From: an uncultured Eubacteriales bacterium
Lineage (GTDB): Bacteria; Actinomycetota; Coriobacteriia; Anaerosomatales; PHET01
Length of the DNA: 64,000 nt
NCBI GenBank assembly: GCA_964403885.1
Contig: CAYOHY010000007.1
Location: 5,635 to 69,634 of the forward strand
Direction: 5' to 3'
Shown: positions 1 through 64,000 of the stretch, piece after piece
How the letters are laid out: each line of letters begins with the position of its first letter
How positions within the stretch are numbered: position 1 is the first letter of the stretch
Position numbers and translations under genes: made by a program
Notes under the pieces: generated by a model
Seen by the model: only the letters and a program-made list of their open reading frames with translations
What the model was told of the DNA's origin: nothing
Databases searched by the model: none

Positions 1-119
1 CTCACGCGGTCGGTGACCTCACAGATCTCGAGATCGGGATCGACCGGCGCGCTCACGCGCTTGAGCTGGCCCTTGGATTCGAGCAGCGAGATGAACTCGC
101 GAAGGTCCTTGATCGCCAT
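1..119 (-). CDS. UbiD-family decarboxylase, N-terminal fragment (gene runs off the window start)
   Basis: Own reverse-strand translation from ATG at 119..117 gives [39 protein letters not shown], the conserved UbiD N-terminus pattern (DLRxFIxxLExxGxLxR..VDPxLEI.E..DR). AAGGAG lies 7 nt upstream. The gene is truncated, so it is absent from the ORF track. Confidence 0.7.
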
Positions 120-126
120 GGGATGG

Positions 127-1800
127 CTACTCCTTGGATCTCGGTACGCGGACGTTGGGATGATACCGCCCCACCAAGTAGGTGACGAGCGGGGCCAGAA
201 GCGCGGCGAAGCCCACCGCGGTGACTTGAACGAGGTCGAGGTCGTACTTGAAGGCCCACTTGAGATCAGGAAGATCCCAGGTGGGCGTGATGCCCCATGC
301 CCAGATGAACCAGCCTACCTGCACGGCGAACGTGGCGATGACGGCGAGCGCCACGGTCGGACCCAGTGTGAGCCACCCGGCGAGGAACGCGCCTCGCGGA
401 CCCTTGGGATGATCGCGCAGCAGCGGATAGACCATGCCCGCGATCGCGGCGCCCACCAACAAGGCGACAGCCGCCTCGACGATCCGCATATTCATCCATT
501 GCCCGATGAGATCTTCGGAGTTGAACGCGGAGAGCGACCACCGGTAGCCGTGCACAAGGAAGAACAGCCCGTTGTAGACCGCGTAGTAGCCAACGACGCC
601 GGCGAACGCGGCACCGGCCGCGGGCCTTGAGACGAGCAGTATCGCGGCGGCTACCACGAACGCCGCGAACATGAATGCGAGACCGTAGGTGAGTCGCTGG
701 CCGCGGTCGTAGTCGAGACGCGTCTTACGGGCCTCGGTCACGCCCCCCGTGCCGGTGTCCGTGGGCCGCGCGAGTTCCACTCCCGGTGCCGGGTTGATCA
801 CGATGTCGATGTAGGCCGATTCGAACGCCGCCAACTCGTCGTCGTTGGCCTGCACGCCATTGGCCGGCGGCGTGCCGATGACAGAGAGCGGCGGCGCGGT
901 CGAGAAGCGCGGCGACGCGATCCCCGCGAAGAGCGCGACTGTGGACGCAACCTGCTCCGAGCGTCCGTCGCCCGCACCCACTCGAACGCCTTGGCCCGCG
1001 ACCACGCAGGGTACGCCGACGACCTCGGGCTCCCAGCCGCCGTGACCGCCGTGATCGATATGCCCGTGATCGGCGGTGATCAGAAACGTCGTGGAGCCAT
1101 CCTGAAGTCCGTTGACCAGCCGACCGAGGTCGCCGTCCACCCGAGCGACCGTATCCGCATATGCGGCGGATCCGCCCCCGTTGGAGTGACCCGCCTCATC
1201 GACGTCGGGCAGGTGCACGATGATCAGCCGGGGGTGACGCTCGCGAGCCATCCTGAGCGCGGCATCGATGTACTCACCCGACAGGTACTGCTCGTCCCAC
1301 TTCTTCATGAACGTCGCGGTGGTCTTGCTCTTGACCCCGTAGAGCTGCTCGAAGTCCTCAGGGCCCGAGAAGACCGTGCTCACCCCGGCGCGCCGGGCGG
1401 TGTCGAACAACGTCTCGACCGGCGCCGCACCCTCATGCCAATTGGTCACGACGCCGCTCACGGAAGGCGGAGCGCCGGACAGCAGCGTCGTCCAGTTGGG
1501 ATAGCTCAGCGAAGGTTGGGGTGCTGTGAGCTTCAGATCCGCACCGTACGACCGGAGGCTCTCAAGGGTCTTCATATCACGCGACGCGTCATACCGGAGG
1601 CCGTCGACTATGACCACGACCGTTCGCGAGGCAACTGCGCTCCCCCCACGAGCGGCAGGCAGCTCGGCCTGCACGTAGGGCGACCGGTAGCTCACCACGT
1701 TGTCCCACGAGACACCTGCGAGACGATACGCGGCCACGGCAGCCGCGGCACAGACACACAGCACGAGCACCAACGTCACCCAGCGAACCGCTCCGCGCAT
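127..1800 (-). CDS. Membrane-anchored alkaline-phosphatase-superfamily enzyme (type I phosphodiesterase/nucleotide pyrophosphatase-like) with C-terminal multi-TM domain
   Basis: ORF 127..1887. Metal-site-like motifs [31 protein letters not shown] and [15 protein letters not shown]. One N-terminal and about 6 C-terminal hydrophobic helices. Start moved to ATG 1800 (MRGAVRW...), 8 nt after the HAD stop; a start at 1887 would overlap HAD by 80 nt. Confidence 0.75.
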
Positions 1801-1807
1801 TGCACAC

Positions 1808-2515
1808 CTACCCGTCGATGCCGAGAACCGCTTCGATGTGATCGAGCGAACGGATGAACCGCTCGTGCCCGGGATGCTCGCCATCATGCCGATCGATCAG
1901 CACCGCGGTCATTCCCACAGACTCAGCCCCGAGCACGTCGGCGTAGTGGTGGTCGCCCACGTGGGCCGACTCGTCGGCGGCCACCCCGACTCGAGCGCAC
2001 GCCAGTTCGAATATCCGAGGGTCCGGCTTGCGAAGCCCCACTTCGGCCGACGAGACCACCACGTCGAGCTTGTCGCACAGATCCAGGCCGAGTATGAGTC
2101 CCGCCAGCCGGGTGTCCCAGTTCGAGATGAGGCCCAGACGGATGCCGCGCTCGGTGAGACGGTCGAACGCTGGTCTCACGTCGTCGTAGGCGCGCCACCG
2201 CTCGGCATGGCCGAACTCATCGTAGACCCTGTGTGCGATGCGCTCGGCGTCGGCATGGATACCCAGCTTGCGACAGAGCAGCGAGTACATGCCCACCCAC
2301 ACGGCCGAGGTCTCCTCCTCGTTCGTCCAGAACGTGTCGTCCTCGCGGTAGCGATCCTCGTAGAACTCGTCCACCAACGGCATGTGCTCGTCGATGGCCG
2401 CGATGTCGTGACAGTGGCCCTCGTCGAGCAGTATCTCGCGCACCACCGCAGACACGCTCGGATAGGGATAGAGCAACGTGTTGCCCACGTCGAAGAAGAC
2501 CGCTCGGAGCGTCAT
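1808..2515 (-). CDS. HAD-superfamily hydrolase
   Basis: N-terminal FFDVGNTLL (DxD-type motif I region), SNWD, and C-terminal HVGDHHYADVLGA motif IV-like. 235 aa. Confidence 0.8.
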   Translation of the reverse strand: MTLRAVFFDVGNTLLYPYPSVSAVVREILLDEGHCHDIAAIDEHMPLVDEFYEDRYREDDTFWTNEEETSAVWVGMYSLLCRKLGIHADAERIAHRVYDEFGHAERWRAYDDVRPAFDRLTERGIRLGLISNWDTRLAGLILGLDLCDKLDVVVSSAEVGLRKPDPRIFELACARVGVAADESAHVGDHHYADVLGAESVGMTAVLIDRHDGEHPGHERFIRSLDHIEAVLGIDG

Positions 2516-2518
2516 CGC

Positions 2519-3094
2519 CTACTCGAGCCAGTCGATGATGTCGGTCTGGCGCTCGATGGGCACGAGTGGCGGATTGTCCGAGTAGCCCATGGCGATCACG
2601 GCCACGACTTGTCTGCCCTCATCGACACCGAAGGCATCGCGCAGCTCATCGCGAACCCACCACGAGAAGGTCACGTTGCACACACTGATGCCCTCATCGG
2701 TGGCCGCAAGCAGCACGTTCTCTATCGCCGCGCCCACCGAGAGCAGGGTGTTGGTGCTCTCGAAGTCATCAGAGATCATCGGTGCTGAGACGCCCACCAC
2801 GATGGGGGCGTCGCCGAGGGTGGAGTACCAGCCCACAAGGAACTCCATGCCCTCGGGGCCGAGAAGCTCAGCGAACTCAGCGAGATGGACCGTCGTCTGC
2901 GCGACCACGGTCCCCACCCTCTCGCGCACCTGGCCGGTGGCCACATGGAAGCGCCACGGCTGAGAGTTACGCGACGAAGGTGCGAGGCTTGCCGCGGACA
3001 GCACCTTGGCGACCTGCTCGCGGGAGGGCGTACCCGGGCCAAAGGTCCTCACCGACCGGCGTCGCTCGAATGCGTCCCACAGCTCCATGGTCAT
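2519..3094 (-). CDS. Nitroreductase-family protein
   Basis: RRSVRTF near the N-terminus, PSSRNSQPW, and a typical nitroreductase length. Start set at ATG 3094, which forms an ATGA overlap with the upstream glycosyltransferase stop (tcat at 3091..3094). Confidence 0.8.
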   Translation of the reverse strand: MTMELWDAFERRRSVRTFGPGTPSREQVAKVLSAASLAPSSRNSQPWRFHVATGQVRERVGTVVAQTTVHLAEFAELLGPEGMEFLVGWYSTLGDAPIVVGVSAPMISDDFESTNTLLSVGAAIENVLLAATDEGISVCNVTFSWWVRDELRDAFGVDEGRQVVAVIAMGYSDNPPLVPIERQTDIIDWLE

Positions 3095-4206
3095 CCTTCC
3101 TCGGCGATCATCGCCCGAACTCGCTCGCACACCTGCTGGCACGCGTTGTGCCGCCCCATCTCTGAAACATTGCCCCTCATCTGAGCGAGCCGCTCGGGGT
3201 GACTGGAAAGGTAGCGGACCTTGTCGATCGCATCCTCGTCATCGCGCGCCACCAAAGCGACGCCCGCGTTGACGAGCTGGTCAGCGTTGAACCTCTCCTG
3301 CCCCGCAATCGGATTATAGATGACCAGAGGCACTCCCAGCGCTAATGCTTCCGCATGGGAGGCCGACCCCATACGGGCACAGACCACATCGGCCGCCTTG
3401 ATCGAGAGTGCTCGCGACGCCGTGTCTCCCACCAGTCTCAGGGGACCGGGCGAACCCACACCCTCGAGACGACGAGCCGCGCGCTCGTCGGCCGAGACGA
3501 CCACCACTTGGATCCCGGCCGCACTCAGACCCAACGCGATCGCCGCGGCGTCGACTTCTCCGGCCGCCGCCGACATCGTGACGGTGAAACGGTCACTGAG
3601 CCCCAGCTCAGCGCGGCACCCGGTCGCCGCATGGGCCTTGGTGGTGCGCTCCGAGACGGGAATGCCCGTGACCATGATGCGGTCCCACGCGACACCGCGC
3701 ACCACCAGCTCCTCACGGACCTCTTTGGTGGGTACGAAGAACAGCCTCACGTCAGGGTGCAGCCAGGTCAGCCGAGGACTCATGTCGGTCAGCACGTGGA
3801 AGACCGGCACCCCCGCCGGCGAGACCTCGGCGCACACCGCGGCCGCAAGCGACGAGGTCGCTATGACCGCGTGAGGACGGACCCTGCCGAGCAGCGCAAC
3901 CGCACGCTCGAGTCCGCTCGACTCGAGCTCCTGCATGACGTTGCCGAACACGCAGACCTGACGGGCTCGCTCCAACGTGCCCGTCAGCGCGGGCAGGAAG
4001 GCCTCGTCATGGCCGTAGGCGATGCGAGCGAGTACCGCGGTGGCGGGCAACACCTCTTCGAAGAAGTCGATCGTCTCGGCATCACAGTGGTCAGCCAAGA
4101 CCGACCGGTGATAGCGGTACAGCGCGTCGCTTACGGAGCGTGACAGTCCGCCAAGCGTGTCGCCCACGATCAGAATACGTCGCTTGTCGGAGCGACGTCG
4201 GGGCAT
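3091..4206 (-). CDS. GT28/MGDG-synthase-like glycosyltransferase (diacylglycerol or lipid-linked sugar transferase family)
   Basis: N-terminal ILIVGDTLGG, and a C-terminal half with GSASHAEALALGVPLVIYNPIAGQERFNADQLV, resembling MurG/MGDG-synthase C-domains. ATG 4206 shares one base with the upstream TGA (TGATG). Confidence 0.75.
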   Translation of the reverse strand: MPRRRSDKRRILIVGDTLGGLSRSVSDALYRYHRSVLADHCDAETIDFFEEVLPATAVLARIAYGHDEAFLPALTGTLERARQVCVFGNVMQELESSGLERAVALLGRVRPHAVIATSSLAAAVCAEVSPAGVPVFHVLTDMSPRLTWLHPDVRLFFVPTKEVREELVVRGVAWDRIMVTGIPVSERTTKAHAATGCRAELGLSDRFTVTMSAAAGEVDAAAIALGLSAAGIQVVVVSADERAARRLEGVGSPGPLRLVGDTASRALSIKAADVVCARMGSASHAEALALGVPLVIYNPIAGQERFNADQLVNAGVALVARDDEDAIDKVRYLSSHPERLAQMRGNVSEMGRHNACQQVCERVRAMIAEEG

Positions 4207-4988
4207 CAACCCACCGCCGCTCGGTGCTTGGTGAGCCGAACCAGCGTGCCGCCCAGCGGCGAGACATCGAACTCCACGTTGTCCATGAGCGCACGCATGA
4301 ACATGACGCCGCGTCCACCGGGGGCATAGAGGTCATCGTTGCCCGCGTGTACCCCGTCGAAGCCCTGACCGGCATCCATGACCTCGAGCACGACCCGGTC
4401 TTCGAACGCGATGACGCCGATACCCACGTGCCCCTCGCCCGTGCCAGGGGATCCATGGCGCACAGCGTTCGCAAGTGCCTCGCCCAGCGCGACCTTGATG
4501 TCGAAGAGCGCGGAGTCAGGAAAGCCGAGCGGTACGATCAGATCGCACACTCGTTCCCGGGTCTCACTCAGGCGGTTCACGTCGGGAGTCATCGTGAGGT
4601 CTTCGCGCCACAGCAACGAGGCGGGCGCAAAGGGCAGCTCGAGACCTTCGAGCGCAGCTGCGACGTTTGCGGACATGCCCACGGACTCAGCGACCGATAC
4701 CAGACCTGAAAGCTCCAGAATGCGCCCCACGTCCTTGGTCGCCCCAGCCAAGACGAGACGGCCGCCCACCGGTTTGAGCATGTGATCGAGCCACACGAGA
4801 AGCCCGAGCGCCGAGCTGTCGGCATAGTCGACACAGCTCAGATCGAGCACCACGTTCCGGGAGCCGGTCTTGAGTGCGGTATCAAGCCGCTCGCGGAGTT
4901 CAGGCACCACCGCGACGTCGATATCACCGGCAAGCCGCACCACGCAGGCACGGGGTCCGACCTCTTGAGAGATCTCGAATTGCGTCAT
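4206..4988 (-). CDS. Single-chain fusion of a STAS anti-sigma-antagonist domain and an RsbW/SpoIIAB-like HATPase serine kinase domain
   Basis: The N-terminal half has the STAS pattern (VVLDLSCVDYADSSALGLLV, with a DSS phospho-serine motif). The C-terminal half has an N-box EALANAVRHG, a G1 box DAGQGFD and a G2 box GGRGVMFMRAL. The start abuts the stop of the upstream PP2C gene. Confidence 0.8.
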   Translation of the reverse strand: MTQFEISQEVGPRACVVRLAGDIDVAVVPELRERLDTALKTGSRNVVLDLSCVDYADSSALGLLVWLDHMLKPVGGRLVLAGATKDVGRILELSGLVSVAESVGMSANVAAALEGLELPFAPASLLWREDLTMTPDVNRLSETRERVCDLIVPLGFPDSALFDIKVALGEALANAVRHGSPGTGEGHVGIGVIAFEDRVVLEVMDAGQGFDGVHAGNDDLYAPGGRGVMFMRALMDNVEFDVSPLGGTLVRLTKHRAAVG

Positions 4989-7900
4989 CTATGTGCCGAA
5001 CCCTTCATGCGGGCCGTCGTGTGTCTTGACGATGGTACCCGCAATCTCGACCACCAGAACCGCCACGTCGTCTTTGAGTCCCACCCTCACAAACGACTGG
5101 ACCGCACGAAGCAGGTCCGCGGGCGCATCGATAGCGCGAATCGACGCGCCGAACACCTGATCCACCCGTTCCTCGCCAAAGAACTCGCCCTCGAACCGAC
5201 CCTCCGTCACGCCGTCGGTATAGAGGAGCACCGCGTCACCTTCACCCAACCGCACGCTCTTCTCCGCATACGCTGCGTCGATCGCGGCGCCGAGCAGCGG
5301 CCCGGTGACCCCCAGGCGCTCGATGGTACCGTCAGCACGGCGCAGTACCGCAGGCGGATGTCCGCCATCGGCCCATGCCAGCTCTCCGGAGTGCGGATCG
5401 AGGCGGCCGAGCCACGACGTGACGATGTCGCTCGCATCTCCCGATTCACCCACGAAACGGTTGAGTTGGGACATAGCCTCAGCGGGCCCCAACCCGGCGG
5501 ACACCAATGCGCGCGCCGAGTACTTGATCATCGACGTCTTGGTCGCCGCCCTGACCCCCTTGCCGCACACATCGGCGATGGTGAACCATATCGCTCCGTC
5601 GGGCGCTCTGAACAGGTCGTAGTAGTCACCGCCGATCTCGGCGTCACCACCTGCAGGCCGATACTCCGCTGCCGCCCTGATCTCGGCGAACTCGGGAAGG
5701 GCCCCCGGAAGGATCGACCTCTGAAGAGTCTGGGCCACGTCGTGCTCTCGGCTGTAGAGACTCGCAGTGTCGATCGCGAGCGCGGCCTGCGTCGCGAAGG
5801 TCTGCAGCATGTTCAGGTCCTCATCGGCGAACGCACCCGGTCGCACCGAGAAGACCATGAGCACGCCGATGGGCCGCCCGCGCGCCATGAGCGGCACTGC
5901 GAGCAGCGAGCGCAAGTCGTGACTTGCCGCAGAGCCCGCGAGCCCGTCCATGCTCGCGTGCAGGTCCCTGACCGATACCGGTTGTCCGGTCTTGAACACG
6001 TGACCGGGCAGGTCCTCACCCGGCTTGACCTCGAGGTAGAGGACCGAGGGCGGCACCGCACCGCGCGCCATCGAGGTCGCAAGCGAGCCCTTGCGTGAAT
6101 CGTGCAGCAGCAACGCGACCGAGTCGGCCGAAAGGATCTTTTGGACGACGTCGAGCACTCGGTTGAGGACGACATTGACCTGCAACGAGGAGCCCACGGC
6201 CTGGCTGATGCGGAAGATCGTCTCAAGGTTCGCGGCGCGCGTCAGGGCACGTTCGTAGAAGAACGCGTTGTCGAGTGCGAGCTCGAGCTCGTCGGCCAAC
6301 GCCGAGGCGATCCGAAGCGACTTGCCGGTGTGGTCCGCCGCGGAGAGGGCGATCATCATCACCGCACCATGATCTGTGTCGAGGCCGACGGGAACCACGA
6401 GTAGCTCCGCAGCATCGAACTCGACCAGCAAACGGTCACCCTCCGGCCCGTCTCCCAGCATGTGAACGACCGGGTTTCCATCGCCTCGGGACAACACCCT
6501 GAGGCCCGCGGCAAGGAACTCGGGGTCGCGGCCGCGAGCCGGATCGTCAGGCAGGCCAAGCGCTGCTCGGTCCACCAGCAGGATGCTTGCGAACGGCGCC
6601 GACAGCACGTCGCGGATGATCCACTCGACGACACCCAGGGCCTTGCCGAGCCCGTCCGGCCGCACCAGCTCCTCCGCGACGGCGCGCAGCGCCTCGGCCA
6701 CCTGCCGAGACGCACTCTCCTCCTCGAACAGGCGTGAGGTCTGCACTGCGACCGCAGCCTGAGCCGAGAATGTGCGCACCATCTCCCGCTCGGCCTCACT
6801 GGCCTCTTGGCCGGCGTCTCGCAAGACGACGACCACGCCGAGCGCCTCATGACCGGCGAGCAACGGGGCCGCCAATGCCGAGGAATGGGAACCCGCAAGC
6901 CCGGGCAGCTCTGCCGAGAACTCAGCGGGTGAGCCGATGAGGTCCACCGGCGAGGACGAGTACAAGGCGCGGGCCAACCAGCCCCCGACGTCGACCTTCA
7001 CCGGCTCCGCGGCCGCGAGATCGATGCCTCGCGTTCGAACCGGCGTCAGCAGTGACCCGTCGCCTTCGACCAGGTAGATCGCCGCCCCGCCGGGTCCGAC
7101 GATGTGCCCCATCGCCGAGAGGATGCCGTCGAGCACCTGGTCGACCTGTGAGGCGCTCGCGAGCAGTTGCGAAAGATCGTGCAGGGCATTGAGGCGCAGC
7201 GCGAGATCGTTGAACGCCTCAGACACTGCGCCGATCTCATCAGCGCGACCCACGGGAAGCGGCTTGACGTAGGAACCGGCCGCCGCGCTGCGCGCAGCAC
7301 CCTCAAGGTCCCGCAGAGGCCGCACGAGACGCTGCGAGACGCCCCAGGCGGCAGCGATGGCGACCACGCCGCCGAAGATCAGCACCATGACGGCGGGCGT
7401 CACCGCGCGCATCGTGTCGCGCATCGCAACTTGCGCCGGCTCGACCACCATGATGCGCCAGTCGATACCGTCAAGGCCCTGGATGTCGTTGTACTGGCCG
7501 CCCAGCGGTGTGCCGTCGACGGAGGGTACGGTCACCCGTCCACTGCCCGCCGTCACCGGCGTCCAGCGTGCGCGTGAGAGCTGCGGTGAACTCGCCCCCG
7601 AATTCGCGATGATGCTGCCGCGATCGAGAACCGCCACCGTCCGGCCGCTCAGCTGCGCTGATACCTCCCTGACGATGCCGCCCAAGAAGCCGGTGTCGAC
7701 CTTTGCCACGAGAATCACCGGGCGGCCCGCCGACGATACGAGGGTTCGGACGAACCACAGGTCCGAGCGACTCTTCGACCCGGTCCCGGCGTGCGCGATG
7801 TATCCCGTGCGCCCATGAGCGATATCGCTGAAGACGGGCTCCGAGGCGATCGATGAGATCGGCGCCGCTCCCGGCATCGATGCGACCACCGAGCCGTCGG

Positions 7901-8231
7901 GCCGAACGAGGTAGGCAGCGTCAAGAGACCCGCGCTTGCGCGCGAGCATCATCGTGAACCGTGAGGTCATCTTCTGCGGTGAGCTCTCTTGCGCCATCTG
8001 GAAGGCAACATCAGCGAGGTAGCCTTCAAGGTCGCGAAGCTCGCTCTCAGTGCGGTCCTCGATGAACTGGACCGCAAGAACGTCACGTCCTTCGGCCTTC
8101 TCAACGGAAAGCCGGGAAGTGGAGACAAGCGCCACCGCTCCCGCAGTGGTCACGGTGATTGCTCCGATGAGGAGCGTCACGCGGACGATGCGGGCGGCGA
8201 GACCCCCTGGTGTGCGCAGTTTCGCAGCCAC
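4989..8231 (-). CDS. Transmembrane sensor phosphatase: extracytoplasmic domain flanked by 2 TM helices, HAMP, multiple GAF domains, C-terminal PP2C (SpoIIE/RsbU-type)
   Basis: TM helices near residues 13-36 and 275-300. HAMP-like region RPLRDLEGAARS...ADEIGAVSEAFNDLALRL. Repeated GAF-like segments. PP2C motifs GGDYYDLF and DVCGKG. GTG start with GGAGA upstream. Confidence 0.85.
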   Translation of the reverse strand: MAAKLRTPGGLAARIVRVTLLIGAITVTTAGAVALVSTSRLSVEKAEGRDVLAVQFIEDRTESELRDLEGYLADVAFQMAQESSPQKMTSRFTMMLARKRGSLDAAYLVRPDGSVVASMPGAAPISSIASEPVFSDIAHGRTGYIAHAGTGSKSRSDLWFVRTLVSSAGRPVILVAKVDTGFLGGIVREVSAQLSGRTVAVLDRGSIIANSGASSPQLSRARWTPVTAGSGRVTVPSVDGTPLGGQYNDIQGLDGIDWRIMVVEPAQVAMRDTMRAVTPAVMVLIFGGVVAIAAAWGVSQRLVRPLRDLEGAARSAAAGSYVKPLPVGRADEIGAVSEAFNDLALRLNALHDLSQLLASASQVDQVLDGILSAMGHIVGPGGAAIYLVEGDGSLLTPVRTRGIDLAAAEPVKVDVGGWLARALYSSSPVDLIGSPAEFSAELPGLAGSHSSALAAPLLAGHEALGVVVVLRDAGQEASEAEREMVRTFSAQAAVAVQTSRLFEEESASRQVAEALRAVAEELVRPDGLGKALGVVEWIIRDVLSAPFASILLVDRAALGLPDDPARGRDPEFLAAGLRVLSRGDGNPVVHMLGDGPEGDRLLVEFDAAELLVVPVGLDTDHGAVMMIALSAADHTGKSLRIASALADELELALDNAFFYERALTRAANLETIFRISQAVGSSLQVNVVLNRVLDVVQKILSADSVALLLHDSRKGSLATSMARGAVPPSVLYLEVKPGEDLPGHVFKTGQPVSVRDLHASMDGLAGSAASHDLRSLLAVPLMARGRPIGVLMVFSVRPGAFADEDLNMLQTFATQAALAIDTASLYSREHDVAQTLQRSILPGALPEFAEIRAAAEYRPAGGDAEIGGDYYDLFRAPDGAIWFTIADVCGKGVRAATKTSMIKYSARALVSAGLGPAEAMSQLNRFVGESGDASDIVTSWLGRLDPHSGELAWADGGHPPAVLRRADGTIERLGVTGPLLGAAIDAAYAEKSVRLGEGDAVLLYTDGVTEGRFEGEFFGEERVDQVFGASIRAIDAPADLLRAVQSFVRVGLKDDVAVLVVEIAGTIVKTHDGPHEGFGT

Positions 8232-8326
8232 CCGTCTCCACCCCGTCGAGGAGCCACGCGTCCCCCGCGTGACCTGCGACTACATCGTACTGCAAGCGCC
8301 TGACACGCGATAGCGAACTGGAAGCA

Positions 8327-9073
8327 TCATCCGGTCAGGCCGGGCAGCGGGACCTCGATCGCGGGCACGAAGTTGAACAGCCACGACGCCAAGACACCCA
8401 ACCGGCCGGTGACGATCAGCACTCCCACCACTATCAGCAGCGAACCGGCGACTCGGTTGATGATCAGCGAGTGCTTGTTGAGCCACCTCATCACCACTCC
8501 CAGGCGCCCGAACAACACCGCCACCAGCACAAAGGGCACCCCGAGACCCAACGAGTAGACGAGAAGAAGCAACGCGCCCTGACCCACCGACTCCGAGGAG
8601 CTTGCGAGGGCCAGGATCGAGGCGAGGATCGGCCCCACGCATGGTGTCCAGCCGGCGGCGAACGCCATTCCCATGACAAGCGCCGCTCCCCTGCCGAAGT
8701 TGCGCGAACGCTCCATGTCCACCCGGGCCTCGCCGTAGAGCCACGGCACTTTGATGATGCCGAGCATCAGCACCCCGAAGCCGATGACCGCTAGCCCTCC
8801 CACCTTCTCGATGATCACGCGGTACTCGGACAGGAACTGACCCAGCACCGAGGCGGTCGCGCCAAGCGACACGAAGATGAACGTGAAGCCGGCGACGAAC
8901 ATGAGTGACGGAACGAGTACCTTGCTCGTGGAGGTCTGCGCGTCTCGCAGCTCAGCGGCGGTCAGGCCTGTCATGAACGAGAGGTATCCCGGAATGAGCG
9001 GGAGGACGCACGGCGACAGAAACGAGACAACACCCGCAGCGAACGCGATCAGAACCGATAGTGCCAGCGGCAT
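8327..9073 (-). CDS. ccdA: CcdA/DsbD-family thiol:disulfide electron-transfer membrane protein
   Basis: Two signature cysteine motifs, LSPCVLPLIPGY and WTPCVGPIL, in a 6-TM protein. Start set at ATG 9073 (MPLALSV...), with GAGGAG 11 nt upstream, rather than the track's GTG at 9085. Confidence 0.85.
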   Translation of the reverse strand: MPLALSVLIAFAAGVVSFLSPCVLPLIPGYLSFMTGLTAAELRDAQTSTSKVLVPSLMFVAGFTFIFVSLGATASVLGQFLSEYRVIIEKVGGLAVIGFGVLMLGIIKVPWLYGEARVDMERSRNFGRGAALVMGMAFAAGWTPCVGPILASILALASSSESVGQGALLLLVYSLGLGVPFVLVAVLFGRLGVVMRWLNKHSLIINRVAGSLLIVVGVLIVTGRLGVLASWLFNFVPAIEVPLPGLTG

Positions 9074-9119
9074 CGAGGCACACACTCCTCAGCGAACAAA
9101 GCGACGGTGGACGCAGAAC

Positions 9120-9148
9120 AGCATACCCTCTGGGGTATCGGTATGCAA
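9120..9148 (-). promoter_or_regulatory. Sigma-70-type promoter with embedded CsoR-type palindromic operator (ccdA)
   Basis: The minus strand reads TTGCAT-accg-ATACCCCAGAGGGTAT-GCT: -35 TTGCAT, a 17-nt spacer and -10 TATGCT. The palindrome ATACCC-N4-GGGTAT fills the spacer. The same 29-bp layout occurs at 16709..16737 and 17750..17778. Confidence 0.55.
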
Positions 9149-9149
9149 C

Positions 9150-9656
9150 TTACTCCGCGACTATGACACCGCACGCTTGGCCTGACACTGAGCTGAGCGG
9201 GTACACGCCTGGCCGAAGTCCGGGCAACCTGATCACGGTGCCGCCCTCCGTCAACCGGAACGACAGTCCCAAGGCCTCGAGTTTGACGTACTCGGTGCAC
9301 CCCTCGCCCTCGGAGAACACGACTTCGACGGGCTCGCCCGCACGTACCGTGATGTGATTGGGCGTGAGGTATCCGCGCGATGCGTCTATGTCGACACGCT
9401 GCTCGCCGCTGACCTGCAGCGCTCGCACGGGCTGAGACAACACCTTCTGCTGAGCGTACACCGTGGTCGCGGGGTCATACAGCGTGCCCGCATAGGCCGC
9501 GGATCGCATCCCCTGACGCGCCGAATCGACAAGCTGGTGCGATGCGGCGAACGAGTAACCGGCCACCACGACGAGCGCGGAAAGTGCCGCAACGGCGAGA
9601 TACGCGGTGGTACCTGGCCTGGCTACGTCGTGGATGGCCGGTCGATTCGCGAACAT
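9150..9656 (-). CDS. Membrane-anchored cupredoxin-like domain protein (Cupredoxin_1-like, two Cys)
   Basis: One N-terminal TM (TAYLAVAALSALVVVAGYSF). The C-terminal ITVRAGEPVEVVFSEGEGCTEYV...GVYPLSSVSGQACGVIVAE resembles the small cupredoxin-like domains found in metal-resistance loci. Start moved to ATG 9656, just after the copZ stop. Confidence 0.6.
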   Translation of the reverse strand: MFANRPAIHDVARPGTTAYLAVAALSALVVVAGYSFAASHQLVDSARQGMRSAAYAGTLYDPATTVYAQQKVLSQPVRALQVSGEQRVDIDASRGYLTPNHITVRAGEPVEVVFSEGEGCTEYVKLEALGLSFRLTEGGTVIRLPGLRPGVYPLSSVSGQACGVIVAE

Positions 9657-9663
9657 CAGTGCG

Positions 9664-9885
9664 TCAGGCCTCCAGGTCTGCCTCGTAACCGGCACCCTGG
9701 ATCGCGGAGATGATCGCCTCAGGCGTGACGACAGCGTCATCGTAGGTGACCACGGTCAAGCCGGTGGCGTGGTCCGTCTTGGTCGACTCGACGCCGGCCA
9801 GGTCGGTGAGCGTCATATCGACGAGCATCGAGCACGAGCTGCAGTGCAGTCCGGATGTGACGAAACGAGAGGTCTTCTGAGCCAT
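9664..9885 (-). CDS. copZ: Heavy-metal-associated (HMA) domain metallochaperone, CopZ-like
   Basis: MAQKTSRFVTSGLHCSSCSMLV... carries the GxxCxxC metal-binding loop in a 73-aa ferredoxin-like-size protein. AAGGAGG lies 7 nt upstream of ATG 9885. The track ORF (to 10161) is an upstream in-frame extension. Confidence 0.85.
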   Translation of the reverse strand: MAQKTSRFVTSGLHCSSCSMLVDMTLTDLAGVESTKTDHATGLTVVTYDDAVVTPEAIISAIQGAGYEADLEA

Positions 9886-9935
9886 GGGGTAGTCCTCCTT
9901 GGTGTATCCGAGCATCCTCGGCACGACCGACACGG

Positions 9936-9951
9936 TGCGAGCAGTGTGCCA
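9936..9951 (-). promoter_or_regulatory. Candidate sigma-54 (-24/-12) promoter upstream of copZ
   Basis: The minus strand reads TGGCACACTGCTCGCA. GG-N10-GC spacing is exact, the -24 element is perfect, and the -12 element is TCGCA (one mismatch to TTGCA). It ends 50 nt before the copZ ATG. Confidence 0.55.
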
Positions 9952-10000
9952 ACAACGCCGCCCGGGAGGCAACCTGAACGCGGGTGAATCGAGCGCTGGG

Positions 10001-10330
10001 CTAGGCCTGCTGCTGATCGTCGAGACGCGCTCCGCAGTGAGGGCACAAACGCCAGTCCTGACCGACGTCCTGGCCGCACTCCGTGCACGAACGTGTCTGA
10101 AGATCGGGGCCGACGCTGCGATCACGCGACCGCCCGGAGCCCAACAGCAGCACGGCGACACCGATCACCAGCCCGGCAGCCACCGGAGGAATCCACCCAA
10201 GGCTGGCGGCGATGGTCGAGTGCAGCTCCGCCTCAGGACCCACAAGGCGGGCAACCACGACGAAGAGCATGCCGAACGCTCCGCCGACAAGGGCGGCGAA
10301 CGTAAAACGGATGAGCGAGCGAGCGGTCAA
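10001..10330 (-). CDS. Small membrane protein with C-terminal zinc-ribbon (CxxC...CxxC)
   Basis: Two hydrophobic helices followed by CTECGQDVGQDWRLCPHCGARL. TTG start with GGAGA 6 nt upstream. Confidence 0.6.
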   Translation of the reverse strand: MTARSLIRFTFAALVGGAFGMLFVVVARLVGPEAELHSTIAASLGWIPPVAAGLVIGVAVLLLGSGRSRDRSVGPDLQTRSCTECGQDVGQDWRLCPHCGARLDDQQQA

Positions 10331-10369
10331 CGGTGTCTCCGAGCGTGCAGGGGTGCCACGCCACAGAAG

Positions 10370-10385
10370 TGCAACACGTGTGCCA
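10370..10385 (-). promoter_or_regulatory. Sigma-54 (-24/-12) promoter, consensus match
   Basis: The minus strand reads TGGCACACGTGTTGCA, an exact TGGCAC-N5-TTGCA. It starts 5 nt after the EBP stop and ends 39 nt before the TTG start of the Zn-ribbon gene. Confidence 0.7.
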
Positions 10386-10390
10386 GCGGG

Positions 10391-11737
<1,347 letters not shown>

Positions 11738-11754
11738 TGTCCAGTCCTTCCGTG

Positions 11755-13284
11755 TCAGTCCATGGAGGCGGGCAGGGTGACCGTGAACGTGGTCCCCTCC
11801 CGAGAGCTTTCCACTTCGATGTGCCCGTCATGCTCATCGATGATCCTGTGCACGATCGTGAGACCAAGCCCCGTACCCTCGGCGCGCTTGGTGAAGAAGG
11901 GGTCGAACACTTTGCTGAGGTCGTTGGGATCGATGCCGGGCCCGTCGTCGACCACCGAGACGACCACGTAGTCCTGGTCCCCGGCGGCGTGTATCGAGAT
12001 CGCTCCGCCGGTCTCATCCATCGCTTGGACCGCGTTGGTGACCAGGTTCAAGAACACCTGCTTGAGCTGATCGGGGTCTCCGGCCACCCGGGGTAGGTCT
12101 TCGGGAGCCTCCAGCGTGATGTAGACATCGGCCTGCCGAGCGAACCGGTTGGTGAACAGCACCACGTCCTCCAACACGCTCGCAAGGTCGGTGTCCACGA
12201 GCGTTGGCTTGCTCGGGCGACCGAAGTCCAGCAGCGCCTTGATGACCTTGTCGAGCCGGTCGATCTCTTGCTTGATGACCTCTGCCGCATCATGGATGCG
12301 CACCGGATCGCAGTTCGCGTCCTCGAGCAACTGCACGCTCGCGCGGATGACGCCGAGCGGGTTTCGGACCTCGTGAGCGACACCGGCCGTGAGCTCACCC
12401 ATCGCCGCCAGCCTGTCGGCCCGGATGAGTTGATCGGTGAGCGCCTTGATGTCGGATACGTCCTCGAGGGTCACGACGGCGCCAAGAACGCTTCCACCCA
12501 CCGCCCTCATCCGGGACGTGGACGCTTGCACGTGAAGCTCCGTGCCGTTGGGAGTGACCAGCGTGGCTTCGCGCAGCGCGAGAGGCATCCGGCCGGAGAG
12601 CACCTTGGCCACGTCGGCCGACAGGCCGGCGTCGTCGCGGAAGATGGCACCGATGGGCTTGGGCACCATCTCGAACTCGGACATGCCCAGCATTCGCTCG
12701 GCTGATGGGTTCGCGGTCGCAACCGAGCCGTCAGGGCCCACCGTGAGCACTCCCGAGGTGATGGAGCGCAGGATCGATGAGGTGTAGTCCTGCACGTTGA
12801 TGAGCTGGATCGCGCGCTCTTCCAGCTTGCGGTAGGCCTCCTCGAGCTGAAGCGACACCTGACGCAGATCCTGCGTCTTGGCCTCCTCGATGTCGCGGAC
12901 CGCACCAAAGAGCAGACCGATCAAGAAGTACGAAGCGACTTCGATCGCGTTGTCGAACCCCAACCCCAGCTGCGAGTTGAGCGACAGCTCCGCATGGATC
13001 ATGAACGGCACCGACGCTGCGGTCGCGGCGATGACCCCTCCCCGCTTGCCGAACACCCACGCGGCATAGATGACCGGGATGAAGTACAGGCGCCGGTAGA
13101 GGAGGTGAAGCGGGATACTGCCCGGAACCACGTTGGTGAACAGATGCAGCATGGTGATGAACACGAGCATGACAGCGATGACAGCGATGGCTCGCACGTC
13201 TCGCGAGCGTGCGGCATCGCCCACGTCCTCACCGTTGGAGCGCGGTGCAGGGCGCCGAGGCAACCCTATCCGTTCAGGCGTCAT
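11755..13284 (-). CDS. Membrane sensor histidine kinase (multi-TM N-domain, PAS, HisKA, HATPase)
   Basis: H-box AAMGELTAGVAHEVRNPL, N-box NLVTNAVQAM, G boxes DDGPGI and GTGLGL. Four or five N-terminal hydrophobic helices without a large external loop. Start set at ATG 13284, forming an ATGA overlap with the rpoN stop. Confidence 0.85.
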   Translation of the reverse strand: MTPERIGLPRRPAPRSNGEDVGDAARSRDVRAIAVIAVMLVFITMLHLFTNVVPGSIPLHLLYRRLYFIPVIYAAWVFGKRGGVIAATAASVPFMIHAELSLNSQLGLGFDNAIEVASYFLIGLLFGAVRDIEEAKTQDLRQVSLQLEEAYRKLEERAIQLINVQDYTSSILRSITSGVLTVGPDGSVATANPSAERMLGMSEFEMVPKPIGAIFRDDAGLSADVAKVLSGRMPLALREATLVTPNGTELHVQASTSRMRAVGGSVLGAVVTLEDVSDIKALTDQLIRADRLAAMGELTAGVAHEVRNPLGVIRASVQLLEDANCDPVRIHDAAEVIKQEIDRLDKVIKALLDFGRPSKPTLVDTDLASVLEDVVLFTNRFARQADVYITLEAPEDLPRVAGDPDQLKQVFLNLVTNAVQAMDETGGAISIHAAGDQDYVVVSVVDDGPGIDPNDLSKVFDPFFTKRAEGTGLGLTIVHRIIDEHDGHIEVESSREGTTFTVTLPASMD

Positions 13285-14675
13285 CGACGGCGCCTCGCCC
13301 ACGAGGGTTCGATGCCGAGCTCCTCACGGTACTTGGCGACGGTGCGGCGGGCGACGGTCACGCCCTCGTCCGACAGGATCTCGGCGAGCTTCTGATCGGA
13401 GAGTGGTTTGGCGATGTCCTCGGCTTTGACCAAGTCACGCAGCCGCTGCTTGATCGTGGTGGCGGCGACGTCCATCCCCTGCGCGGTGCGGTAGCCGCCG
13501 CTGAAGAAGTGCTTGAGCTCGAACAGTCCGTACGGCGTGGCCATGTACTTGCCGGTCACGCCTCGCGACACCGTCGACAGGTGCACACCGATCTCCACCG
13601 CCACGTCCTCGAGCCGCAGGGGCCTGAGCGGGCCCTTGCCGTCCTCGAAGAAGTCACGCTGGACGTCGATGATGATCTCGGTGATCCGGCTGACGGTGTC
13701 CTTGCGGCGATCGACATTCTTGATGAAACTCTCCGCCGATCGGATCTTGTCCTTGAGATAGCGCTTGGTCTCGTCGTCGGCGGTCGATCCGGTCTTGAGC
13801 ATGGCGCGGTAGCGCGGAGACACCCTCAACGTGGGCAGCGCCTCGTTGTTGGGGATGATGAGCCAGTCGTCGTCGAAACGCCGTAGCGTCACGTCCGGCA
13901 CGATGTAGCCTGGCGACGGACCGGGCGAGAACGCACCGGCAGGACGCGGGTTGAGAGCCTTGAGTATCTCGACGAGCCGGCGGACCTCTGCCTCATCGAC
14001 ACGGAGGGCACGAGCGACCTTGCGGAAGTGGTTCGATGCGATGTCGTCGAGATGCTCTTTCACGATACGCATGAGAAGCGGCTCGTCGATGCCCAGGAAC
14101 TCCATCTGGAGGCACATCGCCTCGGCAAGGTCACGGGCAGCGACACCGGGCGGATCGAGCTGCTGGACCGCCTTCAAGCCGGCCTCGGCAGCCTGCTCAT
14201 CGACACCCACGAGCGCTGCGACCTCGGCGAGTGAGCCCCTGAAGAATCCGTCGTGGTCGAGCGAGCCGATCACGGCTTGGGCTGCGTGCTGTGTGTCCTC
14301 ATCGATGTCAAGCAGCGCGAGCTGGTCGAGTAGATAGTCGTCAAAGCTCTGAACGCCGCCGACGAACTCCTCGGTGTTGGCCTGCTCGGCGTTTGGATCG
14401 CGAGGAGACGTGGTCTCTATCTGGTCGAGATCCTCGTACATCTCGATCCACTCGTCCCAGGATCGTTCATCCTCGGCGGAGTCCTCGGTGGGCTCTTCGC
14501 CCTCGACGGGCTCGCTGTCGGTCTCGTCGACCTCGAGGACCGGGTTCTCGAGCATCTCGACTTCGATGAGCTGCTGAAGCTCGGCGACGGGCATCGCGAG
14601 GATGTTCAGCCCCTGGTAGACCTGGGGCGAGAGTGTCACCTTCTGGCGCAGCTCGGGGCGCTGCTGGAGATCCAT
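13281..14675 (-). CDS. rpoN: RNA polymerase sigma-54 factor
   Basis: N-terminal MDLQQRPELRQKVTLSPQ (region I), an acidic region II, and a C-terminal RpoN box ARRTVAKYRE. Start at ATG 14675 with GGGAGGGGG upstream. The track ORF start (14894) is an Arg-rich extension. Confidence 0.9.
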   Translation of the reverse strand: MDLQQRPELRQKVTLSPQVYQGLNILAMPVAELQQLIEVEMLENPVLEVDETDSEPVEGEEPTEDSAEDERSWDEWIEMYEDLDQIETTSPRDPNAEQANTEEFVGGVQSFDDYLLDQLALLDIDEDTQHAAQAVIGSLDHDGFFRGSLAEVAALVGVDEQAAEAGLKAVQQLDPPGVAARDLAEAMCLQMEFLGIDEPLLMRIVKEHLDDIASNHFRKVARALRVDEAEVRRLVEILKALNPRPAGAFSPGPSPGYIVPDVTLRRFDDDWLIIPNNEALPTLRVSPRYRAMLKTGSTADDETKRYLKDKIRSAESFIKNVDRRKDTVSRITEIIIDVQRDFFEDGKGPLRPLRLEDVAVEIGVHLSTVSRGVTGKYMATPYGLFELKHFFSGGYRTAQGMDVAATTIKQRLRDLVKAEDIAKPLSDQKLAEILSDEGVTVARRTVAKYREELGIEPSWARRRR

Positions 14676-14725
14676 TGCCGCCCCCTCCCGTGGTACTCGC
14701 GGGCCGCATCGGGAGCGCGACCCTC

Positions 14726-14741
14726 TGCAAGAATCATACCA
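14726..14741 (-). promoter_or_regulatory. Promoter candidate upstream of rpoN (ambiguous: sigma-54-like TGGTAT-N5-TTGCA or extended -10 TGgTATGAT)
   Basis: The minus strand reads TGGTATGATTCTTGCA. GG-N10-GC spacing is correct, but the same bases also read as an extended -10 element (TGnTATGAT). About 50 nt upstream of the rpoN ATG. Confidence 0.35.
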
Positions 14742-14763
14742 CTTTCTGGGAGGTCTCTGACGC

Positions 14764-15732
14764 CTACTCCTGTGGAGGAATCGTGGGGAGCGGGTCCTTC
14801 TCGGGCAGCTGTATGACCGCGATCGCCGCGATGACCATCGCCCCGCCCACCAGCTGAGACACCGTGAGCGCCTCACCAAAGAGCAGGAAGGCACCCAGAC
14901 CCGCGATCACGGGCTCGACCGTCGAGGTGACCGTGGCGTTGGTGGGCGGAATGAGCCGCAACGCGACGAGGAAGGCGCCGAACGGGATGATGGTGCTCAC
15001 AACGGCCATGAACAGCACCGCTGCCGCGGTCCCGGGGTCCGCGAATGCGCTGAGCACCTTCATCGGACCCAGCACGAGAAGCCAGAACGCCGCCGCGAAC
15101 CCCAGACCGAAGACCAGCGTCGTGAATGGCCTGAACCGGCGGGCCGCCACACTGCCCATGAGGGAGTACGTCGCGAAGAACGCCGCCGAGGTCAGACCCC
15201 ACGCGATACCGGCCGGCGAGACGGCGAGCCCCTCCCCGCTCAGGGCACCGACGACGAGCGCACAGCCGCTGACCGACAGCGCCACACCCGCGGGAAGCGT
15301 CCAGGTGAGCTTGTGGCGCAAGAACAGCACGCTCACGATCAGCACGATGACCGGCGCCATGTACTCCAGCAGAATCGCGGTCGCCACGCTCGTGAGCGAG
15401 ATCGTCTTGAAGTAGGTGTAGTGCACGCCGGCAAGCCCGACCACGCCGAATACTGCGAGAAACGGTATGTCCTTGCGTTCGACACGCAAGGCGTCGCGCT
15501 GGGCGAAGAGCAGGTATGCGATGAGCAGCACGAACGCGGACAGGGCACGACCCGCGGACAGGACCGTGGGCTCGATGGTGATCCCGAGCGGAGGAAACGG
15601 CCACTGTGCGGTCTCGGGCGAGGGCTGACTGAACAGCCACTTCGCCATCAGCCCGCCACTCGCCCAGCACGTCGCAGCCAGCAGCGCGAGCCCGTATCCT
15701 TTGAGCCGGTCGGCCTTAGCTTGTGCGTGCAT
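14764..15732 (-). CDS. EamA/DMT-family transporter (10-TM)
   Basis: Two repeated 5-TM halves, each with an EamA-like pattern (ATCWASGGL..., VATAILLEYMAPV...). Overlaps the CDF gene by 17 nt. Confidence 0.8.
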   Translation of the reverse strand: MHAQAKADRLKGYGLALLAATCWASGGLMAKWLFSQPSPETAQWPFPPLGITIEPTVLSAGRALSAFVLLIAYLLFAQRDALRVERKDIPFLAVFGVVGLAGVHYTYFKTISLTSVATAILLEYMAPVIVLIVSVLFLRHKLTWTLPAGVALSVSGCALVVGALSGEGLAVSPAGIAWGLTSAAFFATYSLMGSVAARRFRPFTTLVFGLGFAAAFWLLVLGPMKVLSAFADPGTAAAVLFMAVVSTIIPFGAFLVALRLIPPTNATVTSTVEPVIAGLGAFLLFGEALTVSQLVGGAMVIAAIAVIQLPEKDPLPTIPPQE

Positions 15733-16681
15733 CGAGCTCCGCTTGGGTCTTGCTCGCTTGGTACTCGTCGTAGGGTTCGAGATGTGCGATCACGTCGACG
15801 ACCTGCGGGAACTCCGTGGCGATGGTGCGCTCCACGTCCTCGGCGATGCGGTGTCCGTCAGCCACGGTACGGGTCTCGTCCACCTGCACGTGCAGATCGA
15901 CGTAGACCTCGGCCTCGGAACCGCGCGTGCGCACGTGGTGACAGCCCAAGACTCCCGCGACCGACATCGTCACGGCACAGATGTCGGCGACAGGGATGCG
16001 GGCAGAGTCGGACAGCGTTGCACTGGCCTGCTTGAACACGCCCCACGCCGTGTACACGATCGCGATCGCGACAAGGCCTGCCACGATGGGGTCGGCTTTG
16101 AGCAGAAGGTCGTTCCCGGTCACCTCGCCGATCTTGACCAGCGCGAGCGAGAGCAAGACGCCCAGGCTGACGAGGATGTCTGAAGCCGTGTGGCTCGCAT
16201 CGGCGACGAGGATCTCCGAGCCCAACCGCTTGCCCACGCGACGCTCGTACGTGGTGATGAACACGTTGATACACAGCGTGATGATCATGATGGCGAACGA
16301 CGCAGCGGTGACGTTGGGCGCCACCGCCTCGCCTGTCAGCTGTTGAACCGCGCTCGAGCCGATGCGATACGCGGCAAACAGGAGCATGGCGCCGATCGCG
16401 GCCGATGCGTACGTCTCGTACTTGCTGTGCCCGTAGGGGTGGTCATGGTCGGCGGGGCGCGCCGCGAGTCCCATGCCCACCAGCCCCACGACGTTGCTCG
16501 TGCCGTCGAACAGCGAGTGGAACCCGTCCGCCTGCATCGCTGCGGAGTGGATGTAGGTGCCGTAGGCCAGCTTCGACAGGGCGACGCCAAGGTTCAGGAA
16601 CAAGATGATCCACAGCACCCTGCGGATCTCCCTGATGCGGCTCGCACCCACCTCCGCGCCGTTGGTCTTGGTATAGCCCAC
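15716..16681 (-). CDS. Cation diffusion facilitator (CDF) family metal efflux protein
   Basis: Six-TM N-domain with the HSAAMQADGFHSLFD and ILVADASHTASD metal-site motifs (HxxxD / HxxxD) and a C-terminal cytoplasmic domain. GTG start with a G-rich RBS. Confidence 0.85.
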   Translation of the reverse strand: MGYTKTNGAEVGASRIREIRRVLWIILFLNLGVALSKLAYGTYIHSAAMQADGFHSLFDGTSNVVGLVGMGLAARPADHDHPYGHSKYETYASAAIGAMLLFAAYRIGSSAVQQLTGEAVAPNVTAASFAIMIITLCINVFITTYERRVGKRLGSEILVADASHTASDILVSLGVLLSLALVKIGEVTGNDLLLKADPIVAGLVAIAIVYTAWGVFKQASATLSDSARIPVADICAVTMSVAGVLGCHHVRTRGSEAEVYVDLHVQVDETRTVADGHRIAEDVERTIATEFPQVVDVIAHLEPYDEYQASKTQAELDARTS

Positions 16682-16708
16682 AGCCCGTCGCCCCTCTCTC
16701 GGACACGC

Positions 16709-16737
16709 TTGCGCTAGATACCCCTAGGGGGCATAGT
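16709..16737 (+). promoter_or_regulatory. Sigma-70-type promoter with embedded CsoR-type operator (csoR-like gene; shared divergent region with CDF)
   Basis: The plus strand reads TTGCGC-tag-ATACCCCTAGGGGGCAT-AGT: -35 TTGCGC, a 17-nt spacer and -10 CATAGT. The palindrome lies in the spacer. The -10 ends 42 nt before ATG 16780. Confidence 0.55.
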
Positions 16738-16779
16738 GAACGTATCGGTACGACCTACGGTAGCAAACCGGAGCCTAAG

Positions 16780-17373
16780 ATGCCCGAGATTCCCACGCCC
16801 ATAACCGTCCCCAACGCGGACGAGCGACGCAAGATCGTCAACAGGCTTCGACGCCTCGAGGGGCAGGTCCGCGGCCTGCACGCGATGATCGAGTCGGGCA
16901 AGGAGTGCGAGGCCGTCCTCACGCAGGTCATGGCCGTGAAGTCCGCGCTCAACCAGGTGGGCATGCACGTCATCGGCCACGCCATGAAGACGTGCCTTGT
17001 GGACGAGTCGCTCACTGCGCGTGATGATCTCATCACCGCCGCGTTCGATGTCTACCTGCACTACCGGGAGCTGAGCGCGGCGACCGAGGCAGCCGCAACC
17101 CCCCGAGACACCTCACCCGAGTTCATCAAGGCGAAGCTCAAGACCCTCGAGGCACAGGTGCAGTCGGTTCAAAACGTCATCGAGACCGAAGGCGACTGCG
17201 AGAGCGCGCTGCGTGGTGTCACGGAGTCCACGGCCACGCTCAACGATGTCGCGCGGGCGGTCTTGGGACACGCGATGCAAAAATGCCTGATCGATGACGC
17301 CGCACAGTCTCGAAACGACGTCATCGACCAGGCAATACAGGTCTTCTTGCGCTACTCCTCGTGCGTCAAGTAG
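16780..17373 (+). CDS. csoR: Tandem-duplicated CsoR/RcnR-family metal-sensing repressor (two DUF156 domains in one chain)
   Basis: Domain 1: IVNRLRRLEGQVRGLHAMIESGKECEAVLTQVMAVKSALNQVGMHVIGHAMKTCL. Domain 2: KLKTLEAQVQSVQNVIETEGDCESALRGVTESTATLNDVARAVLGHAMQKCL. Both keep the Cys...His...Cys positions. 197 aa, against the usual 90-110 aa. Confidence 0.85.
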   Translation: MPEIPTPITVPNADERRKIVNRLRRLEGQVRGLHAMIESGKECEAVLTQVMAVKSALNQVGMHVIGHAMKTCLVDESLTARDDLITAAFDVYLHYRELSAATEAAATPRDTSPEFIKAKLKTLEAQVQSVQNVIETEGDCESALRGVTESTATLNDVARAVLGHAMQKCLIDDAAQSRNDVIDQAIQVFLRYSSCVK

Positions 17374-17383
17374 TGGACCGCGT

Positions 17384-17707
17384 CTAACCGCCCAGGCCCA
17401 GCTCCCGATACAACGCGTCCGCGTTACGGGCGCCCACCACGGTGGCGGTCACCTTGCCGCCCTCGAACTTCGCGATCGTGGGGATGCTCATGACGCCGTA
17501 TTCGATGGCGACCTCTCGGGCCTCGTCGATGTTGAGCTTCACGAACTTGGCTCCGTCGCCCACCCGCGCGGCCAACTTGTCCACTTCAGGGGCCACCATG
17601 CGGCACGGGCCACACCACGGGGCCCAGAAATCAACGACAACGGGCTTGTCGGACAGCAGAACCTCGTCATCGAACGACTTGGCGGTTATCTCCATCGCTG
17701 CACTCAT
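17384..17707 (-). CDS. trxA: Thioredoxin
   Basis: WCGPC active site in DFWAPWCGPCRMVAP. A 107-aa protein from ATG 17707, with AAGGAGA upstream. The track start (17797) is an upstream extension. Confidence 0.9.
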   Translation of the reverse strand: MSAAMEITAKSFDDEVLLSDKPVVVDFWAPWCGPCRMVAPEVDKLAARVGDGAKFVKLNIDEAREVAIEYGVMSIPTIAKFEGGKVTATVVGARNADALYRELGLGG

Positions 17708-17749
17708 CCGGCTTCTCCTTCTTCCCATCACCTGTCTGGAACAGTCGTA

Positions 17750-17778
17750 ATTATACCCCTTGGGGTATCGCCTCGCAA
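17750..17778 (-). promoter_or_regulatory. Near-consensus sigma-70 promoter with perfect CsoR-type palindrome (trxA; divergent to the chelatase-like gene)
   Basis: The minus strand reads TTGCGA-ggcg-ATACCCCAAGGGGTAT-AAT: -35 TTGCGA, a 17-nt spacer and -10 TATAAT. The perfect 16-bp palindrome ATACCCCTTGGGGTAT is at 17753..17768. Confidence 0.65.
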
Positions 17779-17833
17779 GTCGGCCGAGTTGGGTCATGTG
17801 TCAACGAGTATCATCTTCCCCAGGGAGGAGACC

Positions 17834-19069
17834 GTGGATCCGACACGACTCACATGGCTGGCTTTGATCGCGGGCGCGCTGGCGGCCGGCGCGGCCGTCG
17901 TGGGCATCCTCGTCGTGCGTCGGCGCCTCGAAGTTGTGGTGGCGATCATCGGATCCGTCGGCGCGGTGAGCGCATTCACCGCGTCAGCGAGATTGACCGC
18001 TCACTACGAGCGCCCTGAAGCAGCCGTCTGGTCGCTCGTCTTCGTGTTTGCCGCGGGTGCCGGAGGCTATGCGCTCGCCTCAACGCTTCTGTATCGGCTC
18101 GCTCGCGAGGCGGGTCATCCCACGATGAGCCGCGAGGGAGCCCCCGCACGCGATCGTGCGGCGGTCGTCCTGACCGCCTGCGCCGAGCCGGCTCACTACG
18201 ACCCCGGCGCCACCGCTCAGATGCTGCAGTCGCTGGCCGACGAGGGGCTGCTCGAACCCTCTGTCGGTGCGTTGCCGCTCTTGTTCTTCGGTCAGAAGGC
18301 CCGCTACCGGGCCGCAGGTGACGTGAGTCCCGCTATGGCCGGCCTTCGGGCGGTGGCCGAGCACCTCGAGGAGACTCTCGCGGACACGGCTGATGTGTCG
18401 ACAGCGACGTGCTCGGGCGACGGCTCCCTCGCCGACGTGGTGGCCCTGGCGGCACAGGCCGGGTACCGCCGAATCGTGATCTGCGTGCTCGCCGTGGGAG
18501 AGTCCATGCACATGGACATGGCGCGCGGCGCAGTGGAACAGCTTCGCCTGGGCGAGTCCGGGGTGACGGTCGTCTCCACGGGCGCCCTGTGGTCATCCGA
18601 ACGGATCATCTCGGCCCTCACCCAACGCATCATGCACGGCGTGGATGACCCGGCCGCCACAGGGGTCGTGCTGGTCGGCCACGGGCAACCGGAGGAGCGA
18701 GCGAGAAGACACCGCTCCTTCGACGAGCAGGAGATGGCGTTTCTGAGCAGGCTTCGGATGGCCCTGGCCGATCGAGGACTGTCCGAGGACTGGGTGCGCA
18801 TCGCATGGGACGACTGGACCGAGCCCGACGTCACCTCGGCGGTCAGGCACCTTGCGGCGCTGGGCGCGAAGCGCGTTCTCGTGGTACCGGCGACGTTTCC
18901 TCTCGACACGCTCGGGACTCGGCTCGACCTTGAGATCGCAGTCCGTCAGGCCCGAGTGAACGAGGGCGTCGCAGTCATCACGATGGCGGCATGGCGCGAC
19001 AGTGACGCGGTGATCGAGGAGTTGCGCAGCCGAGTAATAGCCGCGCTGGAAACACCAGCGGGCGCCTAG
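17834..19069 (+). CDS. Membrane-anchored class-II-chelatase-like protein (ferrochelatase/CbiX-like fold, divergent)
   Basis: Start set at GTG 17834, with GGGAGGAG 6 nt upstream. About 3 N-terminal TM helices. A soluble part follows, with VVLVGHGQP, RVLVVPATFPLDTLGTRLDLEI and overall two-lobe colinearity with ferrochelatase/CbiX as I recall them. Assignment is tentative. Confidence 0.5.
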   Translation: MDPTRLTWLALIAGALAAGAAVVGILVVRRRLEVVVAIIGSVGAVSAFTASARLTAHYERPEAAVWSLVFVFAAGAGGYALASTLLYRLAREAGHPTMSREGAPARDRAAVVLTACAEPAHYDPGATAQMLQSLADEGLLEPSVGALPLLFFGQKARYRAAGDVSPAMAGLRAVAEHLEETLADTADVSTATCSGDGSLADVVALAAQAGYRRIVICVLAVGESMHMDMARGAVEQLRLGESGVTVVSTGALWSSERIISALTQRIMHGVDDPAATGVVLVGHGQPEERARRHRSFDEQEMAFLSRLRMALADRGLSEDWVRIAWDDWTEPDVTSAVRHLAALGAKRVLVVPATFPLDTLGTRLDLEIAVRQARVNEGVAVITMAAWRDSDAVIEELRSRVIAALETPAGA

Positions 19070-19788
19070 CGGGCCTTGCAGCGCTCCCAGTTCCACGACT
19101 GCAGCTGGCGAATGCGCGGATAGTTGCGCGCGAGGCGCCACACGAACGACAGACCCTCGGGCGTGGATGCCGCTCGCGTCTCAAGTGCAGCGATGCTCGC
19201 ACGCAGGTCCTCGGCGGTCGTCCCGCGAAAGATCGTGTAGCCCTTGCCCACCGCCTCGACGTAGTGAGCGTCACTACCACCCGTCGCGGCGATGCCGTGC
19301 CCACCGGCAAACATCTTGGCGGCGACGCTGTTGGCCCACACGAGGAACGGCAGCGAGTTGTAGACCTCAAGCGCGTGAAACGCCCAGTCATTGACCGCGC
19401 TCGCGAAGAACTTGCGCCCAAACGGTCCGAAGACGCCCTGGTTCGAGAAGGGGTGGGCGACGATCGCGATGCCGCCCTGCGCCTCGATCGCGGCAACAGT
19501 GTCACGCGCTTCCATCCCGGCCGGCACGTGCTCGGTGAGATACAGGCCGATGATATGGCCCTGCTTGGAGGAGACCTCCTCGCCCACGATCACCTCGAAG
19601 TCATAGAGCTCCGAGAGCGACTTGGCGAAGAGCGCGCCTTCGATGGTGTTGTGATCGGTGATCGCGATGACCTTGAGGTCCGTGCGGTTCTGCACGTACT
19701 CCATGATCTGGGGAATGGATGCGGTTCCATCCGAATGGTCGGAGTGGATGTGGAGATCCGCCTTGCTCCAGGTATCGGCTGTACTCAC
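19066..19788 (-). CDS. PHP-domain metal-dependent phosphoesterase
   Basis: ADLHIHSDHSDGT motif, later ITDHN and GGSDAH. Start uncertain: GTG 19788 is preferred (GAGGGGA upstream) over the track's TTG at 19854. Confidence 0.75.
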   Translation of the reverse strand: MSTADTWSKADLHIHSDHSDGTASIPQIMEYVQNRTDLKVIAITDHNTIEGALFAKSLSELYDFEVIVGEEVSSKQGHIIGLYLTEHVPAGMEARDTVAAIEAQGGIAIVAHPFSNQGVFGPFGRKFFASAVNDWAFHALEVYNSLPFLVWANSVAAKMFAGGHGIAATGGSDAHYVEAVGKGYTIFRGTTAEDLRASIAALETRAASTPEGLSFVWRLARNYPRIRQLQSWNWERCKAR

Positions 19789-19947
19789 GTGGTGCCGTGT
19801 CCCCTCGCCCCGGGGCCGCGGCGCGACCCCACTGAATGCTACGGGGTAAAGCAAGCAAAGGACGAACCAAGTGCCGCCGCTCCCTGCCTTCCCACACAGA
19901 GGTATCGGCGGGTGGTCAGTCTGCCTGCATCAGGTTTTTCGGAAGTC

Positions 19948-21111
19948 CTACCGAGACTGACGCGAACCCCACTCGGCGATACGTCGCGCGCCCTCTTCCA
20001 GGCGCTCCATCGACGTCGCGTAGCTGAAGCGCAAGAAGCCCTCGCCACCCGGACCAAAGTCGACGCCGGGCGCGCAGGCGACCCCGGCCTCTTCGAGCAT
20101 CCTGCGACACAGGTCGAGCGAGTCACTCCCCCACGCCGAGGCATCGGCGAAGACATAGAACGCCCCGCATGGCTCGCAGTCGATCCTGAGCCCCGCCTCG
20201 CGCAAAGCCGGGACCAGGAAACGGCGGCGCTCGTCGTAGAGCTCACGCATGCGGGTCACGTCGGGTCCCGCCTGTGTGAGCGCGACCACGCCGGCCTGCT
20301 GCACGAAGGCGTTCGCGGCGAGGAAGAAGTTCTGCTGGATCTTCTCGGCGGGGCGCACGAACTCTCGCGGCGCGATGAGATAGCCCAGTCGCCACCCGGT
20401 CATGGCGTACGCCTTGGAGAAGCCGTTGAGCACGAAGGCGCGATCCGTGTACTCGAGGATGGTGTGGTCGGGCCCACAGAAGTTCAGTCCGTGATAGATC
20501 TCGTCACTGGCGATGTAGACGCCGGTCTCCTCGGCGAGCTGAGCGAGCGCCTTCATGTCGTCGGGTGAGAGCACGTGGCCCGTGGGATTGCTAGGCGAGG
20601 TGATCATGATGGCGCGAGTGCGCGGGCCGATGGCGGCGCGCAACTCGTCGAGCCGGTAGCGGAAGCCCTCGTCGGCGTGGGTCCGGATGAGCTTGGGGAC
20701 GCCGCCCAGGAACGACACGTAGTTGGGGTAGGCCGGGTAGCACGGGTCCGGCATGACGACCTCGTCGCCCGGGTCGAGCAGGGCGCCGAAGAGCAGCAGC
20801 ATGGCCGGCGAGGTGCCCTGGGTGACCACGATGTCGTCCGGGTCGACCGAGACGCCGTAGGTGGCGCCGTAGTGCGCCGTGATGGCATCGCGCAGGTCGG
20901 GCAGGCCGAGCGACTGGGTGTAGTGCGTGCTGCCGTCCTGCATCGCGGTCTCGGCCGCACGCGTGATCACGTCCGGCGTGGGGAAATCAGGGTCACCGAT
21001 CTCGAGCCGAACGATGTCTCGGCCTTGAGACTCGAGCTCCTTGGCGCGGGCGACGACATCCATGACGACGAACGGCCGGATGGCCTGGGCGCGTGCGGAG
21101 ACCGGGGTCAC
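19948..21111 (-). CDS. Class I/II PLP-dependent aminotransferase (aspartate/aromatic type)
   Basis: PLP-lysine motif SKAYAMTGWRLGY, NPTG, and a typical length of 387 aa. The ATG overlaps the stop of the upstream radical-SAM gene (ATGA). Confidence 0.85.
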   Translation of the reverse strand: MTPVSARAQAIRPFVVMDVVARAKELESQGRDIVRLEIGDPDFPTPDVITRAAETAMQDGSTHYTQSLGLPDLRDAITAHYGATYGVSVDPDDIVVTQGTSPAMLLLFGALLDPGDEVVMPDPCYPAYPNYVSFLGGVPKLIRTHADEGFRYRLDELRAAIGPRTRAIMITSPSNPTGHVLSPDDMKALAQLAEETGVYIASDEIYHGLNFCGPDHTILEYTDRAFVLNGFSKAYAMTGWRLGYLIAPREFVRPAEKIQQNFFLAANAFVQQAGVVALTQAGPDVTRMRELYDERRRFLVPALREAGLRIDCEPCGAFYVFADASAWGSDSLDLCRRMLEEAGVACAPGVDFGPGGEGFLRFSYATSMERLEEGARRIAEWGSRQSR

Positions 21112-22391
21112 GAGGGATCCTTTCGTGGGAGACGTGCACGATAGACGGCGGAAGCGGCGTTGCCCAACGTCTCGAGGCGCCGCAGGTCTGCGAATGCGAT
21201 GTCGCGGGTCTGGATGAGCTCGTGCGGCGGCAGAGGGTCGAAGGTCAAGCCGAGCTCACCGGCGCGCTCCCACAGATCCGTGCCGGGCAGCACATGGAGG
21301 GTGGACAGCTGTACCTTGCCCGGGTCGGCGTCGAACGCGAAGTCCATGCCCTGCAGCACGCTGTCGACGGTGTCGCCGGGAAGTCCCACGATGAGGTCGC
21401 ACTCGACCGATATGCCCGCGCGTCTGCATGCTTCGACGCCGGCACGGAAGCGCTCCGGATCGAACTCGCGGCGGCACGTGGCCAGTGCGGCCGCCCCCAC
21501 GGACTGCGGACCCGTCTCGACGCTCACCACGCCGGCGCGCACCAGGTGGGCGGCCTGCTCGTCGTCAACGCGCTCGATGTCGACCTCGATCGTGTGTAGC
21601 CGGACCCCGCGGGCCGCCCAGGGCTCGAGGATGTCGGCGAGGCGTGCCAGGCGATCAGGCGTGAGGTTGAACACCGGGTCGATGAAGCTGAAGGCGCGCA
21701 TGCCGGGCGTCGAGGCGACCGCTTCGATGTCAGCGGCGATGCGCTCCCATGAGAACGAACGGATCCGCGTGGAGCCCTTGCCCTCATAGCAGTATCCGCA
21801 TCGGTGAGGGCACCCGCGGTAGGTCTCGACATAGGCGGAGCCGTCGGTCGCGTGCGTCGCACCCTGGAACGGCGATGGCAGTGTGTCAAGGTCGGCGATC
21901 GGCTCGAGCAGCGGGCCGTCCACGATGCGATCGCCGTCGCGGGCGGTCACCCCCGGCACCGCGCACGGGTCCCCGCCGCGACTCAGCGCGTGGACCAGCT
22001 CGCGGAAGGCGATCTCGCCCTCACCGGTCACCACGGCGTCGAGCCACGGCTGGGCACCCAAAACATCACGAGCGATGGGACCGACCTCCGGGCCACCCAC
22101 CACGACGTAGGTCTGGGGGTTGGCGAGCTTCACGATGCGGGCGATCTCGTACACGCGCGTGGCGGTCCAACACAACACCGGCAGCGCGAGCACATCGGGG
22201 CGCGGGTCGAGCGCAAGGATGCGGTGGGCGACCCACCACGGATCGGTGCGCGTGTCGAACTCGGCCCCAAGGACGGCCACACGATCGAGGCGAGGGTCAG
22301 CGAGAAGCGATGCGCGCAAGTACTGCATCGCGAGCGAGCGATAGCCCGGCGAGCTCACGCCGGCCAGGTAGACGCCCAGACGATCACCCAT
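21108..22391 (-). CDS. Class B (cobalamin-binding domain) radical SAM enzyme
   Basis: N-terminal Rossmann-like B12-binding region (YVVVGGPEVG...VVTGEGE), then the radical SAM cluster motif YRGCPHRCGYCYEG. Start set at ATG 22391 (MGDRLGVYLAG), an 8-nt overlap with the upstream gene. Confidence 0.8.
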   Translation of the reverse strand: MGDRLGVYLAGVSSPGYRSLAMQYLRASLLADPRLDRVAVLGAEFDTRTDPWWVAHRILALDPRPDVLALPVLCWTATRVYEIARIVKLANPQTYVVVGGPEVGPIARDVLGAQPWLDAVVTGEGEIAFRELVHALSRGGDPCAVPGVTARDGDRIVDGPLLEPIADLDTLPSPFQGATHATDGSAYVETYRGCPHRCGYCYEGKGSTRIRSFSWERIAADIEAVASTPGMRAFSFIDPVFNLTPDRLARLADILEPWAARGVRLHTIEVDIERVDDEQAAHLVRAGVVSVETGPQSVGAAALATCRREFDPERFRAGVEACRRAGISVECDLIVGLPGDTVDSVLQGMDFAFDADPGKVQLSTLHVLPGTDLWERAGELGLTFDPLPPHELIQTRDIAFADLRRLETLGNAASAVYRARLPRKDPS

Positions 22392-23091
22392 CCACAGCCA
22401 CCGTCCTCCAAGGCGCTGTGAGCTGGAGCGGCGACGCGCCGGCAACGCGACCGGTCACGAATCCATGCAGCCCGTTGACCGTGGCGGTCTCAAGCGCGAC
22501 AAGCGCGGCTTCGCGGGCCGCAGGCGCATCGGACGTCACATCGAGCCTTGCCGCGACCGCGCCCAGCTCGGCGAGCACCGCGACGGCTGCAGCTGCGTGC
22601 GCTGCCGTGTGCGCGCAGATCGGCACTATGCCCGTGATCGCCACGGACTCGCCCGACGACTCCGCGTACGCGCGAAACGCCGCGATCCCGTTGCGCGCCG
22701 CGTCGAACAGGCCGGGAGCCCCGGTCAGCGAGTCGTGGACAGACGCCGTCCCGGCAAGCAGCACGAGTTCGATGTGTCGCACCCCCGCGCCAAACGCGCC
22801 GGCAGCGTTCCCGCCCACGCCCAAAGCGCCGCCATCCGTGCGCAGACGTATGCGCTGCGCACCGGAGTCGACCGCCCCACCGATGAGCGCGGGGAGCTCC
22901 GGATGGGCGAACGGCTCGAACCCGACGAACCCCACGTTGAGTCCGCTAGACCAAACCGAGTCTGCACGCGCCGCCTGAAGGTCAGCGAGGACCGCGTGCG
23001 ACGGACGCGCATCGCGCTGAGCGCCGCCGGGACAACGTGAACAGCGCGCCACTCCCCCGGTGCCTATGGGTACTTCGAGAAACGACAGCAC
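22384..23091 (-). CDS. Radical-SAM-fold-like protein lacking the canonical CxxxCxxC cluster motif (possible pseudoenzyme/partner subunit)
   Basis: Colinear with the radical-SAM core pattern (VGFVGFEPFAHPELPALI...IRLRTDGGAL...HIELVLLAGTASVHDSLTGAPGLFDAARNGIAAF), but the N-terminus has only RCSRCPGG and GGEP is GFEP. GTG start with GAGGAAGGGG upstream. Confidence 0.5.
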   Translation of the reverse strand: MLSFLEVPIGTGGVARCSRCPGGAQRDARPSHAVLADLQAARADSVWSSGLNVGFVGFEPFAHPELPALIGGAVDSGAQRIRLRTDGGALGVGGNAAGAFGAGVRHIELVLLAGTASVHDSLTGAPGLFDAARNGIAAFRAYAESSGESVAITGIVPICAHTAAHAAAAVAVLAELGAVAARLDVTSDAPAAREAALVALETATVNGLHGFVTGRVAGASPLQLTAPWRTVAVDG

Positions 23092-23127
23092 GGACCCACC
23101 CCTTCCTCGACCCAGTCTAGCAACAGG

Positions 23128-25293
23128 TCAGGGCAGACGCAGGGCGACAACCGCGATGTCGTCGGTGAGCAGGCCCTCGGTGAATGCCAGCACGTGCCCG
23201 AGGAGACGTGCCGGCAGCTCGTCGACGTCCGCGTCGGGGCACTGTCCGAGAAAGTCGATGAGGCGCTCATCGCCAAAGAACTCGCCGCTCGACCGACGCG
23301 CCTCGGTGATACCGTCGGTGACCAAGACGACGCGATCGCCCGGCGACAGCGTGAGCGACTCCTCGGTGAACTCCAGATCGGGGAAGGCGCCTATGACCGG
23401 CGACCCGCATGAGGGGCGCTCGATGGACCCATCGGCGCGCACGAGCACCATCGCAGGGTGCCCGGCGCAGGTGTAGGCCACCGAGCCTGAGTCCGGCTCG
23501 ATCACGAGCAGCAGGACGCTGGCGAACTCCGGGAGCTTCGCGGCGGCGGAGAGTACCTTGTTGGCCCGCTCGACGATGAGCGCCGGAGAGGTGTCGACGT
23601 AGGCGAACGCCCGCACGGTGTGCTTGACGAGCGCTGTGAGAACAGCGGCGTCGAGCCCCTTGCCCGACACGTCTCCGATGAGCACGCCCACGCGTCCGTC
23701 TGTCATGGGCACGACATCGTAGAAGTCGCCACCCACGCGCGTGCTCAGCGTCGCCGAGCGATAGAGGAAGCCTATCTCGAGCCCCGACGCGCTCGAGTCC
23801 ACGCGCAGCATGGACTCCTGGAGCGTCTCGGCGATGCGGTGCTCTGACTCGTACTCGCGGGCGCTCGTGTACGCCAGCGAGAGCGATGACGACAGCCGGC
23901 GGATGAAGCCGAGAGCGGGCTCGTCGTAGCCCGGCGCCACACCGCGGCGCCCGAACACGAGGGCTCCGAACCAGGCACCTGCCACGACCACCGGCACGAC
24001 GACCGCCTCGTCACATCCGATCCCGTCGAGCAGCCACTCCCCCGTCCCGGCAGATCGCGACACCTGGACCACCGGAAGGCTGCCGTGAACGTCTGGCACA
24101 CGATCGGGATGACCGGGCAGGGTGAGCGCTGTCACCTCGGTTCCCATGGCGTGCAGCACCTCGAAACGGTCACCCTGGTAGTCGCCGATGACGGCGACGT
24201 GTGAGTCGAGGGCCTCCGCAGCGATCTCGAGCACGGCAGGCAACGCCGAGTCGAGCTCATGTGTCGCAGCAAGGAGAGATGACGCTTCCGACAGCGCCGC
24301 ATCGAGACGCCGCGCACGCGCCGTCGCCTCGAACCGCTGGGCACCGGCTATGGCGCTCATGATGCGGTCGGCGGCCACTTGCAGCATCAGAAGCTCGCCC
24401 TCCGAGGAGAGCCGGTCGTGGGTCCACGCACACTCCAACACGCCGAAGAGATCGCCCTCGAAGTACAGCGGGACCCCCACCATGGCCCTCAGCCCGAAGT
24501 GCGCGTGGAATGGGATCGTCGTCGGCTGCTCGGTGACATCGGAGACGGCCAGCGGTTCGCCGGCGGCAGCCACCATCGACGCGAAGCCCTCATCGAGCCC
24601 CATGACGAAGTCGGCGAGGTCCGCATCGGTCCCACCGCACCATGCGGCCATGCGCCACCGCGTGGGCTCGCGCCGGAGGAACAGCACGGAGCTCGCGCCG
24701 AGAACCTCCTTCAGCGCGCCGAGCACCTCCTCGAGCAGGCCACTGACGTCGGTCCACCCGACGGTGCGGGACACGATCGTGAGCAGTCCGTCCAGCTGGC
24801 GGTTCGCGACCTCAAGATCCTCGAGAAGCGCGGACCGCTCGGCATCTCGCAATGCGCGCCCGGAGACATCCCGCACCACCGACAAAAGGTAGTCGCGGTC
24901 GTTGATCTGGAGGCCGCGAGAGCTCACCTCAGCGACAAAGGTCGACCCGTCAGCCCGCCGGTGCGCCGTCTCGAACAAAAGGCCGTCAGAGTTCGCTGTG
25001 CGCATCTGAAGCGGGAGCAGGTCAAGGGTCTCATCAGCGCGCAGGTCGCGGATGTTCAGCGTCTCGAGCACGGCCGCCGGGTGGCCATACGCGTTCTCGG
25101 CGGCGGCGTTGGCGAAGACGAGGCTTCCCGACGTGTCCATGAGTAGCACGATGTCACGGGCGTGCTCGGCCAACGCACGACCGATCGCCGCAGCGAACTC
25201 GGAGCGAGCGCCGATGCCCTCGCCCGTCGTACCAACCCATGCATCCACACCGAACTCCCTGCCTCGCGCAGCTTGGACAGCAGTGTAGCGCAC
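23128..25293 (-). CDS. Cytoplasmic PAS-GAF-GAF-PP2C (SpoIIE/RsbU-type) phosphatase
   Basis: PAS-like region (IVLLMDTSGSLVFANAAAENAYG), two GAF-like blocks, and PP2C motifs GGDFYDVV and GDVSGKG. GTG start; the exact start is uncertain. Confidence 0.85.
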   Translation of the reverse strand: MRYTAVQAARGREFGVDAWVGTTGEGIGARSEFAAAIGRALAEHARDIVLLMDTSGSLVFANAAAENAYGHPAAVLETLNIRDLRADETLDLLPLQMRTANSDGLLFETAHRRADGSTFVAEVSSRGLQINDRDYLLSVVRDVSGRALRDAERSALLEDLEVANRQLDGLLTIVSRTVGWTDVSGLLEEVLGALKEVLGASSVLFLRREPTRWRMAAWCGGTDADLADFVMGLDEGFASMVAAAGEPLAVSDVTEQPTTIPFHAHFGLRAMVGVPLYFEGDLFGVLECAWTHDRLSSEGELLMLQVAADRIMSAIAGAQRFEATARARRLDAALSEASSLLAATHELDSALPAVLEIAAEALDSHVAVIGDYQGDRFEVLHAMGTEVTALTLPGHPDRVPDVHGSLPVVQVSRSAGTGEWLLDGIGCDEAVVVPVVVAGAWFGALVFGRRGVAPGYDEPALGFIRRLSSSLSLAYTSAREYESEHRIAETLQESMLRVDSSASGLEIGFLYRSATLSTRVGGDFYDVVPMTDGRVGVLIGDVSGKGLDAAVLTALVKHTVRAFAYVDTSPALIVERANKVLSAAAKLPEFASVLLLVIEPDSGSVAYTCAGHPAMVLVRADGSIERPSCGSPVIGAFPDLEFTEESLTLSPGDRVVLVTDGITEARRSSGEFFGDERLIDFLGQCPDADVDELPARLLGHVLAFTEGLLTDDIAVVALRLP

Positions 25294-25394
25294 GCGGGTT
25301 ACCGGAGTGTTGCAGACAGGCTTCGGAGCGCGGAGCCGCGACCATAACGCAACAGCGGCCCCCTCCCTCTCGGGAAAGAGCCGCTGGTCAGTTC

Positions 25395-25480
25395 TGGTGT
25401 CGGAGGAGGGATTTGAACCCTCACGTCCTTGCGGACACTAGGCCCTCAACCTAGCGCGTCTGCCGTTCCGCCACTCCGAC
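25395..25480 (-). tRNA. tRNA-Leu (anticodon GAG), CCA encoded
   Basis: The minus strand reads GTCGGAGTGGCGGAACGGCAGACGCGCTAGGTTGAGGGCCTAGTGTCCGCAAGGACGTGAGGGTTCAAATCCCTCCTCCGACACCA. It has a 7-bp acceptor stem, the anticodon stem-loop CTAGG-TTGAGGG-CCTAG, a long variable arm and the T-arm GAGGG-TTCAAAT-CCCTC. Confidence 0.9.
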
Positions 25481-25545
25481 GTATTCACTGCTATCTGTGG
25501 GACAGCGAGCGAAAGTGTAGCACCTGCTTTCGGGCTTCGCTAGCC

Positions 25546-26625
25546 CTATTTCACGCTCTTTTCGACGACCGCGTCGAGGACGGAATCGTCGACGATCTTG
25601 GTGTCGATGGCCGACACGTCGATGGGGTACGACTTCGCGAAATGGCAGGCGGCCATGTGTCCGTCGCCCACCGAGCACAGCTCCGGCTCCTGCTCCGCGC
25701 AGAGCGGGAACTGGGCGATGGGGCAGCGCGTGTGGAAGTGGCACCCGGTGGGAGGATCGATCGGCGAAGGCGGATCGCCCTGCAGCAGGATGCGCTGACG
25801 CTTGCGCTGCGCCTCAGGATCGGGCAGCGGCACAGCCGACAGCAGCGACTGCGTGTAGGGGTGGTGCGGACGCTCGTACAGCCCGCGCCAGTCGCTGATC
25901 TCGACGATCTTGCCCAGGTACATGACGGCGACGTTGTCGGAGATGTGCTGGACCACCGACAGGTCATGGGCGATGAACACGTACGCGAGGCCCAGCTCAT
26001 CCTGCAGCTTGTCGAGCAGGTTGAGCACCTGTGCCTGGATAGAGACGTCGAGTGCCGAGACGGGCTCGTCGCACACGATGAGCTTGGGGTCCAAAGCCAG
26101 GGCGCGGGCGATGCCGATGCGCTGGCGCTGGCCACCCGAGAACTCGTGGGGGTAGCGGCGGATGTGCTCGGGGTTGAGGCCGACGATCTCGAGCAGGTTC
26201 TTGGCCTTCGCGATCCGCTCGGCCTTGGTGCCGATGCCGTGGATGGTGAGCGGCTCGGTGATGACCTCGCCGATCGTGAAGCGCGGGTTCAGGCTCGCGT
26301 AGGGGTCCTGGAAGATGATCTGCACGTCTCGGCGGAACTGCTTGAGAGCAGCGCCCTTGAGCGACAGGACATCCTTGCCCTCGAACGTGACCTGTCCCGA
26401 GGTGGGCTCGATCAAGCGCATGAGCGCGCGGCCGGTGGTGGACTTTCCGCAACCGGACTCACCCACGAGGCCCAGCGTCTTGCCCGAGTCGACCGAGAAC
26501 GAGACCCCGTCGACCGCTTTGACACTCCCCTTCGCGCGCGAGAACGCACCCGTCTGCACAGTGAAGTACTTCTTCAGGTCGGTGACCTCGAGAAGGTTGC
26601 TCATCAGGCGCTCACCCCCGCACAC
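25546..26625 (-). CDS. Peptide (Opp/Dpp-type) ABC transporter ATP-binding protein
   Basis: Walker [10 protein letters not shown], signature FSGGQRQR, Walker [13 protein letters not shown], and a C-terminal oligopeptide-type Cys-rich extension. Confidence 0.9.
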
Positions 26626-27623
26626 GACAAGACGTTACGGGTGAAATCAGCCTCGCCGGCGAAGTGGCAGGCGGTGGTGTGACCTTCCTCGATGGTGCGC
26701 AACTCGGGAACCTCCGTGCGGCAGCGATCCTTGGCATACGGGCAGCGCGGGTGGAATGCGCACCCGTTGGGCCGGTTCACGAGGCTGGGCGGCTGACCCT
26801 TGATGGGGCACAGCTCGCTCTTCTCGGAGATGTCATGGCGCGGAAGCGAGTCCATCAGACCCCAGGTGTAGGGGTGCAGCGGACGGTAGAAGACCTGGTC
26901 GCACGTGCCGAACTCGACCGGCTTGCCCGCGTACATGACGAGGATCTTGTCGGCCATGTCGGCGACAACACCCAGGTCGTGCGTGATCATGATGATCGCG
27001 GAACCGGTGCGCTCCTGGATCTCTTGCATGAGCTCGAGGATCTGCGCCTGGATAGTCACGTCAAGAGCCGTGGTGGGCTCGTCGGCGATCAGGATGTCCG
27101 GGTCACAGGCGAGCGCCATGGCGATCATGACTCGCTGGCGCATACCGCCGGAGAACTGGTGCGGGTAGTCCTTCACACGGCTCTCGGCGTGCGGGATGCC
27201 CACGAGCTTGAGCAGCGCGACCGCGCGGTCCCACGCCTCGGCCTTGGACATGCCCTTGTGGACCATGAGCGGCTCGGCGAGCTGACGGCCGATGCGATAC
27301 ACGGGGTTGAGCGAGGTCATGGGGTCCTGGAAGATCATCGCGATCTCGTTGCCCCGGACCTTGCGCATCTCGTTCTCAGGCATGGTGACGAGCGAGCGGC
27401 CCTTGAACCGCACGTCGCCGCCCTCGATCTTGCCGGGGGGCATGGGGATGAGCCCCATCATGGTCAGCGCGTGCACCGACTTGCCGGAGCCCGACTCGCC
27501 CACCACGCCCAGCGTCTCGCCGCAGTCGAGGTTGTAGGTGACGCCGTCGACGGCTTTGACCACACCGTCGCGGGTGTGGAAGTACATCTTGAGGTTGTCG
27601 ACCTCGAGTAGTCTGTCGCCCAT
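26604..27623 (-). CDS. Peptide (Opp/Dpp-type) ABC transporter ATP-binding protein
   Basis: Walker A GESGSGKS, signature FSGGMRQR, Walker [13 protein letters not shown], and the C-terminal [10 protein letters not shown] motif. Confidence 0.9.
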
Positions 27624-27625
27624 CG

Positions 27626-28615
27626 CTAGTCCTTCATCTTTACGTCGAGAGCGTCACGAACACCGTCACCCAGCAGCGTGAACGCAAGCACGGTGAGCAG
27701 GATCGCGAGGCCCGGCCACAGCACGAGCCAAGGCTCGGTGGTCAGGAACGCGCGGCCGTCGTCGATCATGCGGCCCCACGAGATGGACGGCGGCTGCACG
27801 CCCAGACCGAGGAACGACAGCGCCGCCTCGGTGAGGATCGCGCCACCGATCGACATGGTGGCGTAGACGACGATGGGCGCCACGGCGTTGGGGCCGATGT
27901 GGCGGAACATGAGACGGAAGTGGCTCGCGCCCAGAGCGCGACCGGCGTCCACGTAGTCGTTCTCCTTGACGGAGAGCACCGAGCTACGGAACAGACGGGC
28001 GAACGTAGGCCAGCCGAGAAGACCGATGGCCATGATCACCGGCCCTACGCCGCGCTGGTCCGGTGGCACAACCGCGAGGATGAGGATCGCGAACAGGATG
28101 TAGGGAAACGCGAGGAAGATGTCGGTGAAGCGCATGACGAACGCGTCGATCGTGCGACCGAAGTAGCCCGACACCGCACCCAAGGCGAGTCCGACGATCA
28201 CGGAGATGAACACCGCGACGATACCGACGGTGAGCGAGATGCGCGCGCCGTAGACCACGCGGCCGAAGATGTCGCGGCCAAGGTCGTCGGTGCCCATGGG
28301 ATGACCCGGCGACGGCGGCAGCAGGCGCTGCGTGGCGGCCTTCTGCGTGTCGATCGTGGTGGGGTCTCCGAAGTTCTGCGGCACCCACAGGTCTGCAGTG
28401 ATGGCCATGACCATCACGACGAGGATCCACGTGAGCGCGATGAGCGCCATCTTGTTGCGGCGCAGGCGATACCACGCGTCGCCCCACAACGTACGGGTCT
28501 CGTGAGAGATGTGTGCGGTCTCCTCGATAAGAGGAGAGCCTGAAACGACATTCGCGTGATAGTCGCTGACGCCTTCGTCCTGATGATCCTTCAGGGGAGT
28601 CTTCTGGTCAGTCAC
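27626..28615 (-). CDS. Peptide ABC transporter permease (OppC/DppC-like)
   Basis: Six-TM binding-protein-dependent transport permease pattern with an N-terminal extension. Adjacent to the other transporter genes. Confidence 0.85.
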   Translation of the reverse strand: MTDQKTPLKDHQDEGVSDYHANVVSGSPLIEETAHISHETRTLWGDAWYRLRRNKMALIALTWILVVMVMAITADLWVPQNFGDPTTIDTQKAATQRLLPPSPGHPMGTDDLGRDIFGRVVYGARISLTVGIVAVFISVIVGLALGAVSGYFGRTIDAFVMRFTDIFLAFPYILFAILILAVVPPDQRGVGPVIMAIGLLGWPTFARLFRSSVLSVKENDYVDAGRALGASHFRLMFRHIGPNAVAPIVVYATMSIGGAILTEAALSFLGLGVQPPSISWGRMIDDGRAFLTTEPWLVLWPGLAILLTVLAFTLLGDGVRDALDVKMKD

Positions 28616-28622
28616 GGTTCAC

Positions 28623-29630
28623 CTACTCCCCTGATCCACCGTAGCGGATCCTCGGATCGAGGAACGCATACGAGATGTCGACGATGAGGTTGACGATCAT
28701 GACGGCAAACAAGATGACCGTCACACCGCCGAACACGACGGGAAAGTCGCGCTGGAAGATCGACCGAGCGATCGTGAAGCCCACGCCCGGCCAGTTGAAG
28801 ACCGTCTCGGTAAGCACTGCGCCCGCGAGCATGGCCCCCAGGTCGAGACCGATGAAGGTGACGACGGGGATGAGGGCGTTCTTGAGCGAATGCTTCCACA
28901 GCACCTGGCTGCCGGAGAGTCCCTTGGCCTTGGCGGTGCGTACGTAGTCCTGGCCGGTGACCTCGAGCAGCTGGCTGCGCATGATGCGCGCCGCGTACGC
29001 CGTCGAGACCGAGGCCAGGGTGATGCCCGGCAGAATCAGGTAGGCGAACGGCGGAAACACGCCGGATGCGCCTGATATCGGCAGGTAGAACGTGCTGTTG
29101 GTGGCCTCTTTGAGCCAGATGCCGAAGAACCATTGCAGCATCAGGCCCAGCCAGAAGACCGGCAACGACACGAGGATCGACGTAGTGAGGGTGACGAAGA
29201 CATCCCAGAAGGAGTACCGCTTCACCGCCGAGATGATACCGGCACCGATGCCGACCACCACCTCGATCAAGATCGCGAAAAACGCGAGCTGAATGGTGTA
29301 GGGGTAGGTCTCTTGGAGGATTTCTGAGACCGGACGTCCGTTGTAGATCGATGTGCCCAGGTCAGGACCGGTCCACTCGAGGCTACCGTCCACGACCTTG
29401 ATGGGCATGAGGTCTTGCAGGTAGTGCAGGTACTGGATGTACCACGGGTCATCCAACCCGTACTGGGCGATGATCTGCGCCTTGAGCTCCGGCGAGATGG
29501 ACTTCTCGCCCAGGCGCATCTGGATGGGGTCAGCGCCCGGCATGTAGTTGGAGATCAAGAACAGGGCCAGCGTCACCCCGAGAAAGACCGGGATGAACTG
29601 CAGGATTCTTCGTGCGATGTATTGAGGCAT
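28623..29630 (-). CDS. Peptide ABC transporter permease (OppB/DppB-like)
   Basis: MPQYIARRILQFIPVFLGVTLALF is the typical OppB/DppB N-terminus, followed by the permease core. Confidence 0.85.
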   Translation of the reverse strand: MPQYIARRILQFIPVFLGVTLALFLISNYMPGADPIQMRLGEKSISPELKAQIIAQYGLDDPWYIQYLHYLQDLMPIKVVDGSLEWTGPDLGTSIYNGRPVSEILQETYPYTIQLAFFAILIEVVVGIGAGIISAVKRYSFWDVFVTLTTSILVSLPVFWLGLMLQWFFGIWLKEATNSTFYLPISGASGVFPPFAYLILPGITLASVSTAYAARIMRSQLLEVTGQDYVRTAKAKGLSGSQVLWKHSLKNALIPVVTFIGLDLGAMLAGAVLTETVFNWPGVGFTIARSIFQRDFPVVFGGVTVILFAVMIVNLIVDISYAFLDPRIRYGGSGE

Positions 29631-29728
29631 CAGATTCTTCCTGTCGGTTGCCTATCACGCAGGTGGCAGGACACCCCTGGTGCCCTGCCACCCCTCAATG
29701 CGTGATGCGCTACCCTCGATTACTTGTC

Positions 29729-31438
29729 TTACTTGGCGGCAGCGTTCGAGACCCAGACCTTCTGGAAGTTGCCCAGATACATGGGACCGAAGACGAAGTC
29801 GCGGATCTTGTCGGAACCGACGTGGTGATGCTTGTAGAACATGAGCGGGGCGACAGGATTGTCCGCACCGATCGTGGCGCTGATGTTCTCCATCTCGCCG
29901 ATACGAGTGGCACCATCGACAGTCGTCTCAGCCTTGGCGATGGACTCGTCCACGGCCGGGTTGTTGTAGAACGACTTGTTGTCGCCCGACTTGCTGTTGA
30001 ACAGCGAGTACAGGAAGTTGTAGGCGATCGGGTAGTCAGCGATCCAGCCAAGACGCGCCACCTGGTGCTGGCCGTCGTCGAGCTGCTTCAGGTACACGGG
30101 GAAGTCAGCGGACTGGAACTTGGAGTTGATGCCGATGGCCTTGAGGTCGGCCTGGACGAGCTCCATGATCTTCTCGTGACCGCCGCCGCTGTTGAACGAC
30201 AGGGTCATCTCCGGGAAGCCCTTGCCCTCGGGGTAGCCGGCGTCAGCCAGCGCCTTCTTGGCGGCCTCGGGATCGTACTTGGAGTCAGCCCACGCGCCAG
30301 CCTTGTAGCCAGCGATGCCCGGCGGCAGGATGTTGTCGGCCGGCTCGCGGGTGCCCTCGAAGACCGTGTCGCAGATCGCCTGGCGGTTGATGGCCAAAGA
30401 GATCGCCTTGCGCACGTTGGGATCGTCGTAGGGCTTCTTCTTGTTGTTGAAGATCAGGTAGTACGTGGAGTTCTCGGCGCCCAGGAGGACCTGCTTGCCC
30501 GGGTTGACGGTGTAGCCGTCGGCCGAGTCGCCGTACTTGGCCTGAGCGTCCTTGATCTTGCCCTCACCGATCTGGGTGAAGTCCAGGTTGCCCGCCTCGA
30601 ACTCGGTGTAGGCGGTCTCCGGGTCCTTGAAGATCTTGAACTCGACGCCATCGAGGTACGGCTGGTCGCCCGTGCCGTAGTTCTCGTTGCGCACGACCTT
30701 GATGTACTGGTTGTGCTTCCACGGCTCGGCCATCTTGAAGGGACCGTTGCCGATGGGCATCTCGCCGTAGGCGACCTTCTCGCCGTTGAAGTCGACGCCC
30801 TCTTCGACCGCCTTCTGCGGCACCGGCGCGAGGGCCGGGTGAGCCACGACGTACTCGAAGTCAGCGAACGGCTGCGACAGCGTGACCTCGAGGGTCGTGT
30901 CGTCGACGGCCTTGAGGCCAGACATCTCGGTGACCTTGCTGCCCTCAGCGGTTACCTCGTCGAAGCCCTTGATGAAGCCAAGGTGGTACGAGATGACCGA
31001 CGGGTCAGCCTTCTTGGTGGCGGTGTTGATGGTGCCGGGGTTCGCCATGCGGTTCCACGCGTAGACGAAGTCCTTGGCGGTGACGGGGGTGCCGTCGGAG
31101 AACTTGCCGTTGGGGTTGAGCTTGAAGGTCCACACCGTCGCGTCGTCGTTGGACTCCCACGACTCGGCAGCTGCCGGCACGACCTTGCTCGGGTCGAGAT
31201 CGTCGAAGGCGGTCAGGCCATCAAAGAGCGTCTGCTCGACCTGGGTGCCCTCGGACTCCTGCGTGTTGTACGGATCGATGTAGGCCGGCTCGCCGATGTA
31301 GAACGACATCGAACCGCCCTTGGTGGGCTGATCAGCTGCGGGCTGATCGGTGCCCGTCTTCTTCGGCGCACAGCCGCCCGCTCCCGCCACAGAGGCCATC
31401 AGGCCCATGGCGAGCAGGACGGCCAACGCCTTGCGCAT
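29729..31438 (-). CDS. Family-5 peptide/nickel ABC substrate-binding lipoprotein
   Basis: Start set at ATG 31438 (MRKALAVLLAMGLMASVAGAGGC, with a lipobox Cys), with GAAGGAGG upstream. The body matches the SBP_bac_5 pattern (FKLNPNGKFSDGTPVTAKDF...). Confidence 0.85.
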   Translation of the reverse strand: MRKALAVLLAMGLMASVAGAGGCAPKKTGTDQPAADQPTKGGSMSFYIGEPAYIDPYNTQESEGTQVEQTLFDGLTAFDDLDPSKVVPAAAESWESNDDATVWTFKLNPNGKFSDGTPVTAKDFVYAWNRMANPGTINTATKKADPSVISYHLGFIKGFDEVTAEGSKVTEMSGLKAVDDTTLEVTLSQPFADFEYVVAHPALAPVPQKAVEEGVDFNGEKVAYGEMPIGNGPFKMAEPWKHNQYIKVVRNENYGTGDQPYLDGVEFKIFKDPETAYTEFEAGNLDFTQIGEGKIKDAQAKYGDSADGYTVNPGKQVLLGAENSTYYLIFNNKKKPYDDPNVRKAISLAINRQAICDTVFEGTREPADNILPPGIAGYKAGAWADSKYDPEAAKKALADAGYPEGKGFPEMTLSFNSGGGHEKIMELVQADLKAIGINSKFQSADFPVYLKQLDDGQHQVARLGWIADYPIAYNFLYSLFNSKSGDNKSFYNNPAVDESIAKAETTVDGATRIGEMENISATIGADNPVAPLMFYKHHHVGSDKIRDFVFGPMYLGNFQKVWVSNAAAK

Positions 31439-31705
31439 GTGTCCGTGCACTCCTGCCTCCTTCATATCGCAACGCTTCCCGACCGGTCTTGCGACGGCCT
31501 CGGCCGACGAAGAACGGCCCCTCTTGTCCTCGTGGTCCCGGGCGCCACACACGCGTTCCCTCTGGCGTCAGGACAACCCTGAAAGTGTCCCCGAGAATGC
31601 ATCAAATGACAAGCCCGTTGCATAGACTCGTCGGTGCATGTCGCAGGGTACCTCCGCAGACCACGACCTAGTCCCAGTATCTTCCCGAAATCGACGGAAA
31701 GCAAA

Positions 31706-31737
31706 GCAAAAAGCCCGGCGCTGCGTGAGCACCGGGC
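31706..31737 (-). terminator. Rho-independent terminator after secG
   Basis: The minus strand reads GCCCGGTGC-tcacgca-GCGCCGGGC-TTTTTGC: a 9-bp stem (one G-U pair), a 7-nt loop and a T-tract, 26 nt after the secG stop. Confidence 0.7.
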
Positions 31738-31762
31738 ATTTTGAGGTGACGTGCGATGGGGC

Positions 31763-32011
31763 CTACAGGCCGCCCTTGGGGTAGATGACCATGAGGATCA
31801 GCAGGCTCACCATGAATGCGGTGGCGAAGCCGATCGTGATGCGGTCGAGGTTCTTCTCGATGATGCTGGTGCCCGAAGACGTGGGAGTCATGACTCCACC
31901 GAGCATCTCGGAAAGACCGGTGCCCTTACCGGAGTGAAGCAGGACGAACACGATGAGGCCGATGGACGAGATCGCCCACACGATCATCACGATGACGAGA
32001 AACGGATTCAC
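31763..32011 (-). CDS. secG: Preprotein translocase subunit SecG
   Basis: An 82-aa two-TM protein with the LLHSGKGTGLS motif. GTG 32011 has GAAGGAG upstream. The track ORF start (32098) is an extension. Confidence 0.85.
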   Translation of the reverse strand: MNPFLVIVMIVWAISSIGLIVFVLLHSGKGTGLSEMLGGVMTPTSSGTSIIEKNLDRITIGFATAFMVSLLILMVIYPKGGL

Positions 32012-32067
32012 GAAGAATCTCCTTCGAATAGTCAGCAACAACGGGCACCGAAGCGCCACGCGGTGCA

Positions 32068-33588
32068 TCAGTATACCAGCAGACTGCGCCCCGTCCACTC
32101 CAAGGGTTTCTCTATACCCAGCAACTCGACAAGAGTGGGTGCGACATCCGCGAGCGTGCCGTCACCGGCGACCGCGGTGACCCCGTCGGCGGCCACGAGG
32201 AAGGGCACGCGGCTCGTCGTGTGGGCCGTGAACGGCGTAGAGCCGTCGGGGTCCACCATCGCCTCAGCGTTGCCGTGGTCGGCGGTGATCAGGACCGCGC
32301 CGCCACGCGCTCTGATCGCCGAGACGACGGCACCCACTCCTGCATCGACGGCCTCGACCGCACGCACCGCGGCCTCGAACACGCCCGTGTGCCCCACCAT
32401 GTCGCAGTTGGCGTAGTTGACGATGTAGACCTCGGCGTCATCTCGCTCGATGGCGGCCAGAAGCTCGCTCGTGACCTCGGGGGCGCTCATCTCGGGCTTG
32501 AGGTCGTAGGTGGAGACCTTGGGGCTCGGCACGAGGATGCGTGTCTCCCCCGCCTTAGGGGTCTCGGCGCCGCCGTTGAGGAAGAACGTCACGTGCGCGT
32601 ACTTCTCGGTCTCGGCGATGTGCAGCTGGCGAAGGCCGTTCTCCGCGAGCACGTCGGCGAGCACGTGCTCCGGAAGCGACTTGCCGAACGCGACCTGTGC
32701 GGGAATCGTGGGGTCGTACTCGGTGAGACAGATGAAGTGGGTGTGCGGTTGCACCGGACGATCGAACCCCTCGAACGCGGGGTCGACGAACGCACGCGTG
32801 ATCTCACGCGCGCGGTCCGGCCGGAAGTTGAAGAAGATGAGCGTGTCGTCATCGGTGATGCGCGCGGGCGCGACGATGGCAGGCTCGACGAACTCGTCGT
32901 TGATGCCGGCGGCGTAGGAGGCCTCGATGGCGCTCGTCGCGTCGTCGGCCGGGACGCCCTCGCCCAAGACGAGCGCCCTCCACGCCTTCTCGACGCGATC
33001 CCAGCGGTTGTCGCGGTCCATGGCGTAGTAGCGGCCCATCACCGTGGCGACGCGGCCCACACCGATGCGCTGCAGTTGCGCCTCGAGCGCGCGCACGTAG
33101 CCGAGCCCGCTCGCCGGGGGCGTGTCTCGGCCATCGAGAAAGCAGTGCACGAACACGTCGCGCGCCCCACGCGAAGCGGCGAGCTCGACGAGTGCGTACA
33201 GGTGATTCTCGTGGCTGTGCACGCCGCCGTCGGACACGAGGCCCATGAGGTGGACCGCCCGGCCCGCCGAGACGGCCGCGTCGATGCCCGCGCACAGCAC
33301 GGGGTTGGCGAACAGCGACCGGTCCTTGATGGCGAGGTCGATGCGGGTGAGCTCCTGATATACCGTGCGCCCGGCGCCGATGTTGAGGTGGCCGACCTCG
33401 GAGTTGCCCATCTGCCCCTCGGGCAGCCCCACCGCCAGACCCGACGCATCGAGTGTGGTGTGGGGGTACCTCGCGAACAGCTCGTCGAGGTGCGGCTTAC
33501 GTGCGGCCGCGATGGCGTTGCCACCGGCCGAGGCCGCGGTCCCGAAGCCGTCCATGATCACGAGCAGTGCCGGGGTGTTGCGCGCCAT
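32068..33588 (-). CDS. gpmI: 2,3-bisphosphoglycerate-independent phosphoglycerate mutase
   Basis: LLVIMDGFG, NSEVGHLNIGAGR, GLVSDGGVHSH and ITADHGNAE motifs. 506 aa. Confidence 0.95.
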   Translation of the reverse strand: MARNTPALLVIMDGFGTAASAGGNAIAAARKPHLDELFARYPHTTLDASGLAVGLPEGQMGNSEVGHLNIGAGRTVYQELTRIDLAIKDRSLFANPVLCAGIDAAVSAGRAVHLMGLVSDGGVHSHENHLYALVELAASRGARDVFVHCFLDGRDTPPASGLGYVRALEAQLQRIGVGRVATVMGRYYAMDRDNRWDRVEKAWRALVLGEGVPADDATSAIEASYAAGINDEFVEPAIVAPARITDDDTLIFFNFRPDRAREITRAFVDPAFEGFDRPVQPHTHFICLTEYDPTIPAQVAFGKSLPEHVLADVLAENGLRQLHIAETEKYAHVTFFLNGGAETPKAGETRILVPSPKVSTYDLKPEMSAPEVTSELLAAIERDDAEVYIVNYANCDMVGHTGVFEAAVRAVEAVDAGVGAVVSAIRARGGAVLITADHGNAEAMVDPDGSTPFTAHTTSRVPFLVAADGVTAVAGDGTLADVAPTLVELLGIEKPLEWTGRSLLVY

Positions 33589-33591
33589 GCG

Positions 33592-34377
33592 TCAGCTCAC
33601 GTGCTCGGACGCGACCTTGAGCATGCGCACGAACGACGCCGCATCGAGGCTCGCGCCGCCCACGAGGGCGCCGTCGATGTCGGGCTCAGGCATGAACAGG
33701 CCGATGTTCTCAGGCTTGGCGGAACCTCCGTAGAGGATGCGCACCTGGATGGCGACCGGCTGGCCGAACAGAGCGCCCACGGTCGCGCGGATCGCGCGAC
33801 AGGTGTCGTTGGCGGCCTCAGGCGTGGGAGTGAGCCCCGTGCCGATGGCCCAGATCGGCTCATACGCGATGACGATACCGGCGGCCTGCTCGGCGGTGAG
33901 GCCCGCGAGCCCACCGAGGATCTGCTCACGCACGAACTTGTCGGTCTCGCCCGCCTCGCGGGTCTCCAGCGACTCACCGCAGCACATGATGGGCGTGATG
34001 CCGGCGGCGAGCAGCGCGTGGACCTTCTTGTTCACGGTGTCGTTGGTCTCGCAGAAGTACTCGCGACGCTCGGAGTGACCCACCACGCAGTAGGTGCAGC
34101 CGATGTCGGCGAGCATGCCCGGCGACACCTCGCCCGTGTAGGCGCCCTCGGACTCCCAGTGCACGTTCTGAGCGGCGAGCTTGACCGCGGACTTGTCGAA
34201 CTCGAACACCGTCGCGACGCTCTTGAGGTCCACGAACGGCGGACAGACGACCGCCTCGACCTCGCCTACGAGCTCCGCGTCGTAGAGCTCGTTGTCGATG
34301 CCCTGCGCGAGCGAGACCGCCTCGGCGGGCGTCTTGTACATCTTCCAGTTGCCGGCGATCATCGGCGTGCGGCCCAT
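33592..34377 (-). CDS. tpiA: Triosephosphate isomerase
   Basis: IAGNWKM, VGHSERR, AYEPIWAIGTG and ILYGGS motifs. Confidence 0.95.
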   Translation of the reverse strand: MGRTPMIAGNWKMYKTPAEAVSLAQGIDNELYDAELVGEVEAVVCPPFVDLKSVATVFEFDKSAVKLAAQNVHWESEGAYTGEVSPGMLADIGCTYCVVGHSERREYFCETNDTVNKKVHALLAAGITPIMCCGESLETREAGETDKFVREQILGGLAGLTAEQAAGIVIAYEPIWAIGTGLTPTPEAANDTCRAIRATVGALFGQPVAIQVRILYGGSAKPENIGLFMPEPDIDGALVGGASLDAASFVRMLKVASEHVS

Positions 34378-34441
34378 GACCTCTCCCCTTTCAGCCGCGC
34401 GGGTGCGGCGGTAGACCGGCCGGACACGGCCGGTTCGCAGT

Positions 34442-35629
34442 CTACTTGTCGAGCAGCGCTTCGAGGCCCGGAAGCGGAGCGCCCTCGAGAAGCTTCATCG
34501 AGGCGCCGCCTCCCGTCGACACGAAGGTCACGCGATCCTCGAGACCGAACTTCTTGAGCGCAGCCACCGAGTCACCGCCGCCGATGATCGACGCAGCACG
34601 GTTGTTGCGACCCACGGCGACCGCGACCTCTTTGGTGCCGCTCTCGAACGGCGCCATCTCGAACACGCCCATGGGACCGTTCCAGAAGATCGTCTTCGCG
34701 GCCGAGATCTCGCCCTTGTACAGCTCGATCGACGACGGGCCGATGTCGAGGCCCATCATGCCCACGGGGATCTCCTCGCGACCCACCACGCGGGTGTCGG
34801 CGTCCTCGGCGATCTCGGCGGCGATCACGAAGTCGGTGGGAAGCACGAGGTCACAGCCCTTGGCCTCGGCCTTGAGCAGCATCTTCTTGGCGGGCTCGAC
34901 CCAGTCGGCCTCGACGAGCGAGTTGCCCACCTCGATACCCTTGGCCACGAGGAACGTGAACGCCATGCCGCCACCGATGAGCAGCGTGTCCACGCAGTCG
35001 ATGAGGCGGTCGATGACCCCGAACTTGTCGGAGACCTTCGAGCCGCCGAGGATGGCGACGAAGGGGCGCTCGGGGTCGGCGAGCATGCCCGAGAGCGTCT
35101 CGATCTCGCGGGCGAGCAGCAGTCCGGCGTAGGCCGGCAGGAACTCGGCGATGCCCGCGGTCGATGCGTGCGCACGGTGCGCGGCGCCGAACGCGTCGTT
35201 GACGTAGATGTCGCCCAGCTTCGCGAGCGCGCGGGCGAACTGCGGGTCGTTGGCCTTCTCGCCCGGGTTGAAGCGGACGTTCTCGAGCATGAGGATCTCG
35301 CCGTCCACCATGCGGGAGACGGCCTCCTCGGCGTCCGCGCCCACCGTGTGGTCGACGAAGATCACGTTGCGGCCGATGAGGCGCTGCAGGGTGCGGCGCA
35401 CCGGGCGCAGCGAGTACTGCGGGTCCGGCTCACCCTTGGGGCGGCCCAGGTGGCTCATGAGGATGACCTTGGCGCCGTGGTCGACGAGGTAGCGGACGGT
35501 GGGCAGTGCGGCGCGCACGCGGGTGTCATCGGTGACGGAACCCTCGTGCAGCGGCACGTTGAAGTCCACGCGCACGAGCACGCGCTTGCCTCGGACATCG
35601 ACATCTTTGACGGTCTTCTTCGAGAACAT
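34442..35629 (-). CDS. pgk: Phosphoglycerate kinase
   Basis: RVDFNVP, SHLGRPKG, GGSKVSDK and GGGDS motifs. 395 aa. Confidence 0.95.
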   Translation of the reverse strand: MFSKKTVKDVDVRGKRVLVRVDFNVPLHEGSVTDDTRVRAALPTVRYLVDHGAKVILMSHLGRPKGEPDPQYSLRPVRRTLQRLIGRNVIFVDHTVGADAEEAVSRMVDGEILMLENVRFNPGEKANDPQFARALAKLGDIYVNDAFGAAHRAHASTAGIAEFLPAYAGLLLAREIETLSGMLADPERPFVAILGGSKVSDKFGVIDRLIDCVDTLLIGGGMAFTFLVAKGIEVGNSLVEADWVEPAKKMLLKAEAKGCDLVLPTDFVIAAEIAEDADTRVVGREEIPVGMMGLDIGPSSIELYKGEISAAKTIFWNGPMGVFEMAPFESGTKEVAVAVGRNNRAASIIGGGDSVAALKKFGLEDRVTFVSTGGGASMKLLEGAPLPGLEALLDK

Positions 35630-35713
35630 GCTTCCTCCGGGTAGAGCGGATGCTTCACAGGTGAAACGGGGCCCCGTCAGGGGCCCCGTCGCTGTCGTAC
35701 CGGGTGTGCGTGA

Positions 35714-36805
<1,092 letters not shown>

Positions 36806-36840
36806 CTACACGCGCAGACACTGAGAGTCGTGCGCGATCC

Positions 36841-37797
36841 CTACCCTTCCCCGGGTGCTGCAGGCATCTCGCCGCGCACCTCTTCCGCCATCTCTTCGAT
36901 GCGGCGGACCCTATGATATACCGCCGACTTGGAAAGCGGCGGGTCTGCGAGCTCCCCAAGCTCCCTCAAAGAGACATCAGGGTTCGCGATCCTGAGCTCC
37001 GCGAGCTCGCGAAGCGCAGGCGGAAGATTCTCAAAGCCCTTGACCGCGGCGAGCAGCTCGATGGCCTCGATCTGGCCGAGCGCGGCCTCGGCGGTCTTCT
37101 GCTGATTGGCGATCTCGGCGTTCACCAGGCGGTTCACGTCGTTTCGCATCGACTTGATGATGCGAACGTCCTCGGTGCGCAGCAGGGCCCGATGGGCCCC
37201 TACCAGCGCGAGGAACGTGATGATGGGCTCGGCGCCTTTGAGGTAGACCGCGAAGGTGCCGCGTCGCTTGGCCACACGCGCCTCGATGTCGAAGCGGGTC
37301 ATCAGCTTCACGAGGTCCTCGGCGAGCTGCTCGGACTCCGCCGTGAGCTCGAAGTGGAAGTCACCGTGGGGGTCGGCCACGAAGCCGCCGCCCAGGAACG
37401 CTCCGCGCAGGTACGCGATCGCGCAGCACTCGCGCTTCACGAGCGCGGGGTCGATGCCCAGCGAGAAGCCGGTGTCGCCCATGATGCCCAGGTCGCGCAG
37501 CGCGGCGGGTAGCTTGGGCTGCGTGGGCACCGTGATGAGGTAGTTGTTGGTCTTGTGCAGCACGCTGCGCCGCACGGTGAGCTCGGTCTTGACCCCGTAT
37601 ACCTTGTGCAGGAGCTTGATGACCGTGCGCGCCACCGGGGCGGTCTCGGTCGCCACCTCGAGGCGGTAGCGGTCAGGGCCCGAGATATGCAGGGTGCCCT
37701 CGATGCGCACGAGTGCCGCCAGCTCCGCCTTGCTGCAGCAGCCGCGGACCGGCTCGACGCGAGAGAGCTCGTCTTTCACCTCGGCGGTGAACGACAC
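36841..37797 (-). CDS. whiA: DNA-binding protein WhiA
   Basis: MSFTAEVKDEL N-terminus, a degenerate LAGLIDADG-like core, and a C-terminal HTH (SKSAVYHRVRRIEE). Conserved position after yvcK. Confidence 0.9.
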   Translation of the reverse strand: MSFTAEVKDELSRVEPVRGCCSKAELAALVRIEGTLHISGPDRYRLEVATETAPVARTVIKLLHKVYGVKTELTVRRSVLHKTNNYLITVPTQPKLPAALRDLGIMGDTGFSLGIDPALVKRECCAIAYLRGAFLGGGFVADPHGDFHFELTAESEQLAEDLVKLMTRFDIEARVAKRRGTFAVYLKGAEPIITFLALVGAHRALLRTEDVRIIKSMRNDVNRLVNAEIANQQKTAEAALGQIEAIELLAAVKGFENLPPALRELAELRIANPDVSLRELGELADPPLSKSAVYHRVRRIEEMAEEVRGEMPAAPGEG

Positions 37798-38760
37798 CTA
37801 CGAAAGCACCTCCTCGAGCACACGGCTCAGCGGCTCGCGCGCATGACGGGCGGGCCGGTCAGGGTCGGCGAGGTTCGCGGGGACGACCCGCACACCCCGC
37901 GCGTCGATGCGAGCGCGGACCTCGGCATCCGCGATCACCGGCTCGATCACGGCGCCATCATCGCATACCACGGCGGGCGGGCACTCACCCTCGTGGACGA
38001 TGACCGCGTCGAGTGCGCCTTCGAGACCGTGGTCGAGCAAGGCCTCCACGTGATCGGCCGCATCCAGCCCGGCGGTCTCCCCGCGCATGTTGGCCACGTT
38101 GCACACGTAGACCCGGGTGGCCGAGGAGTCGCGCAGCGCGTCAGCGACGCCGGCGACGAGGAAGTTGGGGATGATGCTCGTGTAGAGCGAGCCGGGCCCG
38201 ATGACGATCACGTCGGCGTCCGCGATCGCGGCAAGCGCCTCGGGGTTCGCAGGCGGATCGACCGGCTCGAGGAACGCGCGCTCCACCGCGATGGGATTGG
38301 CGGCCAGCAGCGCCTGGCCGAACACCTCGGCGCCGTCGCGGTCCACGCCGTGGAGACGGACGTCCGCGAGCGTCGACGGCAGGACGCGGCCGCGCGCACC
38401 CAGATAGCCCTCGGCGAGCCGCACCGCCTCGGCGAAGTCGCCGCTCAGGTCCGCGAGCGCCGCGAGGATGAGGTTGCCGAGCGCGTGGCCGGCAAGCCCC
38501 TCACCGTTGGGGAACCGGTACTGGAAGACGCGCGCCAGCATGCCTTCCTCGTCACCCGCAAGAGCGACGAGGCAGTTACGGACATCCCCCGGCGGCAGGA
38601 TGCCGAGCTGCTCGCGCAGCACTCCCGAGGAACCGCCGTCGTCGGCCATGGTGACGATGGCGCTCGTCTCGAACCCGAGGTCGACAAGCGTGCGAAGAAC
38701 CTGCGGCAGCCCTGTGCCGCCGCCGATGGCGACGGCGCGGCGTCCGGAACCAACACTCAT
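37798..38760 (-). CDS. yvcK: YvcK/CuvA (CofD-like) gluconeogenesis/cell-shape factor
   Basis: AIGGGTGLPQVLR motif. The start ATG 38760 forms an ATGA overlap with the rapZ stop. The track ORF start (38955) is an extension. Confidence 0.9.
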   Translation of the reverse strand: MSVGSGRRAVAIGGGTGLPQVLRTLVDLGFETSAIVTMADDGGSSGVLREQLGILPPGDVRNCLVALAGDEEGMLARVFQYRFPNGEGLAGHALGNLILAALADLSGDFAEAVRLAEGYLGARGRVLPSTLADVRLHGVDRDGAEVFGQALLAANPIAVERAFLEPVDPPANPEALAAIADADVIVIGPGSLYTSIIPNFLVAGVADALRDSSATRVYVCNVANMRGETAGLDAADHVEALLDHGLEGALDAVIVHEGECPPAVVCDDGAVIEPVIADAEVRARIDARGVRVVPANLADPDRPARHAREPLSRVLEEVLS

Positions 38761-39683
38761 CGGCCGGCCCTGTCTCGTGAGATGTCGCGGTGGGTGGAGG
38801 CCACGCGGTAACCACCCTTGCGCAGGTGGCTCGCGGTGGCCTCGGCGAGCGCGACGGAACGGTGCTGGCCACCGGTGCAGCCCAGCGCGACCGAAAGATG
38901 GGTCTTTCCCTCGGCGAGGTAGCCGGGCATGACGCCGTCGAGCAGCGCGTACCAACGCTGCAGGAACTCGGCGGTCTCTGTGCGGCCCAAGACGAACTGG
39001 CGCACCGCCTCATCGAGACCGGTGAGCGGGCGCAGCTCGTGGTTGTAGAACGGGTTGGGAAGGAACCGCACGTCCATGACGATGTCGGCGTCGGCCGGGG
39101 CTCCGTACTTGAAGCCGAACGACGACACCGTGACGATCAGCGTCGCGGAGAGCGGCTCGGCGATGAACTCCTCGCGGATGCGCCGGCGCAGCTCCGCCGG
39201 GCGCGACTCCGAGCTGTCGATGACCACGTCAGCGCGGGCGCGGATGGGGTTGAGCGCCTCGCGCTCGGAGGCGATGCCGCCCGCGAGCGAGGTGCCGTCC
39301 TCGCACAGCGGATGGCGGCGCCGGGTCTCCTTGAAGCGGTTGAGAAGCGTGGTGTCGTCTGCCTCGAGGAACAGCACGCGGTGGATGATGCCGCGGTCGT
39401 GCAGCGCGTCGAGCTCGCCGGCCAGCTGATCGAAGAAGTCGTGTCCGCGCACGTCGCACACGACCGCGAGGCGGCGGATGCCACTGCCGGGGAGCTCAGC
39501 CAAGTCGACGAGCTGCGGGATGAACGACGGCGGCAGGTTGTCGATGCAGAAGTAGCCAAGATCCTCGAACGTGTGGATGGCCTCGGAACGGCCCGCACCC
39601 GACATGCCCGTGATGACCACGAGCTCGGGCGTGGATGCCGCGTCATCATCGTCCGGCACGGCGATATCGCACGCGTCGGTCAT
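38757..39683 (-). CDS. rapZ: RNase adapter / nucleotide-binding protein RapZ
   Basis: P-loop ITGMSGAGRS and the C-terminal GCTGGQHRSV motif. ATG 39683 has GAGGAGG upstream. The 697-aa track ORF is an Arg/Gly-rich in-frame extension. Confidence 0.9.
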   Translation of the reverse strand: MTDACDIAVPDDDDAASTPELVVITGMSGAGRSEAIHTFEDLGYFCIDNLPPSFIPQLVDLAELPGSGIRRLAVVCDVRGHDFFDQLAGELDALHDRGIIHRVLFLEADDTTLLNRFKETRRRHPLCEDGTSLAGGIASEREALNPIRARADVVIDSSESRPAELRRRIREEFIAEPLSATLIVTVSSFGFKYGAPADADIVMDVRFLPNPFYNHELRPLTGLDEAVRQFVLGRTETAEFLQRWYALLDGVMPGYLAEGKTHLSVALGCTGGQHRSVALAEATASHLRKGGYRVASTHRDISRDRAGR

Positions 39684-39751
39684 CGGTGGTCCTCCTCGGC
39701 TGAAAGGTGGCGGTGGGGTCAGTATACCCGCTGGGTCTGACGGTCGGGGCG

Positions 39752-42700
39752 CTAGCGCCACCCTTCGAAGCTCGAGCGCAACCGGGCGCGCGTGTCGGCC
39801 ATGAGGACGCGTTGGCGCTCCCACGTCAGCGCGATGACCAGCAGCAGAAGCCCGACGATACCCAGCAGCAGCCACCAGACCTCGACGAGGACGATGAACG
39901 AACGGTACACCGCGACCGCCGACAACGCCCCCACCCCGCCGAAGAAGTAGGCGCGCGACTTGGCCGCCACGCCCCCGCCGATGGCGATGAGCGACAGTCC
40001 GAGGATCCACAGTGCGTGCCCGTTGGCCTCGGCGGCCGGTGCCGTGAGGCCCGCAACGAGCGGGATCCCCAGGCCGACCGCAGCGGCCGCGTAGTCGAGC
40101 GCCACCGGGAACGGGCGCTGCGGAGCGAGCCGTGCGCTCAGGTACGCGCAGGCGACGAGGTACAGGGCGAGCGGCGTGGTGTAGAGCTCCGTCCAGCCCA
40201 TGTCGAGCTGCCCGACCTCGATCCAACAGGCGGCCAGGACCGCGAACCCTGCGGCGTAGTAGCCGGGCTCGAAGCGCCAGCGCGCCGCCTGGGCGAAGCC
40301 GTGGACGCCCAACACGAGCGTGAGCACCGCAACGCCGTGCGCACCCACGTCGGCCCACGTGCCGAGGGGTACCCCGGCACCCAGCGCGTCGCCGGCCGAA
40401 AGCCACAGGGCCGCGGCGGTCAGCGCCGATGCGCCGAGACCCACGCACGTCAGCGCGAGCGCCGTGGTGCGGTGCGGCCCGTCCGGGCCACCCGCGGGGG
40501 TGAACGACACCGCGCCAAGCGCCACACCCGTCGCCGCGAGGGCGGCGACTGTGACCCAGGGCTGCGGGTCGAGGTAGGCAAGCCAGAAGAGCACCGACGC
40601 GTACAGCGACGCGCCGGAGACCACCATCAGCCACTCGGTGGTGACGATCGAAGCGAGCGCCCACGCCACGGCGATGATGGCGAGCGCGCCTGCGAAGTAG
40701 CCGGACTCGCTGGTGGACTGGAGCGCGAGCAGCGACCCGGCCACCGACGCCGCGACGGCGCTGTGACCGGTGAATCGCAGCTGCTTCGCCCGCACCGCGA
40801 CGCACGCGGCGGCTATCGCTGCCGCGACCGTGGCGGCACCCACCGACCACCAGCCGACCGCTTGCTCGACGGCGAGCCCGTCGGCGGCGACCTGGCCCGC
40901 CAGAGCACCCGTCAGGACCGCGAGAGCCGGTGCGGCAAGCGCCCCGAACTCGGTGGGGTCACGCCAGGCATCGACGCCGAGGATGAGCGCGGCGACCAGC
41001 GTCAGAAGCGGAGCGAACCACGACGTCGCGAGTCCTTGGTCGGCCGAGACGATGAGCGGCACGACTGCGAGGCCGATGACCGCGACGCGGCCCGACCACA
41101 CCGTGACGCGAGCCCAAAGCTCCCCGTAGCGTCCGGACAGCGAGCGGGATGACGCGATCCACACCCCGGCGAGCAGCGCGAGCGCGAGCCCGTAGACCTC
41201 GGGGCGCTGGTCCGGCAGGGCCCACGATAGGATCGACGCCAATGCGTAGAACGAGTACGCCGCGCCCGCGTAGGCGATGATCGGCTCGACACTGATCGCG
41301 GCCGCGGCGAACCAGCACGCGAGCGCTCCCAGGCTGAGCAAGGCATCGTCACGGGGTATCGACGAACCGAGCATCGCCGGCGACTCCGCCACCGCCACGG
41401 TGGCGAGCGAGACAAGCACGAGCAGGCCAAAGGCGCCCACGACACCGATGCGCCGTCCGTCAGCCGGGACCCTCGCGGAGCGCGGCACAGGCTGCGGCAG
41501 GTAGACCGCGCGTGCGACCCACGCGACGGCGAGAACGCCGACAGCGAGCACCGTGACGTTGTCGACGGCATCGAGCACCGCACACACCTGCAGCACCGTC
41601 AGCAGCTCCGCGGCCATCTTGGGCACGCCCATGAGCGGCTCCGAGCGAACCCACTCAAGCACCGAGAAGCCCAGGGCCACGAGCGCGAACGACGCCGCGA
41701 GCCACCACGACGAACCGGAGAAGAGGCCGATGCCCGCGCCCCCCAGCGTCGCCGCGACGAACACCGTCACCGCACCCCACTCGGCCGAGACCCCTGCCTG
41801 CGCGAGGAGCGGCATCTGACCCGGCTCTCGGTTGCGGCGGATGAGCCAGCCGCTCAGGACCCATGTGAGTCCTAGCACGATGAGCGCGAACACTTGGATC
41901 CGGCCAGACGCACCGAGCATCGCACACGCTTCGAGGACGAGCGACGCCTCGGCGACCATGCCCACCACCGAGAACGGCGCGCCCGCCCGCAGGATCGCGA
42001 ATCCGTGTGCGCCCAGCGCTAGCAGTGCGTAGATGCCGACGATCCACCAGGAGTCGCCGGTGGTGCCGGCGGCAAGCCAGCCCGCCACCAGCACGAGTCC
42101 CTGTGCGATCGCGGCCAGCAGGTGCGAGACCCGCTCTGCCACGACACGGGTGCGCCAGAAGACGACGCCGGCAGCAAGTGACGTCACCGCCGCGCACGCG
42201 ACCTCCGTGACGCCGGCGGTGCCGATGAAGACCAGGTCGCCGAGCAGTCCCACCCCGGCACCCGCCGCGGCGACCGGGGCGGCGTACTCGAGCACCCGCG
42301 CGAGCGAGCCAACGGTCTGAGACTCTCTCCCCCGCTCACCGGCGAGCTGCCACAGCACCGCGATACCGGCGATGCCCGCGAGCCGCACGGGTGTGGTCAC
42401 GTCGAGGCCCGCGGTGAGCAGCCACCACCAGCCGACCTGTGCGGCCGCGCCCACGACACCATAGAAGCGCTCGGCGAGCTTGACCTCGGTGAACCAGTAG
42501 ACGGCGGAGCAGACGAACAGCAACGCGGCCCACGGCAACGGACCCTCCAGCTTGAGCCCGTCGATGGCGATCCAGCCCTCGAACAGGAGCATCGCCGAAC
42601 CCACCGCGGTGAGCGCGGTGCCACCCACCTTGAGCCCGGCCTTGCGCGCCCACCAGCCGCCGGCGTAGAACCCGGCGGTCAGGGCACCCATCAGGGTGAG

Positions 42701-43126
42701 CCTGCCGGCCACACCCATGATGTCCCAGCCGATGACGGCGAAGATCGCGGCGGCCGCAACGACGAGGAACGCTCCGAGGAACGTGAGGACCGTGGTCCAC
42801 GGCACCGGCTTGCGCTCGGCGCGCTCAACGGGGCGGACGCGCGGCAGTGGCTGCGCGGAGGCGGCCTGCGGCACGCGCTGGGGTTGTACGGCTGACGGCG
42901 CGACCGGCGCCGGTGCAGCCGGCTCGGGAGCGACCGGCACCCCGCTGATGATCGCGACGAGCGACTGCCGACGCGCGAGATGGCGGCGCGACAGCGCCTC
43001 GTAGGCGGAGTAGGGAACCTCACCGCGCTCGACACCTCGCGCGAGCTCATCGAGCAGGAAGTCGATCTTGCCGATCTCGTCCCACTCGGACTGGTGTGGC
43101 CGTACGGCCATCGGTGCTCCCCCCAC
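39752..43126 (-). CDS. Giant polytopic membrane protein (about 1120 aa): short cytoplasmic N-domain, Pro/Ala-rich linker, then dozens of hydrophobic helices. Possibly DUF2339-like.
   Basis: Composition and periodic hydrophobic segments run throughout. The N-terminus is EWDEIGKIDFLLDELARGVERGEVPYSAYEALSRRHLARRQ, followed by PEPAAPAPVAPSAVQP. The start is 43126 or 43111. It begins 15 nt after the uvrC stop. No enzymatic motif was recognised. Confidence 0.7.
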   Translation of the reverse strand: MGGAPMAVRPHQSEWDEIGKIDFLLDELARGVERGEVPYSAYEALSRRHLARRQSLVAIISGVPVAPEPAAPAPVAPSAVQPQRVPQAASAQPLPRVRPVERAERKPVPWTTVLTFLGAFLVVAAAAIFAVIGWDIMGVAGRLTLMGALTAGFYAGGWWARKAGLKVGGTALTAVGSAMLLFEGWIAIDGLKLEGPLPWAALLFVCSAVYWFTEVKLAERFYGVVGAAAQVGWWWLLTAGLDVTTPVRLAGIAGIAVLWQLAGERGRESQTVGSLARVLEYAAPVAAAGAGVGLLGDLVFIGTAGVTEVACAAVTSLAAGVVFWRTRVVAERVSHLLAAIAQGLVLVAGWLAAGTTGDSWWIVGIYALLALGAHGFAILRAGAPFSVVGMVAEASLVLEACAMLGASGRIQVFALIVLGLTWVLSGWLIRRNREPGQMPLLAQAGVSAEWGAVTVFVAATLGGAGIGLFSGSSWWLAASFALVALGFSVLEWVRSEPLMGVPKMAAELLTVLQVCAVLDAVDNVTVLAVGVLAVAWVARAVYLPQPVPRSARVPADGRRIGVVGAFGLLVLVSLATVAVAESPAMLGSSIPRDDALLSLGALACWFAAAAISVEPIIAYAGAAYSFYALASILSWALPDQRPEVYGLALALLAGVWIASSRSLSGRYGELWARVTVWSGRVAVIGLAVVPLIVSADQGLATSWFAPLLTLVAALILGVDAWRDPTEFGALAAPALAVLTGALAGQVAADGLAVEQAVGWWSVGAATVAAAIAAACVAVRAKQLRFTGHSAVAASVAGSLLALQSTSESGYFAGALAIIAVAWALASIVTTEWLMVVSGASLYASVLFWLAYLDPQPWVTVAALAATGVALGAVSFTPAGGPDGPHRTTALALTCVGLGASALTAAALWLSAGDALGAGVPLGTWADVGAHGVAVLTLVLGVHGFAQAARWRFEPGYYAAGFAVLAACWIEVGQLDMGWTELYTTPLALYLVACAYLSARLAPQRPFPVALDYAAAAVGLGIPLVAGLTAPAAEANGHALWILGLSLIAIGGGVAAKSRAYFFGGVGALSAVAVYRSFIVLVEVWWLLLGIVGLLLLVIALTWERQRVLMADTRARLRSSFEGWR

Positions 43127-43141
43127 ACGGCGTGACCTGCG

Positions 43142-45046
43142 CTAACAGGGCGCCTCTCCACCCTTCCCTTCTACCCATTGTGTCACAACGGCGTGGACGT
43201 CCTCGGCCACGTCGCGCGGGATCCCGGGCACCTGCGCGATCTCGTCGACGGTCGCTTCGCGCAGCTTCTTCACCGAGCCGAAGTGCTTGATGAGGAGCTT
43301 GCGGCGCTTGGGGCCCACGCCGGGCACGTCGTCGAGCACGCTCGCCGTCATCGCCTTGCCGCGCAGCTCGCGGTGGTACTCGATCGCGAAGCGATGCGCC
43401 TCGTCGCGCACGCGCTTGACCAGGTAGAGCGAGGGGGCGCCGCTGGGCAGCACCACCGGTTCCTCGGCCCACGGGACGAAGAGCTCCTCCTCGCGCTTCG
43501 CAAGTCCAGCGACGGGGATGTCGGCGAGTCCGAGCTCGGCGAGCACTGCGCGCGCGGCGGTGAGCTGCGGCTTGCCGCCGTCGACGATCACCAGCGAGGG
43601 CCGGGAACCGAAGCGGCCATCGGCCATGCGCTCGGGGGCGAACCGGCGGCGCAGCACCTCGGTCATCATCGCGAAGTCGTTGGCCTCGCCGGTGTCGAGG
43701 CGCACCTTGAAGCGGCGGTACTGCTTGTTGTCCGGCCTGCCGTTGGTGAACACCACCATCGAGCCCACCGAGTGGCGTCCGTGCAAAGTCGAGATGTCGT
43801 AGCACTCGATGCGCAGCGGGGGCGCCGGCAACGCGAGCGCGCTCTCGAGCTGCAGGAGTGCCGCGTTCAGGCGCTCCTCGTCGTAGCGCGTGCGGACCTT
43901 GAAGCGCATGAGCGTGTGGTGCGCGTTGCGCTGCGCGAGTGCGAGCAGGTCGTGCTTCTCCCCTCGCTGCGGCACCGTGAGCGCCACCTTGGCGCCGCGT
44001 TGCTCGGTGAGCCACTCGGCGACGGCGTCGGGCGAGCCGGGGAGCTCCGGGAGCACGAGCTCCTTGGGGGTGTCGGCGACATCGGAGTAGTAGCGGAGCA
44101 GAAAGCCCTCCACGAGCTCGTCCATGGGCACGTCGAGGCCCTTGTCGAGCACGAACTCGTTGCCGTAGAGCACGCGCCCTTCTCGGACGACGAAGACGTG
44201 CACGCCGGCGACGGTCTCCTCGCGGTGAAAGCCGATGACGTCCATGTTGAGCGGACGCGAGCTGACCACCGTCTGACGCTCGCGGATCGAGCGGACCGCC
44301 TCAAGGCGGTTGCGGTGGCGGGCGGCCGCCTCGAAGTCGAGCTCCGCTGAGGCCGCGCGCATCTTGCGCTCGAGGTCACCTTCGAGGTCGTCGTGCTTTC
44401 CGGCCAGGAACCGCGCCACGCGGGCGACGTTTTCGGCGTACTCCTCGCGGGTGATGGCGCCGATGCACGGGCCGGGGCCCAGCCCCACGTGGTGGTCGAA
44501 GCAGGCCCGACCGGTGGGCGCGCCGTCCTTGGCGTTGACACGCTTCCACTCGGCACAGGTCGCTCGGCAGATGGGGACGATGCGGCGCACTGTGTCGATG
44601 GTCTCGCGTGCGGCACGCGAGTCGGTGAACGGGCCGAAGTAGCGCGTGCCCGGGCGGTGCTTCTCGCGGGTGAACTTGATGGACGGGAACGGGTCGTCCA
44701 GGGTCAGCGCGATGAAGGGGTAGCTCTTGTCGTCTCGGTAGTCGACGTTGTAGGGCGGGTTGAACTGGCGGATGAGGTTCTTCTCGAGGATGAGCGACTC
44801 GACCTCGTTGGTGGTCACCACGTAGTCGTAGCTCGCCACCTGCTCCATCATCAGCGGGATCTTCTCGCGCTCGTCTTGCCCGCTCGTGTACTGGCGCATG
44901 CGCTTCTTGAGCGACTTGGCCTTGCCCACGTAGAGCACCTCGCCCGCGGCGTCCTTCCACAGGTACACGCCGGGTGAGTCGGGCACCGAGCCGATCTGCT
45001 CGGCGACGGTGGGGTTGAGGGGGCGCTCGTCGTTCATGGAAGCCAT
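43142..45046 (-). CDS. uvrC: Excinuclease ABC subunit C
   Basis: GIY-YIG motif (GVYLWKDAAGEVLYVGKAKSLKKRMRQY), a UVR domain, an Endo-V-like domain, and a C-terminal (HhH)2 (VPGVGPKRRKLLIKHFGS). Start at ATG 45046, 1 nt after the upstream TAG. Confidence 0.95.
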   Translation of the reverse strand: MASMNDERPLNPTVAEQIGSVPDSPGVYLWKDAAGEVLYVGKAKSLKKRMRQYTSGQDEREKIPLMMEQVASYDYVVTTNEVESLILEKNLIRQFNPPYNVDYRDDKSYPFIALTLDDPFPSIKFTREKHRPGTRYFGPFTDSRAARETIDTVRRIVPICRATCAEWKRVNAKDGAPTGRACFDHHVGLGPGPCIGAITREEYAENVARVARFLAGKHDDLEGDLERKMRAASAELDFEAAARHRNRLEAVRSIRERQTVVSSRPLNMDVIGFHREETVAGVHVFVVREGRVLYGNEFVLDKGLDVPMDELVEGFLLRYYSDVADTPKELVLPELPGSPDAVAEWLTEQRGAKVALTVPQRGEKHDLLALAQRNAHHTLMRFKVRTRYDEERLNAALLQLESALALPAPPLRIECYDISTLHGRHSVGSMVVFTNGRPDNKQYRRFKVRLDTGEANDFAMMTEVLRRRFAPERMADGRFGSRPSLVIVDGGKPQLTAARAVLAELGLADIPVAGLAKREEELFVPWAEEPVVLPSGAPSLYLVKRVRDEAHRFAIEYHRELRGKAMTASVLDDVPGVGPKRRKLLIKHFGSVKKLREATVDEIAQVPGIPRDVAEDVHAVVTQWVEGKGGEAPC

Positions 45047-45047
45047 C

Positions 45048-46228
45048 CTACGGCAACGCGACGTCGGCGAGTGTGGTGCCGATGTCGTGGGCGTCGACGA
45101 GCGCGACACGCCTGAGCTGCCAGCCGAAGCCGTCACGCGACGAATCAGTGATCGCCACCCTGTTCGCCGGCGCGCCGAGGTAGTACAGGCGGCTGTCGGG
45201 ACTGATGACAGGGGGCCAGCGCTCCGGGTCGCTGTCGAGACCGTACTTCGCGATGTCGGTGTCGAGCCTGCCGGCCTGCAACGCCGTGGTGACCTCGGGA
45301 GTGCTTGGTGACAGCCCCGAGGCGCGGGTCTGGTCGAACGTCGTCGCATCCTTGGCCGAGGCGGGCGCCTTGTCGGAGCCCGCGGTCGCGAGGATGGTGT
45401 CGGCCATGCCGCCGCTCGTGGGGATGGGCGCGGTGGCGACCTGCTCGGCCACGGCATCGGTCAGGCGTGCGAAGGCAGCCGCTCCGTCGATGCCGCGCGT
45501 GAGCGCCTCCGCGGTCGCGAGGCGATGCCTCCACAGCAGCACCTCGTCAGGGGTCGACCCCGGGGTGACGCCGGACGCGGCTGCGGCGAGCCGATCTGCG
45601 CCGACCACACCGGAGCCGGCGAGCGCTGCGGCGAGCAGGCGCGCGTTGGCGACGCCTGCGTCCTCGCCCGCCGGTACCGCCGGCCTGCCGGGGGCCGCCG
45701 CCCGCAGCTCCTTGGCGGCTTTGGTCGCGGCCTCGATGTCGATGCCGGCGGCGCGGTTCTTGGCGCGCAGGTAGCGCGGTCCGCCTGCAGCCTCCTCGGC
45801 ATCGAATGACGCCGAGAACTCGGTCGCGTCAAGCACGAGGCGGGGCTCGACGGTGCCGTCTCGGCCCATCACGATCTCAGCGAGCGGCGCACCCGCCGGC
45901 GAGAGCACCTGCACGACTCGGCGCCGGGCGTCAGGATAGGCGCGGGTCAGCGCCGAGCGAGCAGCCGCGGTGCCGATGAGGACGTCGGCCGCCGAGTCAG
46001 CCGCGGGTAGCGAGAAGCGCAGCACGGCCGTGCCACCGGACTCCCCCACCCCCACGGGATAGACGCCGGCCGCGAACATCGTGCGCGCGACCTGCTCGGC
46101 AGGCTGCGACGCCGCCAGCGGGTCTTGCGGACGCGCGGCGCACCCGGCTGACACGAGCGCGCACGCGAACGCGAGCGCACACAGGCTCGCGAGCACGGCA
46201 CGCTTCGTGGGCCGAGCAGGCGCCGACA

Positions 46229-46229
<1 letters not shown>
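45048..46229 (-). CDS. Ala-rich secreted lipoprotein of unknown function
   Basis: GTG 46229 overlaps the uvrA TAG by 1 nt (TAGTG). Signal peptide and lipobox: AVLASLCALAFACALVSAGC. No recognisable domain. 393 aa. Confidence 0.65.
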
Positions 46230-49162
<2,933 letters not shown>

Positions 49163-49251
49163 CCAGAGGAGTATCGATCAGACATTCAAGTATACGCCCG
49201 CGAGCGAATGCGCCGACGGGTGCGTGAAAGAGAGCAGATAGCACGCCAAAC

Positions 49252-49284
49252 GACGCGCACCCCTGAGTGACCGGAGTGCGCGTC
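49252..49284 (-). terminator. Possible terminator hairpin after the FKBP gene
   Basis: Inverted repeat GACGCGCAC...GTGCGCGTC (9-bp stem, 15-nt loop), followed on the minus strand by GTTTGG. The T-tract is weak. Confidence 0.3.
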
Positions 49285-49349
49285 GTCGTGTGAGCGATGA
49301 GGCGGCGATTCGTGGCGCCGGAGCAAACGGGGGCGTCGGGCGATACGAC

Positions 49350-49850
49350 CTACTGAACGCCCAGCAGGTCGACCTCGAACACGAGCGTGGCGTTGGGCGG
49401 GATGGCGTCTCCGGCTCCGGCCTCGCCGTAGCCCATGGACGCGGGGATGATCAGCATCCGCGTGCCGCCGACCTTCATGCCCTTGACGCCCTCATCCCAT
49501 CCGGAGATGACCTCGCCGGCACCCAGCTGGAAGGTGAACGGCTGTCCTGCGTCGAGCGAGGAGTCGAACTTGGTGCCATCGGCGAGCCAGCCGGTGTAGT
49601 TGACGGTGACGGCCTTACCGGGCACGGCCTCCGCGCCGGTGCCGGTCTTGAGGTCCTCGACCTTGAGCTTGGTCACGTTCTCGACCTTGCCGGGGAACTC
49701 ATGCGTCACCGCGGGCGGTGCAGGCTGCTCCTGAGCCGGCGGCTGCGTCGCGGGCTGCTCGGCGGGCTGCTCGGCCTGCGCGCATCCAGCGGATGCGGCG
49801 AGCGCCAGCACTGCCACAGCGATCATCGTCCAACGGGTGAAAAGCTTCAT
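49350..49850 (-). CDS. FKBP-type peptidyl-prolyl cis-trans isomerase lipoprotein
   Basis: MKLFTRWTMIAVAVLALAASAGC signal/lipobox, then VTVNYTGWLADGTKFDSS...FQLGAGEVISGWDEGVKGMKVGGTR. GGGAGG RBS before ATG 49850. Confidence 0.85.
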   Translation of the reverse strand: MKLFTRWTMIAVAVLALAASAGCAQAEQPAEQPATQPPAQEQPAPPAVTHEFPGKVENVTKLKVEDLKTGTGAEAVPGKAVTVNYTGWLADGTKFDSSLDAGQPFTFQLGAGEVISGWDEGVKGMKVGGTRMLIIPASMGYGEAGAGDAIPPNATLVFEVDLLGVQ

Positions 49851-49887
49851 CGCGAGAACCTCCCGAGAGTCGTGTACCGACCACATC

Positions 49888-50514
49888 TTAGCGGTTTCGC
49901 CCCGTCCGGGCCGTCAACGGCCACAGAAGATGGGGCACACCCCGCCCGGTCAGCGCATCAGCGAGTAGGTGAGCGACCCACCCCCATCCGAGACATGCGC
50001 CGATGACCCACGAAAGGCCGACGTGCGCACAAAGGATGGATGCACCCACCCCCGCGCAGGACGCGAACAAGAGCGAGTGGGTCATACCCCGGTGCCCGGA
50101 CACCGCCCGGACGAGAGTCGATAGACCCACCAGCAGCGCGGCGGGCAGCATCAGCCATAGCCCGATACGGATCACCGGACCCAGCGCCTCAACGATCGCC
50201 GCTCCCCACGTGGGTCGCACATAGGTTGCGACGAGGGCGGCCCCTGCGAACACGGGGGCAAGTACGCCCACGGCCTCGAACGCGAGCTTGCGCGGAATGC
50301 GTCGGCTGGCCGTCGAGCCCCCGTGGTCGAGGTCGGGCGCGAGCGACCCGGCGGCGGCCGCTGCCACGCCGAGCACGGCCGTGACCGGATCGACGCCCTG
50401 GCCGCCAGCGCGAAGCACCCACAACGCCACGACCGTGCTGCCCGTACCTATGAGAAGGTGGGTCCGACCCCTCACCTGTCCGGCCTCCCTGCAGATCATC
50501 CGGCGGCGTCCCAC
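49888..50514 (-). CDS. Membrane-bound metal-dependent hydrolase, YdjM/DUF457-like
   Basis: THLLIG near the N-terminus, APDLDH and GHRGMTHS motifs in a 4-5 TM protein. The start codon is uncertain. Confidence 0.65.
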   Translation of the reverse strand: MGRRRMICREAGQVRGRTHLLIGTGSTVVALWVLRAGGQGVDPVTAVLGVAAAAAGSLAPDLDHGGSTASRRIPRKLAFEAVGVLAPVFAGAALVATYVRPTWGAAIVEALGPVIRIGLWLMLPAALLVGLSTLVRAVSGHRGMTHSLLFASCAGVGASILCAHVGLSWVIGACLGWGWVAHLLADALTGRGVPHLLWPLTARTGRNR

Positions 50515-50570
50515 CGTGCGCGACGTGGTATCGCCAGCCTGACACCGGGGTCTGACACTGAAGAGAGGTC

Positions 50571-51032
50571 CTACCGGAAGACGACCTCGAAGCGCTCACA
50601 CACGACGGGCATGTCCGGCTCGACCCTCCTGCCCAAAGCCTCAAGCTCTCGGCTGAACGCGGCTCGGTGTGCCGCTCGCCAGTACTCGAGTGATCCGTCT
50701 CCCTCACCCTCGGCAGCGGCGAAGTCGGCGTCCACCCGGTCGAACGGGACGACCTCAACGGTCGTGGCGCGGATGATGCACTGCGCGTCACCCCGCCAGT
50801 TCGTGATGATGCTGAGGTCCCCCACCTGAGGCAGCGGTTCACCCTCCGCCTCGTAGGACCACAACGCACCGGCTGTCGCCCGCTTCACTCCGGCGAGCAC
50901 GAGCTCGGCGAGTTCATCGGCGTCAGCCTGGTTGTCACAGAAGTGCCACGCGCTGAACGTAGGCGAGGTCGCGGCTACGTCGGGGTGCGCCGCCAGGTAC
51001 TCGAGCCACAAAGACTCGACTGTTCTGCTCAT
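50571..51032 (-). CDS. ASCH-domain protein
   Basis: WHFCDNQADADELAELVLAGVKRATAG...FDRVDADFAAAEGEGDGSLEYWR is the typical ASCH/PUA-like pattern. ATG 51032 has GAGGAG upstream. Confidence 0.7.
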   Translation of the reverse strand: MSRTVESLWLEYLAAHPDVAATSPTFSAWHFCDNQADADELAELVLAGVKRATAGALWSYEAEGEPLPQVGDLSIITNWRGDAQCIIRATTVEVVPFDRVDADFAAAEGEGDGSLEYWRAAHRAAFSRELEALGRRVEPDMPVVCERFEVVFR

Positions 51033-51094
51033 TCGGTATGACTCCTCATGTCGTCGCACGGATCCACACGGCTGATACGGCGTCCTCGACGTCG

Positions 51095-51469
51095 CTAGCT
51101 GCGAGCGCCGCGGGCGGCCTCCTCATCGAGACGGAACAAGACGATGCGTCGGATGAGCTCCACGGGCAGCGGCGTTCCCAGCGGGAACTGAACCGATCCC
51201 TTGCCGCGCTTGTAGGGTTCCAGCTCGTCCCTGAACGCCTCGACGCCGCTTCCGGTGGGATACAGCCCCACGTGGCGTGCGTACCCCGCGAAGTGCACCA
51301 GGTGCCTTCCGTTCAGGTCGAAGGTGGGGATGGCATAGCTGATCGTCTCGGTGGCTTCGGGGGCGGTCTCGCGAATGAGCGCACGCAGCTGCTCGAGCAC
51401 CTCCCGCGTCTCGTCGGGGAACTCGGCGATGTACTCGTCGATGGTGGTTGCGGCCGAGCGGTTCGACAT
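51095..51469 (-). CDS. DUF1801 (YdhG-like) domain protein
   Basis: IDEYIAEFPDETREVLEQLRALIRETAPEATETISYAIPTF...KGSVQFPL pattern. 124 aa. Confidence 0.7.
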   Translation of the reverse strand: MSNRSAATTIDEYIAEFPDETREVLEQLRALIRETAPEATETISYAIPTFDLNGRHLVHFAGYARHVGLYPTGSGVEAFRDELEPYKRGKGSVQFPLGTPLPVELIRRIVLFRLDEEAARGARS

Positions 51470-51487
51470 CGGTGTCTCCTGTCCGTA

Positions 51488-53512
51488 CTACGAGGGGTTC
51501 TCCTGGTTGAGCGCCACGGCGGCCGCCGGACCGCCGGTCACGCCCAGGTAGTTAGCGACCGGAGGCACCCCGAGTGAGGTGCGCAGGCGGTACGGACCCG
51601 CGGCGATCACGGTGGTCAGCCGCGCGTGGGCTCCGGCGAACTCGCTGGCACGCGGGCCGAGGCGCCGCACGAGCGACGCCGGCACCACGAGCACGCTGTC
51701 ATCGAGACGCTCGGTGGGCAGGCTCAGCAGCGGCGTGGCGCCCACCATCCGCTCGGTCTCCTCGGGCAGCGTCAACGCGTCGATGGCGGCGTCACTGCGC
51801 GCGCTCACGACGAGCGGGAGCTCGAACGCCTCCGACAACGTGCGCGCGACAGCCACGGCGATCTGCTGGTCGTAGCGGTCGGCCGATGACGATGCCTTGG
51901 CATCCAGGCCGAGGATGATCTTCGCGGGCTCTGTCGAGCCGAGCCTCACCGCGATGACCGGCACCGGTGACTCGCGGCCCACGCGGTCGAGCTCGCCGCC
52001 GAACACCCTGCTGCCCATGCCCTCGCTGTACATGGGCATGACGACCGCGCTCGCGCGGCGCTCCACGATGGCATCGAGCATCGCGCCCGAGTACGAGGTC
52101 GCATAGCGCACGCGCGCCTCGACGTCCGCACCGTGCGACTCGGCGGCCTTGGTCGCTTCTTTGGCGAGCCGCTCCGCATCCGCGGTCCCCCGGTCGTCGG
52201 CGGTTGCGACGGCCATGGGCATCACGAGCCCGTCGTCGCCCCCTGCGATGGCGGACGCGATCTTCATGTACGGACCCACCGCCGTCTCGCCTGCCAGCCC
52301 CACCAGTACCGATGAGCCCAGGGGCCTGGTGGCGCCGGCCGGGATCTCGATGCGCGCGGCGAACCGCCTTGTGATGAGCGAGCCCATGACGATCGAGGTG
52401 AGCACGATGAAGACCACGGCGTTGACCACCTGGGGCGGCAGCAGCCCGGCCTCGGCCCCCACGAGCGTCGCGGCGAGCGTCGCGGCGGCCTGCGGGATGG
52501 TCATGCCGAACATCATCCCTATCTCGGCGCCGCTGAACTTGAGCCTCTTGCCGGCTATGAACGCCGCGAGCCCCTTGCCTCCCAGGAGCGCGGCGAGGAA
52601 GAGCAGCGCCATCACGATCGTCTGGGGCTGCAGCAACACGGCCGGATCGATCTTGGTGCCCACGTAGACGAGGAACGCGGGCACGAACAGCGCCTCGCCA
52701 AAGAAGTCGATGCGCTCCATGAGCGGACCGCCGTGCGGCGCGAGACGGTTCACGCCCAGACCGGCGAGAAACGCCCCCACCAGCCCTTCGATGCCAAACA
52801 GGTCGGACAGCACGCCCGCGGAGGTGAGCGCGAACAGCATGAACGCGAAGCGCAGCGCCCTGGCCTGGCCGGTGCCGCGGAAGAAGTGCCTGCCCACCCA
52901 CGGCAGCACGATGAAGCAGTACGCGGCCAGCACGACGAGGCCCAACAGCACCGTGCTCAGCACGGCGGCGGGAGAGTCCCCCTCAGCGGTGACCACCGCG
53001 AGCACGATCAACGCGAGGGTGTCGGTGATGATGGTGGCACCGGCGGTGGTCGTGACCGCGCGGCTCGCGCTGAGTCCGGCCTCGCGTACGTCCGGAAGCG
53101 TCACCAGCGTGTGGGAGGCCCAGATAGAGCCGATCAGCGCAGCCGAAGCGAGCGAGAAGCCCAGAATGTAGGAGCCCTCGGCCATGCCGAACAGGAACGG
53201 GAACGTGAACCCCAGCAGGCCGAACATCACCGCGGCGCTGCGGTTCTTCTCGAAAGTGTTCATGTCGATCTCGAGGCCCGCCTGAAACATCAGGTACAGA
53301 AGCCCGATCTGGCCCAGCGGGTCCACCGAACCCTCCGGCAGCCACCCCAACACGTAGGGCCCCAACACCGTACCGGCGAGCACGAAGCCGATGAGCCCCG
53401 GCATCCGCACCCACCCCGCCAGCGTGGGGGCGATCATGATCGCCAGTGCCACGAACGCCAGTATCTCGGTGGAACCGATGTGCCCCTCCACGTGCGCCTC
53501 CCCTAGGTGCAA
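51488..53512 (-). CDS. CPA2-family cation:proton antiporter fused to C-terminal universal-stress-protein-like domains
   Basis: An N-terminal region of about 390 aa with 11-13 TM helices (Na_H_Exchanger-like, GLEID motif region LMFQAGLEIDMN). The C-terminal 270 aa has two alpha/beta Usp-like repeats. Confidence 0.8.
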   Translation of the reverse strand: MHLGEAHVEGHIGSTEILAFVALAIMIAPTLAGWVRMPGLIGFVLAGTVLGPYVLGWLPEGSVDPLGQIGLLYLMFQAGLEIDMNTFEKNRSAAVMFGLLGFTFPFLFGMAEGSYILGFSLASAALIGSIWASHTLVTLPDVREAGLSASRAVTTTAGATIITDTLALIVLAVVTAEGDSPAAVLSTVLLGLVVLAAYCFIVLPWVGRHFFRGTGQARALRFAFMLFALTSAGVLSDLFGIEGLVGAFLAGLGVNRLAPHGGPLMERIDFFGEALFVPAFLVYVGTKIDPAVLLQPQTIVMALLFLAALLGGKGLAAFIAGKRLKFSGAEIGMMFGMTIPQAAATLAATLVGAEAGLLPPQVVNAVVFIVLTSIVMGSLITRRFAARIEIPAGATRPLGSSVLVGLAGETAVGPYMKIASAIAGGDDGLVMPMAVATADDRGTADAERLAKEATKAAESHGADVEARVRYATSYSGAMLDAIVERRASAVVMPMYSEGMGSRVFGGELDRVGRESPVPVIAVRLGSTEPAKIILGLDAKASSSADRYDQQIAVAVARTLSEAFELPLVVSARSDAAIDALTLPEETERMVGATPLLSLPTERLDDSVLVVPASLVRRLGPRASEFAGAHARLTTVIAAGPYRLRTSLGVPPVANYLGVTGGPAAAVALNQENPS

Positions 53513-53567
53513 GCAGTCATTCGGAAACCATCACGGGTGCCGGCGGAGGGCACCTCAGGTGCAATCC

Positions 53568-54416
53568 CTACTTCTCGGCGGTCGCCGCGTGCGCTGAGAC
53601 CCACGCCGCTATGTCGGCCGCGACCTTGTCGTGACCGATGTCGTTGTGGGGCTCGTGGTGCGCGCCCTCGTAGACCTTGAGAGTCTTGTCCTCACAGGGA
53701 ACGGCTTCGTAGAGCTCGTGTGCGCCGGAGAGCAGGTTGAGCGGGTCCTCCTCGCCGTGCACCACGAGGATCGGCAGCTCGACACGGCGCATGCCCGCCT
53801 TGATGCGCTCGACCGTCTCGAGGCACTGCGCGCCCCAGCGCACGGTGGCCTTGGGGGCGATCAGCTCATCGGCATGGTAGGCCGCGAGCGCCTCGGGGTC
53901 CCTCGTGAGCGACTCGGGCTCGATGCCCAGGCTCACGGCGAGCGTGGGCGTCACGCCGGACAACATCTTCGCGAGCGCGATCAGGTACGGCTTGCTCACG
54001 CCGGCCGGCTCGAGCGCCACGCCGCTGATGATGGCACCCGTGAGGCCGTCTTGGCTGTGAAGCAGGTAGTCGAGCACCACGAGCGACCCCATGGAGTGCC
54101 CGTAGACCACGACCGGCACGCCGGGCGTGTCGCGCGCGACGAGATCGAGGAAGGTGCCCAGGTCCTCTCGGTACTCTGACCAGTCATTGATGTGCACGCG
54201 CCGCCCTTCCGAGCGACCGTGACCGCGATGGTCGTAGCCGTAGACCGCGTGACCGGAGGCCACCAGCGGACCCACCACATTCATGTAGCGCCCGCTGTGC
54301 TCCCCCACGCCGTGAACGAGCACCACGACAGCCGAGGGCTCGGAATCGGGCAACCACTCCTGGCGGTAGAGCTCAAGCCCGCCCGCGCCGGCGAACCGGC
54401 CATCCTGATGTCGCAT
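53568..54416 (-). CDS. Alpha/beta hydrolase (lysophospholipase/monoacylglycerol lipase-like)
   Basis: HGVGEHSGRY, nucleophile elbow GHSMGS, and a C-terminal HEPHND region. Confidence 0.8.
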   Translation of the reverse strand: MRHQDGRFAGAGGLELYRQEWLPDSEPSAVVVLVHGVGEHSGRYMNVVGPLVASGHAVYGYDHRGHGRSEGRRVHINDWSEYREDLGTFLDLVARDTPGVPVVVYGHSMGSLVVLDYLLHSQDGLTGAIISGVALEPAGVSKPYLIALAKMLSGVTPTLAVSLGIEPESLTRDPEALAAYHADELIAPKATVRWGAQCLETVERIKAGMRRVELPILVVHGEEDPLNLLSGAHELYEAVPCEDKTLKVYEGAHHEPHNDIGHDKVAADIAAWVSAHAATAEK

Positions 54417-54474
54417 CGCGCACTCCCCCGTGTCCGCAGACGTTCACAGTGGGATTATGCGCCAACCGCGCGGG

Positions 54475-54831
54475 CTACGCCTTCTTGACGAACTCCGACT
54501 TCAGAGACATCGCGCCCACCCCGTCGACCTTGCAGTCGATGTTGTGATCGCCTTCGACCAGGCGGATGTTGCGGACCTTCGTGCCCACCTTGACCACCGA
54601 GGACGAGCCCTTGACCTTGAGGTCCTTGATGACCGTGACCGAGTCGCCGTCGGCGAGCACGTTGCCGTTCACGTCACGCACGACCAGTCCCTCGGCCGCG
54701 CCGGATGTGCCGATGGGCCACTCGTGCGCGCACTCGGGGCACACGTGCAGGTTGCCGTCATCGTAGACGTACTCGGAGCCGCACAGGGGGCAGGCGGGAG
54801 TCTCACTCAAGGGATCACCGTGTTTCCGCAC
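54475..54831 (-). CDS. PhnA/YjdM zinc-ribbon protein
   Basis: [25 protein letters not shown] zinc ribbon plus a C-terminal SH3-like PhnA domain ([18 protein letters not shown]). Confidence 0.85.
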
Positions 54832-54917
54832 AAGGCATCGTCGTCGAAGCGGCCGTGGCCGCCCGTGGATGATAGCGATTCCTCCGCGCTCGCGATACGG
54901 CGAATGTGAAGAGCGGG

Positions 54918-55331
54918 CTACTCGGCGGCGCGAAGGCGAAAGGCCGACCAGGTCTCATCGATGCCCAAGATGCCGAGCGGCCTGAGCCCCAGCTGCTCGG
55001 CCACCGCCCAGATGCTGTCGCGGTTCATGTCGAACCCGGCGGCCTTCGAGCCCTTGCGGAAGAAGACCCACAGTGCCGCCTTGGGAGCGAGCGACTGCAC
55101 CGCGGGCGGCATCTGCGCCACGAGCTCCGCGCTCGTGGTGACGAACAGGAACACCAGCTGTGCCTCTGAGGGGTCGACGAAGGCCGTGTCGTCCGGCAGG
55201 CCCAGTGACTCGACGACGCCGGGCACGGGGTTCAGCACCGCGACGGTGACGCCGGGCTTGATGCGCGCCTTCTCGGCGACGGTCTTCTCGGTCACGGCTG
55301 GCTCCCGTCGGTCGCGGTCGGTTCCTGCCAA
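54918..55331 (-). CDS. DUF3052-like protein
   Basis: Pattern ...[10 protein letters not shown]...[12 protein letters not shown]...[19 protein letters not shown]...[12 protein letters not shown], recalled from DUF3052 members. Confidence 0.5.
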
Positions 55332-55365
55332 GGTTGTACCCCTTGCGCGGCCTCACGGGCGAGCG

Positions 55366-55632
55366 CTACAACGTCGCCCACAGCACGCCGAGGAACACGA
55401 GGTTCGCAGCGACGGTGAACCAGAACATGATCCGGAATGACCGCTTGCGCGTCTTGTGGTGAAACACCTGCTGAGCGACCAGCCCACCCGGCCATCCGCC
55501 GGCGAGATCGAGCAGGTGCAGGGTCGCTTCGGGCATGCGCCATGAGTGGCGGCGGGCCGCGCGCTTGTCGAGCCCGTAGACACAGAACGTGACGAAGCTC
55601 ATGACGAGGTAGACGACGATGATGCCCTTCAC
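55366..55632 (-). CDS. DUF1294 membrane protein
   Basis: YGLDKRAARRHSWRMPEATLHLLDLAGGWPGGLVAQQVFHHKTRK is the DUF1294 signature. 88 aa. Confidence 0.8.
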   Translation of the reverse strand: MKGIIVVYLVMSFVTFCVYGLDKRAARRHSWRMPEATLHLLDLAGGWPGGLVAQQVFHHKTRKRSFRIMFWFTVAANLVFLGVLWATL

Positions 55633-55784
55633 CGGTGACGCTCGAGGCTCATGAGCAGGAGTGACGCCGGGAGCCGGGGCGGGCGCGGTGATGGGACCGA
55701 TCGAGCACCGCCTGATCTCGCCACGTCGTCCACCGCCCTCTTTGCACGTCCCGCCGATTCACCCATCGTACCCGAGGCGCAGCG

Positions 55785-56417
55785 CTAGTTGCTGATCGAG
55801 ATCGTCTCGCGAAGGTGATCCGAGGACACCGCAAGCGCCAGCAGGTAGTGAGCCACGCTCGTCCGCGAGACCAACACGCCCACCTCGCGGCGACCGTAGT
55901 GACCCACTCTCACCGACTGTGCGCCGCGGTCGTCGAGGAGCCCCACGCGCACGAGGGTCCAATCCGTGTCCGACGAGCGGACCACCTCCCCGATGCGGAC
56001 CGTCTCGCGGTAGGCACGGCGAAACACCACCCTGATGGATGCGACGAGCCATGCGAAGCGCAGATCGGGCAGGTCGGCCTCGTCGGCGACACTGGCAGTG
56101 GACAGCACGACCAGGCGTCGCACCCCGTGTCGCTCCATGGCGGCGACGATTCCCGAGACACCCTCGCTCAACTCGGTGCCGCGGGGGCGGACGCCGGCGC
56201 CCAGCGCGCTCACGACGGCGTCGACATCGGACACGGCGCGGTCGACCGCGGGGGCGTCGGAGAGCTCGGCTCCGATGATCGTCAGCCGGTCGTGACGCAG
56301 GTCCGCGAGCTTCTTGGGGCTGCGCGTGAAGGCGGTCACCTGGTGCCCGTCGTGCAGTGCCCTCATGATCACGAGCCGGCCGGTACGTCCCGACGCCCCA
56401 AAGACCGCTAGCTTCAC
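55785..56417 (-). CDS. NAD(P)H-binding SDR-like protein (NmrA/flavin-reductase-like)
   Basis: MKLAVFGASGRTGRLV Rossmann motif. 210 aa. Confidence 0.8.
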   Translation of the reverse strand: MKLAVFGASGRTGRLVIMRALHDGHQVTAFTRSPKKLADLRHDRLTIIGAELSDAPAVDRAVSDVDAVVSALGAGVRPRGTELSEGVSGIVAAMERHGVRRLVVLSTASVADEADLPDLRFAWLVASIRVVFRRAYRETVRIGEVVRSSDTDWTLVRVGLLDDRGAQSVRVGHYGRREVGVLVSRTSVAHYLLALAVSSDHLRETISISN

Positions 56418-56443
56418 GCCCGGCCCGCCTTCCCGCCCGGCGC

Positions 56444-57301
56444 CTACGCCATGCGCTGTACGCCGATGCCGATGAGCCCCGGCCCGGTGTGCACGACGAG
56501 GGCGGGTGTGATCTGGCCCTCAACGGCGATGTGGAAGTCCGGAAGCGCGGCCTTGAGGCGTGCCATCAGCTCGTCGGCCTCTTCCTGTGCCGCGCCGTGC
56601 ATGACCGTGATGCTGTACTCCTTGGCGCCGGCCGCGAACTCGACCGCCTTCTCAAGGGCGAGCTGGAGCGACTTCTTGCGCCCCCGAGCCTTGGCGACCG
56701 TGTGGTAGATGCCGTCCTTGTTGCACGAGATGACCGGCTTGAGGTCGAGGATCGATCCCACCATGCCGGCGACAAGCCCGATGCGACCGCCCTTGATCAG
56801 GTACTCGAGGGTCGACACGCAGAAGAACAGCCTCGTATCACGCGCGGCCTGCTCCACCCGCGCGCATACCTCCTCGAACGGGAGGCCTTGTGCGATGAGC
56901 TCCCCCGCGCGGATCGCGGTGAGCCCGCTGCCGATGCCGATGTTCTTGGTGTCGACGTAGTACGCCTCAAGCCCCTCGGGTGCGGGACCAAAGCCACTGA
57001 CCATCTCGAAGGTGCCGCTGAGCCCACTCGAGATGATGACGGCGATCACCTTGTCGTAGCCGTCCGCCTTGATCTGCTTGAACAGATCGGCGACGGTCGC
57101 GGGACTGGGAAGCGACGTCGAGGGGATCTCTTGAGCGAAGCGGTCGAAGACGTCCTGCGGCTGGATATCGATGCCGTCTCGATACTCGGCGTCTTTGTAG
57201 ATGATGGTGAGAGGCGCGACGTACATGTGGTACTTGTCACGGAGCTCCTTGGGCACGTCCGTGCACGAGTCGACCAGCAGCGCGATCTTGGAGTCAGTCA
57301 T
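56444..57301 (-). CDS. DegV-family fatty-acid-binding protein
   Basis: IALLVDSCTDVP, SGLSGTFE and LEYLIKGGRIG motifs. Start at ATG 57301; the track start is an extension. Confidence 0.85.
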   Translation of the reverse strand: MTDSKIALLVDSCTDVPKELRDKYHMYVAPLTIIYKDAEYRDGIDIQPQDVFDRFAQEIPSTSLPSPATVADLFKQIKADGYDKVIAVIISSGLSGTFEMVSGFGPAPEGLEAYYVDTKNIGIGSGLTAIRAGELIAQGLPFEEVCARVEQAARDTRLFFCVSTLEYLIKGGRIGLVAGMVGSILDLKPVISCNKDGIYHTVAKARGRKKSLQLALEKAVEFAAGAKEYSITVMHGAAQEEADELMARLKAALPDFHIAVEGQITPALVVHTGPGLIGIGVQRMA

Positions 57302-57489
57302 CTTGTCCCTGTCCGTGTCCGGTCCGACGAATCTGGCGACGCCCACGAGCCGCGGGAGAGTGTGGATCGGACGACTCCCCCAAGACGCCGCTTCGCATAC
57401 GACCTCGGCCAAGCGCGAACCTGACCAAACAGTCTAGTTACAGGATACGACAAACAGCCCAGCCTGCCGAAGGTGTCCGAGGGCGGCGC

Positions 57490-57666
57490 TCAGTCCAGAT
57501 CGCGTCCGCGCGGTACGCGTCGCGTGGTGCCCGTGGTCGACCACAGCTTGCGGGCCGTACCTCCCATGGGATCGTGCTTGCGTCCCCAGCGGTCCATCAA
57601 GAGGTAGAGCACCAGAAACGAGACCGCAGGAATCACTGTGATGATGAACAACCCGACCAGTTCCAT
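57490..57666 (-). CDS. Small hypothetical single-TM protein (58 aa)
   Basis: MELVGLFIITVIPAVSFLVLYLLMDRWGRKHDP..., with a G-rich RBS upstream of ATG 57666. No homology recognised. Confidence 0.3.
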   Translation of the reverse strand: MELVGLFIITVIPAVSFLVLYLLMDRWGRKHDPMGGTARKLWSTTGTTRRVPRGRDLD

Positions 57667-57762
57667 GTCCTCGGCCCCCTCGTCGCACGACGCCGATGAG
57701 AGTGTTCCACCATCAGCGCCCGATTCCACCGTTCAAGCGGGCGTGAGAGCTGCCAGATCGGT

Positions 57763-58467
57763 TCACTGATAGGTTCGGCCACCGTGCTTCAGCCATCCTG
57801 CGACGTGCTTGCCCGCGGGGTCGCGATGGGTCCAGTGCACCACGCCACCTTGGGAGTTCCACTCGTACTCTCCCTTGAATCCCACCGAGTCACCAGCCGC
57901 AAGTCCCACGATCCTGGGAGCGAGGTCTATGTTGTGGGCGATGAGGAGCGTCTGCCCACTGGCGAGGCGCACGATGAATCGCTGGTGTGCCGATCCATCG
58001 CTGTCATCGGGAAGCACCCGCTCCACCACGCCGGCGCCCACGACTTCCACGCCGCTTGTGCCGTTTCGGTAGGCCTGCGCGATCGCGTCATCGCTGCTGG
58101 TGGCCGCTTTCCCGCCCGACGAACCGGCAGGCGCGTCGACCTCAGGGGACGCAAGGCCCGGGTTGCGCTCCTTGAGCGTCTTGCCCCGCAGCACGGGCTT
58201 CTCGGCGACCGGTGCGACGCTGGTCGACTCGACCACGGTTGCGGAGCGCTCAACCGAGACGGCGGGCGCATTCACGCGCATGACGCTCGTCACGGCGACC
58301 GCTGCACCGCCGATTATCACGGCGGCCAGCAGCGCCGCTCCGACCACGACGACGAGCCCGGGGTTGACGGTCCCGGACTCGGCGGAGATGTGCGACGCAG
58401 TAGAACGACGAACGGGCACCACGGCAACCTCTTCTTCGATAGGGATCCAGCATCGGCAGCCGCCCAT
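57763..58467 (-). CDS. DUF3465-domain protein with N-terminal TM anchor
   Basis: C-terminal GSAHQRFIVRLASGQTLLIAHNIDLAPRI...GEYEWNSQGGVVHWTHRDP is the DUF3465 signature. Start set at ATG 58467; the start is uncertain. Confidence 0.7.
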   Translation of the reverse strand: MGGCRCWIPIEEEVAVVPVRRSTASHISAESGTVNPGLVVVVGAALLAAVIIGGAAVAVTSVMRVNAPAVSVERSATVVESTSVAPVAEKPVLRGKTLKERNPGLASPEVDAPAGSSGGKAATSSDDAIAQAYRNGTSGVEVVGAGVVERVLPDDSDGSAHQRFIVRLASGQTLLIAHNIDLAPRIVGLAAGDSVGFKGEYEWNSQGGVVHWTHRDPAGKHVAGWLKHGGRTYQ

Positions 58468-58532
58468 GGCAGCGCCACGAATCCTAACGGCCCTGACTCC
58501 ACCCACAGACACGCTCAGCCCCACCCGCGCGA

Positions 58533-59057
58533 TCAGAATCCCGGCGGTGTGGTGAAGAACGGCATGGGGGTCTTGAGAGAGAACGACAGGTAGCTCACCA
58601 GCGCACAGACGAACACGAGCACGACCAGTGCCTTCATCGCGGGCCGCATCTCGACGCCCTCGAACAGCTCCTCCATGCGCAGCGCAAGGTAGATGCCTGC
58701 GAACGTCGCCACGTTTGCGTAGACCAGCTCGACGGCGAGGTTGGGCATCCTGAGCCCCAGGGCCTCGGCCACGAACCACAGGGTGATCGTGAGCCAGGGA
58801 TAGGCCACGGCGATCAACGCTCGTGAGTAGACGAACCCGCTCACAGATGACAGCGCCTTGCGCCGCACCACCAGCTCGACCGCAGTGACGACGATGTAGG
58901 CGAAGAAGAGCATCTTCATATGGAAGAACGTCGTCTCACCCTCCTCGCCGATCAGCTTGAACAGCAGATTAGGGAAGGTCTCGTACGAGAAGTGAAGCGC
59001 CAGGAACAGCAGCCACGTGGCTGCCAGCTTCCACCACGCAAGTCGCGGACGGTCCAT
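58533..59057 (-). CDS. Integral membrane protein of unknown function (5-6 TM)
   Basis: Hydrophobic periodicity, with lower-GC and Phe/Lys-containing composition (HFSYETFPNLLFKLIGEEGETTFFHMKMLFFAY). Confidence 0.6.
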   Translation of the reverse strand: MDRPRLAWWKLAATWLLFLALHFSYETFPNLLFKLIGEEGETTFFHMKMLFFAYIVVTAVELVVRRKALSSVSGFVYSRALIAVAYPWLTITLWFVAEALGLRMPNLAVELVYANVATFAGIYLALRMEELFEGVEMRPAMKALVVLVFVCALVSYLSFSLKTPMPFFTTPPGF

Positions 59058-59331
59058 CGCCGACTACCTCCCCTGAGTCAGACTTCTTTCGGCTGAGCAT
59101 GCCGCGTCCGGAAAGCACGAGCGTGCGTCAGATGACGAGCGTGACCTTGCCCCCGGCGTGGTCCCGCCCGTGGTGCGACCCTTCGTCGCACATCTCAATC
59201 CATCCTAGGGGTTAGCGCGCGGCAACTCCACCGCAGGCACCAGCGCGGAGTGGGGCCTAGCTGTCAGCGTTCCCTCGCCTCTGTTTGAGCGGTGCGCGCA
59301 AAGGAACAATGGTGATGAAGGAGGTTGACAC

Positions 59332-59796
59332 ATGTCCACACCGGTCGATTTCACGAGCGTATCCCTCGAGGGTCTCGAGTCGTCGCCCGTAGCCGAGGCC
59401 CTTGCGGGGCTGAGAGCCAACGAGGCGCGCTACTACATGAACAAGTACAAGCACGAGTTTCGCGTGGAGGCTGCCGAGGACAGTCAGGACACGGTCGACT
59501 ACGTCAGCCGAATCCTCGACCAAGAACGTGGCATCACCATCCACGCGCGACCGCTGCAGACATCGAGGTTCCAGGTAGAGAACCTCAAGATGGCCTACGT
59601 CTTCTACGAAGACGGCCTGTCGATCAACGTCATGTATTCGGTGGACGACCCCAAGAAGCGGGCGGTGGGCTTCAAGCTCTCTGACGGCATGGAGGTGCCC
59701 GAGGAACTTGCCGACCGGTTCAAGTTCGCGAGGCAGAAGTCCAAGCTTGCCGGCACGATCCGAGGCTCGTTCTTCGTCATCAAAGGCGAGTACTAG
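59332..59796 (+). CDS. Hypothetical protein, no recognised domain
   Basis: Strong RBS (GAAGGAGG, 7 nt spacing) before the ATG. Coding-like composition, but Lys/Tyr/Phe-richer and visibly lower GC than its neighbours. 154 aa. Confidence 0.6.
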   Translation: MSTPVDFTSVSLEGLESSPVAEALAGLRANEARYYMNKYKHEFRVEAAEDSQDTVDYVSRILDQERGITIHARPLQTSRFQVENLKMAYVFYEDGLSINVMYSVDDPKKRAVGFKLSDGMEVPEELADRFKFARQKSKLAGTIRGSFFVIKGEY

Positions 59797-59856
59797 AAGG
59801 CGGGCGGATCGGGGACCTCGATACGCCGCTGAGCCACGCGCTCCAACGGGCACGCC

Positions 59857-60369
59857 TCAGCAGTCGAACGCCCACCAGCAGAGGTGGTTTCGCAGCCTCT
59901 GGTCATCCAAGACGAGCTCACGGATCGCATCCGGCAGCTGTTCGCGCTGCCAGACACATTCGAGCCTGCCCGCATGCTCGCCCTCACCGGGAGGAGCGGC
60001 CGCGCGCACGGCCTTGATCGCGTAGGCGGCTGCACCCAGCTCATGCGCGGCCACGTGCGACACAGCCACCGCCTGTCCGGCCGCATACGCTGCGAATCGA
60101 GGTGCGCCCGTCAGGTCGCGCGCCGCTGCGTTGGCGCCTGCGGCCGCACGCGCCTGAGACATGGTCATCTCGCCGCGCGCCCACGCGCGCGTGCTCGCAA
60201 TGGTGCGTCGTGGCCGCGGATCGTCGGGGCGAGCATCCTCGAACAGGTGCAGCACGTGCTCAGCGCAGTCGGCAGCCCACAGGGCCAAGAGCCGATGATC
60301 CGCATCGGTCAGCGTGCCCCCGCGTCGGATGGTGATGAAACGCGGATCTCGCTCCTTGGGCAGGATCAC
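59857..60369 (-). CDS. Conserved actinobacterial hypothetical protein, Imm-5-like putative immunity protein family (from memory)
   Basis: KERDPRFITIRRGGTLTDADHRLLALWAADCAEHVL...ELVLDDQRLRN pattern recalled from Streptomyces homologs. GTG 60369 has AAGGGGAG upstream. Confidence 0.55.
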   Translation of the reverse strand: MILPKERDPRFITIRRGGTLTDADHRLLALWAADCAEHVLHLFEDARPDDPRPRRTIASTRAWARGEMTMSQARAAAGANAAARDLTGAPRFAAYAAGQAVAVSHVAAHELGAAAYAIKAVRAAAPPGEGEHAGRLECVWQREQLPDAIRELVLDDQRLRNHLCWWAFDC

Positions 60370-60383
60370 GACTCCCCTTTCGC

Positions 60384-60884
60384 TCAGTCGACCGGTATGT
60401 CGAAATGGAAGACGTCGTCCTCCCGAACGCCGAGTCTCTCGTAGAGCGCCAGTGCCGGGGCATCCACCGCATCCGCCTGCACGAAGATGACCCAACCGCC
60501 CCGCGCTCGTGCGATGGGCTTCAAGGCATCGATCAGCGCCGTCGCGATGCCGTGCCTCCGGTACGGTGCGATCACTGCGAGATCATAGATGTAGAACTCG
60601 CTACGCGCCTGCTCGAACTTGCGCAGCTCGTACGCGACCAGGCCACCAACGACGGTGCCATCCACAACGGCGCTCAGTGCGACGAATGTCGGATCGTCGA
60701 GCAGACCGATCAGGTAGTCGTCGCTCGGCTCATCTGCGAGATAGGTCTCGTCGTCCTCGAACGCAAGGGCAAAACAGCGCAGCATGCCGCGCATCGTGCC
60801 CACGTCGTCCGCGCCTAGTCTGCGCACCTCGTAGCCGGTCGCTGAGTCCATCCGATCACCGCCTCGCGAGTCACTGATCGCCAT
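60384..60884 (-). CDS. aac(3)-I: GNAT aminoglycoside N(3)-acetyltransferase, AAC(3)-I-like
   Basis: LVAYELRKFEQARSEFYIYDLAVIAPYRRHGIATALIDALKPIARARGGWVIFVQADAVDAPALALYERLGVREDDVFHFDI is colinear with AAC(3)-Ia as I recall it (...[20 protein letters not shown]...RRQGIATALI...[31 protein letters not shown]). The start is 60884 or 60851. Confidence 0.8.
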   Translation of the reverse strand: MAISDSRGGDRMDSATGYEVRRLGADDVGTMRGMLRCFALAFEDDETYLADEPSDDYLIGLLDDPTFVALSAVVDGTVVGGLVAYELRKFEQARSEFYIYDLAVIAPYRRHGIATALIDALKPIARARGGWVIFVQADAVDAPALALYERLGVREDDVFHFDIPVD

Positions 60885-60974
60885 CCGATCACCCTACCCC
60901 AGCGAACGCCACATTCGCATCGTCGCCCCACGGCGTCGGCTACAATGTCCGCGCAGTCGACCAGGGAGGCCCTC

Positions 60975-61421
60975 ATGGAAGAGAACGGTACCCACATCCC
61001 CGTCACCTTCGAGCACTGCGACCACGTCGAGGGCCCCTTCTATCATGGAACCAAGGCCGACCTGACCACAGGCGACCTGCTCATCCCGGGCCACGGCTCC
61101 AACTTCGAGGCGGGCCGTGTCTCGAACAACATCTACTTCTCGGCGACCTTGGATGCCGCCATCTGGGGAGCGGAGCTCGCCAAGGGCGAAGGTGCCGGCC
61201 GAATCTATGTGATCGAACCCACCGGTCCGTTCGAGGACGACCCCAACCTGACCAACAAGCGCTTTCCGGGCAACCCCACCCGGTCCTATCGGACCAAAGA
61301 CCCCCTGCGCATCGTGGGAGAGGTCGAGCACTGGGAAGGTCATCCCCCGGAGGTCCTCCAGGCGATGCTCGATCATCTGGAGCAGCTGCGCCTGCAAGGC
61401 CTCGCGACCATCGAGGACTGA
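60975..61421 (+). CDS. arr: NAD+--rifampin ADP-ribosyltransferase
   Basis: GPFYHGTKADL...IYFSATLDAAIWGAELA...YVIEPTGPFEDDPNLTNKRFPGNPTRSYRTKDPLRIVGEVEHWEGH closely follows the Arr-ms/Arr-2 sequences as recalled. Start set at ATG 60975 (GGGAGG 7 nt upstream) rather than 60945. Confidence 0.85.
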   Translation: MEENGTHIPVTFEHCDHVEGPFYHGTKADLTTGDLLIPGHGSNFEAGRVSNNIYFSATLDAAIWGAELAKGEGAGRIYVIEPTGPFEDDPNLTNKRFPGNPTRSYRTKDPLRIVGEVEHWEGHPPEVLQAMLDHLEQLRLQGLATIED

Positions 61422-61447
61422 TCGCCCGGAGCTCCCTCGTGTCCGCC

Positions 61448-61720
61448 TCAGGCCCCGCCGAATCTGCGCGCGGCGCGCTCGCGGGCCTTCGCGATCTCAG
61501 CCGCGCGGTCTCTAGGGGGTGCGGCGGTCACGAGCGACTCGATGAGCCGCGCCGAGGCCTCGGCGACCTCTGCGACCGCCCGGTCGAAGGCTGCCTCGTT
61601 CGCCGCCGAGGGCTTCGCGTAGCCGCTGATCTTGCGGACGTACTGCAGTGCCGCGGCCCGGATCTCCTCCTCGGTGGCGGCCGGCTCGAAGTTGAACAAC
61701 ACGTGGATGTTTCTGCACAT
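61448..61720 (-). CDS. DUF2277-domain protein
   Basis: MCRNIHVLFNFEPAATEEEIRAAALQYVRKISG is the DUF2277 signature. 90 aa from ATG 61720. Confidence 0.75.
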   Translation of the reverse strand: MCRNIHVLFNFEPAATEEEIRAAALQYVRKISGYAKPSAANEAAFDRAVAEVAEASARLIESLVTAAPPRDRAAEIAKARERAARRFGGA

Positions 61721-61825
61721 GCGACCGCCTACCTTCGCGTGGCGTGCCACCGGTCCCCCGACCGGCCCTTGAGGGCACTATACAATGTGGTCCTGACATC
61801 GATTCCTGTCCCTGAGTGAGGCCCC

Positions 61826-62539
61826 ATGTCGCTGAACCTGGACTCGGTCATGCGTGAGCTCGAGGCACTGGGCACCGCGCACACGAGGAAGAACTACCTG
61901 GCCAGAGGCGTCAGGGAGCCGCTGTTCGGCGTGCCGACCGGCGCCATGAAGCCGCTCAAGAAGCAGATCGGCCTGAACCAGGCGATGGCCGAGGAGCTGT
62001 GGAGCACCGGCAACTACGACGCGAGGTATCTCGCAGGCATGGTCGCCGACCCACAGGTGATGACCGAGGCCGACTTCGACCGCTGGATGGACGACGCGGA
62101 CTACGAGATGCTTTCGGACTTCGTGGTCGCCGTGACCCTGGCCGAGTCCGACCTGGCCCAAGCCGTTGCAACCCGATGGATCCGCGGCGACGACGAGAAC
62201 CGGGCCGCCGCCGGCTGGGCGTGCTACGAATGGCTGTTGGGATGGCGGCCCGACACCTACTTCGACGCTGGCGACATCAAAGCGCTGCTGCACCTCGCCG
62301 CCGAGACGATCCACGATGCCCCGCCGCGCCTCAAGCGCGTCATGAACCGCTTCATCGTGGCCGTGGGCGTGTCGTATCTGCCGCTTCACGACGACGCACT
62401 GCAGACCGCCGAGCAGATCGGGGTGGTCGAGGTCGCCACCCCCGACGGTGTCACCCGTCTCAAGAGCGCTGCGGACCAGATCCGCGCAGCCGCCGACAAG
62501 GGCCGCGTGGGCTTCAAGCGCCGCGCCGTTCGCTGCTGA
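61826..62539 (+). CDS. DNA alkylation repair enzyme family (AlkD-like HEAT-repeat) protein
   Basis: Size and pattern (LEALGTAHTRKNYLARGVREPLFGVPTGAMKPLKKQI...ELWSTGNYDARYLAG) match the PF08713-type family as recalled. Confidence 0.7.
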   Translation: MSLNLDSVMRELEALGTAHTRKNYLARGVREPLFGVPTGAMKPLKKQIGLNQAMAEELWSTGNYDARYLAGMVADPQVMTEADFDRWMDDADYEMLSDFVVAVTLAESDLAQAVATRWIRGDDENRAAAGWACYEWLLGWRPDTYFDAGDIKALLHLAAETIHDAPPRLKRVMNRFIVAVGVSYLPLHDDALQTAEQIGVVEVATPDGVTRLKSAADQIRAAADKGRVGFKRRAVRC

Positions 62540-62567
62540 CCCAGCTCACACCCTTGGCTGACCCGCG

Positions 62568-63008
62568 CTAGCGGCGCACCAATCGGGCGATCCACGCGAC
62601 AAACAGTACCGCCAGCGCAACCCAGATCACGACGATGACGGCAGCCGCACCGCGGCTCACGGGCTTTCCGTCGGCGAACGCATCTCGCGCTGCCGCTCGG
62701 CACTCCGTCATGACCGAGGCCGGAGTCAGCTTGACCGCGAGCGCGATGCCCGCGGGCAGCAAGATCAGGTCGTCAAGGTATCCGAGGAACGGGATGAAGT
62801 CAGGGATGAGGTCGATCGGGCTGAACGCGTATGCCACCACGGCCACCAAGATGACCTTGGCGTACCACGGCGTGGCGGGATGCTTCGCGGCGAGATAGAG
62901 CGCGAAGGTCTCGTGTTTGAGCGCCCGCGCACGTCGCTTGAGCTCCTCAAGCACCGGCGGTCGCCCCTCGCGGTCGTGATCCCGTGCTTCCGTCTTCGCG
63001 AAGCACAC
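62568..63008 (-). CDS. DUF1232 (YkvA-like) membrane protein
   Basis: YAFSPIDLIPDFIPFLGYLDDLILLP signature. Confidence 0.8.
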   Translation of the reverse strand: MCFAKTEARDHDREGRPPVLEELKRRARALKHETFALYLAAKHPATPWYAKVILVAVVAYAFSPIDLIPDFIPFLGYLDDLILLPAGIALAVKLTPASVMTECRAAARDAFADGKPVSRGAAAVIVVIWVALAVLFVAWIARLVRR

Positions 63009-63010
63009 CC

Positions 63011-63811
63011 TCAGCCGCCCAAGCGCAGTGAACCGTCATCCACGACCCGCATACGTCGGTGAGGCGGCAGCACGAGCGTCGTGTACTGGGCCGGGGCGTA
63101 TCCCGAAGGGCGGAGCGGCGAGAACAGCCGTCGCAAGACATCGATCCCGCTGCGCCTGCCGCTTCTGAGGCTCGCGAGCCACACGACGCCCGCCGGGCCC
63201 GCGAGATGCCCCGCCGAGCCGGACTTCACGCGCTCGCTCGCACACGCGGCGACCACGTCGTCCAGGCCGGCGACCACCGCCGCACCCGCGACGCGCGCCC
63301 ACTGCCTGTCTGAGAGTGAGGCGTCGTGCAAGGCATCGACGAGTGCGTGCCGATGCCCGTCGACAGACCGCCGGTCGAGCTGCAGTCTCCCCCCGCGTCG
63401 AAGACGGCGTGCTTCGGCGTCGACGAGCACGCGCCACGTCCTGAGCCGCGTCCAGTACTCCAGGGGGTGTGCGCGACGGAAGTCCGAGATCGTGGAGATG
63501 TCGGTCCTCGGCGAGTCTGCGATGTCGTCGAACAGCATTGCGAGAAGGTGCCGGTCGAAGCTGGACAGGCCTTCCACGTGACCGCGCTCCACGTAGGGAC
63601 CGGTGCTGCGGGCGCGCTTGGGAGTCGCGACGCCGGCCACGAGCTCCAGCGACAACGAGCCGTCCTCACCGCCCACGCACAGCGCACCCACCTCGATCGC
63701 ACGCATGATCGTGGCGGTAGCTCCCCACCCGCCGACACCGCGCCAGCGTGCCACCGAGTCAAGAAGCGCCGGATGTGCGGCGGTCAGTGCTTGAAGCTCG
63801 TCCGATACCAC
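63011..63811 (-). CDS. Hypothetical protein (266 aa), no recognised domain
   Basis: The ORF has plausible composition. Its stop lies 2 nt before the DUF1232 start, suggesting co-transcription. Confidence 0.5.
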   Translation of the reverse strand: MVSDELQALTAAHPALLDSVARWRGVGGWGATATIMRAIEVGALCVGGEDGSLSLELVAGVATPKRARSTGPYVERGHVEGLSSFDRHLLAMLFDDIADSPRTDISTISDFRRAHPLEYWTRLRTWRVLVDAEARRLRRGGRLQLDRRSVDGHRHALVDALHDASLSDRQWARVAGAAVVAGLDDVVAACASERVKSGSAGHLAGPAGVVWLASLRSGRRSGIDVLRRLFSPLRPSGYAPAQYTTLVLPPHRRMRVVDDGSLRLGG

Positions 63812-63873
63812 GATCGCGCTCTCCCTCTCCTTTGTCTTGCGGCCCGCGAAGACGTAGTGCCCGTTGCCGCGAA

Positions 63874-64000
63874 TCAGCGGTAGGCGATCACGAACGTGCG
63901 CTTGAACGGAAACAACACCCGGCCGTCTTGCTGCGGCACGTAGGTCTCGCGAACCATCTCGTTCAGGCGTGCAAGGAACAACTGCGTCTCCGCGTCCGAC
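63874..64000 (-). CDS. C-terminal fragment of an unidentified protein (gene starts beyond window end)
   Basis: Own reverse translation: ...SDAETQLFLARLNEMVRETYVPQQDGRVLFPFKRTFVIAYR, with a stop at 63876..63874. Too short to assign. Confidence 0.3.
   Translation of the reverse strand, partial: SDAETQLFLARLNEMVRETYVPQQDGRVLFPFKRTFVIAYR

Follow-up and report, generated by a model that had tools for sequence, protein, structure and literature searches.

The window analysed here, which is the whole stretch of DNA and 64 kb in length, carries on its minus strand an open reading frame (4206..4988) with an ATG start, which encodes a protein of 260 aa with two Pfam domains, a STAS domain followed by an RsbW-like kinase domain. 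The neighbours of this fused gene include a PP2C gene, a glycosyltransferase gene, a nitroreductase gene and a HAD hydrolase gene. Upstream lies the PP2C gene, encoding a membrane sensor phosphatase of 1080 aa (4989..8231, minus strand), and downstream lies an MGDG-synthase-like glycosyltransferase gene (3091..4209, minus strand), which was recognized by Pfam and NCBIfam models.

Domain matches of the 260-aa protein were far beyond chance. Residues ~1-116 (4641..4988, minus strand) form a STAS (anti-sigma antagonist) domain, for which Pfam model PF01740 matched residues 9-100 with an E-value of 7.3e-20 and 71.2 bits in comparison to a cutoff of 22.6, and the NCBIfam anti-anti-sigma model TIGR00377 scored 69 in comparison to a cutoff of 53.45. 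The best PDB sequence match for this half was SpoIIAA (1th8_B, E 1.7e-14), and the secondary structure in an AF2 model was of the beta-alpha STAS-like type through a helix at residues 109-116. The motif DYADSSALGLL (residues 54-64) places a phosphorylatable serine at the start of helix 2 within D57-S58-S59, and the predicted phospho-acceptor Ser58 (codon 4815..4817, minus strand) aligned with Ser58 of SpoIIAA, the aligned position in chain 1tid_B reading Ala. Ser58 is invariant in all 46 family members aligned, and the position is Ser or Thr in 85 of 102 more distant representatives of the fused architecture (81 Ser and 4 Thr; 27-56% identity). The domain differs from a stand-alone STAS protein of ~110 aa in that it is joined to a kinase domain of 135 aa.

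The C-terminal half, residues ~125-255 (4224..4616, minus strand), is an RsbW/SpoIIAB-like GHKL serine-kinase (anti-sigma) domain, in which HATPase_c_2 (PF13581) matched residues 135-254 with an E-value of 2.2e-20 and 73.4 bits in comparison to a cutoff of 27.4, and which matched the PDB chains of RsbW (6m36_A) and SpoIIAB (1til, 1th8 and 1l0o). The kinase motifs are all present, namely the N-box (E170/N174/H178), the G1 box (D205-x-G207-x-G209) and the G2 box (G225-R-G227), and R144, aligned two residues before the position of SpoIIAB T22, is the equivalent of SpoIIAB R20, a residue in contact with the antagonist as well as with the sigma factor. Across the 46 homologues (62-73% identity), D57, S58, S59, R144, E170, N174, D205, G207, G225, R226 and G227 were invariant, and among the 102 fused-type representatives R144 was kept in 92, E170 in 98, N174 in 97 and G225 in 98, indicating that conservation of the acceptor goes together with that of the catalytic site. 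The SpoIIAB and RsbW NCBIfam models matched this half below threshold only, and the equivalog cutoffs were not reached for TIGR01925 (50.6 in comparison to 135), NF003144 (46.4 in comparison to 145) or TIGR01924 (41.5 in comparison to 155). Both folds were present in the AF2 model (pLDDT 81, pTM 0.67), and a Foldseek search with this model matched chains of RsbV, RsbW, SpoIIAA and SpoIIAB. A scan of genome contigs with the 260-aa protein as the single query gave just two hits, L003 and L004, both distant and limited to the kinase half; in L004 a stand-alone RsbW-like ORF of 160 aa was confirmed.

More than 900 homologues of equal length and architecture were found, mostly in MAGs of Coriobacteriia; the one-ORF architecture recurs in every homologue seen, and the alignment of the 46 homologues shows that the junction region, including W127, is kept. 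The 260-aa gene is a genuine, conserved fusion of a STAS domain to an RsbW/SpoIIAB-like domain. An earlier note on this DNA had described such a single protein, with an N-terminal STAS domain carrying the DSS motif and a kinase half with complete N-box, G1 and G2 boxes, and the order of PF01740 and PF13581 within one ORF, both above cutoff in the Pfam scan, together with the alignments, agrees with that description in each of these respects. Its implication that the fusion is rare did not hold, since about 95 of the 150 top-ranking cluster representatives (50% identity) have the STAS-then-kinase order, which is hence not unusual. In two clusters of distant fused representatives, Armatimonadota was the one group of organisms named. 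The design is already documented by the characterised proteins SipA (2023), CapK (2026) and, in the reverse domain order, Rv1364c, and the ORF is thus a further example of a fused design already studied, not a novel architecture. Automated annotation of this one architecture is inconsistent, the names given being "anti-sigma factor antagonist", "RsbW kinase" or "ATP-binding protein".

The phosphatase encoded by 4989..8231 consists, by Pfam matches and hydropathy, of a first transmembrane segment (residues 15-38), an extracytoplasmic region of ~235 aa, a second transmembrane segment (274-300), a HAMP domain, two GAF domains and a PP2C domain (877-1063). The SpoIIE/PP2C Pfam match had an E-value of 3e-43, and the four PPM Asp motifs are intact (GGDYYD867, DVCGKG887, TDGVTE1005 and DDVA1054). 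Its stop codon TAG (4989-4991) directly abuts the ATG of the fused gene, as the earlier note had it, and in all seven long contigs compared (the window, L005, L006, L007, L015, L016 and L017), down to 53% identity, the gene immediately preceding the fused gene encodes a membrane HAMP-GAF-GAF-PP2C protein of 1070-1080 aa. A box resembling a -10 element, TACGAT (TAnnAT; 8284..8289, minus strand), lies 53 nt upstream of the phosphatase start codon; no other block is conserved in this intergenic region, whose identity elsewhere is 44%, and T47, A48, A51 and T52 are invariant in 7/7 loci. A promoter belonging to the operon itself is probably located here. A second PP2C gene (23128..25293, minus strand) encodes a cytoplasmic PAS-GAF-SpoIIE protein of 721 aa (Pfam SpoIIE, E 4.5e-49) which keeps all Asp motifs, and it could provide a second input to Ser58. 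In a relative of 43% identity (L013/L014), the sole PP2C gene near the fused gene is a GAF-SpoIIE gene. No other STAS or RsbW-like gene was found in the 64-kb window, which leaves the adjacent phosphatase without another obvious nearby substrate.

The usual target of an RsbW protein is a sigma-70-family factor. No sigma-70-family gene was found in the 64-kb window by tblastn and a Pfam scan of all major ORFs, and none flanks the fused gene in the related loci L005-L007 and L015-L017, so an anti-sigma role is not supported by the gene context. The statement of the earlier note that no sigma factor gene lies nearby therefore stands for the sigma-70 family, but not for sigma-54, as rpoN (13281..14894, minus strand, recognized from its translation) is found ~8 kb upstream of the fused gene in conserved synteny. 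To judge from homologues of 463-464 aa, translation of rpoN probably begins near 14675, and the Sigma54_AID, CBD and DBD domains were found in the syntenic rpoN genes of L005, L006, L015, L016 and L017. After rpoN come genes for a PAS histidine kinase (11755..13302) and a sigma-54 activator (10391..11737), and just after the activator gene stands a consensus sigma-54 promoter, TGGCACACGTGTTGCA (10370..10385, minus strand), which is the only zero-mismatch match to such a promoter in the window and in which TGGCA(C/T)A-N4-TTGCA is kept in 7/7 loci. Sigma-54 as the target of the fused protein is unsupported and was rejected, because the operon of the phosphatase and the fused gene has its own conserved -10-like box and RsbW-type proteins are not known to bind factors outside the sigma-70 family.

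Among known systems, both domains match SpoIIAA/SpoIIAB and RsbV/RsbW of Bacillus (with SpoIIE, RsbU or RsbP) most closely in sequence and structure, and the acceptor serine, the Arg20 equivalent, the N, G1 and G2 boxes and the PP2C input are all shared, but in Bacillus the antagonist and the kinase are two polypeptides, with their genes beside that of the sigma factor, whereas the 260-aa fusion is without an adjacent sigma gene. The same STAS-then-RsbW order in a protein of ~250 aa is found, according to its published description, in SipA of Actinoplanes missouriensis (AMIS_54230, 243 aa; PMC10733313), an anti-sigma factor in which the STAS domain interacts with the RsbW-like domain and hinders sigma binding, and whose orthologues are mostly from Micromonosporaceae with one from a Streptosporangiaceae (Nonomuraea) strain (PMC10733313). 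The gene for SipA adjoins that of its target sigma factor SsdA, which has a C-terminal STAS domain of its own, whereas the 260-aa gene has no adjacent sigma gene; neither an ssdA-type sigma gene with a C-terminal STAS domain, nor a further STAS gene, nor any sigma-70 gene is present in the window. A PP2C partner or phosphorylation is not reported for SipA, in contrast to the conserved sensor PP2C neighbour and the intact phospho-relay residues found here. Rv1364c of Mycobacterium tuberculosis likewise tethers kinase and STAS substrate in one chain; it both adds and removes the phosphate on the serine of its STAS domain, and in vitro it binds SigF (PMC10950880, PMC7693655). Homology of its kinase domain to that of the 260-aa protein could be detected (3ke6_A, E 2e-5). 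Rv1364c differs in being a PAS-PP2C-GHKL kinase-STAS protein with the phosphatase in the same polypeptide, while the 260-aa protein runs from STAS to kinase and the PP2C beside it is a separate membrane ORF with HAMP and GAF inputs. LvrC of Leptospira (PDB 9qih), a Rec-regulated RsbW-like anti-sigma protein (PMC13269768), was the top Foldseek match to the whole AF2 model, at an rmsd of ~20 A with a different domain arrangement; it resembles the fused protein in joining an N-terminal phospho-acceptor domain to an RsbW-like anti-sigma domain, but its regulatory domain, placed before the RsbW-like Bergerat domain, is a receiver (Rec) phosphorylated on Asp by a histidine kinase, where the 260-aa protein uses STAS.

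Given an intact, conserved fusion and a tightly coupled PP2C neighbour, tethering of substrate and kinase is the natural reading, and with moderate confidence we regard the protein as the core of a partner switch in one polypeptide, comprising a tethered STAS domain and kinase, a reset by the adjacent PP2C, and a sequestered target. What is directly observed is which domains are present, that the catalytic residues and the phospho-acceptor are intact, and that both the fusion and the PP2C neighbour are conserved; the kinase activity, the docking and the identity of the target of the 260-aa protein we infer as follows. In this scheme an RsbV/SpoIIAA-type STAS domain with a phosphorylatable Ser58 is joined through a short linker to an RsbW/SpoIIAB-type serine-kinase (anti-sigma) domain. 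With Ser58 unphosphorylated, the STAS domain would dock either on its own kinase domain or, within a dimer, on that of the other chain, covering a surface that includes Arg144, so that the kinase domain could not hold its target. Phosphorylation of Ser58 by the kinase domain with ATP would release the STAS domain and leave the kinase domain free to sequester the target, until the membrane HAMP-GAF-GAF-PP2C protein, on receiving its signal, took the phosphate off Ser58, re-arming the STAS domain and freeing the target; the PAS-GAF-PP2C protein (23128..25293) may possibly also dephosphorylate Ser58. In the least certain step, the target would most likely be a sigma-70-family factor (group 3, SigB/SigF-like) encoded elsewhere. 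The domains of SipA have been modelled as constitutively interacting, on the face opposite to that which binds the target (PMC10733313), so that simple competition may be an inadequate model. The tethering proposed in the earlier note is thus the best reading and is partly supported, by the conserved fusion, the intact Ser58 and kinase motifs, the coupled PP2C and the precedents of Rv1364c and SipA; the implied rarity fell away, and the lack of a nearby sigma gene holds for the sigma-70 family only.

A different output would be one in which an enzyme or an envelope process, and not a sigma factor, is controlled by the partner once it is set free or by the STAS domain in its unphosphorylated state, as in All4160/HenR, SypA/SypE, HsbA and SiaABCD, and to this we give a low but real probability. 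The candidates would be the MGDG-synthase-like glycosyltransferase, which appears translationally coupled, its start overlapping the stop of the fused gene (TGATG or TTGATG), or the downstream HAD/phosphodiesterase genes, the order DsbD - fused gene - HAD persisting in the 43%-identical relative (L013/L014). The absence of a sigma-70-family gene from the window and a weak resemblance of the HAMP region of the phosphatase (4989..8231) to SiaA point in the same direction, and partner switches that act directly on a glycosyltransferase have been reported (bioRxiv 10.64898/2026.04.08.717354). However, the glycosyltransferase gene, present in the window, L001, L005 and L015, is absent from L006, L007, L016 and L017, i.e., from 4 of the 7 distinct family loci, and it cannot therefore be an obligate target; the retained equivalent of SpoIIAB Arg20 and the closeness of the kinase domain to RsbW and SpoIIAB also speak against a non-sigma output. 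A more specific proposal, which we hold to be somewhat less probable, is that the fused protein and the membrane PP2C make up a complete, self-contained phospho-switch with a non-sigma-70 output, either envelope/glycolipid biosynthesis or the conserved sigma-54 regulon nearby, in which the two PP2C proteins would converge on the one tethered serine.

The internal STAS domain might instead be a regulatory or ligand-binding module only, with a separate STAS protein elsewhere as the real substrate, as is the case for CapK (HTH-STAS-GHKL), which, like the 260-aa protein, has a STAS domain ahead of a GHKL serine kinase in a single polypeptide but phosphorylates a separate CapS while its own STAS-GHKL groove binds the activating ligand (PMC13373217). 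This appears unlikely, as D57-S58-S59 of the internal STAS domain does not vary among the 46 homologues, a second STAS gene is absent from the window, and the conserved PP2C neighbour of active type implies a phospho-Ser substrate within the operon. CapK moreover carries an additional HTH domain, has a STAS-wHTH repressor as its substrate and ssDNA as its activator, and is encoded beside phage-defence operons (PMC13373217), whereas the 260-aa protein has no HTH match and its gene neither a CapS-like neighbour nor an immune (defence) operon beside it.

We consider it very improbable that the kinase domain, once freed from the STAS domain, would bind and activate the adjacent PP2C in the manner of RsbT, with no sequestration of a sigma factor. 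Stressosome STAS proteins do hold the kinase RsbT, the activator of RsbU, in this way (PMC12143880), and the fused gene does adjoin a PP2C gene, but the inputs of that PP2C are HAMP and GAF domains, not the N-terminal domain of RsbU, and the best matches of the kinase domain were RsbW and SpoIIAB, with no RsbT model or structure matched. The possibility that a frameshift or a missed stop had joined two separate genes is ruled out in practice by the conserved junction around W127 and by the single ORFs of ~260 aa in the >900 homologues, which come from independent assemblies, even though a few short representatives span one half only (P0129, P0135, P0137, P0139 and P0144), P0144 being visibly a truncated fused protein.

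If the tethered partner-switch model is true, this Coriobacteriia family would possess a minimal partner switch of two genes, a sensor PP2C and a self-antagonised kinase, and with the ratio of kinase to substrate fixed at 1:1 it would offer a convenient system for the effects of tethering on partner-switching kinetics.

The earlier note had read a minus-strand ORF at 4206..4988 as a fusion of an anti-sigma-factor antagonist (STAS) and an RsbW/SpoIIAB-like kinase, and this was borne out, with ORF, Pfam, NCBIfam and motifs in agreement. The ORF starts with ATG and encodes 260 residues, and the Pfam scan found both domains in it, STAS at residues 9-100 (PF01740, E 7.3e-20; STAS_2, E 1.7e-17) and the RsbW-type HATPase_c_2 at residues 135-254 (PF13581, E 2.2e-20), both far exceeding the curated cutoffs. 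In NCBIfam, the N-terminal half passed TIGR00377, the anti-anti-sigma superfamily model, and the C-terminal half gave sub-threshold matches to SpoIIAB, RsbW and RsbA. Family profiles matched residues 5-101 to SpoIIAA 1th8_B (E 1.7e-14) and residues 130-258 to RsbW 6m36_A and SpoIIAB 1til, 1l0o and 1th8; in these alignments Ser58 of D57-S58-S59 falls on the SpoIIAA phospho-acceptor, which is Ala in SpoIIAA chain 1tid_B. Arg144 is aligned with SpoIIAB Arg20, and the kinase half carries an N-box (E170/N174/H178), a G1 box (D205-x-G207-x-G209) and a G2 box (G225-R226-G227). In the AF2 model (pLDDT 81.3, pTM 0.67) helix 109-116 still belongs to the STAS fold, which leaves only about 8 residues (117-124) as the true linker. 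The top Foldseek match to the full-length model was LvrC, which joins its RsbW-like domain to a Rec rather than a STAS domain.

The family of the fused gene is large and specific to Coriobacteriia, and its membrane PP2C partner is conserved. With a word-indexed search, 850 proteins were retrieved at E <= 1e-5, and the best 120 of these (236-287 aa, 63-100% identity, one identical in sequence) all contained both Pfam domains; 933 proteins reached E <= 1e-10 in a profile search, and their pattern of length and domains was the same. The named members are Coriobacteriia MAGs, inconsistently annotated as 'anti-sigma factor antagonist', 'anti-anti-sigma factor' or 'RsbW'. Across a 46-member alignment D57, S58, S59, R144, E170, N174, D205, G207, G225, R226 and G227 are invariant, as is W127 at the domain junction. 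That a frameshift or missed stop has joined two separate genes, the event named in the earlier note as fatal to its reading, is thus practically excluded by homologues of the same architecture and by these invariant residues.

The architecture is not the rarity that the note had implied. In an exhaustive HMMER search against 1.84 billion cluster representatives (50% identity; 14,027 matches at E <= 1e-3, 377 at E <= 1e-10), about 95 of the best 150 representatives had the STAS-then-kinase order and about six the reverse (e.g., P0189, P0219 and P0227). The length was 225-330 aa in 102 of the best 150, most of which align end to end at 27-56% identity. Among these 102, 81 have Ser and 4 have Thr at the S58 position, and R144 is retained in 92, E170 in 98, N174 in 97 and G225 in 98, so that acceptor and catalytic positions are conserved together. 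Contexts vary: an Armatimonadota member (L008) stands alone, in another (L009/L010) a SpoIIE gene lies two genes upstream, and a third (L011) lies near dnaG-rpoD. This frequency and variety indicate that the STAS/kinase fusion is a recurrent, widespread design.

The fused gene and the sensor PP2C gene upstream (4989..8231, minus strand) abut as the note described, the TAG stop of the latter immediately preceding the ATG of the former. All seven long contigs compared (the window, L005, L006, L007, L015, L016 and L017; 53-100% identity) share one gene order: rpoN, PAS histidine kinase, sigma-54 activator, a small Zn-ribbon protein, HMA, (cupredoxin), DsbD_TM, HAMP-GAF-GAF-PP2C, fused gene and HAD hydrolase. 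The sensor PP2C has all four PPM aspartate motifs, and its hydrophobic segments (residues 15-38 and 274-300) flank about 235 extracytoplasmic residues. A TAnnAT box at 8284..8289 (minus strand), 53 nt upstream of the PP2C start and invariant in 7/7 loci, probably serves the PP2C/fused-gene operon as its -10 box. The conserved block C(T/A)TGCAGTACGAT occupies 8284-8296 (minus strand); outside it, the intergenic region between DsbD and PP2C is divergent. A relative with 43% identity (L013/L014) lacks the large PP2C; its fused gene is immediately flanked by DsbD and HAD, and 4 kb upstream it has a GAF-PP2C, the window counterpart of which is a second PP2C, a 721-aa PAS-GAF-SpoIIE protein (23128..25293, minus strand) with all catalytic Asp motifs. 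A tblastn search of the 64-kb window with the fused protein's two domains as separate queries revealed no other STAS or RsbW gene, and the two phosphatases may therefore share one substrate, much as RsbU and RsbP share RsbV.

An MGDG-synthase-like glycosyltransferase gene overlaps the stop codon of the fused gene. It is present in only 4/8 loci (the window, L001 with an identical protein, L005 and L015) and absent from L006, L007, L016 and L017, which rules it out as an obligate partner. Together with a nitroreductase it forms a variable insert before the HAD hydrolase (2519-4209, minus strand); the window, L005 and L015 have both genes, L016 and L017 only the nitroreductase, and L006 and L007 neither. 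Elsewhere in the window, the stretch richest in GC (72%), which also has strong AT skew (0.36), contains a 1124-aa ORF (39752-43126, minus strand) that has a high GC3 of 0.88 and matches no Pfam family at E <= 1e-5, and a rifampin ADP-ribosyltransferase gene (Arr-ms, E 1e-48; 60945-61421, plus strand) sits among small genes in mixed orientation.

The statement that no sigma factor gene lies nearby holds for the sigma-70 family, none being found in the 64-kb window when virtually all major ORFs were scanned with Pfam and a primary sigma factor was used as tblastn query, but needs qualifying for rpoN (sigma-54), 8 kb upstream in conserved synteny. Overall, what the note observed holds, and its interpretation is supported in part. 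A perfect sigma-54 promoter match (TGGCACACGTGTTGCA; 10370-10385, minus strand) immediately follows the sigma-54 activator gene, and TGGCA(C/T)A-N4-TTGCA is conserved there in 7/7 Coriobacteriia loci (e.g., L005 4646-4661, L007 5103-5118 and L017 4465-4479). The genes 3' of it encode the Zn-ribbon membrane protein, HMA, a cupredoxin-like protein and DsbD_TM and so point to an envelope operon with a metal or redox role under sigma-54 control. RsbW-type proteins are not known to bind factors outside the sigma-70 family, and since the PP2C also has its own TAnnAT box, we regard the link to sigma-54 as one of genomic proximity alone. The mechanical rpoN ORF (13281-14894, minus strand) has 537 aa versus 463-464 aa in syntenic homologues, its real start probably being the Met of MDLQQRPELRQK near 14675, and shares 22 nt with the downstream histidine-kinase ORF (11755-13302). 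The two genes are likewise separate and slightly overlapping in L005, L006, L015, L016 and L017, whereas the L007 gene call (813-3737) joins them into one 974-aa product, probably through a frameshift or lost stop codon in the assembly.

Fused STAS/RsbW proteins as a kind have already been described, SipA, CapK and Rv1364c being direct precedents. SipA of Actinoplanes missouriensis (243 aa; STAS 6-103, RsbW-like 158-239) serves SsdA as anti-sigma factor; its two domains interact in two-hybrid assays, and its STAS domain weakens sigma factor binding (PMC10733313). Rv1364c (PAS-PP2C-kinase-STAS) both phosphorylates and dephosphorylates the serine of its own STAS domain and, in vitro, binds SigF (PMC10950880, PMC7693655). 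PP2C phosphatases that combine GAF or HAMP inputs with coiled-coil linkers likewise form a described class (PMC12143880). A tethered partner switch is, with moderate confidence, the best-supported reading of the fused protein and its PP2C; identity, integrity and conserved linkage of the parts are observed, and from these we infer activity, docking geometry and target. The unphosphorylated STAS domain would dock on the kinase domain, phosphorylation of Ser58 by the latter would release it, so that the kinase domain could then sequester its target, and the adjacent sensor PP2C, perhaps also the second PP2C, would reset Ser58. A non-sigma output of this switch is unlikely, although the window has no sigma-70-family gene. 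CapK, an HTH-STAS-GHKL kinase, acts on a separate STAS repressor, CapS (PMC13373217); a similar arrangement, with the internal STAS merely regulatory, appears rather improbable here, where the only STAS gene in the window is the fused one and Ser58 is invariant. An RsbT-like role, in which the kinase domain would activate the PP2C, is highly improbable: the fused gene does adjoin that of the PP2C, but the kinase domain matches RsbW and SpoIIAB best. Under the tethered partner switch, the question of the output partner is one that the fused protein has in common with many orphan partner-switch modules.

Follow-up and report, generated by a model that had tools for sequence, protein, structure and literature searches.

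A deeply conserved CsoR-type mini-regulon of thiol-redox genes and its predicted dithiol repressor in uncultured Coriobacteriia

Three promoters in the 64-kb stretch of DNA that we analyzed (the window), those of ccdA, trxA, and a gene for a CsoR/RcnR-family protein, carry closely similar palindromes, and the mini-regulon that they define is real and deeply conserved. On balance, and with some reserve, we favor the reading that these palindromes are operators of the adjacent dithiol CsoR/RcnR-family repressor and that modification of its Cys pair derepresses thiol-redox genes and transporters. The features concerned are these.

8327..9073, minus strand: ccdA, DsbD_TM-family membrane thiol-disulfide electron transporter (PF02683, 3e-15), predicted regulated gene
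9120..9148, minus strand: ccdA module; -35 TTGCAT, accg, core ATACCCCAGAGGGTAT (9138..9123; TAC-X8-GTA), -10 TATGCT
9150..about 9656, minus strand: cupredoxin-like ORF (PF13473, 24.8 bits, below the cutoff of 27)
9664..9885, minus strand: copZ-like HMA gene (PF00403, 1e-12)
14764..15732, minus strand: EamA-family transporter, reading frame overlapping that of CDF (PF00892)
15716..16681, minus strand: CDF (PF01545 and PF16916)
16709..16737, plus strand: regulator module; -35 TTGCGC, tag, core ATACCCCTAGGGGGCAT (16718..16734; TAC-X9-GCA), -10 CATAGT
16757..16765, minus strand: predicted extended -10 TGcTACCGT of the CDF-EamA promoter, from a hexamer pile-up across 81 loci
16780..17373, plus strand: tandem CsoR/RcnR-family repressor, 197 aa (PF02583, 1e-32, two stretches)
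17384..17707, minus strand: trxA, thioredoxin, 107 aa, WCGPC (PF00085, 3.6e-29), predicted regulated gene
17750..17778, minus strand: trxA module; -35 TTGCGA, ggcg, core ATACCCCAAGGGGTAT (17768..17753; TAC-X8-GTA), -10 TATAAT
17809..19069, plus strand: chelatase-like membrane protein, start GTG 17834 (PF00762, PF01903)

The three 29-bp promoter-operator modules agree in sequence and coordinates with the initial annotation, as does the spacer of 17 nt between the hexamers of each. The pattern ATACCC-N3-6-GGGTAT matched twice in the window versus 0.00 expected from 100 shuffles, which is beyond chance expectation, and a 16-mer search allowing up to three mismatches returned the three sites and one unrelated match versus 0.63 expected. 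No additional good copy of the palindrome was found in the 64-kb window, again as first reported; the remaining matches are half-sites, and the half-site at 30225 falls within an ORF (29729..31552). In all three promoters the palindrome overlaps the -10 element, an arrangement that, as proposed, fits steric occlusion. A generic sigma-70 scan called only the trxA promoter (10/12 matches); the ccdA and regulator promoters lie under its consensus threshold, and the autoregulatory site of the window has a T-to-C change in its GTA dyad, both of which count against our preferred explanation. Binding by S. lividans CsoR was abolished when the dyad bases were swapped at both operator ends (PMC3902906).

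We compared the window with 80 species-level genomes of uncultured OPB41/Anaerosomatales-like Coriobacteriia, which gave 81 regulator loci in total. A TACCC-N-GGGTA site lies 5' of the regulator gene in 81/81 loci, window included, as a 15-nt TAC-X9-GTA palindrome; TTG is present at a 17-18 nt spacer in all 81, and the -10 reads TAnnnT in 80. The window is the single exception at this site, with GCA for GTA and CATAGT as its -10. The trxA promoters of related loci carry an equivalent 14-nt palindrome in 69/70 cases; the -35 is TTGACx in 65/68 and the -10 is TAnnnT in 53/68. Upstream of ccdA the strict pattern was found in 41/62 loci (-10 TAnnnT in 35 of the 41), and one further site in L014, with one mismatch and a promoter-like context, brings the total to ~42/62. 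The spacing class is fixed for each site (X9 in 81/81, X8 in 68/68), the -35 TTG and -10 TAnnnT keep a constant register relative to the palindrome across loci, and strict matches outside these three places number only 3 in the 1.43 Mb of the 80 other genomes. This phylogenetic footprint gives decisive support that the sites are real. With the arrangement kept in ~80 species, two initial proposals stand as predictions: that the adjacent CsoR-family repressor acts on the three sites as operators embedded in promoters, and that the local regulon consists of ccdA, trxA, and the regulator gene itself.

By alignment, repeat 1 of the tandem regulator (approximately residues 12-103) contains C43, C72, and an RLRR DNA motif, and repeat 2 (approximately residues 113-196) keeps C140, C169, and C195 with a degenerate DNA motif. 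Its AlphaFold model (pLDDT 86, pTM 0.80) has 2x3 helices, and in fold comparison each repeat matched CstR, CsoR, and InrS. The repeats, d1 and d2, are each monophyletic, with R22, Q29, and R31 gone from d2, and we read the tandem protein as the product of a single ancient duplication. None of the 81 proteins lacks either Cys, and the two lie 29 residues apart, a spacing shared with CstR; the Y position, the Cu(I)-ligand His elsewhere, is Ser or Ala in 81/81, including both repeats of the window protein; and the second-shell Tyr (Tyr35 of M. tuberculosis) is replaced by Asp, Glu, Gln, or Ala, with Asp/Glu in nearly all. The resulting fingerprint is x-C-x-C, the CstR-type persulfide/thiol-sensor pattern. 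All recognized Cu clusters keep His at the Y position, as C-H-C or C-H-H, and persulfide sensing is the role assigned to the x-C-x-C clusters of the CsoR/RcnR family (PMC8643695). Judged by these residues the repressor is a dithiol family member, not a Cu(I) C-H-C sensor, and the Cu(I)-CsoR identity implied by the initial annotation is not supported, given the absence of the ligand His from both repeats and all 81 orthologues.

The palindrome does agree, as first stated, with published CsoR operators (Streptomyces consensus ATATACCCCTNAGGGGTATAT, TAC-X9-GTA core; PMC3902906). The operator of CstR is ATATACCCTTATGGGGTATAT (PMC8643695), and because this persulfide sensor uses the same operator type, the effector is not identifiable from the DNA. 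On the protein's residues the most likely signal would be covalent modification of the Cys pair, for example by persulfide/polysulfide, disulfide-forming oxidants, or electrophiles. Counting for a thiol sensor, the predicted regulon contains a thioredoxin and a CcdA-type membrane protein, and the lineage carries out sulfur or thiosulfate respiration and makes multihaem cytochromes c (PMC9686372). Counting against a thiol sensor, none of the companions of known CstRs (sqr, persulfide dioxygenase, rhodanese, TauE) was found in the neighborhood, and an invariant His63, a His or Tyr at position 67 on helix 2, and a conserved C-terminal Cys (YSSCV) could together form a putative metal site.

The CDF-EamA pair adjoins the regulator operator in 77/81 loci; in those listed without a CDF match (L055, L056, L068, and L071), EamA itself adjoins it. 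A CDF metal-efflux pump is the regulator's most constant neighbor, a classic metal-sensor layout, which counts against the thiol-sensor explanation. Minus-strand TAnnnT hexamers are concentrated on the right-hand side of the operator at 15-30 nt (84 matches in three 5-nt bins over 81 loci, versus a background of about 1-5 per 5-nt bin beyond 30 nt); about 28 loci also have an upstream TTGnnn at a distance of 16-18 nt, usually 16, and the CDF start codon is found at a median distance of 26 nt from the operator's other edge. We infer that the operator occupies about +16..+32 of the CDF-EamA transcript, and because this transcript probably reads through it, the operon is probably co-regulated as a fourth unit. 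The chelatase-like gene has its own -10, TATCAT (17809..17814), which in most loci lies 35-45 nt from the edge of the trxA operator and is oriented away, and no palindrome lies 5' of the chelatase gene in six loci that have no trxA match (L026, L061, L063, L064, L073, and L076); it is probably neither occluded nor co-regulated by the trxA operator. The initial suggestion of up to five transcription units thus probably holds for CDF-EamA, with its conserved -10 and a transcript crossing the operator, and probably fails for the chelatase-like gene, whose promoter faces away and which lacks the palindrome where trxA is missing. The trxA product, also called as a 107-aa gene in locus L001, scored 112.6 bits against TIGR01068 thioredoxin (cutoff 96.8), and its start is ATG 17707, which corrects the initial annotation.

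The start of ccdA is more likely ATG 9073, with GAGGAG 11 nt upstream, than GTG 9085. The copZ-like gene and the cupredoxin-like ORF lead into the ccdA promoter with insufficient space for a terminator, the stop codon at 9150 adjoining the -35 at 9148. The position of the copZ-like gene just 5' of ccdA counts against a thiol sensor. A motif of the sigma-54 promoter type is present in 67/70 loci, 3' of an ntrC-like gene and 5' of Zn-ribbon and copZ-like genes, and because this motif sits upstream of the operator, copZ is outside operator control.

We weighed three other explanations. The regulator could be a sensor of a thiophilic divalent metal (Zn, Cd, Co, or Ni) whose primary target is the divergent CDF exporter, with trxA and ccdA co-induced to mend metal-inflicted thiol damage, in a layout of the DmeR-DmeF or CzrA-CzcD type built on a Cys2(His) site. 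DmeR-DmeF pairs an RcnR/DmeR-type Ni/Co sensor with its efflux gene. The near-constant CDF(-EamA) neighbor, whose promoter probably reads across the operator, suits this account, as do the Zn-efflux equivalog as the NCBIfam model closest to CDF, both H-x3-D transport-site motifs in its translation (HSLFD, HTASD), and the His63, His/Tyr67, and C-terminal Cys set; we nevertheless hold it to be rather unlikely, for the protein fits no known metal fingerprint of the family (W without N-terminal His/Cys, Y without His, Z = Cys), position 67 is Tyr instead of His in 22/81 proteins, the four loci without a CDF match still have regulator, operator, and trxA, and the CDF match lies under every NCBIfam equivalog cutoff.

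A genuine Cu(I)-sensing CsoR controlling a copper-stress thiol-repair pair, for which ScsB/ScsC is the proposed analogue, is less probable again. Two cysteines can bind Cu(I), copZ-like and cupredoxin-like genes immediately precede ccdA, and the operator is not distinguishable from Streptomyces CsoR sites (PMC3902906), but the proteins lack the Y-position His of all recognized Cu clusters (PMC8643695), nearly all have Asp/Glu for the second-shell Tyr, copZ escapes the operator, the large ORFs in the 64-kb window include no copA, and the regulator's score with the RicR NCBIfam model is 66 bits, where the cutoff is 175. We give very little credence to the palindromes being bound by a different factor or being promoter features that are conserved but have no repressor of their own: the link of protein to DNA is a predicted one, which leaves some room for this view, but the site precedes a PF02583 gene in every genome, fits the experimentally defined operator of the family with its TAC/GTA dyads and G/C tracts (PMC3902906), and is nearly absent elsewhere in 1.43 Mb. 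The adjacent PF02583 protein is almost certainly the binder, on this comparative evidence.

Under the preferred dithiol-repressor reading, the protein would recognize TAC-X9-GTA at its own promoter and TAC-X8-GTA at trxA and ccdA, with C/G tracts throughout. Each operator fills the spacer between the hexamers of a sigma-70-type promoter and runs with its final bases into the -10, so that repressor bound there should shut RNA polymerase out of the three promoters; the divergent CDF-EamA transcript, which begins just past the regulator operator and must cross it, would probably be blocked as well. The sensing Cys pair would be C43-C72' in single-domain members; the tandem form would have two pairs, C43/C169 and C140/C72. 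In the window's lineage this form arose by one internal duplication as a covalent pseudo-dimer, with the RLXR DNA-contact motif in repeat 1 only and the predicted sensing cysteines in both repeats. Once its cysteines are modified, the repressor would bind DNA less tightly and release expression of thioredoxin, of CcdA as a reductant exporter, and of the transporters, and fresh thioredoxin could re-reduce the repressor, closing the loop.

This arrangement can be set beside four known systems. With RcnR/DmeR-type Ni/Co sensors it shares a CsoR/RcnR-family repressor divergent from a CDF exporter, whereas the H-C-H-H ligand set is missing and the operator is a CsoR-type G/C-tract palindrome. With the Cu(I) sensors (x-C-H-C) S. 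lividans CsoR and M. tuberculosis RicR it shares a nearly identical operator (ATATACCCCTNAGGGGTATAT; TAC-X9-GTA), the helix 1 RLXR motif, autoregulation, and promoter overlap, but it lacks the Cu-ligand His and second-shell Tyr, its targets are not copZA or copper genes, and it falls far under the cutoff of the RicR model. The CstR persulfide sensors of S. aureus, E. faecalis, and S. pneumoniae/S. mitis form SSN clusters 4 and 10, with an actinomycete cluster 3 as well (PMC8643695). They resemble our regulator in the PF02583 fold, x-C-x-C with Cys 29 residues apart, a Y position without His, an acidic residue before the first Cys, and an operator of the ATACCC-N-GGGGTAT type; here, in contrast, no sulfide-detoxification genes lie nearby, the regulon is trxA, ccdA, and CDF-EamA, His63, His/Tyr67, and the YSSCV cysteine are present, and some members are tandem duplications, and sequence similarity to CstR (36-44 bits) is not above that to Cu or Ni sensors. 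Thermus thermophilus TTHA1953 likewise belongs to the dithiol repressors of the CsoR family, with C39 and C68 spaced by the same 29 residues; it binds DNA only in the reduced state, and formation of an intersubunit disulfide lowers its affinity (PMC10318464). It differs in an operator (TACNNTACNNNNGTANNGTA) that has no G/C tract, in a regulon made up of the Sox sulfur-oxidation pathway, and in leaving the adjacent ccdA unregulated, but the operon that it controls starts with a thioredoxin, SoxW (PMC10318464). The targets that the initial annotation called unusual are so for Cu-CsoRs, and less so for dithiol members, of which TTHA1953 controls a thioredoxin-led sox operon (PMC10318464).

The three 29-bp promoter–operator modules described in the initial annotation were read again from the sequence and are as it gave them:

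9148..9120, minus strand: ccdA module, TTGCAT-accg-ATACCCCAGAGGGTAT-GCT
17778..17750, minus strand: trxA module, TTGCGA-ggcg-ATACCCCAAGGGGTAT-AAT
16709..16737, plus strand: regulator module, TTGCGC-tag-ATACCCCTAGGGGGCAT-AGT

As had also been stated, the spacer is 17 nt in all three and the palindrome extends into the -10 hexamer. The pattern ATACCC-N3-6-GGGTAT matched twice in the window, compared with 0.00 matches expected from shuffled sequences, and the regulated promoters, including the regulator's own, carry a G/C-tract pseudopalindrome and TAC/GTA dyads when compared with the operators of PMC3902906. A generic sigma-70 scan called the trxA promoter (10/12 matches); the ccdA and regulator promoters fell under its threshold. 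Relaxed searches of the window returned only half-sites (matches to TACCCC..GGG) and one 3-mismatch match, none of which we counted, in agreement with the earlier statement that the window holds no further copy. TACCCCGAGGG at 30225 is a half-site inside a solute-binding-protein ORF (29729..31552), TACCCCAAGGG at 31773 is a half-site in a stretch that looks like the 3' part of an ORF on the minus strand, and the match at 63455, the only extra one in a search allowing up to three mismatches, differs at three positions, has no palindrome, and is unrelated.

The genes around these modules are as follows:

16780..17373, plus strand: regulator, 197 aa, two PF02583 (CsoR/RcnR/FrmR) domains in tandem
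trxA: canonical 107-aa thioredoxin, convergent with the regulator's 3' end
ccdA (DsbD_TM family): 7.6 kb off, preceded by a copZ-like HMA gene and a cupredoxin-like ORF

PF02583 matched the regulator at 1e-32 in two stretches. The divergent arrangements proposed earlier were recovered, with a CDF transporter gene (in overlapping frames with an EamA-family transporter gene) transcribed away from the regulator, and a gene for a membrane-anchored chelatase-like protein transcribed away from trxA. Genes for rpoN, a histidine kinase (HK), and an NtrC-type activator sit between the two operator-bearing blocks, and the remainder of the window is housekeeping (uvrA, uvrC, whiA, gap-pgk-tpi, and an oligopeptide ABC system). 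A Pfam scan found no P-type ATPase (copA) among the window's large ORFs; sqr, persulfide dioxygenase, rhodanese, CoA-persulfide reductase, and TauE functions were absent from both these large ORFs and the conserved gene order. A copZ-like gene does occur in the neighborhood; its place is upstream of the operator, with a sigma-54-type promoter motif preceding it.

Several other ORFs drew our attention. Between copZ and the ccdA promoter lies a cupredoxin-like ORF (9150..9740, minus strand; PF13473, slightly under cutoff); such an ORF is detected in only a minority of related loci (L009, L024, L028, L034, L080, and L082 among the matches listed), of which L028 alone likewise places it between copZ and ccdA, copZ standing directly before the ccdA operator in most related loci. 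Directly 3' of ccdA, the minus-strand region 4206..8231 holds a 1080-aa ORF, by eye reading only a HAMP/GAF/PP2C-type phosphatase, and after it a fused STAS and HATPase_c_2 protein (an anti-sigma antagonist and anti-sigma kinase domain pair). Together with a second protein carrying PAS, GAF, and SpoIIE domains (23128..25293, minus strand), these suggest a partner-switching module. A 1124-aa ORF between a cofD-like gene and uvrC (39752..43126, minus strand) had no Pfam match at E<=1e-4.

The window regulator's exact protein is found in two further assemblies, and its homologues occurred only in uncultured Coriobacteriia or Actinomycetota genomes. A genome scan yielded 80 species-level loci, in nine of which the regulator is a tandem and in 71 a single-domain protein (96–116 aa); related loci were covered at 20 kb each, and the palindrome counts, which include the window, cover 1.43 Mb in total. 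Gene order is near-invariant among the loci, the part up to rpoN reading PP2C, ccdA, [site], copZ, (Zn-ribbon), ntrC, HK, rpoN, and the part after rpoN reading EamA, CDF, [site], regulator, trxA, [site], chelatase, PHP, aminotransferase. The strict palindrome TACCC-N-GGGTA stood upstream of the regulator in 81/81 loci, of trxA in 68/70 (plus one locus with one mismatch), and of ccdA in 41/62 (plus one, L014, with one mismatch and a promoter-like context); elsewhere in the 1.43 Mb it matched three times. A -10 element, TAnnnT, starts at the TA of the right half-site at 80/81 regulator, 53/68 trxA, and 35/41 ccdA sites, and a TTG -35 is located 16–18 nt upstream at 81/81 regulator and 65/68 trxA sites. 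As a side observation, many related loci have, after trxA on the same strand, a small ORF with two CxxC pairs (MPxYELxCxxCG...; L012 10747..10941 and L006 10693..10893, both minus strand), an FmdB-type zinc ribbon by eye only; the window has no such ORF, and trxA directly adjoins the regulator's 3' end there.

The two best conserved sites differ in length, a fixed difference that the initial annotation had not brought out: the regulator's own site has the 15-nt form, TAC-X9-GTA (81/81), and the trxA site the 14-nt form, TAC-X8-GTA (68/68). For another family member, a one-base insertion or deletion between the half-sites shifted affinity 10- to 15-fold (PMC10318464), and the X9/X8 difference plausibly sets two affinity tiers. 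The window's autoregulatory site (16718..16734, plus strand) is the sole one of 81 with GCA, not GTA, in its right dyad, so that its -10 becomes CATAGT and is weakened. The two further assemblies with the window's exact protein (L001 and L002), which are independent assemblies of the same sequence, also lack a strict match at the regulator site; this is consistent with the same variant and argues against an assembly error.

Up to five transcription units had been proposed to be under operator control, and this holds in part. Across the loci, the median distance between the CDF start codon and the left edge of the regulator's operator is 26 nt. Opposite-strand -10-like hexamers cluster 15–30 nt past the operator's right edge (84 in three bins vs few per bin in the background), and in about 28 loci a TTGnnn lies 16–18 nt, mostly 16, upstream of that hexamer. 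In the window, the candidate element is:

16765..16757, minus strand: inferred CDF-EamA -10, TGcTACCGT

This geometry indicates that the CDF-EamA transcript most likely starts just outside the regulator's operator and reads through it, placing the operator at about +16 to +32, and CDF-EamA is therefore probably under operator control. The chelatase-like gene probably is not: it has a conserved -10 located 35–45 nt from the trxA operator and directed away from it (TATCAT, 17809..17814 in the window), and no palindrome precedes it in six loci without a trxA match (L026, L061, L063, L064, L073, and L076), which together argue that the operator belongs to trxA.

Between the blocks, a TGGYAY-N5-YYGCW promoter-like site precedes rpoN in 72/78 loci (at 43–79 bp in the examples listed), and in 67/70 a second comes directly after the ntrC-like gene and ahead of the Zn-ribbon and copZ-like genes. 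The sites in the window are:

14741..14726, minus strand: sigma-54-like site upstream of rpoN, TGGTATGATTCTTGCA
10385..10370, minus strand: sigma-54-like site after the ntrC-like gene, TGGCACACGTGTTGCA
9951..9936, minus strand: additional sigma-54-like site directly before copZ, TGGCACACTGCTCGCA

Their placement suggests that rpoN-HK-ntrC is a self-activating unit driving copZ and reading towards ccdA.

We then compared the regulator with the effector-ligand positions of its family (W-X-Y-Z). HMMER alignments to Cu-CsoR (4m1p) and Ni-InrS (5fmn) put Ala at the metal-ligand His position. This Y position, four residues before the second Cys, is Ala in both window repeats and Ser or Ala, never His, across the 81 orthologues; His67 is one residue out of register with it and is replaced by Tyr in 22 of the 81 proteins. 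Just ahead of the first Cys, every single-domain protein has Asp, Glu, or Gln, and repeat 1 has Glu, Ala, or Asp. In M. tuberculosis CsoR this residue is Tyr35, a second-shell residue, and the register of that reference sequence is the one seen in the 4m1p and 5fmn alignments made with HMMER. Both cysteine pairs, C43 + C72 and C140 + C169, are invariant, with the 29-residue spacing of CstR. The N-terminal segment varies in residues and length, has no conserved His or Cys, and is not conserved at residue 2 (P, S, A, T, V, and others), and so offers neither a W ligand nor a FrmR-type Pro2. The clade has two features of its own, an invariant His63 and a cysteine within a C-terminal YSSCV. The motif NRL(R/K)RLxGQxRG, with R22, Q29, and R31 invariant, is shared by repeat 1 and each of the 71 single-domain orthologues, and it contains the helix-1 DNA-contact motif RLXR (RXXK/R) defined in PMC3902906 and PMC8643695.

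No NCBIfam equivalog cutoff was reached by the regulator (RicR 66/175, FrmR 52/133, and RcnR 49/138 bits), making name transfer impossible, and it resembles the solved Cu, Ni, and persulfide sensors about equally well (44–51 bits). Its fingerprint is x-C-x-C, which a family-wide network analysis attributes to persulfide sensors (PMC8643695). The operator is no guide to effector: that of CstR, ATATACCCTTATGGGGTATAT, is of the same type as CsoR's (PMC8643695), whose consensus in Streptomyces, ATATACCCCTNAGGGGTATAT, has TAC-X9-GTA as its essential core (PMC3902906), so the DNA motif identifies the family only. The Cu(I)-CsoR identity implied earlier is not supported, given the missing Y-position His and second-shell Tyr and the absence of copA from the window's large ORFs; judged by these features, the regulator is not a copper-type CsoR.

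The tandem form appears to stem from one ancient internal duplication, since repeats 1 and 2 (d1 and d2) are each monophyletic. We rejected a fusion of neighboring csoR genes on the same ground and because the regulator–trxA gap of single-domain loci holds no second PF02583 gene; it holds the CxxC-pair zinc-ribbon ORF (FmdB-like by eye) and unrelated ORFs. The repeats are unequal. Repeat d1 keeps the helix-1 NRLRRLEGQxRG containing RLXR, an element on which DNA binding by S. lividans CsoR depends (PMC3902906). In the tandem proteins, R22, Q29, and R31 are gone from repeat d2, which also evolves faster (mean identity 43% among d2 vs 58% among d1 repeats); it retains both cysteines and the C-terminal Cys. 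An AlphaFold monomer model consists of two three-helix repeats (mean pLDDT 86, pTM 0.80), each of which superposes on CstR, CsoR, and InrS chains (TM about 0.62–0.71, normalized to target). The whole chain gave no significant full-length match in a PDB fold search, as the solved chains are single repeats, so only the per-repeat matches are informative. Our literature searches found nothing relevant on tandem or duplicated CsoR-family proteins and only TTHA1953 linking a CsoR with CcdA, though publication elsewhere is possible in either case.

We lean towards a mechanism in which the reduced dithiol form of the repressor would occupy the palindromes, keeping RNA polymerase off the trxA, ccdA, and regulator promoters and blocking the CDF-EamA leader; it would be released once persulfide, polysulfide, or some other thiol-reactive species modifies the Cys pair, and thioredoxin may re-reduce it. 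This is supported by the fingerprint, by the thiol-redox nature of the targets, and by TTHA1953 as a precedent, since this dithiol member of the family has to be reduced to bind DNA and controls an operon headed by a thioredoxin (PMC10318464). The lifestyle of the OPB41/Anaerosomatales lineage, which respires sulfur and iron and is rich in cytochromes c (PMC9686372), also fits. Three observations speak against it and leave weight on rival effectors: sulfide-detoxification genes are not nearby, the most constant neighbor is a CDF metal exporter, and a copZ-like gene adjoins ccdA.

That exporter favors the regulator being a sensor of thiophilic metals, which we judge unlikely though worth keeping in view. 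A true Cu(I) sensor is harder to reconcile with Ser or Ala at Y throughout the orthologues and the replaced second-shell Tyr, and we regard it as improbable despite the copZ-like gene beside ccdA. That the palindromes belong to some other factor altogether is very unlikely.

Building on the dithiol mechanism, we tentatively put forward, with more doubt than conviction, a joint reading in which this CsoR-family dithiol switch is the lineage's master thiol-stress regulator. It may repress thioredoxin and the CcdA reductant exporter and be reset by its own product, thioredoxin; the 1-bp X9/X8 difference may set two tiers, such that the targets are derepressed before the repressor's own gene. In the tandem sublineage, duplication may hard-wire an asymmetric pseudo-dimer in which both repeats sense but only one contacts DNA, a naturally occurring covalent counterpart of the "functional asymmetry" reported for CstR tetramers.

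The repressor–operator logic is that of a known family. What is new is the predicted conserved regulon of thioredoxin, CcdA, and CDF-EamA with autoregulation, the residue signature of the clade, and the asymmetric tandem architecture, of which our literature search found no report. In the CsoR/RcnR family, a model case of a single small fold evolving towards different effectors, several large clusters are still uncharacterized (PMC8643695). Comparative genomics provides here a clean case of a distinct x-C-x-C clade whose fixed regulon of three operators holds thiol-redox genes, thioredoxin and CcdA, in place of genes for metal efflux or sulfide detoxification, and is conserved across an order-level lineage of subsurface anaerobes. 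Half-of-sites reactivity and single-face DNA binding, difficult to approach by other means in symmetric tetramers, could be dissected with the natural tandem single-chain pseudo-dimer. OPB41 strains are available in culture (PMC9686372), making these predictions testable, presuming that the module is present in those strains.

Set against the known sensors, the regulator departs from Cu(I)-CsoR (x-C-H-C), in which the His at Y ligates Cu(I) and the regulated neighborhood holds copA and copZ, in having Ser or Ala at Y, no P-type ATPase among the window's large ORFs, and a copZ-like gene that lies upstream of the operator. It lacks both the N-terminal His (W) and the Y His of RcnR/InrS/DmeR (H-C-H-H or H-C-H-C), and the conserved Pro2 that in FrmR (P-C-H-x) stands beside the sensing Cys. 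With CstR (x-C-x-C) it shares Cys at X and Z and the absence of His at Y; the difference is CstR's sulfide/persulfide-detoxification neighborhood, which the regulator locus does not have. CstR loses DNA binding upon persulfidation or cross-linking of its Cys pair, and members of the CsoR/RcnR superfamily assemble as tetramers, two of which bind per operator. Functionally, the analogues of the switch in our joint reading would be sigmaR-RsrA, Spx, or OxyR.

Follow-up and report, generated by a model that had tools for sequence, protein, structure and literature searches.

The enterobacterial ZraS/ZraR-zraP system, a sigma-54-dependent two-component system for metal and envelope stress, comprises a histidine kinase and an NtrC-class activator that act on a sigma-54 promoter beside their own genes; its product, a small protein related to stress or metals, may exert feedback on the sensor. 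AtoS/AtoC is a further kinase-activator pair, and in Borrelia (Hk2-Rrp2-RpoN) and Chlamydia sigma-54 is accompanied by one activator each (PMC3162934). FisR is a sigma-54-dependent, persulfide-responsive activator (PMC7315123) that senses directly with its N-terminal domain and activates genes of sulfide oxidation; it provides a precedent for sigma-54 control of a sulfide/thiol-stress response alongside a second, repressor-based system. In the CsoR-copZA system of Gram-positives (PMC8643695), a CopZ-like chaperone is found close to a CsoR-family repressor and to operators of the ATACCC-N-GGGTAT type. According to surveys, the Actinomycetota effectively lack sigma-54 (PMC12316311, PMC3162934), and a high G+C content has been suggested to make sigma-54 promoters unworkable (2025 survey, PMC12316311). 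No paper was found that connects sigma-54 with the Coriobacteriia or with the control of CopZ, in agreement with the remark in the original prediction that a sigma-54-controlled CopZ/cupredoxin module is not known to have been described in a high-GC Gram-positive-type genome.

Analysis of a 64-kb window (the whole stretch of DNA under study) indicated that it probably carries a compact sigma-54 cassette, in which rpoN, a kinase gene and an activator gene are followed, just after the activator stop codon, by a promoter designated P1 that would drive genes for a Zn-ribbon protein and a CopZ-like protein. The proposed mechanism is of the canonical kind; what is new is the phylum, the cargo and the compactness of the layout. 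A sigma factor, a sensor, an activator and their target all fall within 5 kb and constitute a natural minimal system, a layout that makes the locus suited to studying sigma-54 specificity in a G+C-rich genome and easily reconstituted.

The three regulatory genes form a single co-oriented unit on the minus strand. The rpoN gene (13281..14672) encodes a 463-aa sigma-54 in which Pfam finds AID (region I), CBD (core-binding) and DBD (DNA-binding), and the RpoN box, ARRTVAKYR, can be read in its translation. An NCBIfam profile search with TIGR02395 gave 411.3 bits against a cut-off of 277.35, which places the protein in the RpoN family. The sensor histidine kinase gene (11755..13284, minus strand) likely starts at the ATG overlapping the rpoN stop codon (ATGA), and its longest ORF opens at GTG 13302. 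The kinase N-terminus comprises four transmembrane helices with almost no external loops and is followed by PAS, HisKA and HATPase domains (Pfam). No family above threshold was found for this N-terminal domain, for which MASE1 was a weak match (E 1.4e-4), and conserved kinase motifs were seen in the orthologue alignment. The activator (10391..11737, minus strand; stop codon TAG at 10393..10391) is an NtrC-class enhancer-binding response regulator composed of a receiver domain, an AAA+ domain with the GAFTGA motif and a Fis-type HTH (Pfam REC, Sigma54_activat and HTH_8). The 64-kb window contains no other GAFTGA protein and encodes a complete sigma-54 alongside this activator. The Pfam and NCBIfam searches confirmed the original calls for these three genes as well as for the Zn-ribbon and HMA genes described below, and the placement of the rpoN-kinase-activator genes directly upstream of the output genes on the same strand was borne out by the domain calls and by an identical order in the orthologues.

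The original prediction had likened the locus formally to ZraSR-ZraP, with a differing sensor and cargo. Neither protein reached the corresponding model score: the kinase gave 210.9 bits with the ZraS model (cut-off 479) and the activator 403.5 bits with the ZraR model (cut-off 760). Unlike ZraS, the kinase lacks a periplasmic domain and has four membrane helices and a PAS domain in the cytoplasm; the cargo consists of Zn-ribbon and HMA proteins instead of the periplasmic ZraP, and rpoN itself lies within the cassette. The highest-scoring NCBIfam models were AtoS for the kinase and AtoC for the activator, which have the same domain order. The scores were nevertheless below the equivalog cut-offs (AtoS, 350.4 bits versus 646; AtoC, 500.6 bits versus 714), the ato genes are absent from the locus, and the N-terminal sensor is different.

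A protein search followed by contig look-ups recovered 13 distinct orthologous loci for comparison, and the gene order was identical in all of them. The protein search gave more than 120 clusters of activator orthologues at 81-88% identity. The rpoN, kinase and activator genes were intact in 12 of the 13 loci and evolve under purifying selection, with dN/dS values of 0.07-0.21 overall (rpoN versus its orthologues, 0.09-0.16; kinase, 0.14-0.21; activator, 0.07-0.14). Genome and metagenome scans with the activator returned one close relative (locus L001), the other matches listed being generic NtrC-type proteins of at most 51% identity. Among these next-best homologues (159 loci, at most 51% identity, other phyla), none was accompanied by CopZ, Zn-ribbon or CcdA genes and only two had rpoN nearby, suggesting that the cassette is specific to the clade. 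The rpoN relatives outside the clade were at most 43% identical and came from mixed phyla; no recent rpoN donor was found, and the clade forms one cluster at 50% identity. No WhiB actinobacterial signature was found within the 64-kb window, a result that is uninformative. As judged from the aligned loci, a whole clade of uncultured Coriobacteriia has kept the cassette, the phylum being that given by the labels of the assembly submitters.

P1 (TGGCACACGTGTTGCA; 10370..10385 on the minus strand, reading 10385..10370) begins 5 nt past the activator TAG and ends 39 nt before the TTG start of the Zn-ribbon gene (10330), which is preceded by GGAG. It shows the 10-nt GG-to-GC spacing within TGGCAC-N5-TTGCW and is placed on the sense strand close upstream of a gene; its position, strand and exact consensus are those originally predicted. 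P1 is the only exact match to this consensus on either strand of the 64-kb window, compared with 0.06 expected from shuffling (any match in 6 of 100 shuffles), so that it stood out from shuffled sequence as the prediction had proposed. A transcription start is predicted near 10359, 12 nt downstream of the C in the -12 GC. At the same place in all 13 loci the site is kept as TGGCA(C/T)-N5-TTGCA, with TGGCA and TTGCA invariant and a pyrimidine before TGG in 12 of the 13. The 5-nt spacer and the flanks have drifted (11 different spacer sequences among the 13 loci), dS in the flanking genes is 0.8-1.5, close to saturation, and the third codon positions immediately upstream are randomised. The retention of the -24 and -12 elements amid drifted surroundings at a dS of about 1 is strong comparative evidence that P1 is a functioning sigma-54 promoter. 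Together with the identical gene order, the conservation of P1 in 13 of 13 loci supports the core of the original prediction, namely that an rpoN-kinase-activator unit abuts the sigma-54 promoter of a Zn-ribbon/CopZ operon. An intact rpoN under selection together with P1 in 13 loci of a 67% G+C actinobacterial lineage contradicts the generalisation that the phylum has no sigma-54. That generalisation in the published surveys is what would favour a different reading, in which the consensus match is coincidental and either some other DNA-binding protein uses the conserved 16-mer as its operator or the rpoN system is a relic in decay. This reading is highly improbable, given that invariance is confined to precisely the -24 and -12 elements and the spacer is free, that the regulatory genes are intact and under purifying selection as described above, and that the site adjoins the only rpoN and activator genes seen.

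By analogy with NtrC-class activators, the kinase would sense a membrane or cytoplasmic signal and phosphorylate the receiver domain of the activator, which would then oligomerise. The GAFTGA loops of the activator, with ATP hydrolysis, would open the closed complex of RNA polymerase and sigma-54 at P1. A scan of 8900..15000 predicted no credible terminator between the activator and Zn-ribbon genes and found no canonical -35/-10 promoter, and no Rfam family was found in 8000..18500 at E <= 0.1. With no terminator before P1, read-through from an upstream promoter probably gives a basal level of transcription, over which P1 would supply the induced level. In every locus P1 lies 5-40 nt from the activator stop codon, so near that read-through could blur its role. 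This closeness and the missing terminator would also suit a reading in which P1 serves mainly as a roadblock or insulator, a stable closed complex halting read-through into the Zn-ribbon and copZ genes until activation. Sigma-54 closed complexes are long-lived, which counts for such a role; the idea is nevertheless purely inferential, presupposes that P1 is a genuine sigma-54 site and does not conflict with ordinary activation, and we consider it unlikely as the main function of P1.

The sequence around P1 was also searched for an activator binding site. In 11 loci, no inverted repeat (5-nt arms, 0-14 nt apart) was shared between -400 and +140, and the only 8-mers shared over the same interval encode protein motifs, YQWPG and ENTIER among them. 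Upstream of P1 the DNA is coding for 400 nt, and a third-codon conservation check found no conserved synonymous run in the final 225 nt of the activator gene. The possibility that a structured 5' leader follows P1 was rejected, as the predicted fold was weaker than those of shuffled sequences (z = +1.5). A short hairpin of some kind follows P1 at each locus, and none is conserved.

The product of the first gene behind P1 (10001..10330, minus strand) is small and has two transmembrane helices and, at its C-terminus, a Cys4 zinc ribbon, C-x2-CG-x7-WRLCPxCG (Pfam Zn_ribbon_3 and Zn_Ribbon_1). A Zn-ribbon gene was first after P1 in all 11 loci with ORFs called, and in L175 and L176 its position is occupied by an unnamed ORF of 92-113 aa; in the orthologues the ribbon is conserved and the N-terminus variable. 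The next gene, referred to here as copZ (9664..9885, minus strand), encodes a 73-aa HMA-domain protein with the motif GLHCSSC (Pfam HMA, 48.7 bits versus 24.8) and is present in 12 of the 13 loci. The NCBIfam CopZ and MerP models scored below cut-off (CopZ models, 44 bits versus 95), and the predicted protein is therefore assigned, by its HMA domain and MxCxxC-type motif, to the CopZ type in general and to no particular metal. The third gene (9150..9656, minus strand) encodes a membrane-anchored beta-sandwich protein of 168 aa, originally described as a cupredoxin. It was found in five loci, namely the window, L161, L162, L176 and, as a doubtful homologue, L171; the proteins are 30-33% identical between loci, and the two Cys residues of the window protein are not conserved. 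A copper-binding cupredoxin was rejected, the Cupredoxin_1 score of 25.3 bits being below the cut-off of 27 and conserved copper ligands being absent. By these comparisons the accessory gene is fast-evolving and the conserved predicted output is the Zn-ribbon protein plus the CopZ-like protein. The metallochaperone part of the originally predicted output, joined by the Zn-ribbon protein, has thus been upheld, whereas the cupredoxin part has been reduced to an accessory gene.

A second sigma-54-type site, P2 (TGGCACACTGCTCGCA; 9936..9951 on the minus strand, reading 9951..9936), ends 50 nt ahead of the ATG of copZ (9885), and AAGGAGG stands in front of that start codon. Its -12 element, TCGCA, has one mismatch and retains the GG-N10-GC spacing, and the predicted transcription start is near 9925. 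We propose that P2 may act as a second, weaker site adding transcription of copZ and the accessory gene in the lineage of the window, such a site being independently visible in L171 and L161. The site in L171 (TGGCACGTACTTCGCA) matches P2, lies in the same spacer and has the same TCGCA variant with a different 5-nt spacer, and L161 carries a degenerate copy (TGGCATGCGAATCGCG) that keeps GG-N10-GC at the homologous place. The ten orthologous spacers between the Zn-ribbon gene and the next gene (956 nt) were searched on the sense strand for sites with at most one mismatch. Two of the ten contained such a site, compared with a mean of 0.014 loci in shuffled spacers, and two loci were reached in none of 20,000 shuffles, indicating that the placement of P2 exceeds chance. 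Across the whole window, in contrast, matches with at most one mismatch were not significantly enriched (3 versus 1.26 expected), and the third of them (60645..60660) is without the essential GC.

The distribution of P2 and its imperfect -12 element bear on another possible reading, to which we give less credence, that P1 is the only promoter, P2 being non-functional or very weak and copZ the second gene of the P1 transcript. P2 is absent from seven spacer-bearing loci (L162, L175, L176, L163, L169, L172 and L173), the first three of which are the closest relatives of the window (activator identity 87-88%), and in L001, L166 and L168 the spacer between the Zn-ribbon gene and the next gene is missing altogether. 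Weighing against a non-functional P2 are the spacer shuffles, the TCGCA variant shared by two sites with differing spacers, and the GG-N10-GC in L161. The second site stands as predicted in its location and its single mismatch, and its placement exceeds chance, but it is not a general feature of the cassette, being confined among the ten spacer-bearing loci to the window and L171 with a degenerate copy in L161; against shuffled sequence it held up in the orthologous spacers and not in the window-wide count.

Upstream of rpoN lies a further conserved element, P0 (TGGTATGATTCTTGCA; 14726..14741, minus strand), that reads both as an extended -10 (G-TG-G-TATGAT) and as GG-N10-GC, a dual reading missing from the original prediction. 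P0 is TGGTAT-N5-TTGC(A/T) in all 13 loci, with CGGTAT in L166. The features of an extended -10 promoter include a G before TG in 12 of 13 loci, an invariant TAnnnT, a discriminator rich in T, and CA where transcription should begin. Most simply, rpoN is transcribed from P0 by the housekeeping sigma factor. A plain sigma-54 promoter was rejected as the primary reading of P0, since the extended -10 accounts for each of the conserved bases as well. Binding of P0 by sigma-54 in addition, so that the cassette autoregulates, can be suggested only tentatively, and it would supplement the main explanation without replacing it. In a positive version the activator would drive rpoN, the kinase gene and its own gene; in a negative version the sigma-54 closed complex would cover the overlapping extended -10. 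All 13 loci retain GG-N10-GC and TTGC, even L166 with its extended -10 lacking the TG, the last position is A or T as in the sigma-54 consensus, and a survey reports sigma-54 promoters ahead of rpoN in several classes of bacteria (PMC12316311). However, the 16-mer is fully accounted for by an extended -10 promoter, the base before TGG is a G, unlike the pyrimidine at P1, and the -24 element, TGGTAT, is two steps off consensus.

Three promoters with CsoR/CstR-type operators, those of trx, the CDF exporter gene and ccdA, surround the cassette and had been missed in the first reading of the sequence. Also missed was that copZ itself has no such operator, none being found between 9886 and 10390. 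A CsoR-regulated copZ operon was rejected, as copZ is without an operator and the neighbouring CsoR-family repressor is without x-C-H-C. The locus thus differs from CsoR-copZA in the position of its operators, in having no copA and in its repressor, which has Ala or Ser at the Y position and hence the x-C-x-C fingerprint. This fingerprint is typical of persulfide sensors (CstR) and not of Cu(I) sensors (PMC8643695), and it makes the originally assumed metal context less certain. The surrounding regulon of thioredoxin, CcdA, CDF exporter and CsoR/CstR-family repressor points to thiophilic-metal or reactive-sulfur/thiol stress. A parallel in this respect is FisR, from which the activator differs in being of the phospho-receiver type with a separate kinase and in its cargo. 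The CopZ-like chaperone would be under activator-dependent control while its neighbours trx, ccdA and the CDF exporter gene are under repressor control, and no description of such a two-layer arrangement was found in the literature.

It is conceivable, although we put it forward with reserve, that the sigma-54 of this lineage is private, that is, long kept for one kinase, one activator and the promoters of the cassette (perhaps including P0) within a thiol/metal stress regulon run by a CstR-like repressor. The Zn-ribbon protein might then be the membrane partner of the kinase or a feedback element. Borrelia and Chlamydia may likewise have a sigma-54 that serves one kinase-activator pair and very few promoters, but there rpoN, the activator and the target promoters do not form one contiguous cassette. 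If this holds, the Actinomycetota would have their first functional sigma-54 regulon, and it would be among the smallest known.

The 3' boundary of the sigma-54 operon is suggested by the ccdA promoter, TTGCAT-N17-TATGCT (9120..9148, minus strand), whose spacer and -10 element are overlapped by a CsoR/CstR-type operator (ATACCCCAGAGGGTAT; 9138..9123, minus strand). Wherever a locus contains ccdA, this operator lies ahead of it, implying that the sigma-54 operon ends before this gene.

Gene calls were checked with Pfam and NCBIfam. The results showed that rpoN (13281..14672), a membrane histidine kinase gene (11755..13284) and an NtrC-class activator (enhancer-binding protein) gene (10391..11737) all lie on the minus strand upstream of P1, the main candidate sigma-54 (-24/-12) promoter, as originally predicted. 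The rpoN product contains all three sigma-54 domains (TIGR02395, 411 bits versus a cut-off of 277), and the RpoN box was seen in its translation. The ATG of the kinase gene overlaps the stop codon of rpoN, and the kinase combines PAS, HisKA and HATPase domains; the activator, the sole GAFTGA protein of the window, has REC, AAA+ (with GAFTGA) and HTH_8 domains. The highest-scoring counterparts of the kinase and activator are AtoS/AtoC, followed by ZraS/ZraR, yet all these matches fall below curated cut-offs; the suggested analogy with ZraSR-zraP applies to the way of working and not to family membership.

Minus-strand reading placed both predicted 16-mers where they had been reported. P1 (TGGCACACGTGTTGCA, 10385..10370, minus strand), a sigma-54-type element, starts 5 nt past the TAG stop of the activator gene and ends 39 nt ahead of a TTG start that is preceded by GGAG. 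It is the sole exact match to TGGCAC-N5-TTGCW on both strands of the 64-kb window, compared to 0.06 expected from shuffled sequence. The conservation of P1 was determined in a set of 13 distinct loci including the window, built by contig look-ups. TGGCA(C/T)-N5-TTGCA was found on the sense strand, 5-40 nt past the activator stop, in all 13. In the motif-anchored alignment neither TGGCA nor TTGCA varies, 12 of the 13 loci have C as the sixth base, and 12 have a pyrimidine just before the motif, matching the known consensus, while agreement in the spacer and flank columns does not exceed the background level. When the rpoN, kinase and activator genes of the window were compared pairwise with those of the other loci, dS was 0.8-1.5 (dN/dS 0.07-0.21), and over the final 225 nt leading up to P1 the third codon positions are as good as random, so unconstrained bases would be expected to have diverged; the -24 and -12 elements are nonetheless unchanged. 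The alignment indicates that P1 is under selection, and its conservation, together with an intact sigma-54 and activator alongside, is the strongest support that sequence alone can give to a functional sigma-54 promoter. In one related locus, L172, rpoN and the kinase gene (3938..6988) are split into several ORFs and the activator gene and P1 (the TGGCAT variant) are intact, which could reflect decay of the system or assembly frameshifts.

The second site, P2 (TGGCACACTGCTCGCA, 9951..9936, minus strand), has one mismatch and ends 50 nt ahead of the ATG of copZ, a start codon with AAGGAGG before it. With one mismatch allowed, the 64-kb window gave three matches versus 1.26 expected, so P2 is unremarkable on count alone. 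P2 was then compared across the 10 loci in which a spacer of 68-124 nt separates the Zn-ribbon gene from the gene that follows. A one-mismatch site (TGGCACGTACTTCGCA) occupies this position in L171 and a degenerate one that retains GG-N10-GC (TGGCATGCGAATCGCG) in L161, and no site was found there in the seven other spacers, including those of the closest relatives L162, L175 and L176. Spacer shuffling gave an expectation of 0.014 loci with a site of at most one mismatch, and none of 20,000 shuffles gave two, arguing that P2 is no chance match. These comparisons indicate that P2 is real yet local, a lineage-specific addition. Of the two tandem sites originally predicted, P1 stands in 13/13 loci, whereas P2 is missing from 7/10 spacers. 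The Zn-ribbon-to-copZ spacers of L162 (8756..8856), L175 (8753..8851) and L176 (8756..8856) have in common GGGTAyCATGATG, which looks like a -10 element, and internal copZ promoters may have evolved differently in different lineages. The only other near-consensus match in the window (TGGCACCGTCGTTGGT, 60645..60660, minus strand) has GG in place of the essential GC. A two-mismatch site (TGGCACAACGGAGGCA, 10029..10044 in L163) between ccdA and the PP2C phosphatase gene, present only in the lineage of L163, L164 and L165, is probably due to chance.

A further conserved 16-mer, P0 (TGGTATGATTCTTGCA, 14741..14726, minus strand), lies upstream of rpoN; TGGTAT-N5-TTGC(A/T) was found about 55 nt upstream of this gene in 13/13 loci. 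Its conserved bases all fit an extended -10 promoter, with G-TG-n-TAnnnT followed by a discriminator rich in T and by CA where transcription is expected to begin, and this is the primary reading of P0. That sigma-54 also binds P0, resulting in autoregulation of rpoN, is conceivable though rather doubtful: GG-N10-GC is retained even in L166, which has lost the TG, and a 2025 survey reported sigma-54 promoters ahead of rpoN in other groups (PMC12316311), but the extended -10 promoter accounts for each conserved base.

The first gene behind P1 encodes a Zn-ribbon protein with two membrane helices (10001..10330, minus strand), as in 11/11 loci with ORFs called; L175 and L176 have an unnamed ORF of 92-113 aa in its place. 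Its motif C-x2-CG-x7-WRLCPxCG is conserved among orthologues and the membrane part is variable. An HMA/CopZ-like gene (9664..9885, minus strand) follows in 12 of the 13 loci, and these two cargo genes agree with the original prediction. The third predicted cargo, a cupredoxin, was rejected: the 168-aa accessory protein (9150..9656, minus strand) scores 25.3 bits for Cupredoxin_1, below the cut-off of 27, and its gene is restricted to five loci (the window, L161, L162, L176 and a doubtful homologue in L171), with 30-33% identity between loci and neither of the window protein's two cysteines conserved. With corrections on P2, the cupredoxin, the end of the operon ahead of ccdA and the metal context, the observation was confirmed and its interpretation supported. 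The Zn-ribbon protein of L166 (8423..8659) and L167, 78 aa in L166, has no membrane segment, unlike the other aligned orthologues, which have two; this means either that the anchor can be dispensed with or that the gene is decaying.

NtrC-class activators act through receiver phosphorylation, oligomerisation and ATP hydrolysis via the GAFTGA loops, which opens the sigma-54 complex. What is shown here is the parts of the cassette, their order and their conservation; on the established mechanism, the kinase would phosphorylate the receiver domain of the activator, the activator would oligomerise, and its GAFTGA loops, with ATP hydrolysis, would open the sigma-54 closed complex at P1. No upstream activating sequence was found for P1 between -400 and +140 in 11 loci. 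No terminator precedes P1, so read-through probably sets the basal level. The N-terminal 170 residues of the kinase (12790..13284, minus strand) cross the membrane in four helices joined by minimal loops; against Pfam they gave weak matches to MASE1 and DUF4118 and none that passed the threshold. This domain has the invariant motifs LYRxLYxxPxxYAxxVFGxRGG and GxLFGxxRDxE, and its alignment showed no conserved Cys/His/Met cluster; the kinase resembles a sensor of the intramembrane or cytoplasmic kind. A small membrane partner is often required by kinases of this sort, a role for which the Zn-ribbon protein is, speculatively, a candidate; the L166 version without a membrane part weakens this idea. 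One unrelated metagenome locus, L132, has the same sensor domain at 39% identity.

The window (66.7% G+C) is core chromosome, with uvrA, uvrC, iPGM and tRNA-Leu. Among the matches listed in direct scans of genomes and metagenomes there was one close relative, L001, a MAG labelled Coriobacteriaceae, and the protein search gave more than 120 activator clusters at 81-88% identity, the named ones labelled Coriobacteriia or Coriobacteriales; the phylum labels are those of the assembly submitters. The 13 loci share the gene order trx, CsoR-family repressor, CDF exporter, EamA, rpoN, kinase, activator, Zn-ribbon, CopZ, (accessory protein), CcdA, HAMP-GAF-PP2C phosphatase and STAS-kinase fusion. The RpoN proteins of the clade form a single 50%-identity cluster (representative named 'Actinomycetota bacterium', 68% identical to the window protein) and the next relatives, from mixed phyla, reach at most 43%, giving no sign of recent rpoN transfer. 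Among the matches listed, 159 loci of next-best activator homologues from other phyla had no CopZ, Zn-ribbon or CcdA gene nearby, and rpoN was nearby in only two. Surveys have described Actinobacteria as being without a sigma-54 system (PMC3162934) or as organisms that 'effectively lack a functional RpoN' (PMC12316311). Literature searches that paired sigma-54 with Coriobacteriia or CopZ gave no relevant results, in line with the original claim that no sigma-54-CopZ module had been described in such genomes, and sigma factors are absent from the description of the cultivated OPB41 Coriobacteriia. What is new lies in the phylum, the cargo and the all-in-one layout; the mechanism itself is canonical.

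Neighbouring genes carry CsoR/CstR-type operators of the form ATACCCC-N2/3-GGGGTAT. At the downstream boundary of the sigma-54 operon, in the gap between the accessory gene and ccdA, TTGCAT-N17-TATGCT contains a perfect palindrome (ATACCCCAGAGGGTAT; operator at 9123..9138) across its spacer and -10; another operator lies within TTGCGA-N17-TATAAT at the trx promoter (17753..17768), and a third in the divergent region between the repressor and CDF-EamA genes (16718..16734). The trx and ccdA operators are placed between a TTGnnn -35 and a TAnnnT -10 that are 17 nt apart. All three positions are conserved in L001 and L161-L176, and the operators are similar to the published cst operator core, ATACCCTTATGGGGTAT (PMC8643695). 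The CsoR-family repressor (16780..17373, plus strand) has orthologues in all loci, duplicated in tandem in the window, L162, L163, L175 and L176 and with a single domain elsewhere. Its X and Z cysteines are kept 29 residues apart (Cys-X29-Cys), the Y position, that of the copper-ligand His, is occupied by Ala or Ser, a His stands one residue before it, and a C-terminal YSSC is conserved. Under the W-X-Y-Z rule, x-C-x-C marks candidate persulfide sensors and x-C-H-C Cu(I) sensors (PMC8643695); the x-C-x-C fingerprint suggests a persulfide or thiol sensor more than a Cu(I) sensor. Given this fingerprint and the operators, ccdA, trx and the CDF operon belong to a repressor regulon, for which the effector may be reactive sulfur or thiol stress in place of copper. 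No copA was found within the locus and no such operator at copZ in the loci compared; in contrast to trx, CDF and ccdA, copZ alone is positioned behind sigma-54 sites. Always syntenic downstream of ccdA is a partner-switching pair, a HAMP-GAF-GAF-PP2C phosphatase (1080 aa) and a STAS/anti-sigma-kinase fusion (260 aa), and a second phosphatase, PAS-GAF-PP2C, lies 15 kb from it (PP2C phosphatase/partner-switching genes at 4206..8231 and 23128..25293, both minus strand).

What the first reader, a model, noticed from the sequence alone, without database searches (positions are those of the whole stretch)
16780..17373. CsoR/RcnR-family repressor duplicated in tandem within one polypeptide, with an H-x4-C ligand spacing in both halves
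The 197-aa protein contains two full DUF156-type helical-bundle domains, at roughly residues 10-95 and 115-197. They are joined by an Ala/Thr/Pro-rich linker (HYRELSAATEAAATPRDTSPEFIKA). Family members are normally about 90-110 aa and assemble as dimers of dimers, with the metal site built across the subunit interface. A covalent pseudo-dimer would fix the pairing and allow the two sites to diverge. Both halves keep the first Cys (ECEAV / DCESA) and a GHAM(K/Q)(T/K)C motif. Here the His lies five residues before the last Cys. As I recall, M. tuberculosis and B. subtilis CsoR have H-x3-C. The effector (Cu(I), another metal, or persulfide) therefore cannot be read off the sequence.
Basis: partly seen in the sequence, partly recalled or inferred. 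Interest (0 to 1): 0.6.

Follow-up and report, generated by a model that had tools for sequence, protein, structure and literature searches.

The report
Tandem-duplicated CsoR-family repressor, asymmetric halves
This gene encodes a metal/thiol-sensing repressor of the CsoR family in which two copies of the normally separate subunit are fused into one chain; only the first copy keeps the DNA-contact residues, which makes it a natural test case for how these four-part repressors divide their work.

Summary
ORF 16780-17373 (+) encodes 197 aa with two PF02583 domains, scoring 82 and 40 bits separately; the halves are 39% identical. It is not an assembly artefact. At least 44 full-length homologues exist, all in uncultured Coriobacteriia-type MAGs.

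The gene occupies a locus where 71 of 80 related species carry a ~100-aa single-domain orthologue. The locus order is sigma54–EamA–CDF <> regulator – thioredoxin – chelatase.

The H-x4-C spacing is real in both halves, but it is inherited from the single-domain ancestors. The His is replaced by Tyr/Phe/Arg/Asn in many members, so it is probably not an obligatory ligand. Five Cys are invariant: C43, C72, C140, C169 and C-terminal C195.

The halves have split the ancestral features. The N half keeps the α1 RLxR…GQ DNA-contact motif. The C half has lost it but keeps the ancestral α3 and the C-terminal Cys.

At least seven independent tandem CsoR lineages show the same polarity.

A classic type-2 CsoR operator (ATACCCC-N-GGGGGTAT) sits between the -35 and -10 of the gene's own promoter, facing the CDF–EamA operon, in 80 of 84 loci.

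The effector is unresolved. A thiophilic divalent metal is favoured and a persulfide/oxidant is the main rival. This is a new variant of a known kind.

The parts
16780..17373 (+). Gene for the 197-aa tandem-domain CsoR-family repressor (stop codon included)
   Evidence: ORF list and sequence. PF02583 gives two stretches. 44 full-length homologues.
16810..17088 (+). N-terminal CsoR domain (residues 11-103: α1 11-38, α2 43-71, extended α3 81-103). It keeps the RLxR…GQ DNA-contact motif (N21 R22 L23 R25 G28 Q29 R31 G32), Q49, K54, H63, C43 and C72. It has lost the ancestral C-terminal YSSC tail.
   Evidence: 82.4 bits alone. Helices from AF2. Invariant columns. α1-α2 is 72% identical to single-domain orthologues, α3 only 35%.
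17089..17115 (+). Short inter-domain loop (residues 104-112, AATPRDTSP), variable in sequence
   Evidence: AF2 secondary structure and pLDDT. Poor column conservation.
17116..17370 (+). C-terminal CsoR domain (residues 113-197: α1' 113-135, α2' 140-170, α3' 178-191 plus tail). It keeps C140, C169 and the C-terminal C195 (YSSCVK). It has lost the RLxR…GQ motif, K54 and the H63 equivalents.
   Evidence: 39.9 bits alone. α1-α2 is 36% identical to single-domain orthologues, α3 66%. C140/C169/C195 are 44/44.
16718..16734 (.). Type-2 CsoR operator ATACCCCTAGGGGGCAT (pseudopalindrome with TAC/GTA dyads flanking C/G tracts)
   Evidence: Unique in the window at up to 3 mismatches; expected 0.02 by chance. 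ATACCCC-N1-3-GGGGGTAT sits at the same position in 80/84 related loci. It matches the Streptomyces CsoR consensus ATATACCCCTNAGGGGTATAT (PMC3902906).
16709..16737 (+). Inferred promoter of the regulator gene: -35 TTGCGC (16709-16714), a 17-nt spacer filled by the operator, -10 CATAGT (16732-16737)
   Evidence: A conserved cTTGc 5-7 nt before the operator, and TAT of the right operator arm starting a TAnnnT hexamer, in about 80 loci. It falls below the threshold of the generic promoter scan, so it is inferred from conservation only.
15716..16681 (-). Divergent CDF cation-efflux gene, the likely regulated target. Site A residues are H-D (TM2) and H-D (TM5).
   Evidence: PF01545 plus PF16916. Best NCBIfam match is Zn_efflux_Cdf31 at 227 bits, below the equivalog cut-off of 460. 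Alignment to YiiP 2qfi. Present next to the regulator in 87/93 loci.
14764..15732 (-). EamA/DMT-family transporter gene overlapping the CDF gene by 17 nt, so probably in the same operon
   Evidence: PF00892 x2. TIGR00950 at 110 bits, below cut-off. Present in 88/93 loci, including those without the CDF.
17384..17707 (-). Thioredoxin gene, convergent, ending 10 nt after the regulator's stop codon. It is a conserved neighbour with no operator of its own.
   Evidence: TIGR01068 at 112.6 bits, above cut-off 96.8. Present in 82/93 loci. There is only one operator in the window.

Best explanation
The gene encodes a single-chain pseudo-dimer of the CsoR/RcnR family. It arose by internal duplication of a ~100-aa single-domain repressor that occupies the same locus in most related Coriobacteriia.

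Shown:
- Both halves are family members.
- The architecture is conserved in at least 44 homologues.
- The halves have partitioned the ancestral features. The N half keeps the α1 RLxR…GQ / α2 Gln-Lys DNA-contact residues. The C half has lost them but keeps the ancestral α3 and the C-terminal Cys.
- Both halves keep the X and Z cysteines.
- A canonical type-2 CsoR operator lies in the -35/-10 spacer of the gene's own promoter, 37 bp from the divergent CDF–EamA operon. The operator is the same for single-domain and tandem forms.

Inferred:
- The chain folds into an intrachain antiparallel four-helix bundle (N·C), equivalent to a CsoR dimer. Two chains then associate into a pseudo-tetramer.
- The operator is still a two-fold palindrome needing two RLxR motifs about 40 Å apart on one face. 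The two N halves must therefore lie on the same face, giving a repressor with one DNA-binding face instead of two (D2 reduced to C2).
- The protein represses its own gene and the CDF–EamA operon. It is released when the inter-domain cysteine pairs (C43·C169 and C140·C72, with C195 near the latter) bind or react with the effector.
- The most likely effector is a thiophilic divalent metal exported by the HD-HD type CDF (Zn/Cd, possibly Co/Ni). This is the weakest step.
For: Domain identity.

Fold: AF2 pLDDT 87.4 and pTM 0.82, with six helices and a 9-residue loop. Each half matches FrmR, CsoR and CstR chains at TMt 0.62-0.73.

Conservation: 44 homologues with invariant C43, C72, C140, C169 and C195. 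The N-half α1 is invariant and the C-half α1 is variable.

Orthology with single-domain genes in the same synteny.

Mosaic retention: α1-α2 identity is 0.72 for N versus single and 0.36 for C versus single. For α3 it is 0.35 for N versus single and 0.66 for C versus single. In single-domain orthologues R22, R25, Q29, R31, K54 and Q59 are 66/66, and the C-terminal Cys is 66/66.

Same polarity in independent tandem lineages P0129/P0220, P0141, P0145/P0170, P0182, P0258 and P0203. The sensor Cys are kept in both halves in all of these except P0203 (W at Z in both halves, D at X in its C half) and, as aligned, the X position of P0170's C half.

Operator: unique in the window and conserved in 80/84 loci between a conserved TTGc and a TAnnnT.

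Published work on S. lividans CsoR (PMC3902906):
- RLXR (R54, R57) and Q81 are essential for DNA binding.
- There are two RLXR motifs per tetramer face, about 40 Å apart, matching the TAC/GTA dyads.
- A half-site does not bind.

CDF: HD-HD site A, and the closest NCBIfam model is a zinc exporter.
Against: - No quaternary-structure prediction was possible. Only single chains can be modelled and no coordinates are returned. The intrachain pairing and the 'one face' arrangement are therefore inferences.
- The CDF association comes from a single lineage-wide synteny, so it amounts to about one independent observation. Six loci keep the regulator and EamA without the CDF.
- More distant members of the H-x4-C / C-terminal-Cys clade sit in unrelated contexts with no transporter.
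- The formal fingerprint x-C-x-C is the one the 2021 SSN study associates with persulfide sensors (PMC8643695).
- No His is reliably available as a metal ligand.
- The CDF promoter was not identified.
Confidence: 0.55

Rival explanations
1. Same architecture, but the effector is a reactive sulfur species or oxidant, as for CstR. The inter-domain Cys pairs form di- or polysulfide cross-links, C195 acts as an extra or resolving thiol, and the neighbouring thioredoxin resets the switch.
For: The canonical Y position is Ala/Ser, so the fingerprint is x-C-x-C. All five Cys are invariant while the nearby His is dispensable. x-C-x-C clusters, including an actinomycete one, are assigned to persulfide sensing (PMC8643695; PMC11672702). 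A thioredoxin gene lies 10 nt downstream in 82/93 loci. CstR dimers react asymmetrically, which a hard-wired pseudo-dimer could exploit.
Against: No sulfurtransferase, persulfide dioxygenase, SQR or TauE gene lies in the conserved neighbourhood. The only genes sharing the operator region are a CDF metal exporter and an EamA transporter. The thioredoxin has no operator. The CstR wedge Asn is absent.
Confidence: 0.25
2. The chain does not form an intrachain pseudo-dimer. Instead N pairs with N' and C pairs with C' of a second chain (domain-swapped bundles). This would give two symmetric N·N' sites with DNA contacts and two C·C' sites without.
For: Only a monomer could be modelled, which forces intrachain packing. 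Invariance of all four X/Z Cys fits either pairing.
Against: The model is confident as a single compact unit (pTM 0.82), with only a 9-residue loop between α3 and α1'. By helix direction (α3 runs parallel to α1 and antiparallel to the partner's α1'), the end of α3 and the start of the partner's α1' lie at the same end of a CsoR dimer bundle. A short loop therefore suits intrachain pairing; this is an inference from topology.
Confidence: 0.12
3. It is a classical Cu(I)-sensing CsoR that merely happens to be duplicated.
For: The operator is essentially the Streptomyces CsoR consensus. The best PDB sequence match is a Cu(I)-CsoR. Three invariant thiolates could form a trigonal Cu(I) site.
Against: The Y-position His that defines x-C-H-C is absent. 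No CopA or CopZ lies in the conserved locus; a CDF, which is not a Cu(I) exporter, is the divergent gene.
Confidence: 0.07
4. Artefact: two adjacent csoR-like genes fused by a sequencing or assembly frameshift.
For: None found.
Against: There are 44 full-length homologues of 190-214 aa from independent JGI, ENA, NCBI and Logan assemblies, with the same single ORF and a conserved linker length. An identical protein is found on two further contigs. Nine species-level genomes carry it.
Confidence: 0.01

Closest known systems
Cu(I)-sensing CsoR of actinobacteria and Firmicutes (S. lividans CsoR 4adz/4uig, G. thermodenitrificans CsoR 4m1p, B. subtilis CsoR; SSN cluster 1, x-C-H-C)
   Same: PF02583 three-helix domain. 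RLxR…GQ α1 motif and conserved α2 Gln in the N half. X and Z cysteines 29 residues apart. Practically the same type-2 operator (ATACCCC-N-GGGGTAT) overlapping the promoter, with autoregulation.
   Different: Two domains in one chain. The C half lacks the DNA-contact motif. The Y-position His is replaced by Ala/Ser, with a dispensable His/Tyr one residue earlier. There is an extra invariant C-terminal Cys. The partner gene is a CDF–EamA operon, not copZA.
CstR-type persulfide sensors (S. aureus, E. faecalis, S. pneumoniae CstR 7mq1/7mq2; SSN clusters 3, 4, 10, x-C-x-C)
   Same: The formal x-C-x-C fingerprint with two invariant Cys per domain. Published functional asymmetry between the two sites of a dimer, which this protein hard-wires.
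   Different: No cst-type sulfur-detoxification genes nearby. No wedge Asn. A third invariant Cys at the C-terminus. Tandem architecture.
RcnR/DmeR Ni/Co sensors (E. coli RcnR; rhizobial DmeR–DmeF)
   Same: A CsoR-family repressor divergent from, or upstream of, a metal exporter. In DmeRF the exporter is a CDF.
   Different: The H-C-H-H fingerprint is absent: there is no N-terminal His, no Y His, and Z is Cys. The operator is type 2, not the type-1 TACT-G6-N-AGTA.
Other natural tandem CsoR-family proteins found here (e.g. Clostridiales NLZ49778.1 = P0141; P0145/P0170, P0182, P0258, P0129/P0220, P0203, P0217)
   Same: Two PF02583 domains in one chain. The N half keeps the DNA-contact motif and the C half loses it. 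The sensory residues are kept in both halves.
   Different: These are independent duplications, since the N and C halves of each lineage are each other's closest relatives. Most have the canonical H-x3-C or a CstR-like motif. All are uncharacterised.

Membership tests
CsoR/RcnR superfamily (Pfam PF02583, DUF156) | Sequence match to the family profile above the curated threshold | tested here: met
   Whole protein 112.8 bits, N half 82.4 bits, C half 39.9 bits, against a cut-off of 22.8.
CsoR/RcnR superfamily (Pfam PF02583, DUF156) | Three-helix α1-α2-α3 protomer fold | tested here: met
   AF2 gives two sets of three helices. Foldseek matches to FrmR 5lcy, SlCsoR 4uig, CstR 7mq1 and GtCsoR 4m1p cover one half each at TMt 0.62-0.73 and probability 0.9-1.0, although the E-values are weak, as is usual for short helical folds.
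CsoR/RcnR superfamily (Pfam PF02583, DUF156) | α1 RLxR motif plus conserved α2 Gln needed for operator binding | tested here: met
   Met in the N half (R22-L-R-R25, G28-Q29, Q49; 44/44). Not met in the C half (K119/T122 here, variable across the family). The role of the motif comes from PMC3902906.
CsoR/RcnR superfamily (Pfam PF02583, DUF156) | G/C-tract pseudopalindromic operator at the regulated promoter | tested here: met
   ATACCCCTAGGGGGCAT at 16718-16734, conserved in 80/84 loci.
CsoR/RcnR superfamily (Pfam PF02583, DUF156) | Dimer-of-dimers (D2 tetramer) assembly of ~90-residue protomers | not testable with these tools
   Only single-chain prediction is available. The expected equivalent is a dimer of 197-aa chains.
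Cu(I)-sensing CsoR (x-C-H-C) | His at the Y position, four residues before the Z Cys | tested here: not met
   Y is Ala68/Ala165 here and Ser/Ala in orthologues. The His lies at Z-5 and is replaceable by Tyr/Phe/Arg/Asn.
Cu(I)-sensing CsoR (x-C-H-C) | copA/copZ in the genomic neighbourhood | tested here: not met
   The neighbours are CDF, EamA, thioredoxin and a chelatase in 82-90 of 93 loci.
RcnR/DmeR (H-C-H-H) | N-terminal His (W), Y His and Z His | tested here: not met
   There is no His in residues 1-33, Y is Ala, and Z is Cys.
CstR persulfide sensors (x-C-x-C) | Two conserved Cys (X, Z) without a Y His | tested here: met
   C43/C72 and C140/C169 are 44/44, and Y is Ala/Ser.
CstR persulfide sensors (x-C-x-C) | Neighbourhood encoding sulfide/sulfite detoxification enzymes | tested here: not met
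   No such Pfam families occur in 13 annotated loci.
CstR persulfide sensors (x-C-x-C) | Reaction with persulfides giving inter-protomer polysulfide cross-links and DNA release | not testable with these tools
   A biochemical assay is needed.
FrmR (P-C-H-x) | Conserved Pro2 next to α1, and a Y His | tested here: not met
   Pro2 is present in this protein, but the position is variable in the family (T10 S9 P8 A7). It is also 9 residues before α1, and Y is Ala.

The most novel reading that the evidence does not exclude
Two linked claims remain possible.

(a) Covalent duplication converts the two-faced D2 CsoR tetramer into a one-faced C2 pseudo-tetramer. Evolution has reached this solution repeatedly, in at least 7 lineages and always with the C-terminal copy giving up DNA contact. 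This would reveal that one DNA-binding face and two RLxR motifs are sufficient, and that the four sensory sites can be wired asymmetrically to it.

(b) This Coriobacteriia clade (x-C-x-C plus an invariant C-terminal Cys, coupled to an HD-HD CDF) is a natural Zn/Cd-responsive branch of the CsoR family using an all-thiolate site. Neither the 2024 review nor the 2021 SSN study lists such a specificity for the family.
Probability: 0.25. Interest if true: 0.7.

Novelty: new variant of a known kind. Interest (0 to 1): 0.5.

Why it matters
CsoR-family repressors are symmetric homotetramers, and three questions about them remain open. How many protomers and which face contact DNA? How many of the four sensory sites must be filled? 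Are the sites intrinsically asymmetric?

A natural single-chain pseudo-dimer separates the roles genetically. One half carries the DNA contacts, and both halves carry sensor cysteines that can be mutated independently. That is impossible in a homo-oligomer.

Single-domain orthologues exist at the same locus and with the same operator in sister genomes. This offers a matched natural comparison of the two architectures.

The repeated, same-polarity decay of the C-terminal copy across independent duplications suggests a general structural rule for the family.

The practical significance is modest. The organisms are uncultured and the effector is unknown.

Tried and rejected
1. Frameshift or assembly fusion: rejected by the homologue set.
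2. H67/H164 as essential ligands: rejected by substitution patterns in tandem and single-domain orthologues, and by the lack of correlation with CDF presence.
3. Complementary loss of His in one half or the other. Only 1 of 44 proteins lacks both, against about 3 expected under independence. This is not significant and the sequences are phylogenetically non-independent, so no claim is made.
4. H63 as a co-ligand with C72. Both lie on one helix 9 residues apart, which is too far. H63 is also lost in C halves together with the DNA-contact residues, so it more likely belongs to that surface (inference).
5. A second operator elsewhere in the 64-kb window, for instance at the thioredoxin/chelatase promoters: none at up to 3 mismatches.
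6. Generic sigma-70 promoter and terminator scan of 16600-17500: nothing reached threshold. The promoter is inferred from cross-locus conservation only.
7. Inverted-repeat finder on the intergenic region: it missed the operator because the arms are too short for its seed, and returned only an irrelevant pair.
8. Foldseek against PDB for a full-length analogue: none, only half-length matches. AFDB50 was not available.
9. Supplementary tables of the 2021 SSN paper, to place the protein in a numbered cluster: not held.
10. Context of more distant H-x4-C / C-terminal-Cys relatives (P0134, P0164), to infer the effector: unrelated housekeeping neighbours, uninformative.
11. Cluster-member names for those relatives: nearly all unnamed metagenomic proteins.
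12. Literature searches for tandem, fused or pseudo-dimeric CsoR, and for a Zn-responsive CsoR with a CDF: nothing relevant beyond DmeR–DmeF.
Full report
**What is there.** The ORF at 16780-17373 (+) is real, 197 aa, with ATG preceded by GGAG.

- Pfam PF02583 (Trns_repr_metal) matches twice, at 112.8 bits overall.
- Scored separately, residues 1-99 give 82.4 bits and residues 100-197 give 39.9 bits. Both are above the 22.8-bit gathering score.
- The halves align to each other at 39% identity over 77 residues (E 1e-20).
- NCBIfam sees only sub-threshold similarity to RicR, FrmR and RcnR.
- PDB sequence matches (GtCsoR 4m1p, 6ahx, InrS 5fmn, FrmR 5lcy, CstR 7mq1/3, SlCsoR 4adz, MtCsoR 2hh7) all fall on the N half.
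- In the alignments that were printed (4m1p, 6ahx, 5fmn), which are ungapped, the canonical His lies one residue after the query His.

**Not an artefact, and where it lives.** A search of 5.8 billion proteins returned about 50 two-domain homologues of about 197 aa, down to 36% identity. They were followed by ~110-aa single-domain relatives that are 55-70% identical to one half.

A scan of 185,579 species-representative genomes returned 80 loci, all from uncultured Coriobacteriia/Anaerosomatales-type MAGs. Nine carry the tandem gene and 71 carry a single-domain gene.

Every locus has the same synteny: PAS kinase, sigma-54, EamA, CDF <> regulator, thioredoxin (convergent), ferrochelatase-like, PHP, aminotransferase. 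Across 93 loci the counts are CDF 87, EamA 88, Trx 82 and chelatase 90. The tandem protein is therefore the positional orthologue of a single-domain repressor.

**Anatomy of the two halves.** In 44 aligned tandem proteins the invariant residues are C43, C72, C140, C169 and C195 (in the tail YSSCV[KRS]), plus the N-half α1 segment N21-R22-L23-x-R25-L26-x-G28-Q29-x-R31-G32.

The equivalent C-half segment (residues 118-129) is variable.

| Region | N half vs single-domain | C half vs single-domain |
|---|---|---|
| α1-α2 | 72% identical | 36% identical |
| α3 | 35% identical | 66% identical |

These figures come from comparison with 66 single-domain orthologues. The C-terminal Cys is present in 66/66 single-domain proteins, 11/11 C halves and 0/11 N halves. 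R22, R25, Q29, R31, K54 and Q59 are 66/66 in single-domain proteins and are lost in C halves. Each half has thus kept a complementary part of the ancestor.

AlphaFold2 on the family alignment gives a confident single unit (pLDDT 87.4, pTM 0.82). The helices are 11-38, 43-71, 81-103, then a loop at 104-112, then 113-135, 140-170 and 178-196. No full-length analogue exists in the PDB; each half matches FrmR, CsoR or CstR chains.

**The H-x4-C motif.**

- It is inherited. Single-domain orthologues carry GH[SA]MKxC, and a wider clade carries (I/V)HLISHRM(R/K)ECL…FLKYVQCV(R/K).
- The His is not conserved as a ligand should be. It is His in 33/44 tandem N halves (Tyr 11) and 31/44 C halves (Arg 9, Asn 4). 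In single-domain proteins it is His 46, Tyr 19, Phe 1. Tyr occurs in 17 loci that still have the CDF.
- The canonical Y position is Ala/Ser.
- The formal W-X-Y-Z fingerprint is therefore x-C-x-C, with an additional invariant C-terminal Cys.

**DNA target.** A 17-bp pseudopalindrome, ATACCCCTAGGGGGCAT (16718-16734), is unique in the window.

The consensus ATACCCC-N1-3-GGGGGTAT is found at the same place in 80 of 84 non-redundant loci, for single-domain and tandem genes alike. It is preceded by a conserved cTTGc, and its right-arm TAT starts a TAnnnT hexamer. The operator therefore fills the -35/-10 spacer of the regulator's own promoter. In the window it lies 37 bp from the start of the divergent CDF gene, which overlaps EamA by 17 nt.

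It is essentially the Streptomyces CsoR type-2 consensus ATATACCCCTNAGGGGTATAT (PMC3902906).

That study showed the following:
- The α1 RLXR arginines and the conserved α2 Gln are essential for binding.
- Each tetramer face carries two RLXR motifs about 40 Å apart, matching the TAC/GTA dyads.
- A half-site does not bind.

**Mechanism proposed.**

- Shown: a conserved tandem CsoR-family protein; a conserved symmetric operator at its promoter; DNA-contact residues only in the N half; sensory Cys in both halves.
- Inferred: the chain forms an intrachain N·C bundle equivalent to a CsoR dimer. α3 runs parallel to α1 and so ends at the same end of the bundle as the partner's α1' begins, which suits the 9-residue loop.
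- Inferred: two chains form a pseudo-tetramer. The palindromic operator still needs two RLxR motifs on one face, so both N halves should sit on the same face. That leaves the opposite face inert (D2 reduced to C2).
- Inferred: effector action at the inter-domain Cys pairs (C43·C169 and C140·C72, with C195 expected near the latter) releases the protein. This derepresses its own gene and CDF–EamA.

**Effector.** The CDF has an H-D/H-D site A in alignment with YiiP, and its best NCBIfam match is a zinc exporter, though below the cut-off. By analogy with RcnR–RcnA, DmeR–DmeF and CsoR–CopA, this favours a metal, and the all-thiolate site favours a thiophilic one (Zn/Cd, perhaps Co/Ni).

Four points weigh against this:
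- The CDF linkage is one lineage-wide synteny.
- Six loci lack the CDF.
- Distant clade members sit in unrelated contexts.
- x-C-x-C is the fingerprint of persulfide sensors (PMC8643695), and a thioredoxin gene is a tight neighbour.

I put metal at about 0.5, persulfide/oxidant at about 0.25, and other at about 0.25.

**Recurrence.** Among the best 150 representatives from an exhaustive HMMER search (2,949 hits at E ≤ 1e-3 in 1.84 billion representatives), 17 have two domains. A tree of separated domains shows that P0141, P0217, P0203, P0182, P0258, P0145/P0170 and P0129/P0220 are duplications independent of this family.

In all of them except the very recent P0217, the N half keeps R-x-x-R…G-Q and the C half has lost it. 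The X and Z sensory residues persist in both halves in most of them. The exceptions are P0203 (W at Z in both halves, D at X in its C half) and, as aligned, the X position of P0170's C half. A simple reason for this polarity is that the linker is attached just upstream of the second α1, where DNA would bind; this is an inference.

**History within the clade.**

- A tree of four flanking genes (1,146 columns) never groups the three tandem-bearing groups. This held in 0/100 bootstraps, with at least 25 single-domain genomes lying between them.
- By contrast, the C halves of those groups are monophyletic in 89/100 bootstraps of the domain tree.
- Possible explanations are one duplication followed by repeated collapse to a single domain, lateral replacement at the conserved locus, or long-branch attraction. 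This was not resolved.

**Comparison and verdict.** The protein is a member of the CsoR/RcnR superfamily by profile, fold, motif and operator. It is not a member of the x-C-H-C, H-C-H-H, H-C-H-C or P-C-H-x subgroups. It shares the x-C-x-C fingerprint of CstR-like proteins but not their genomic context.

I found no published description of tandem CsoR proteins.

It is a new variant of a known kind. It is of moderate interest as a natural tool for dissecting asymmetry and DNA-face usage in this family.

Noticed in passing
L014-L093 versus window 16780-17373: Tandem and single-domain forms of the regulator alternate at one conserved locus in a way that conflicts with the flanking-gene tree. The tandem groups are never monophyletic (0/100 bootstraps), yet their C halves are monophyletic in 89/100. 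This suggests repeated collapse to a single domain or lateral allele replacement.
   Followed up: partly
Proteins P0129, P0141 (NLZ49778.1, Clostridiales), P0145, P0170, P0182, P0203, P0217, P0220, P0258: At least seven independent tandem duplications occur elsewhere in the CsoR family, most with the canonical H-x3-C or a CstR-like motif. In each diverged case the C-terminal copy has lost the RLxR…GQ DNA-contact motif. P0217 has nearly identical halves, indicating a very recent duplication.
   Followed up: partly
window 16718-16737: The window's operator departs from the clade consensus in its right arm (GGGGGCAT instead of GGGGGTAT). This also weakens the overlapping -10 hexamer (CATAGT instead of TATAnT).
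   Followed up: no
window 13281-14894 (-): A sigma-54 (RpoN) gene with all three Pfam domains in relatives, preceded by a PAS histidine kinase, is part of the conserved synteny in these Coriobacteriia-type Actinomycetota MAGs. The listed ORF is over-extended at its 5' end (537 aa against about 465 aa called in relatives).
   Followed up: no
window 17834-19069 (+): The 'ferrochelatase' neighbour (411 aa; PF00762 with a faint CbiX hit) matches the NCBIfam ferrochelatase model only weakly (28 bits against a cut-off of 408). It also has a hydrophobic N-terminal region. It may be a membrane-anchored class II chelatase of unknown metal specificity.
   Followed up: no
L007 4602-5220; L009 4623-5264; L012 4355-4705: In some relatives a DUF302 gene, and sometimes a small Zn-ribbon gene, is inserted between the regulator and the thioredoxin gene. 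In L009 the thioredoxin is missing.
   Followed up: no
L010, L068, L069, L081, L084: Five species have lost the CDF gene but keep the regulator, its operator and the EamA transporter directly divergent from it. EamA may therefore be the more constant regulated partner.
   Followed up: partly
L094 4001-4351; L095 4001-4375: More distant single-domain relatives with the same His(-9)/His(-5)/Cys pattern, some of which also carry the C-terminal Cys tail, are encoded next to housekeeping genes (lysA, hom) with no transporter. The sensor motif is therefore older than the CDF association.
   Followed up: partly
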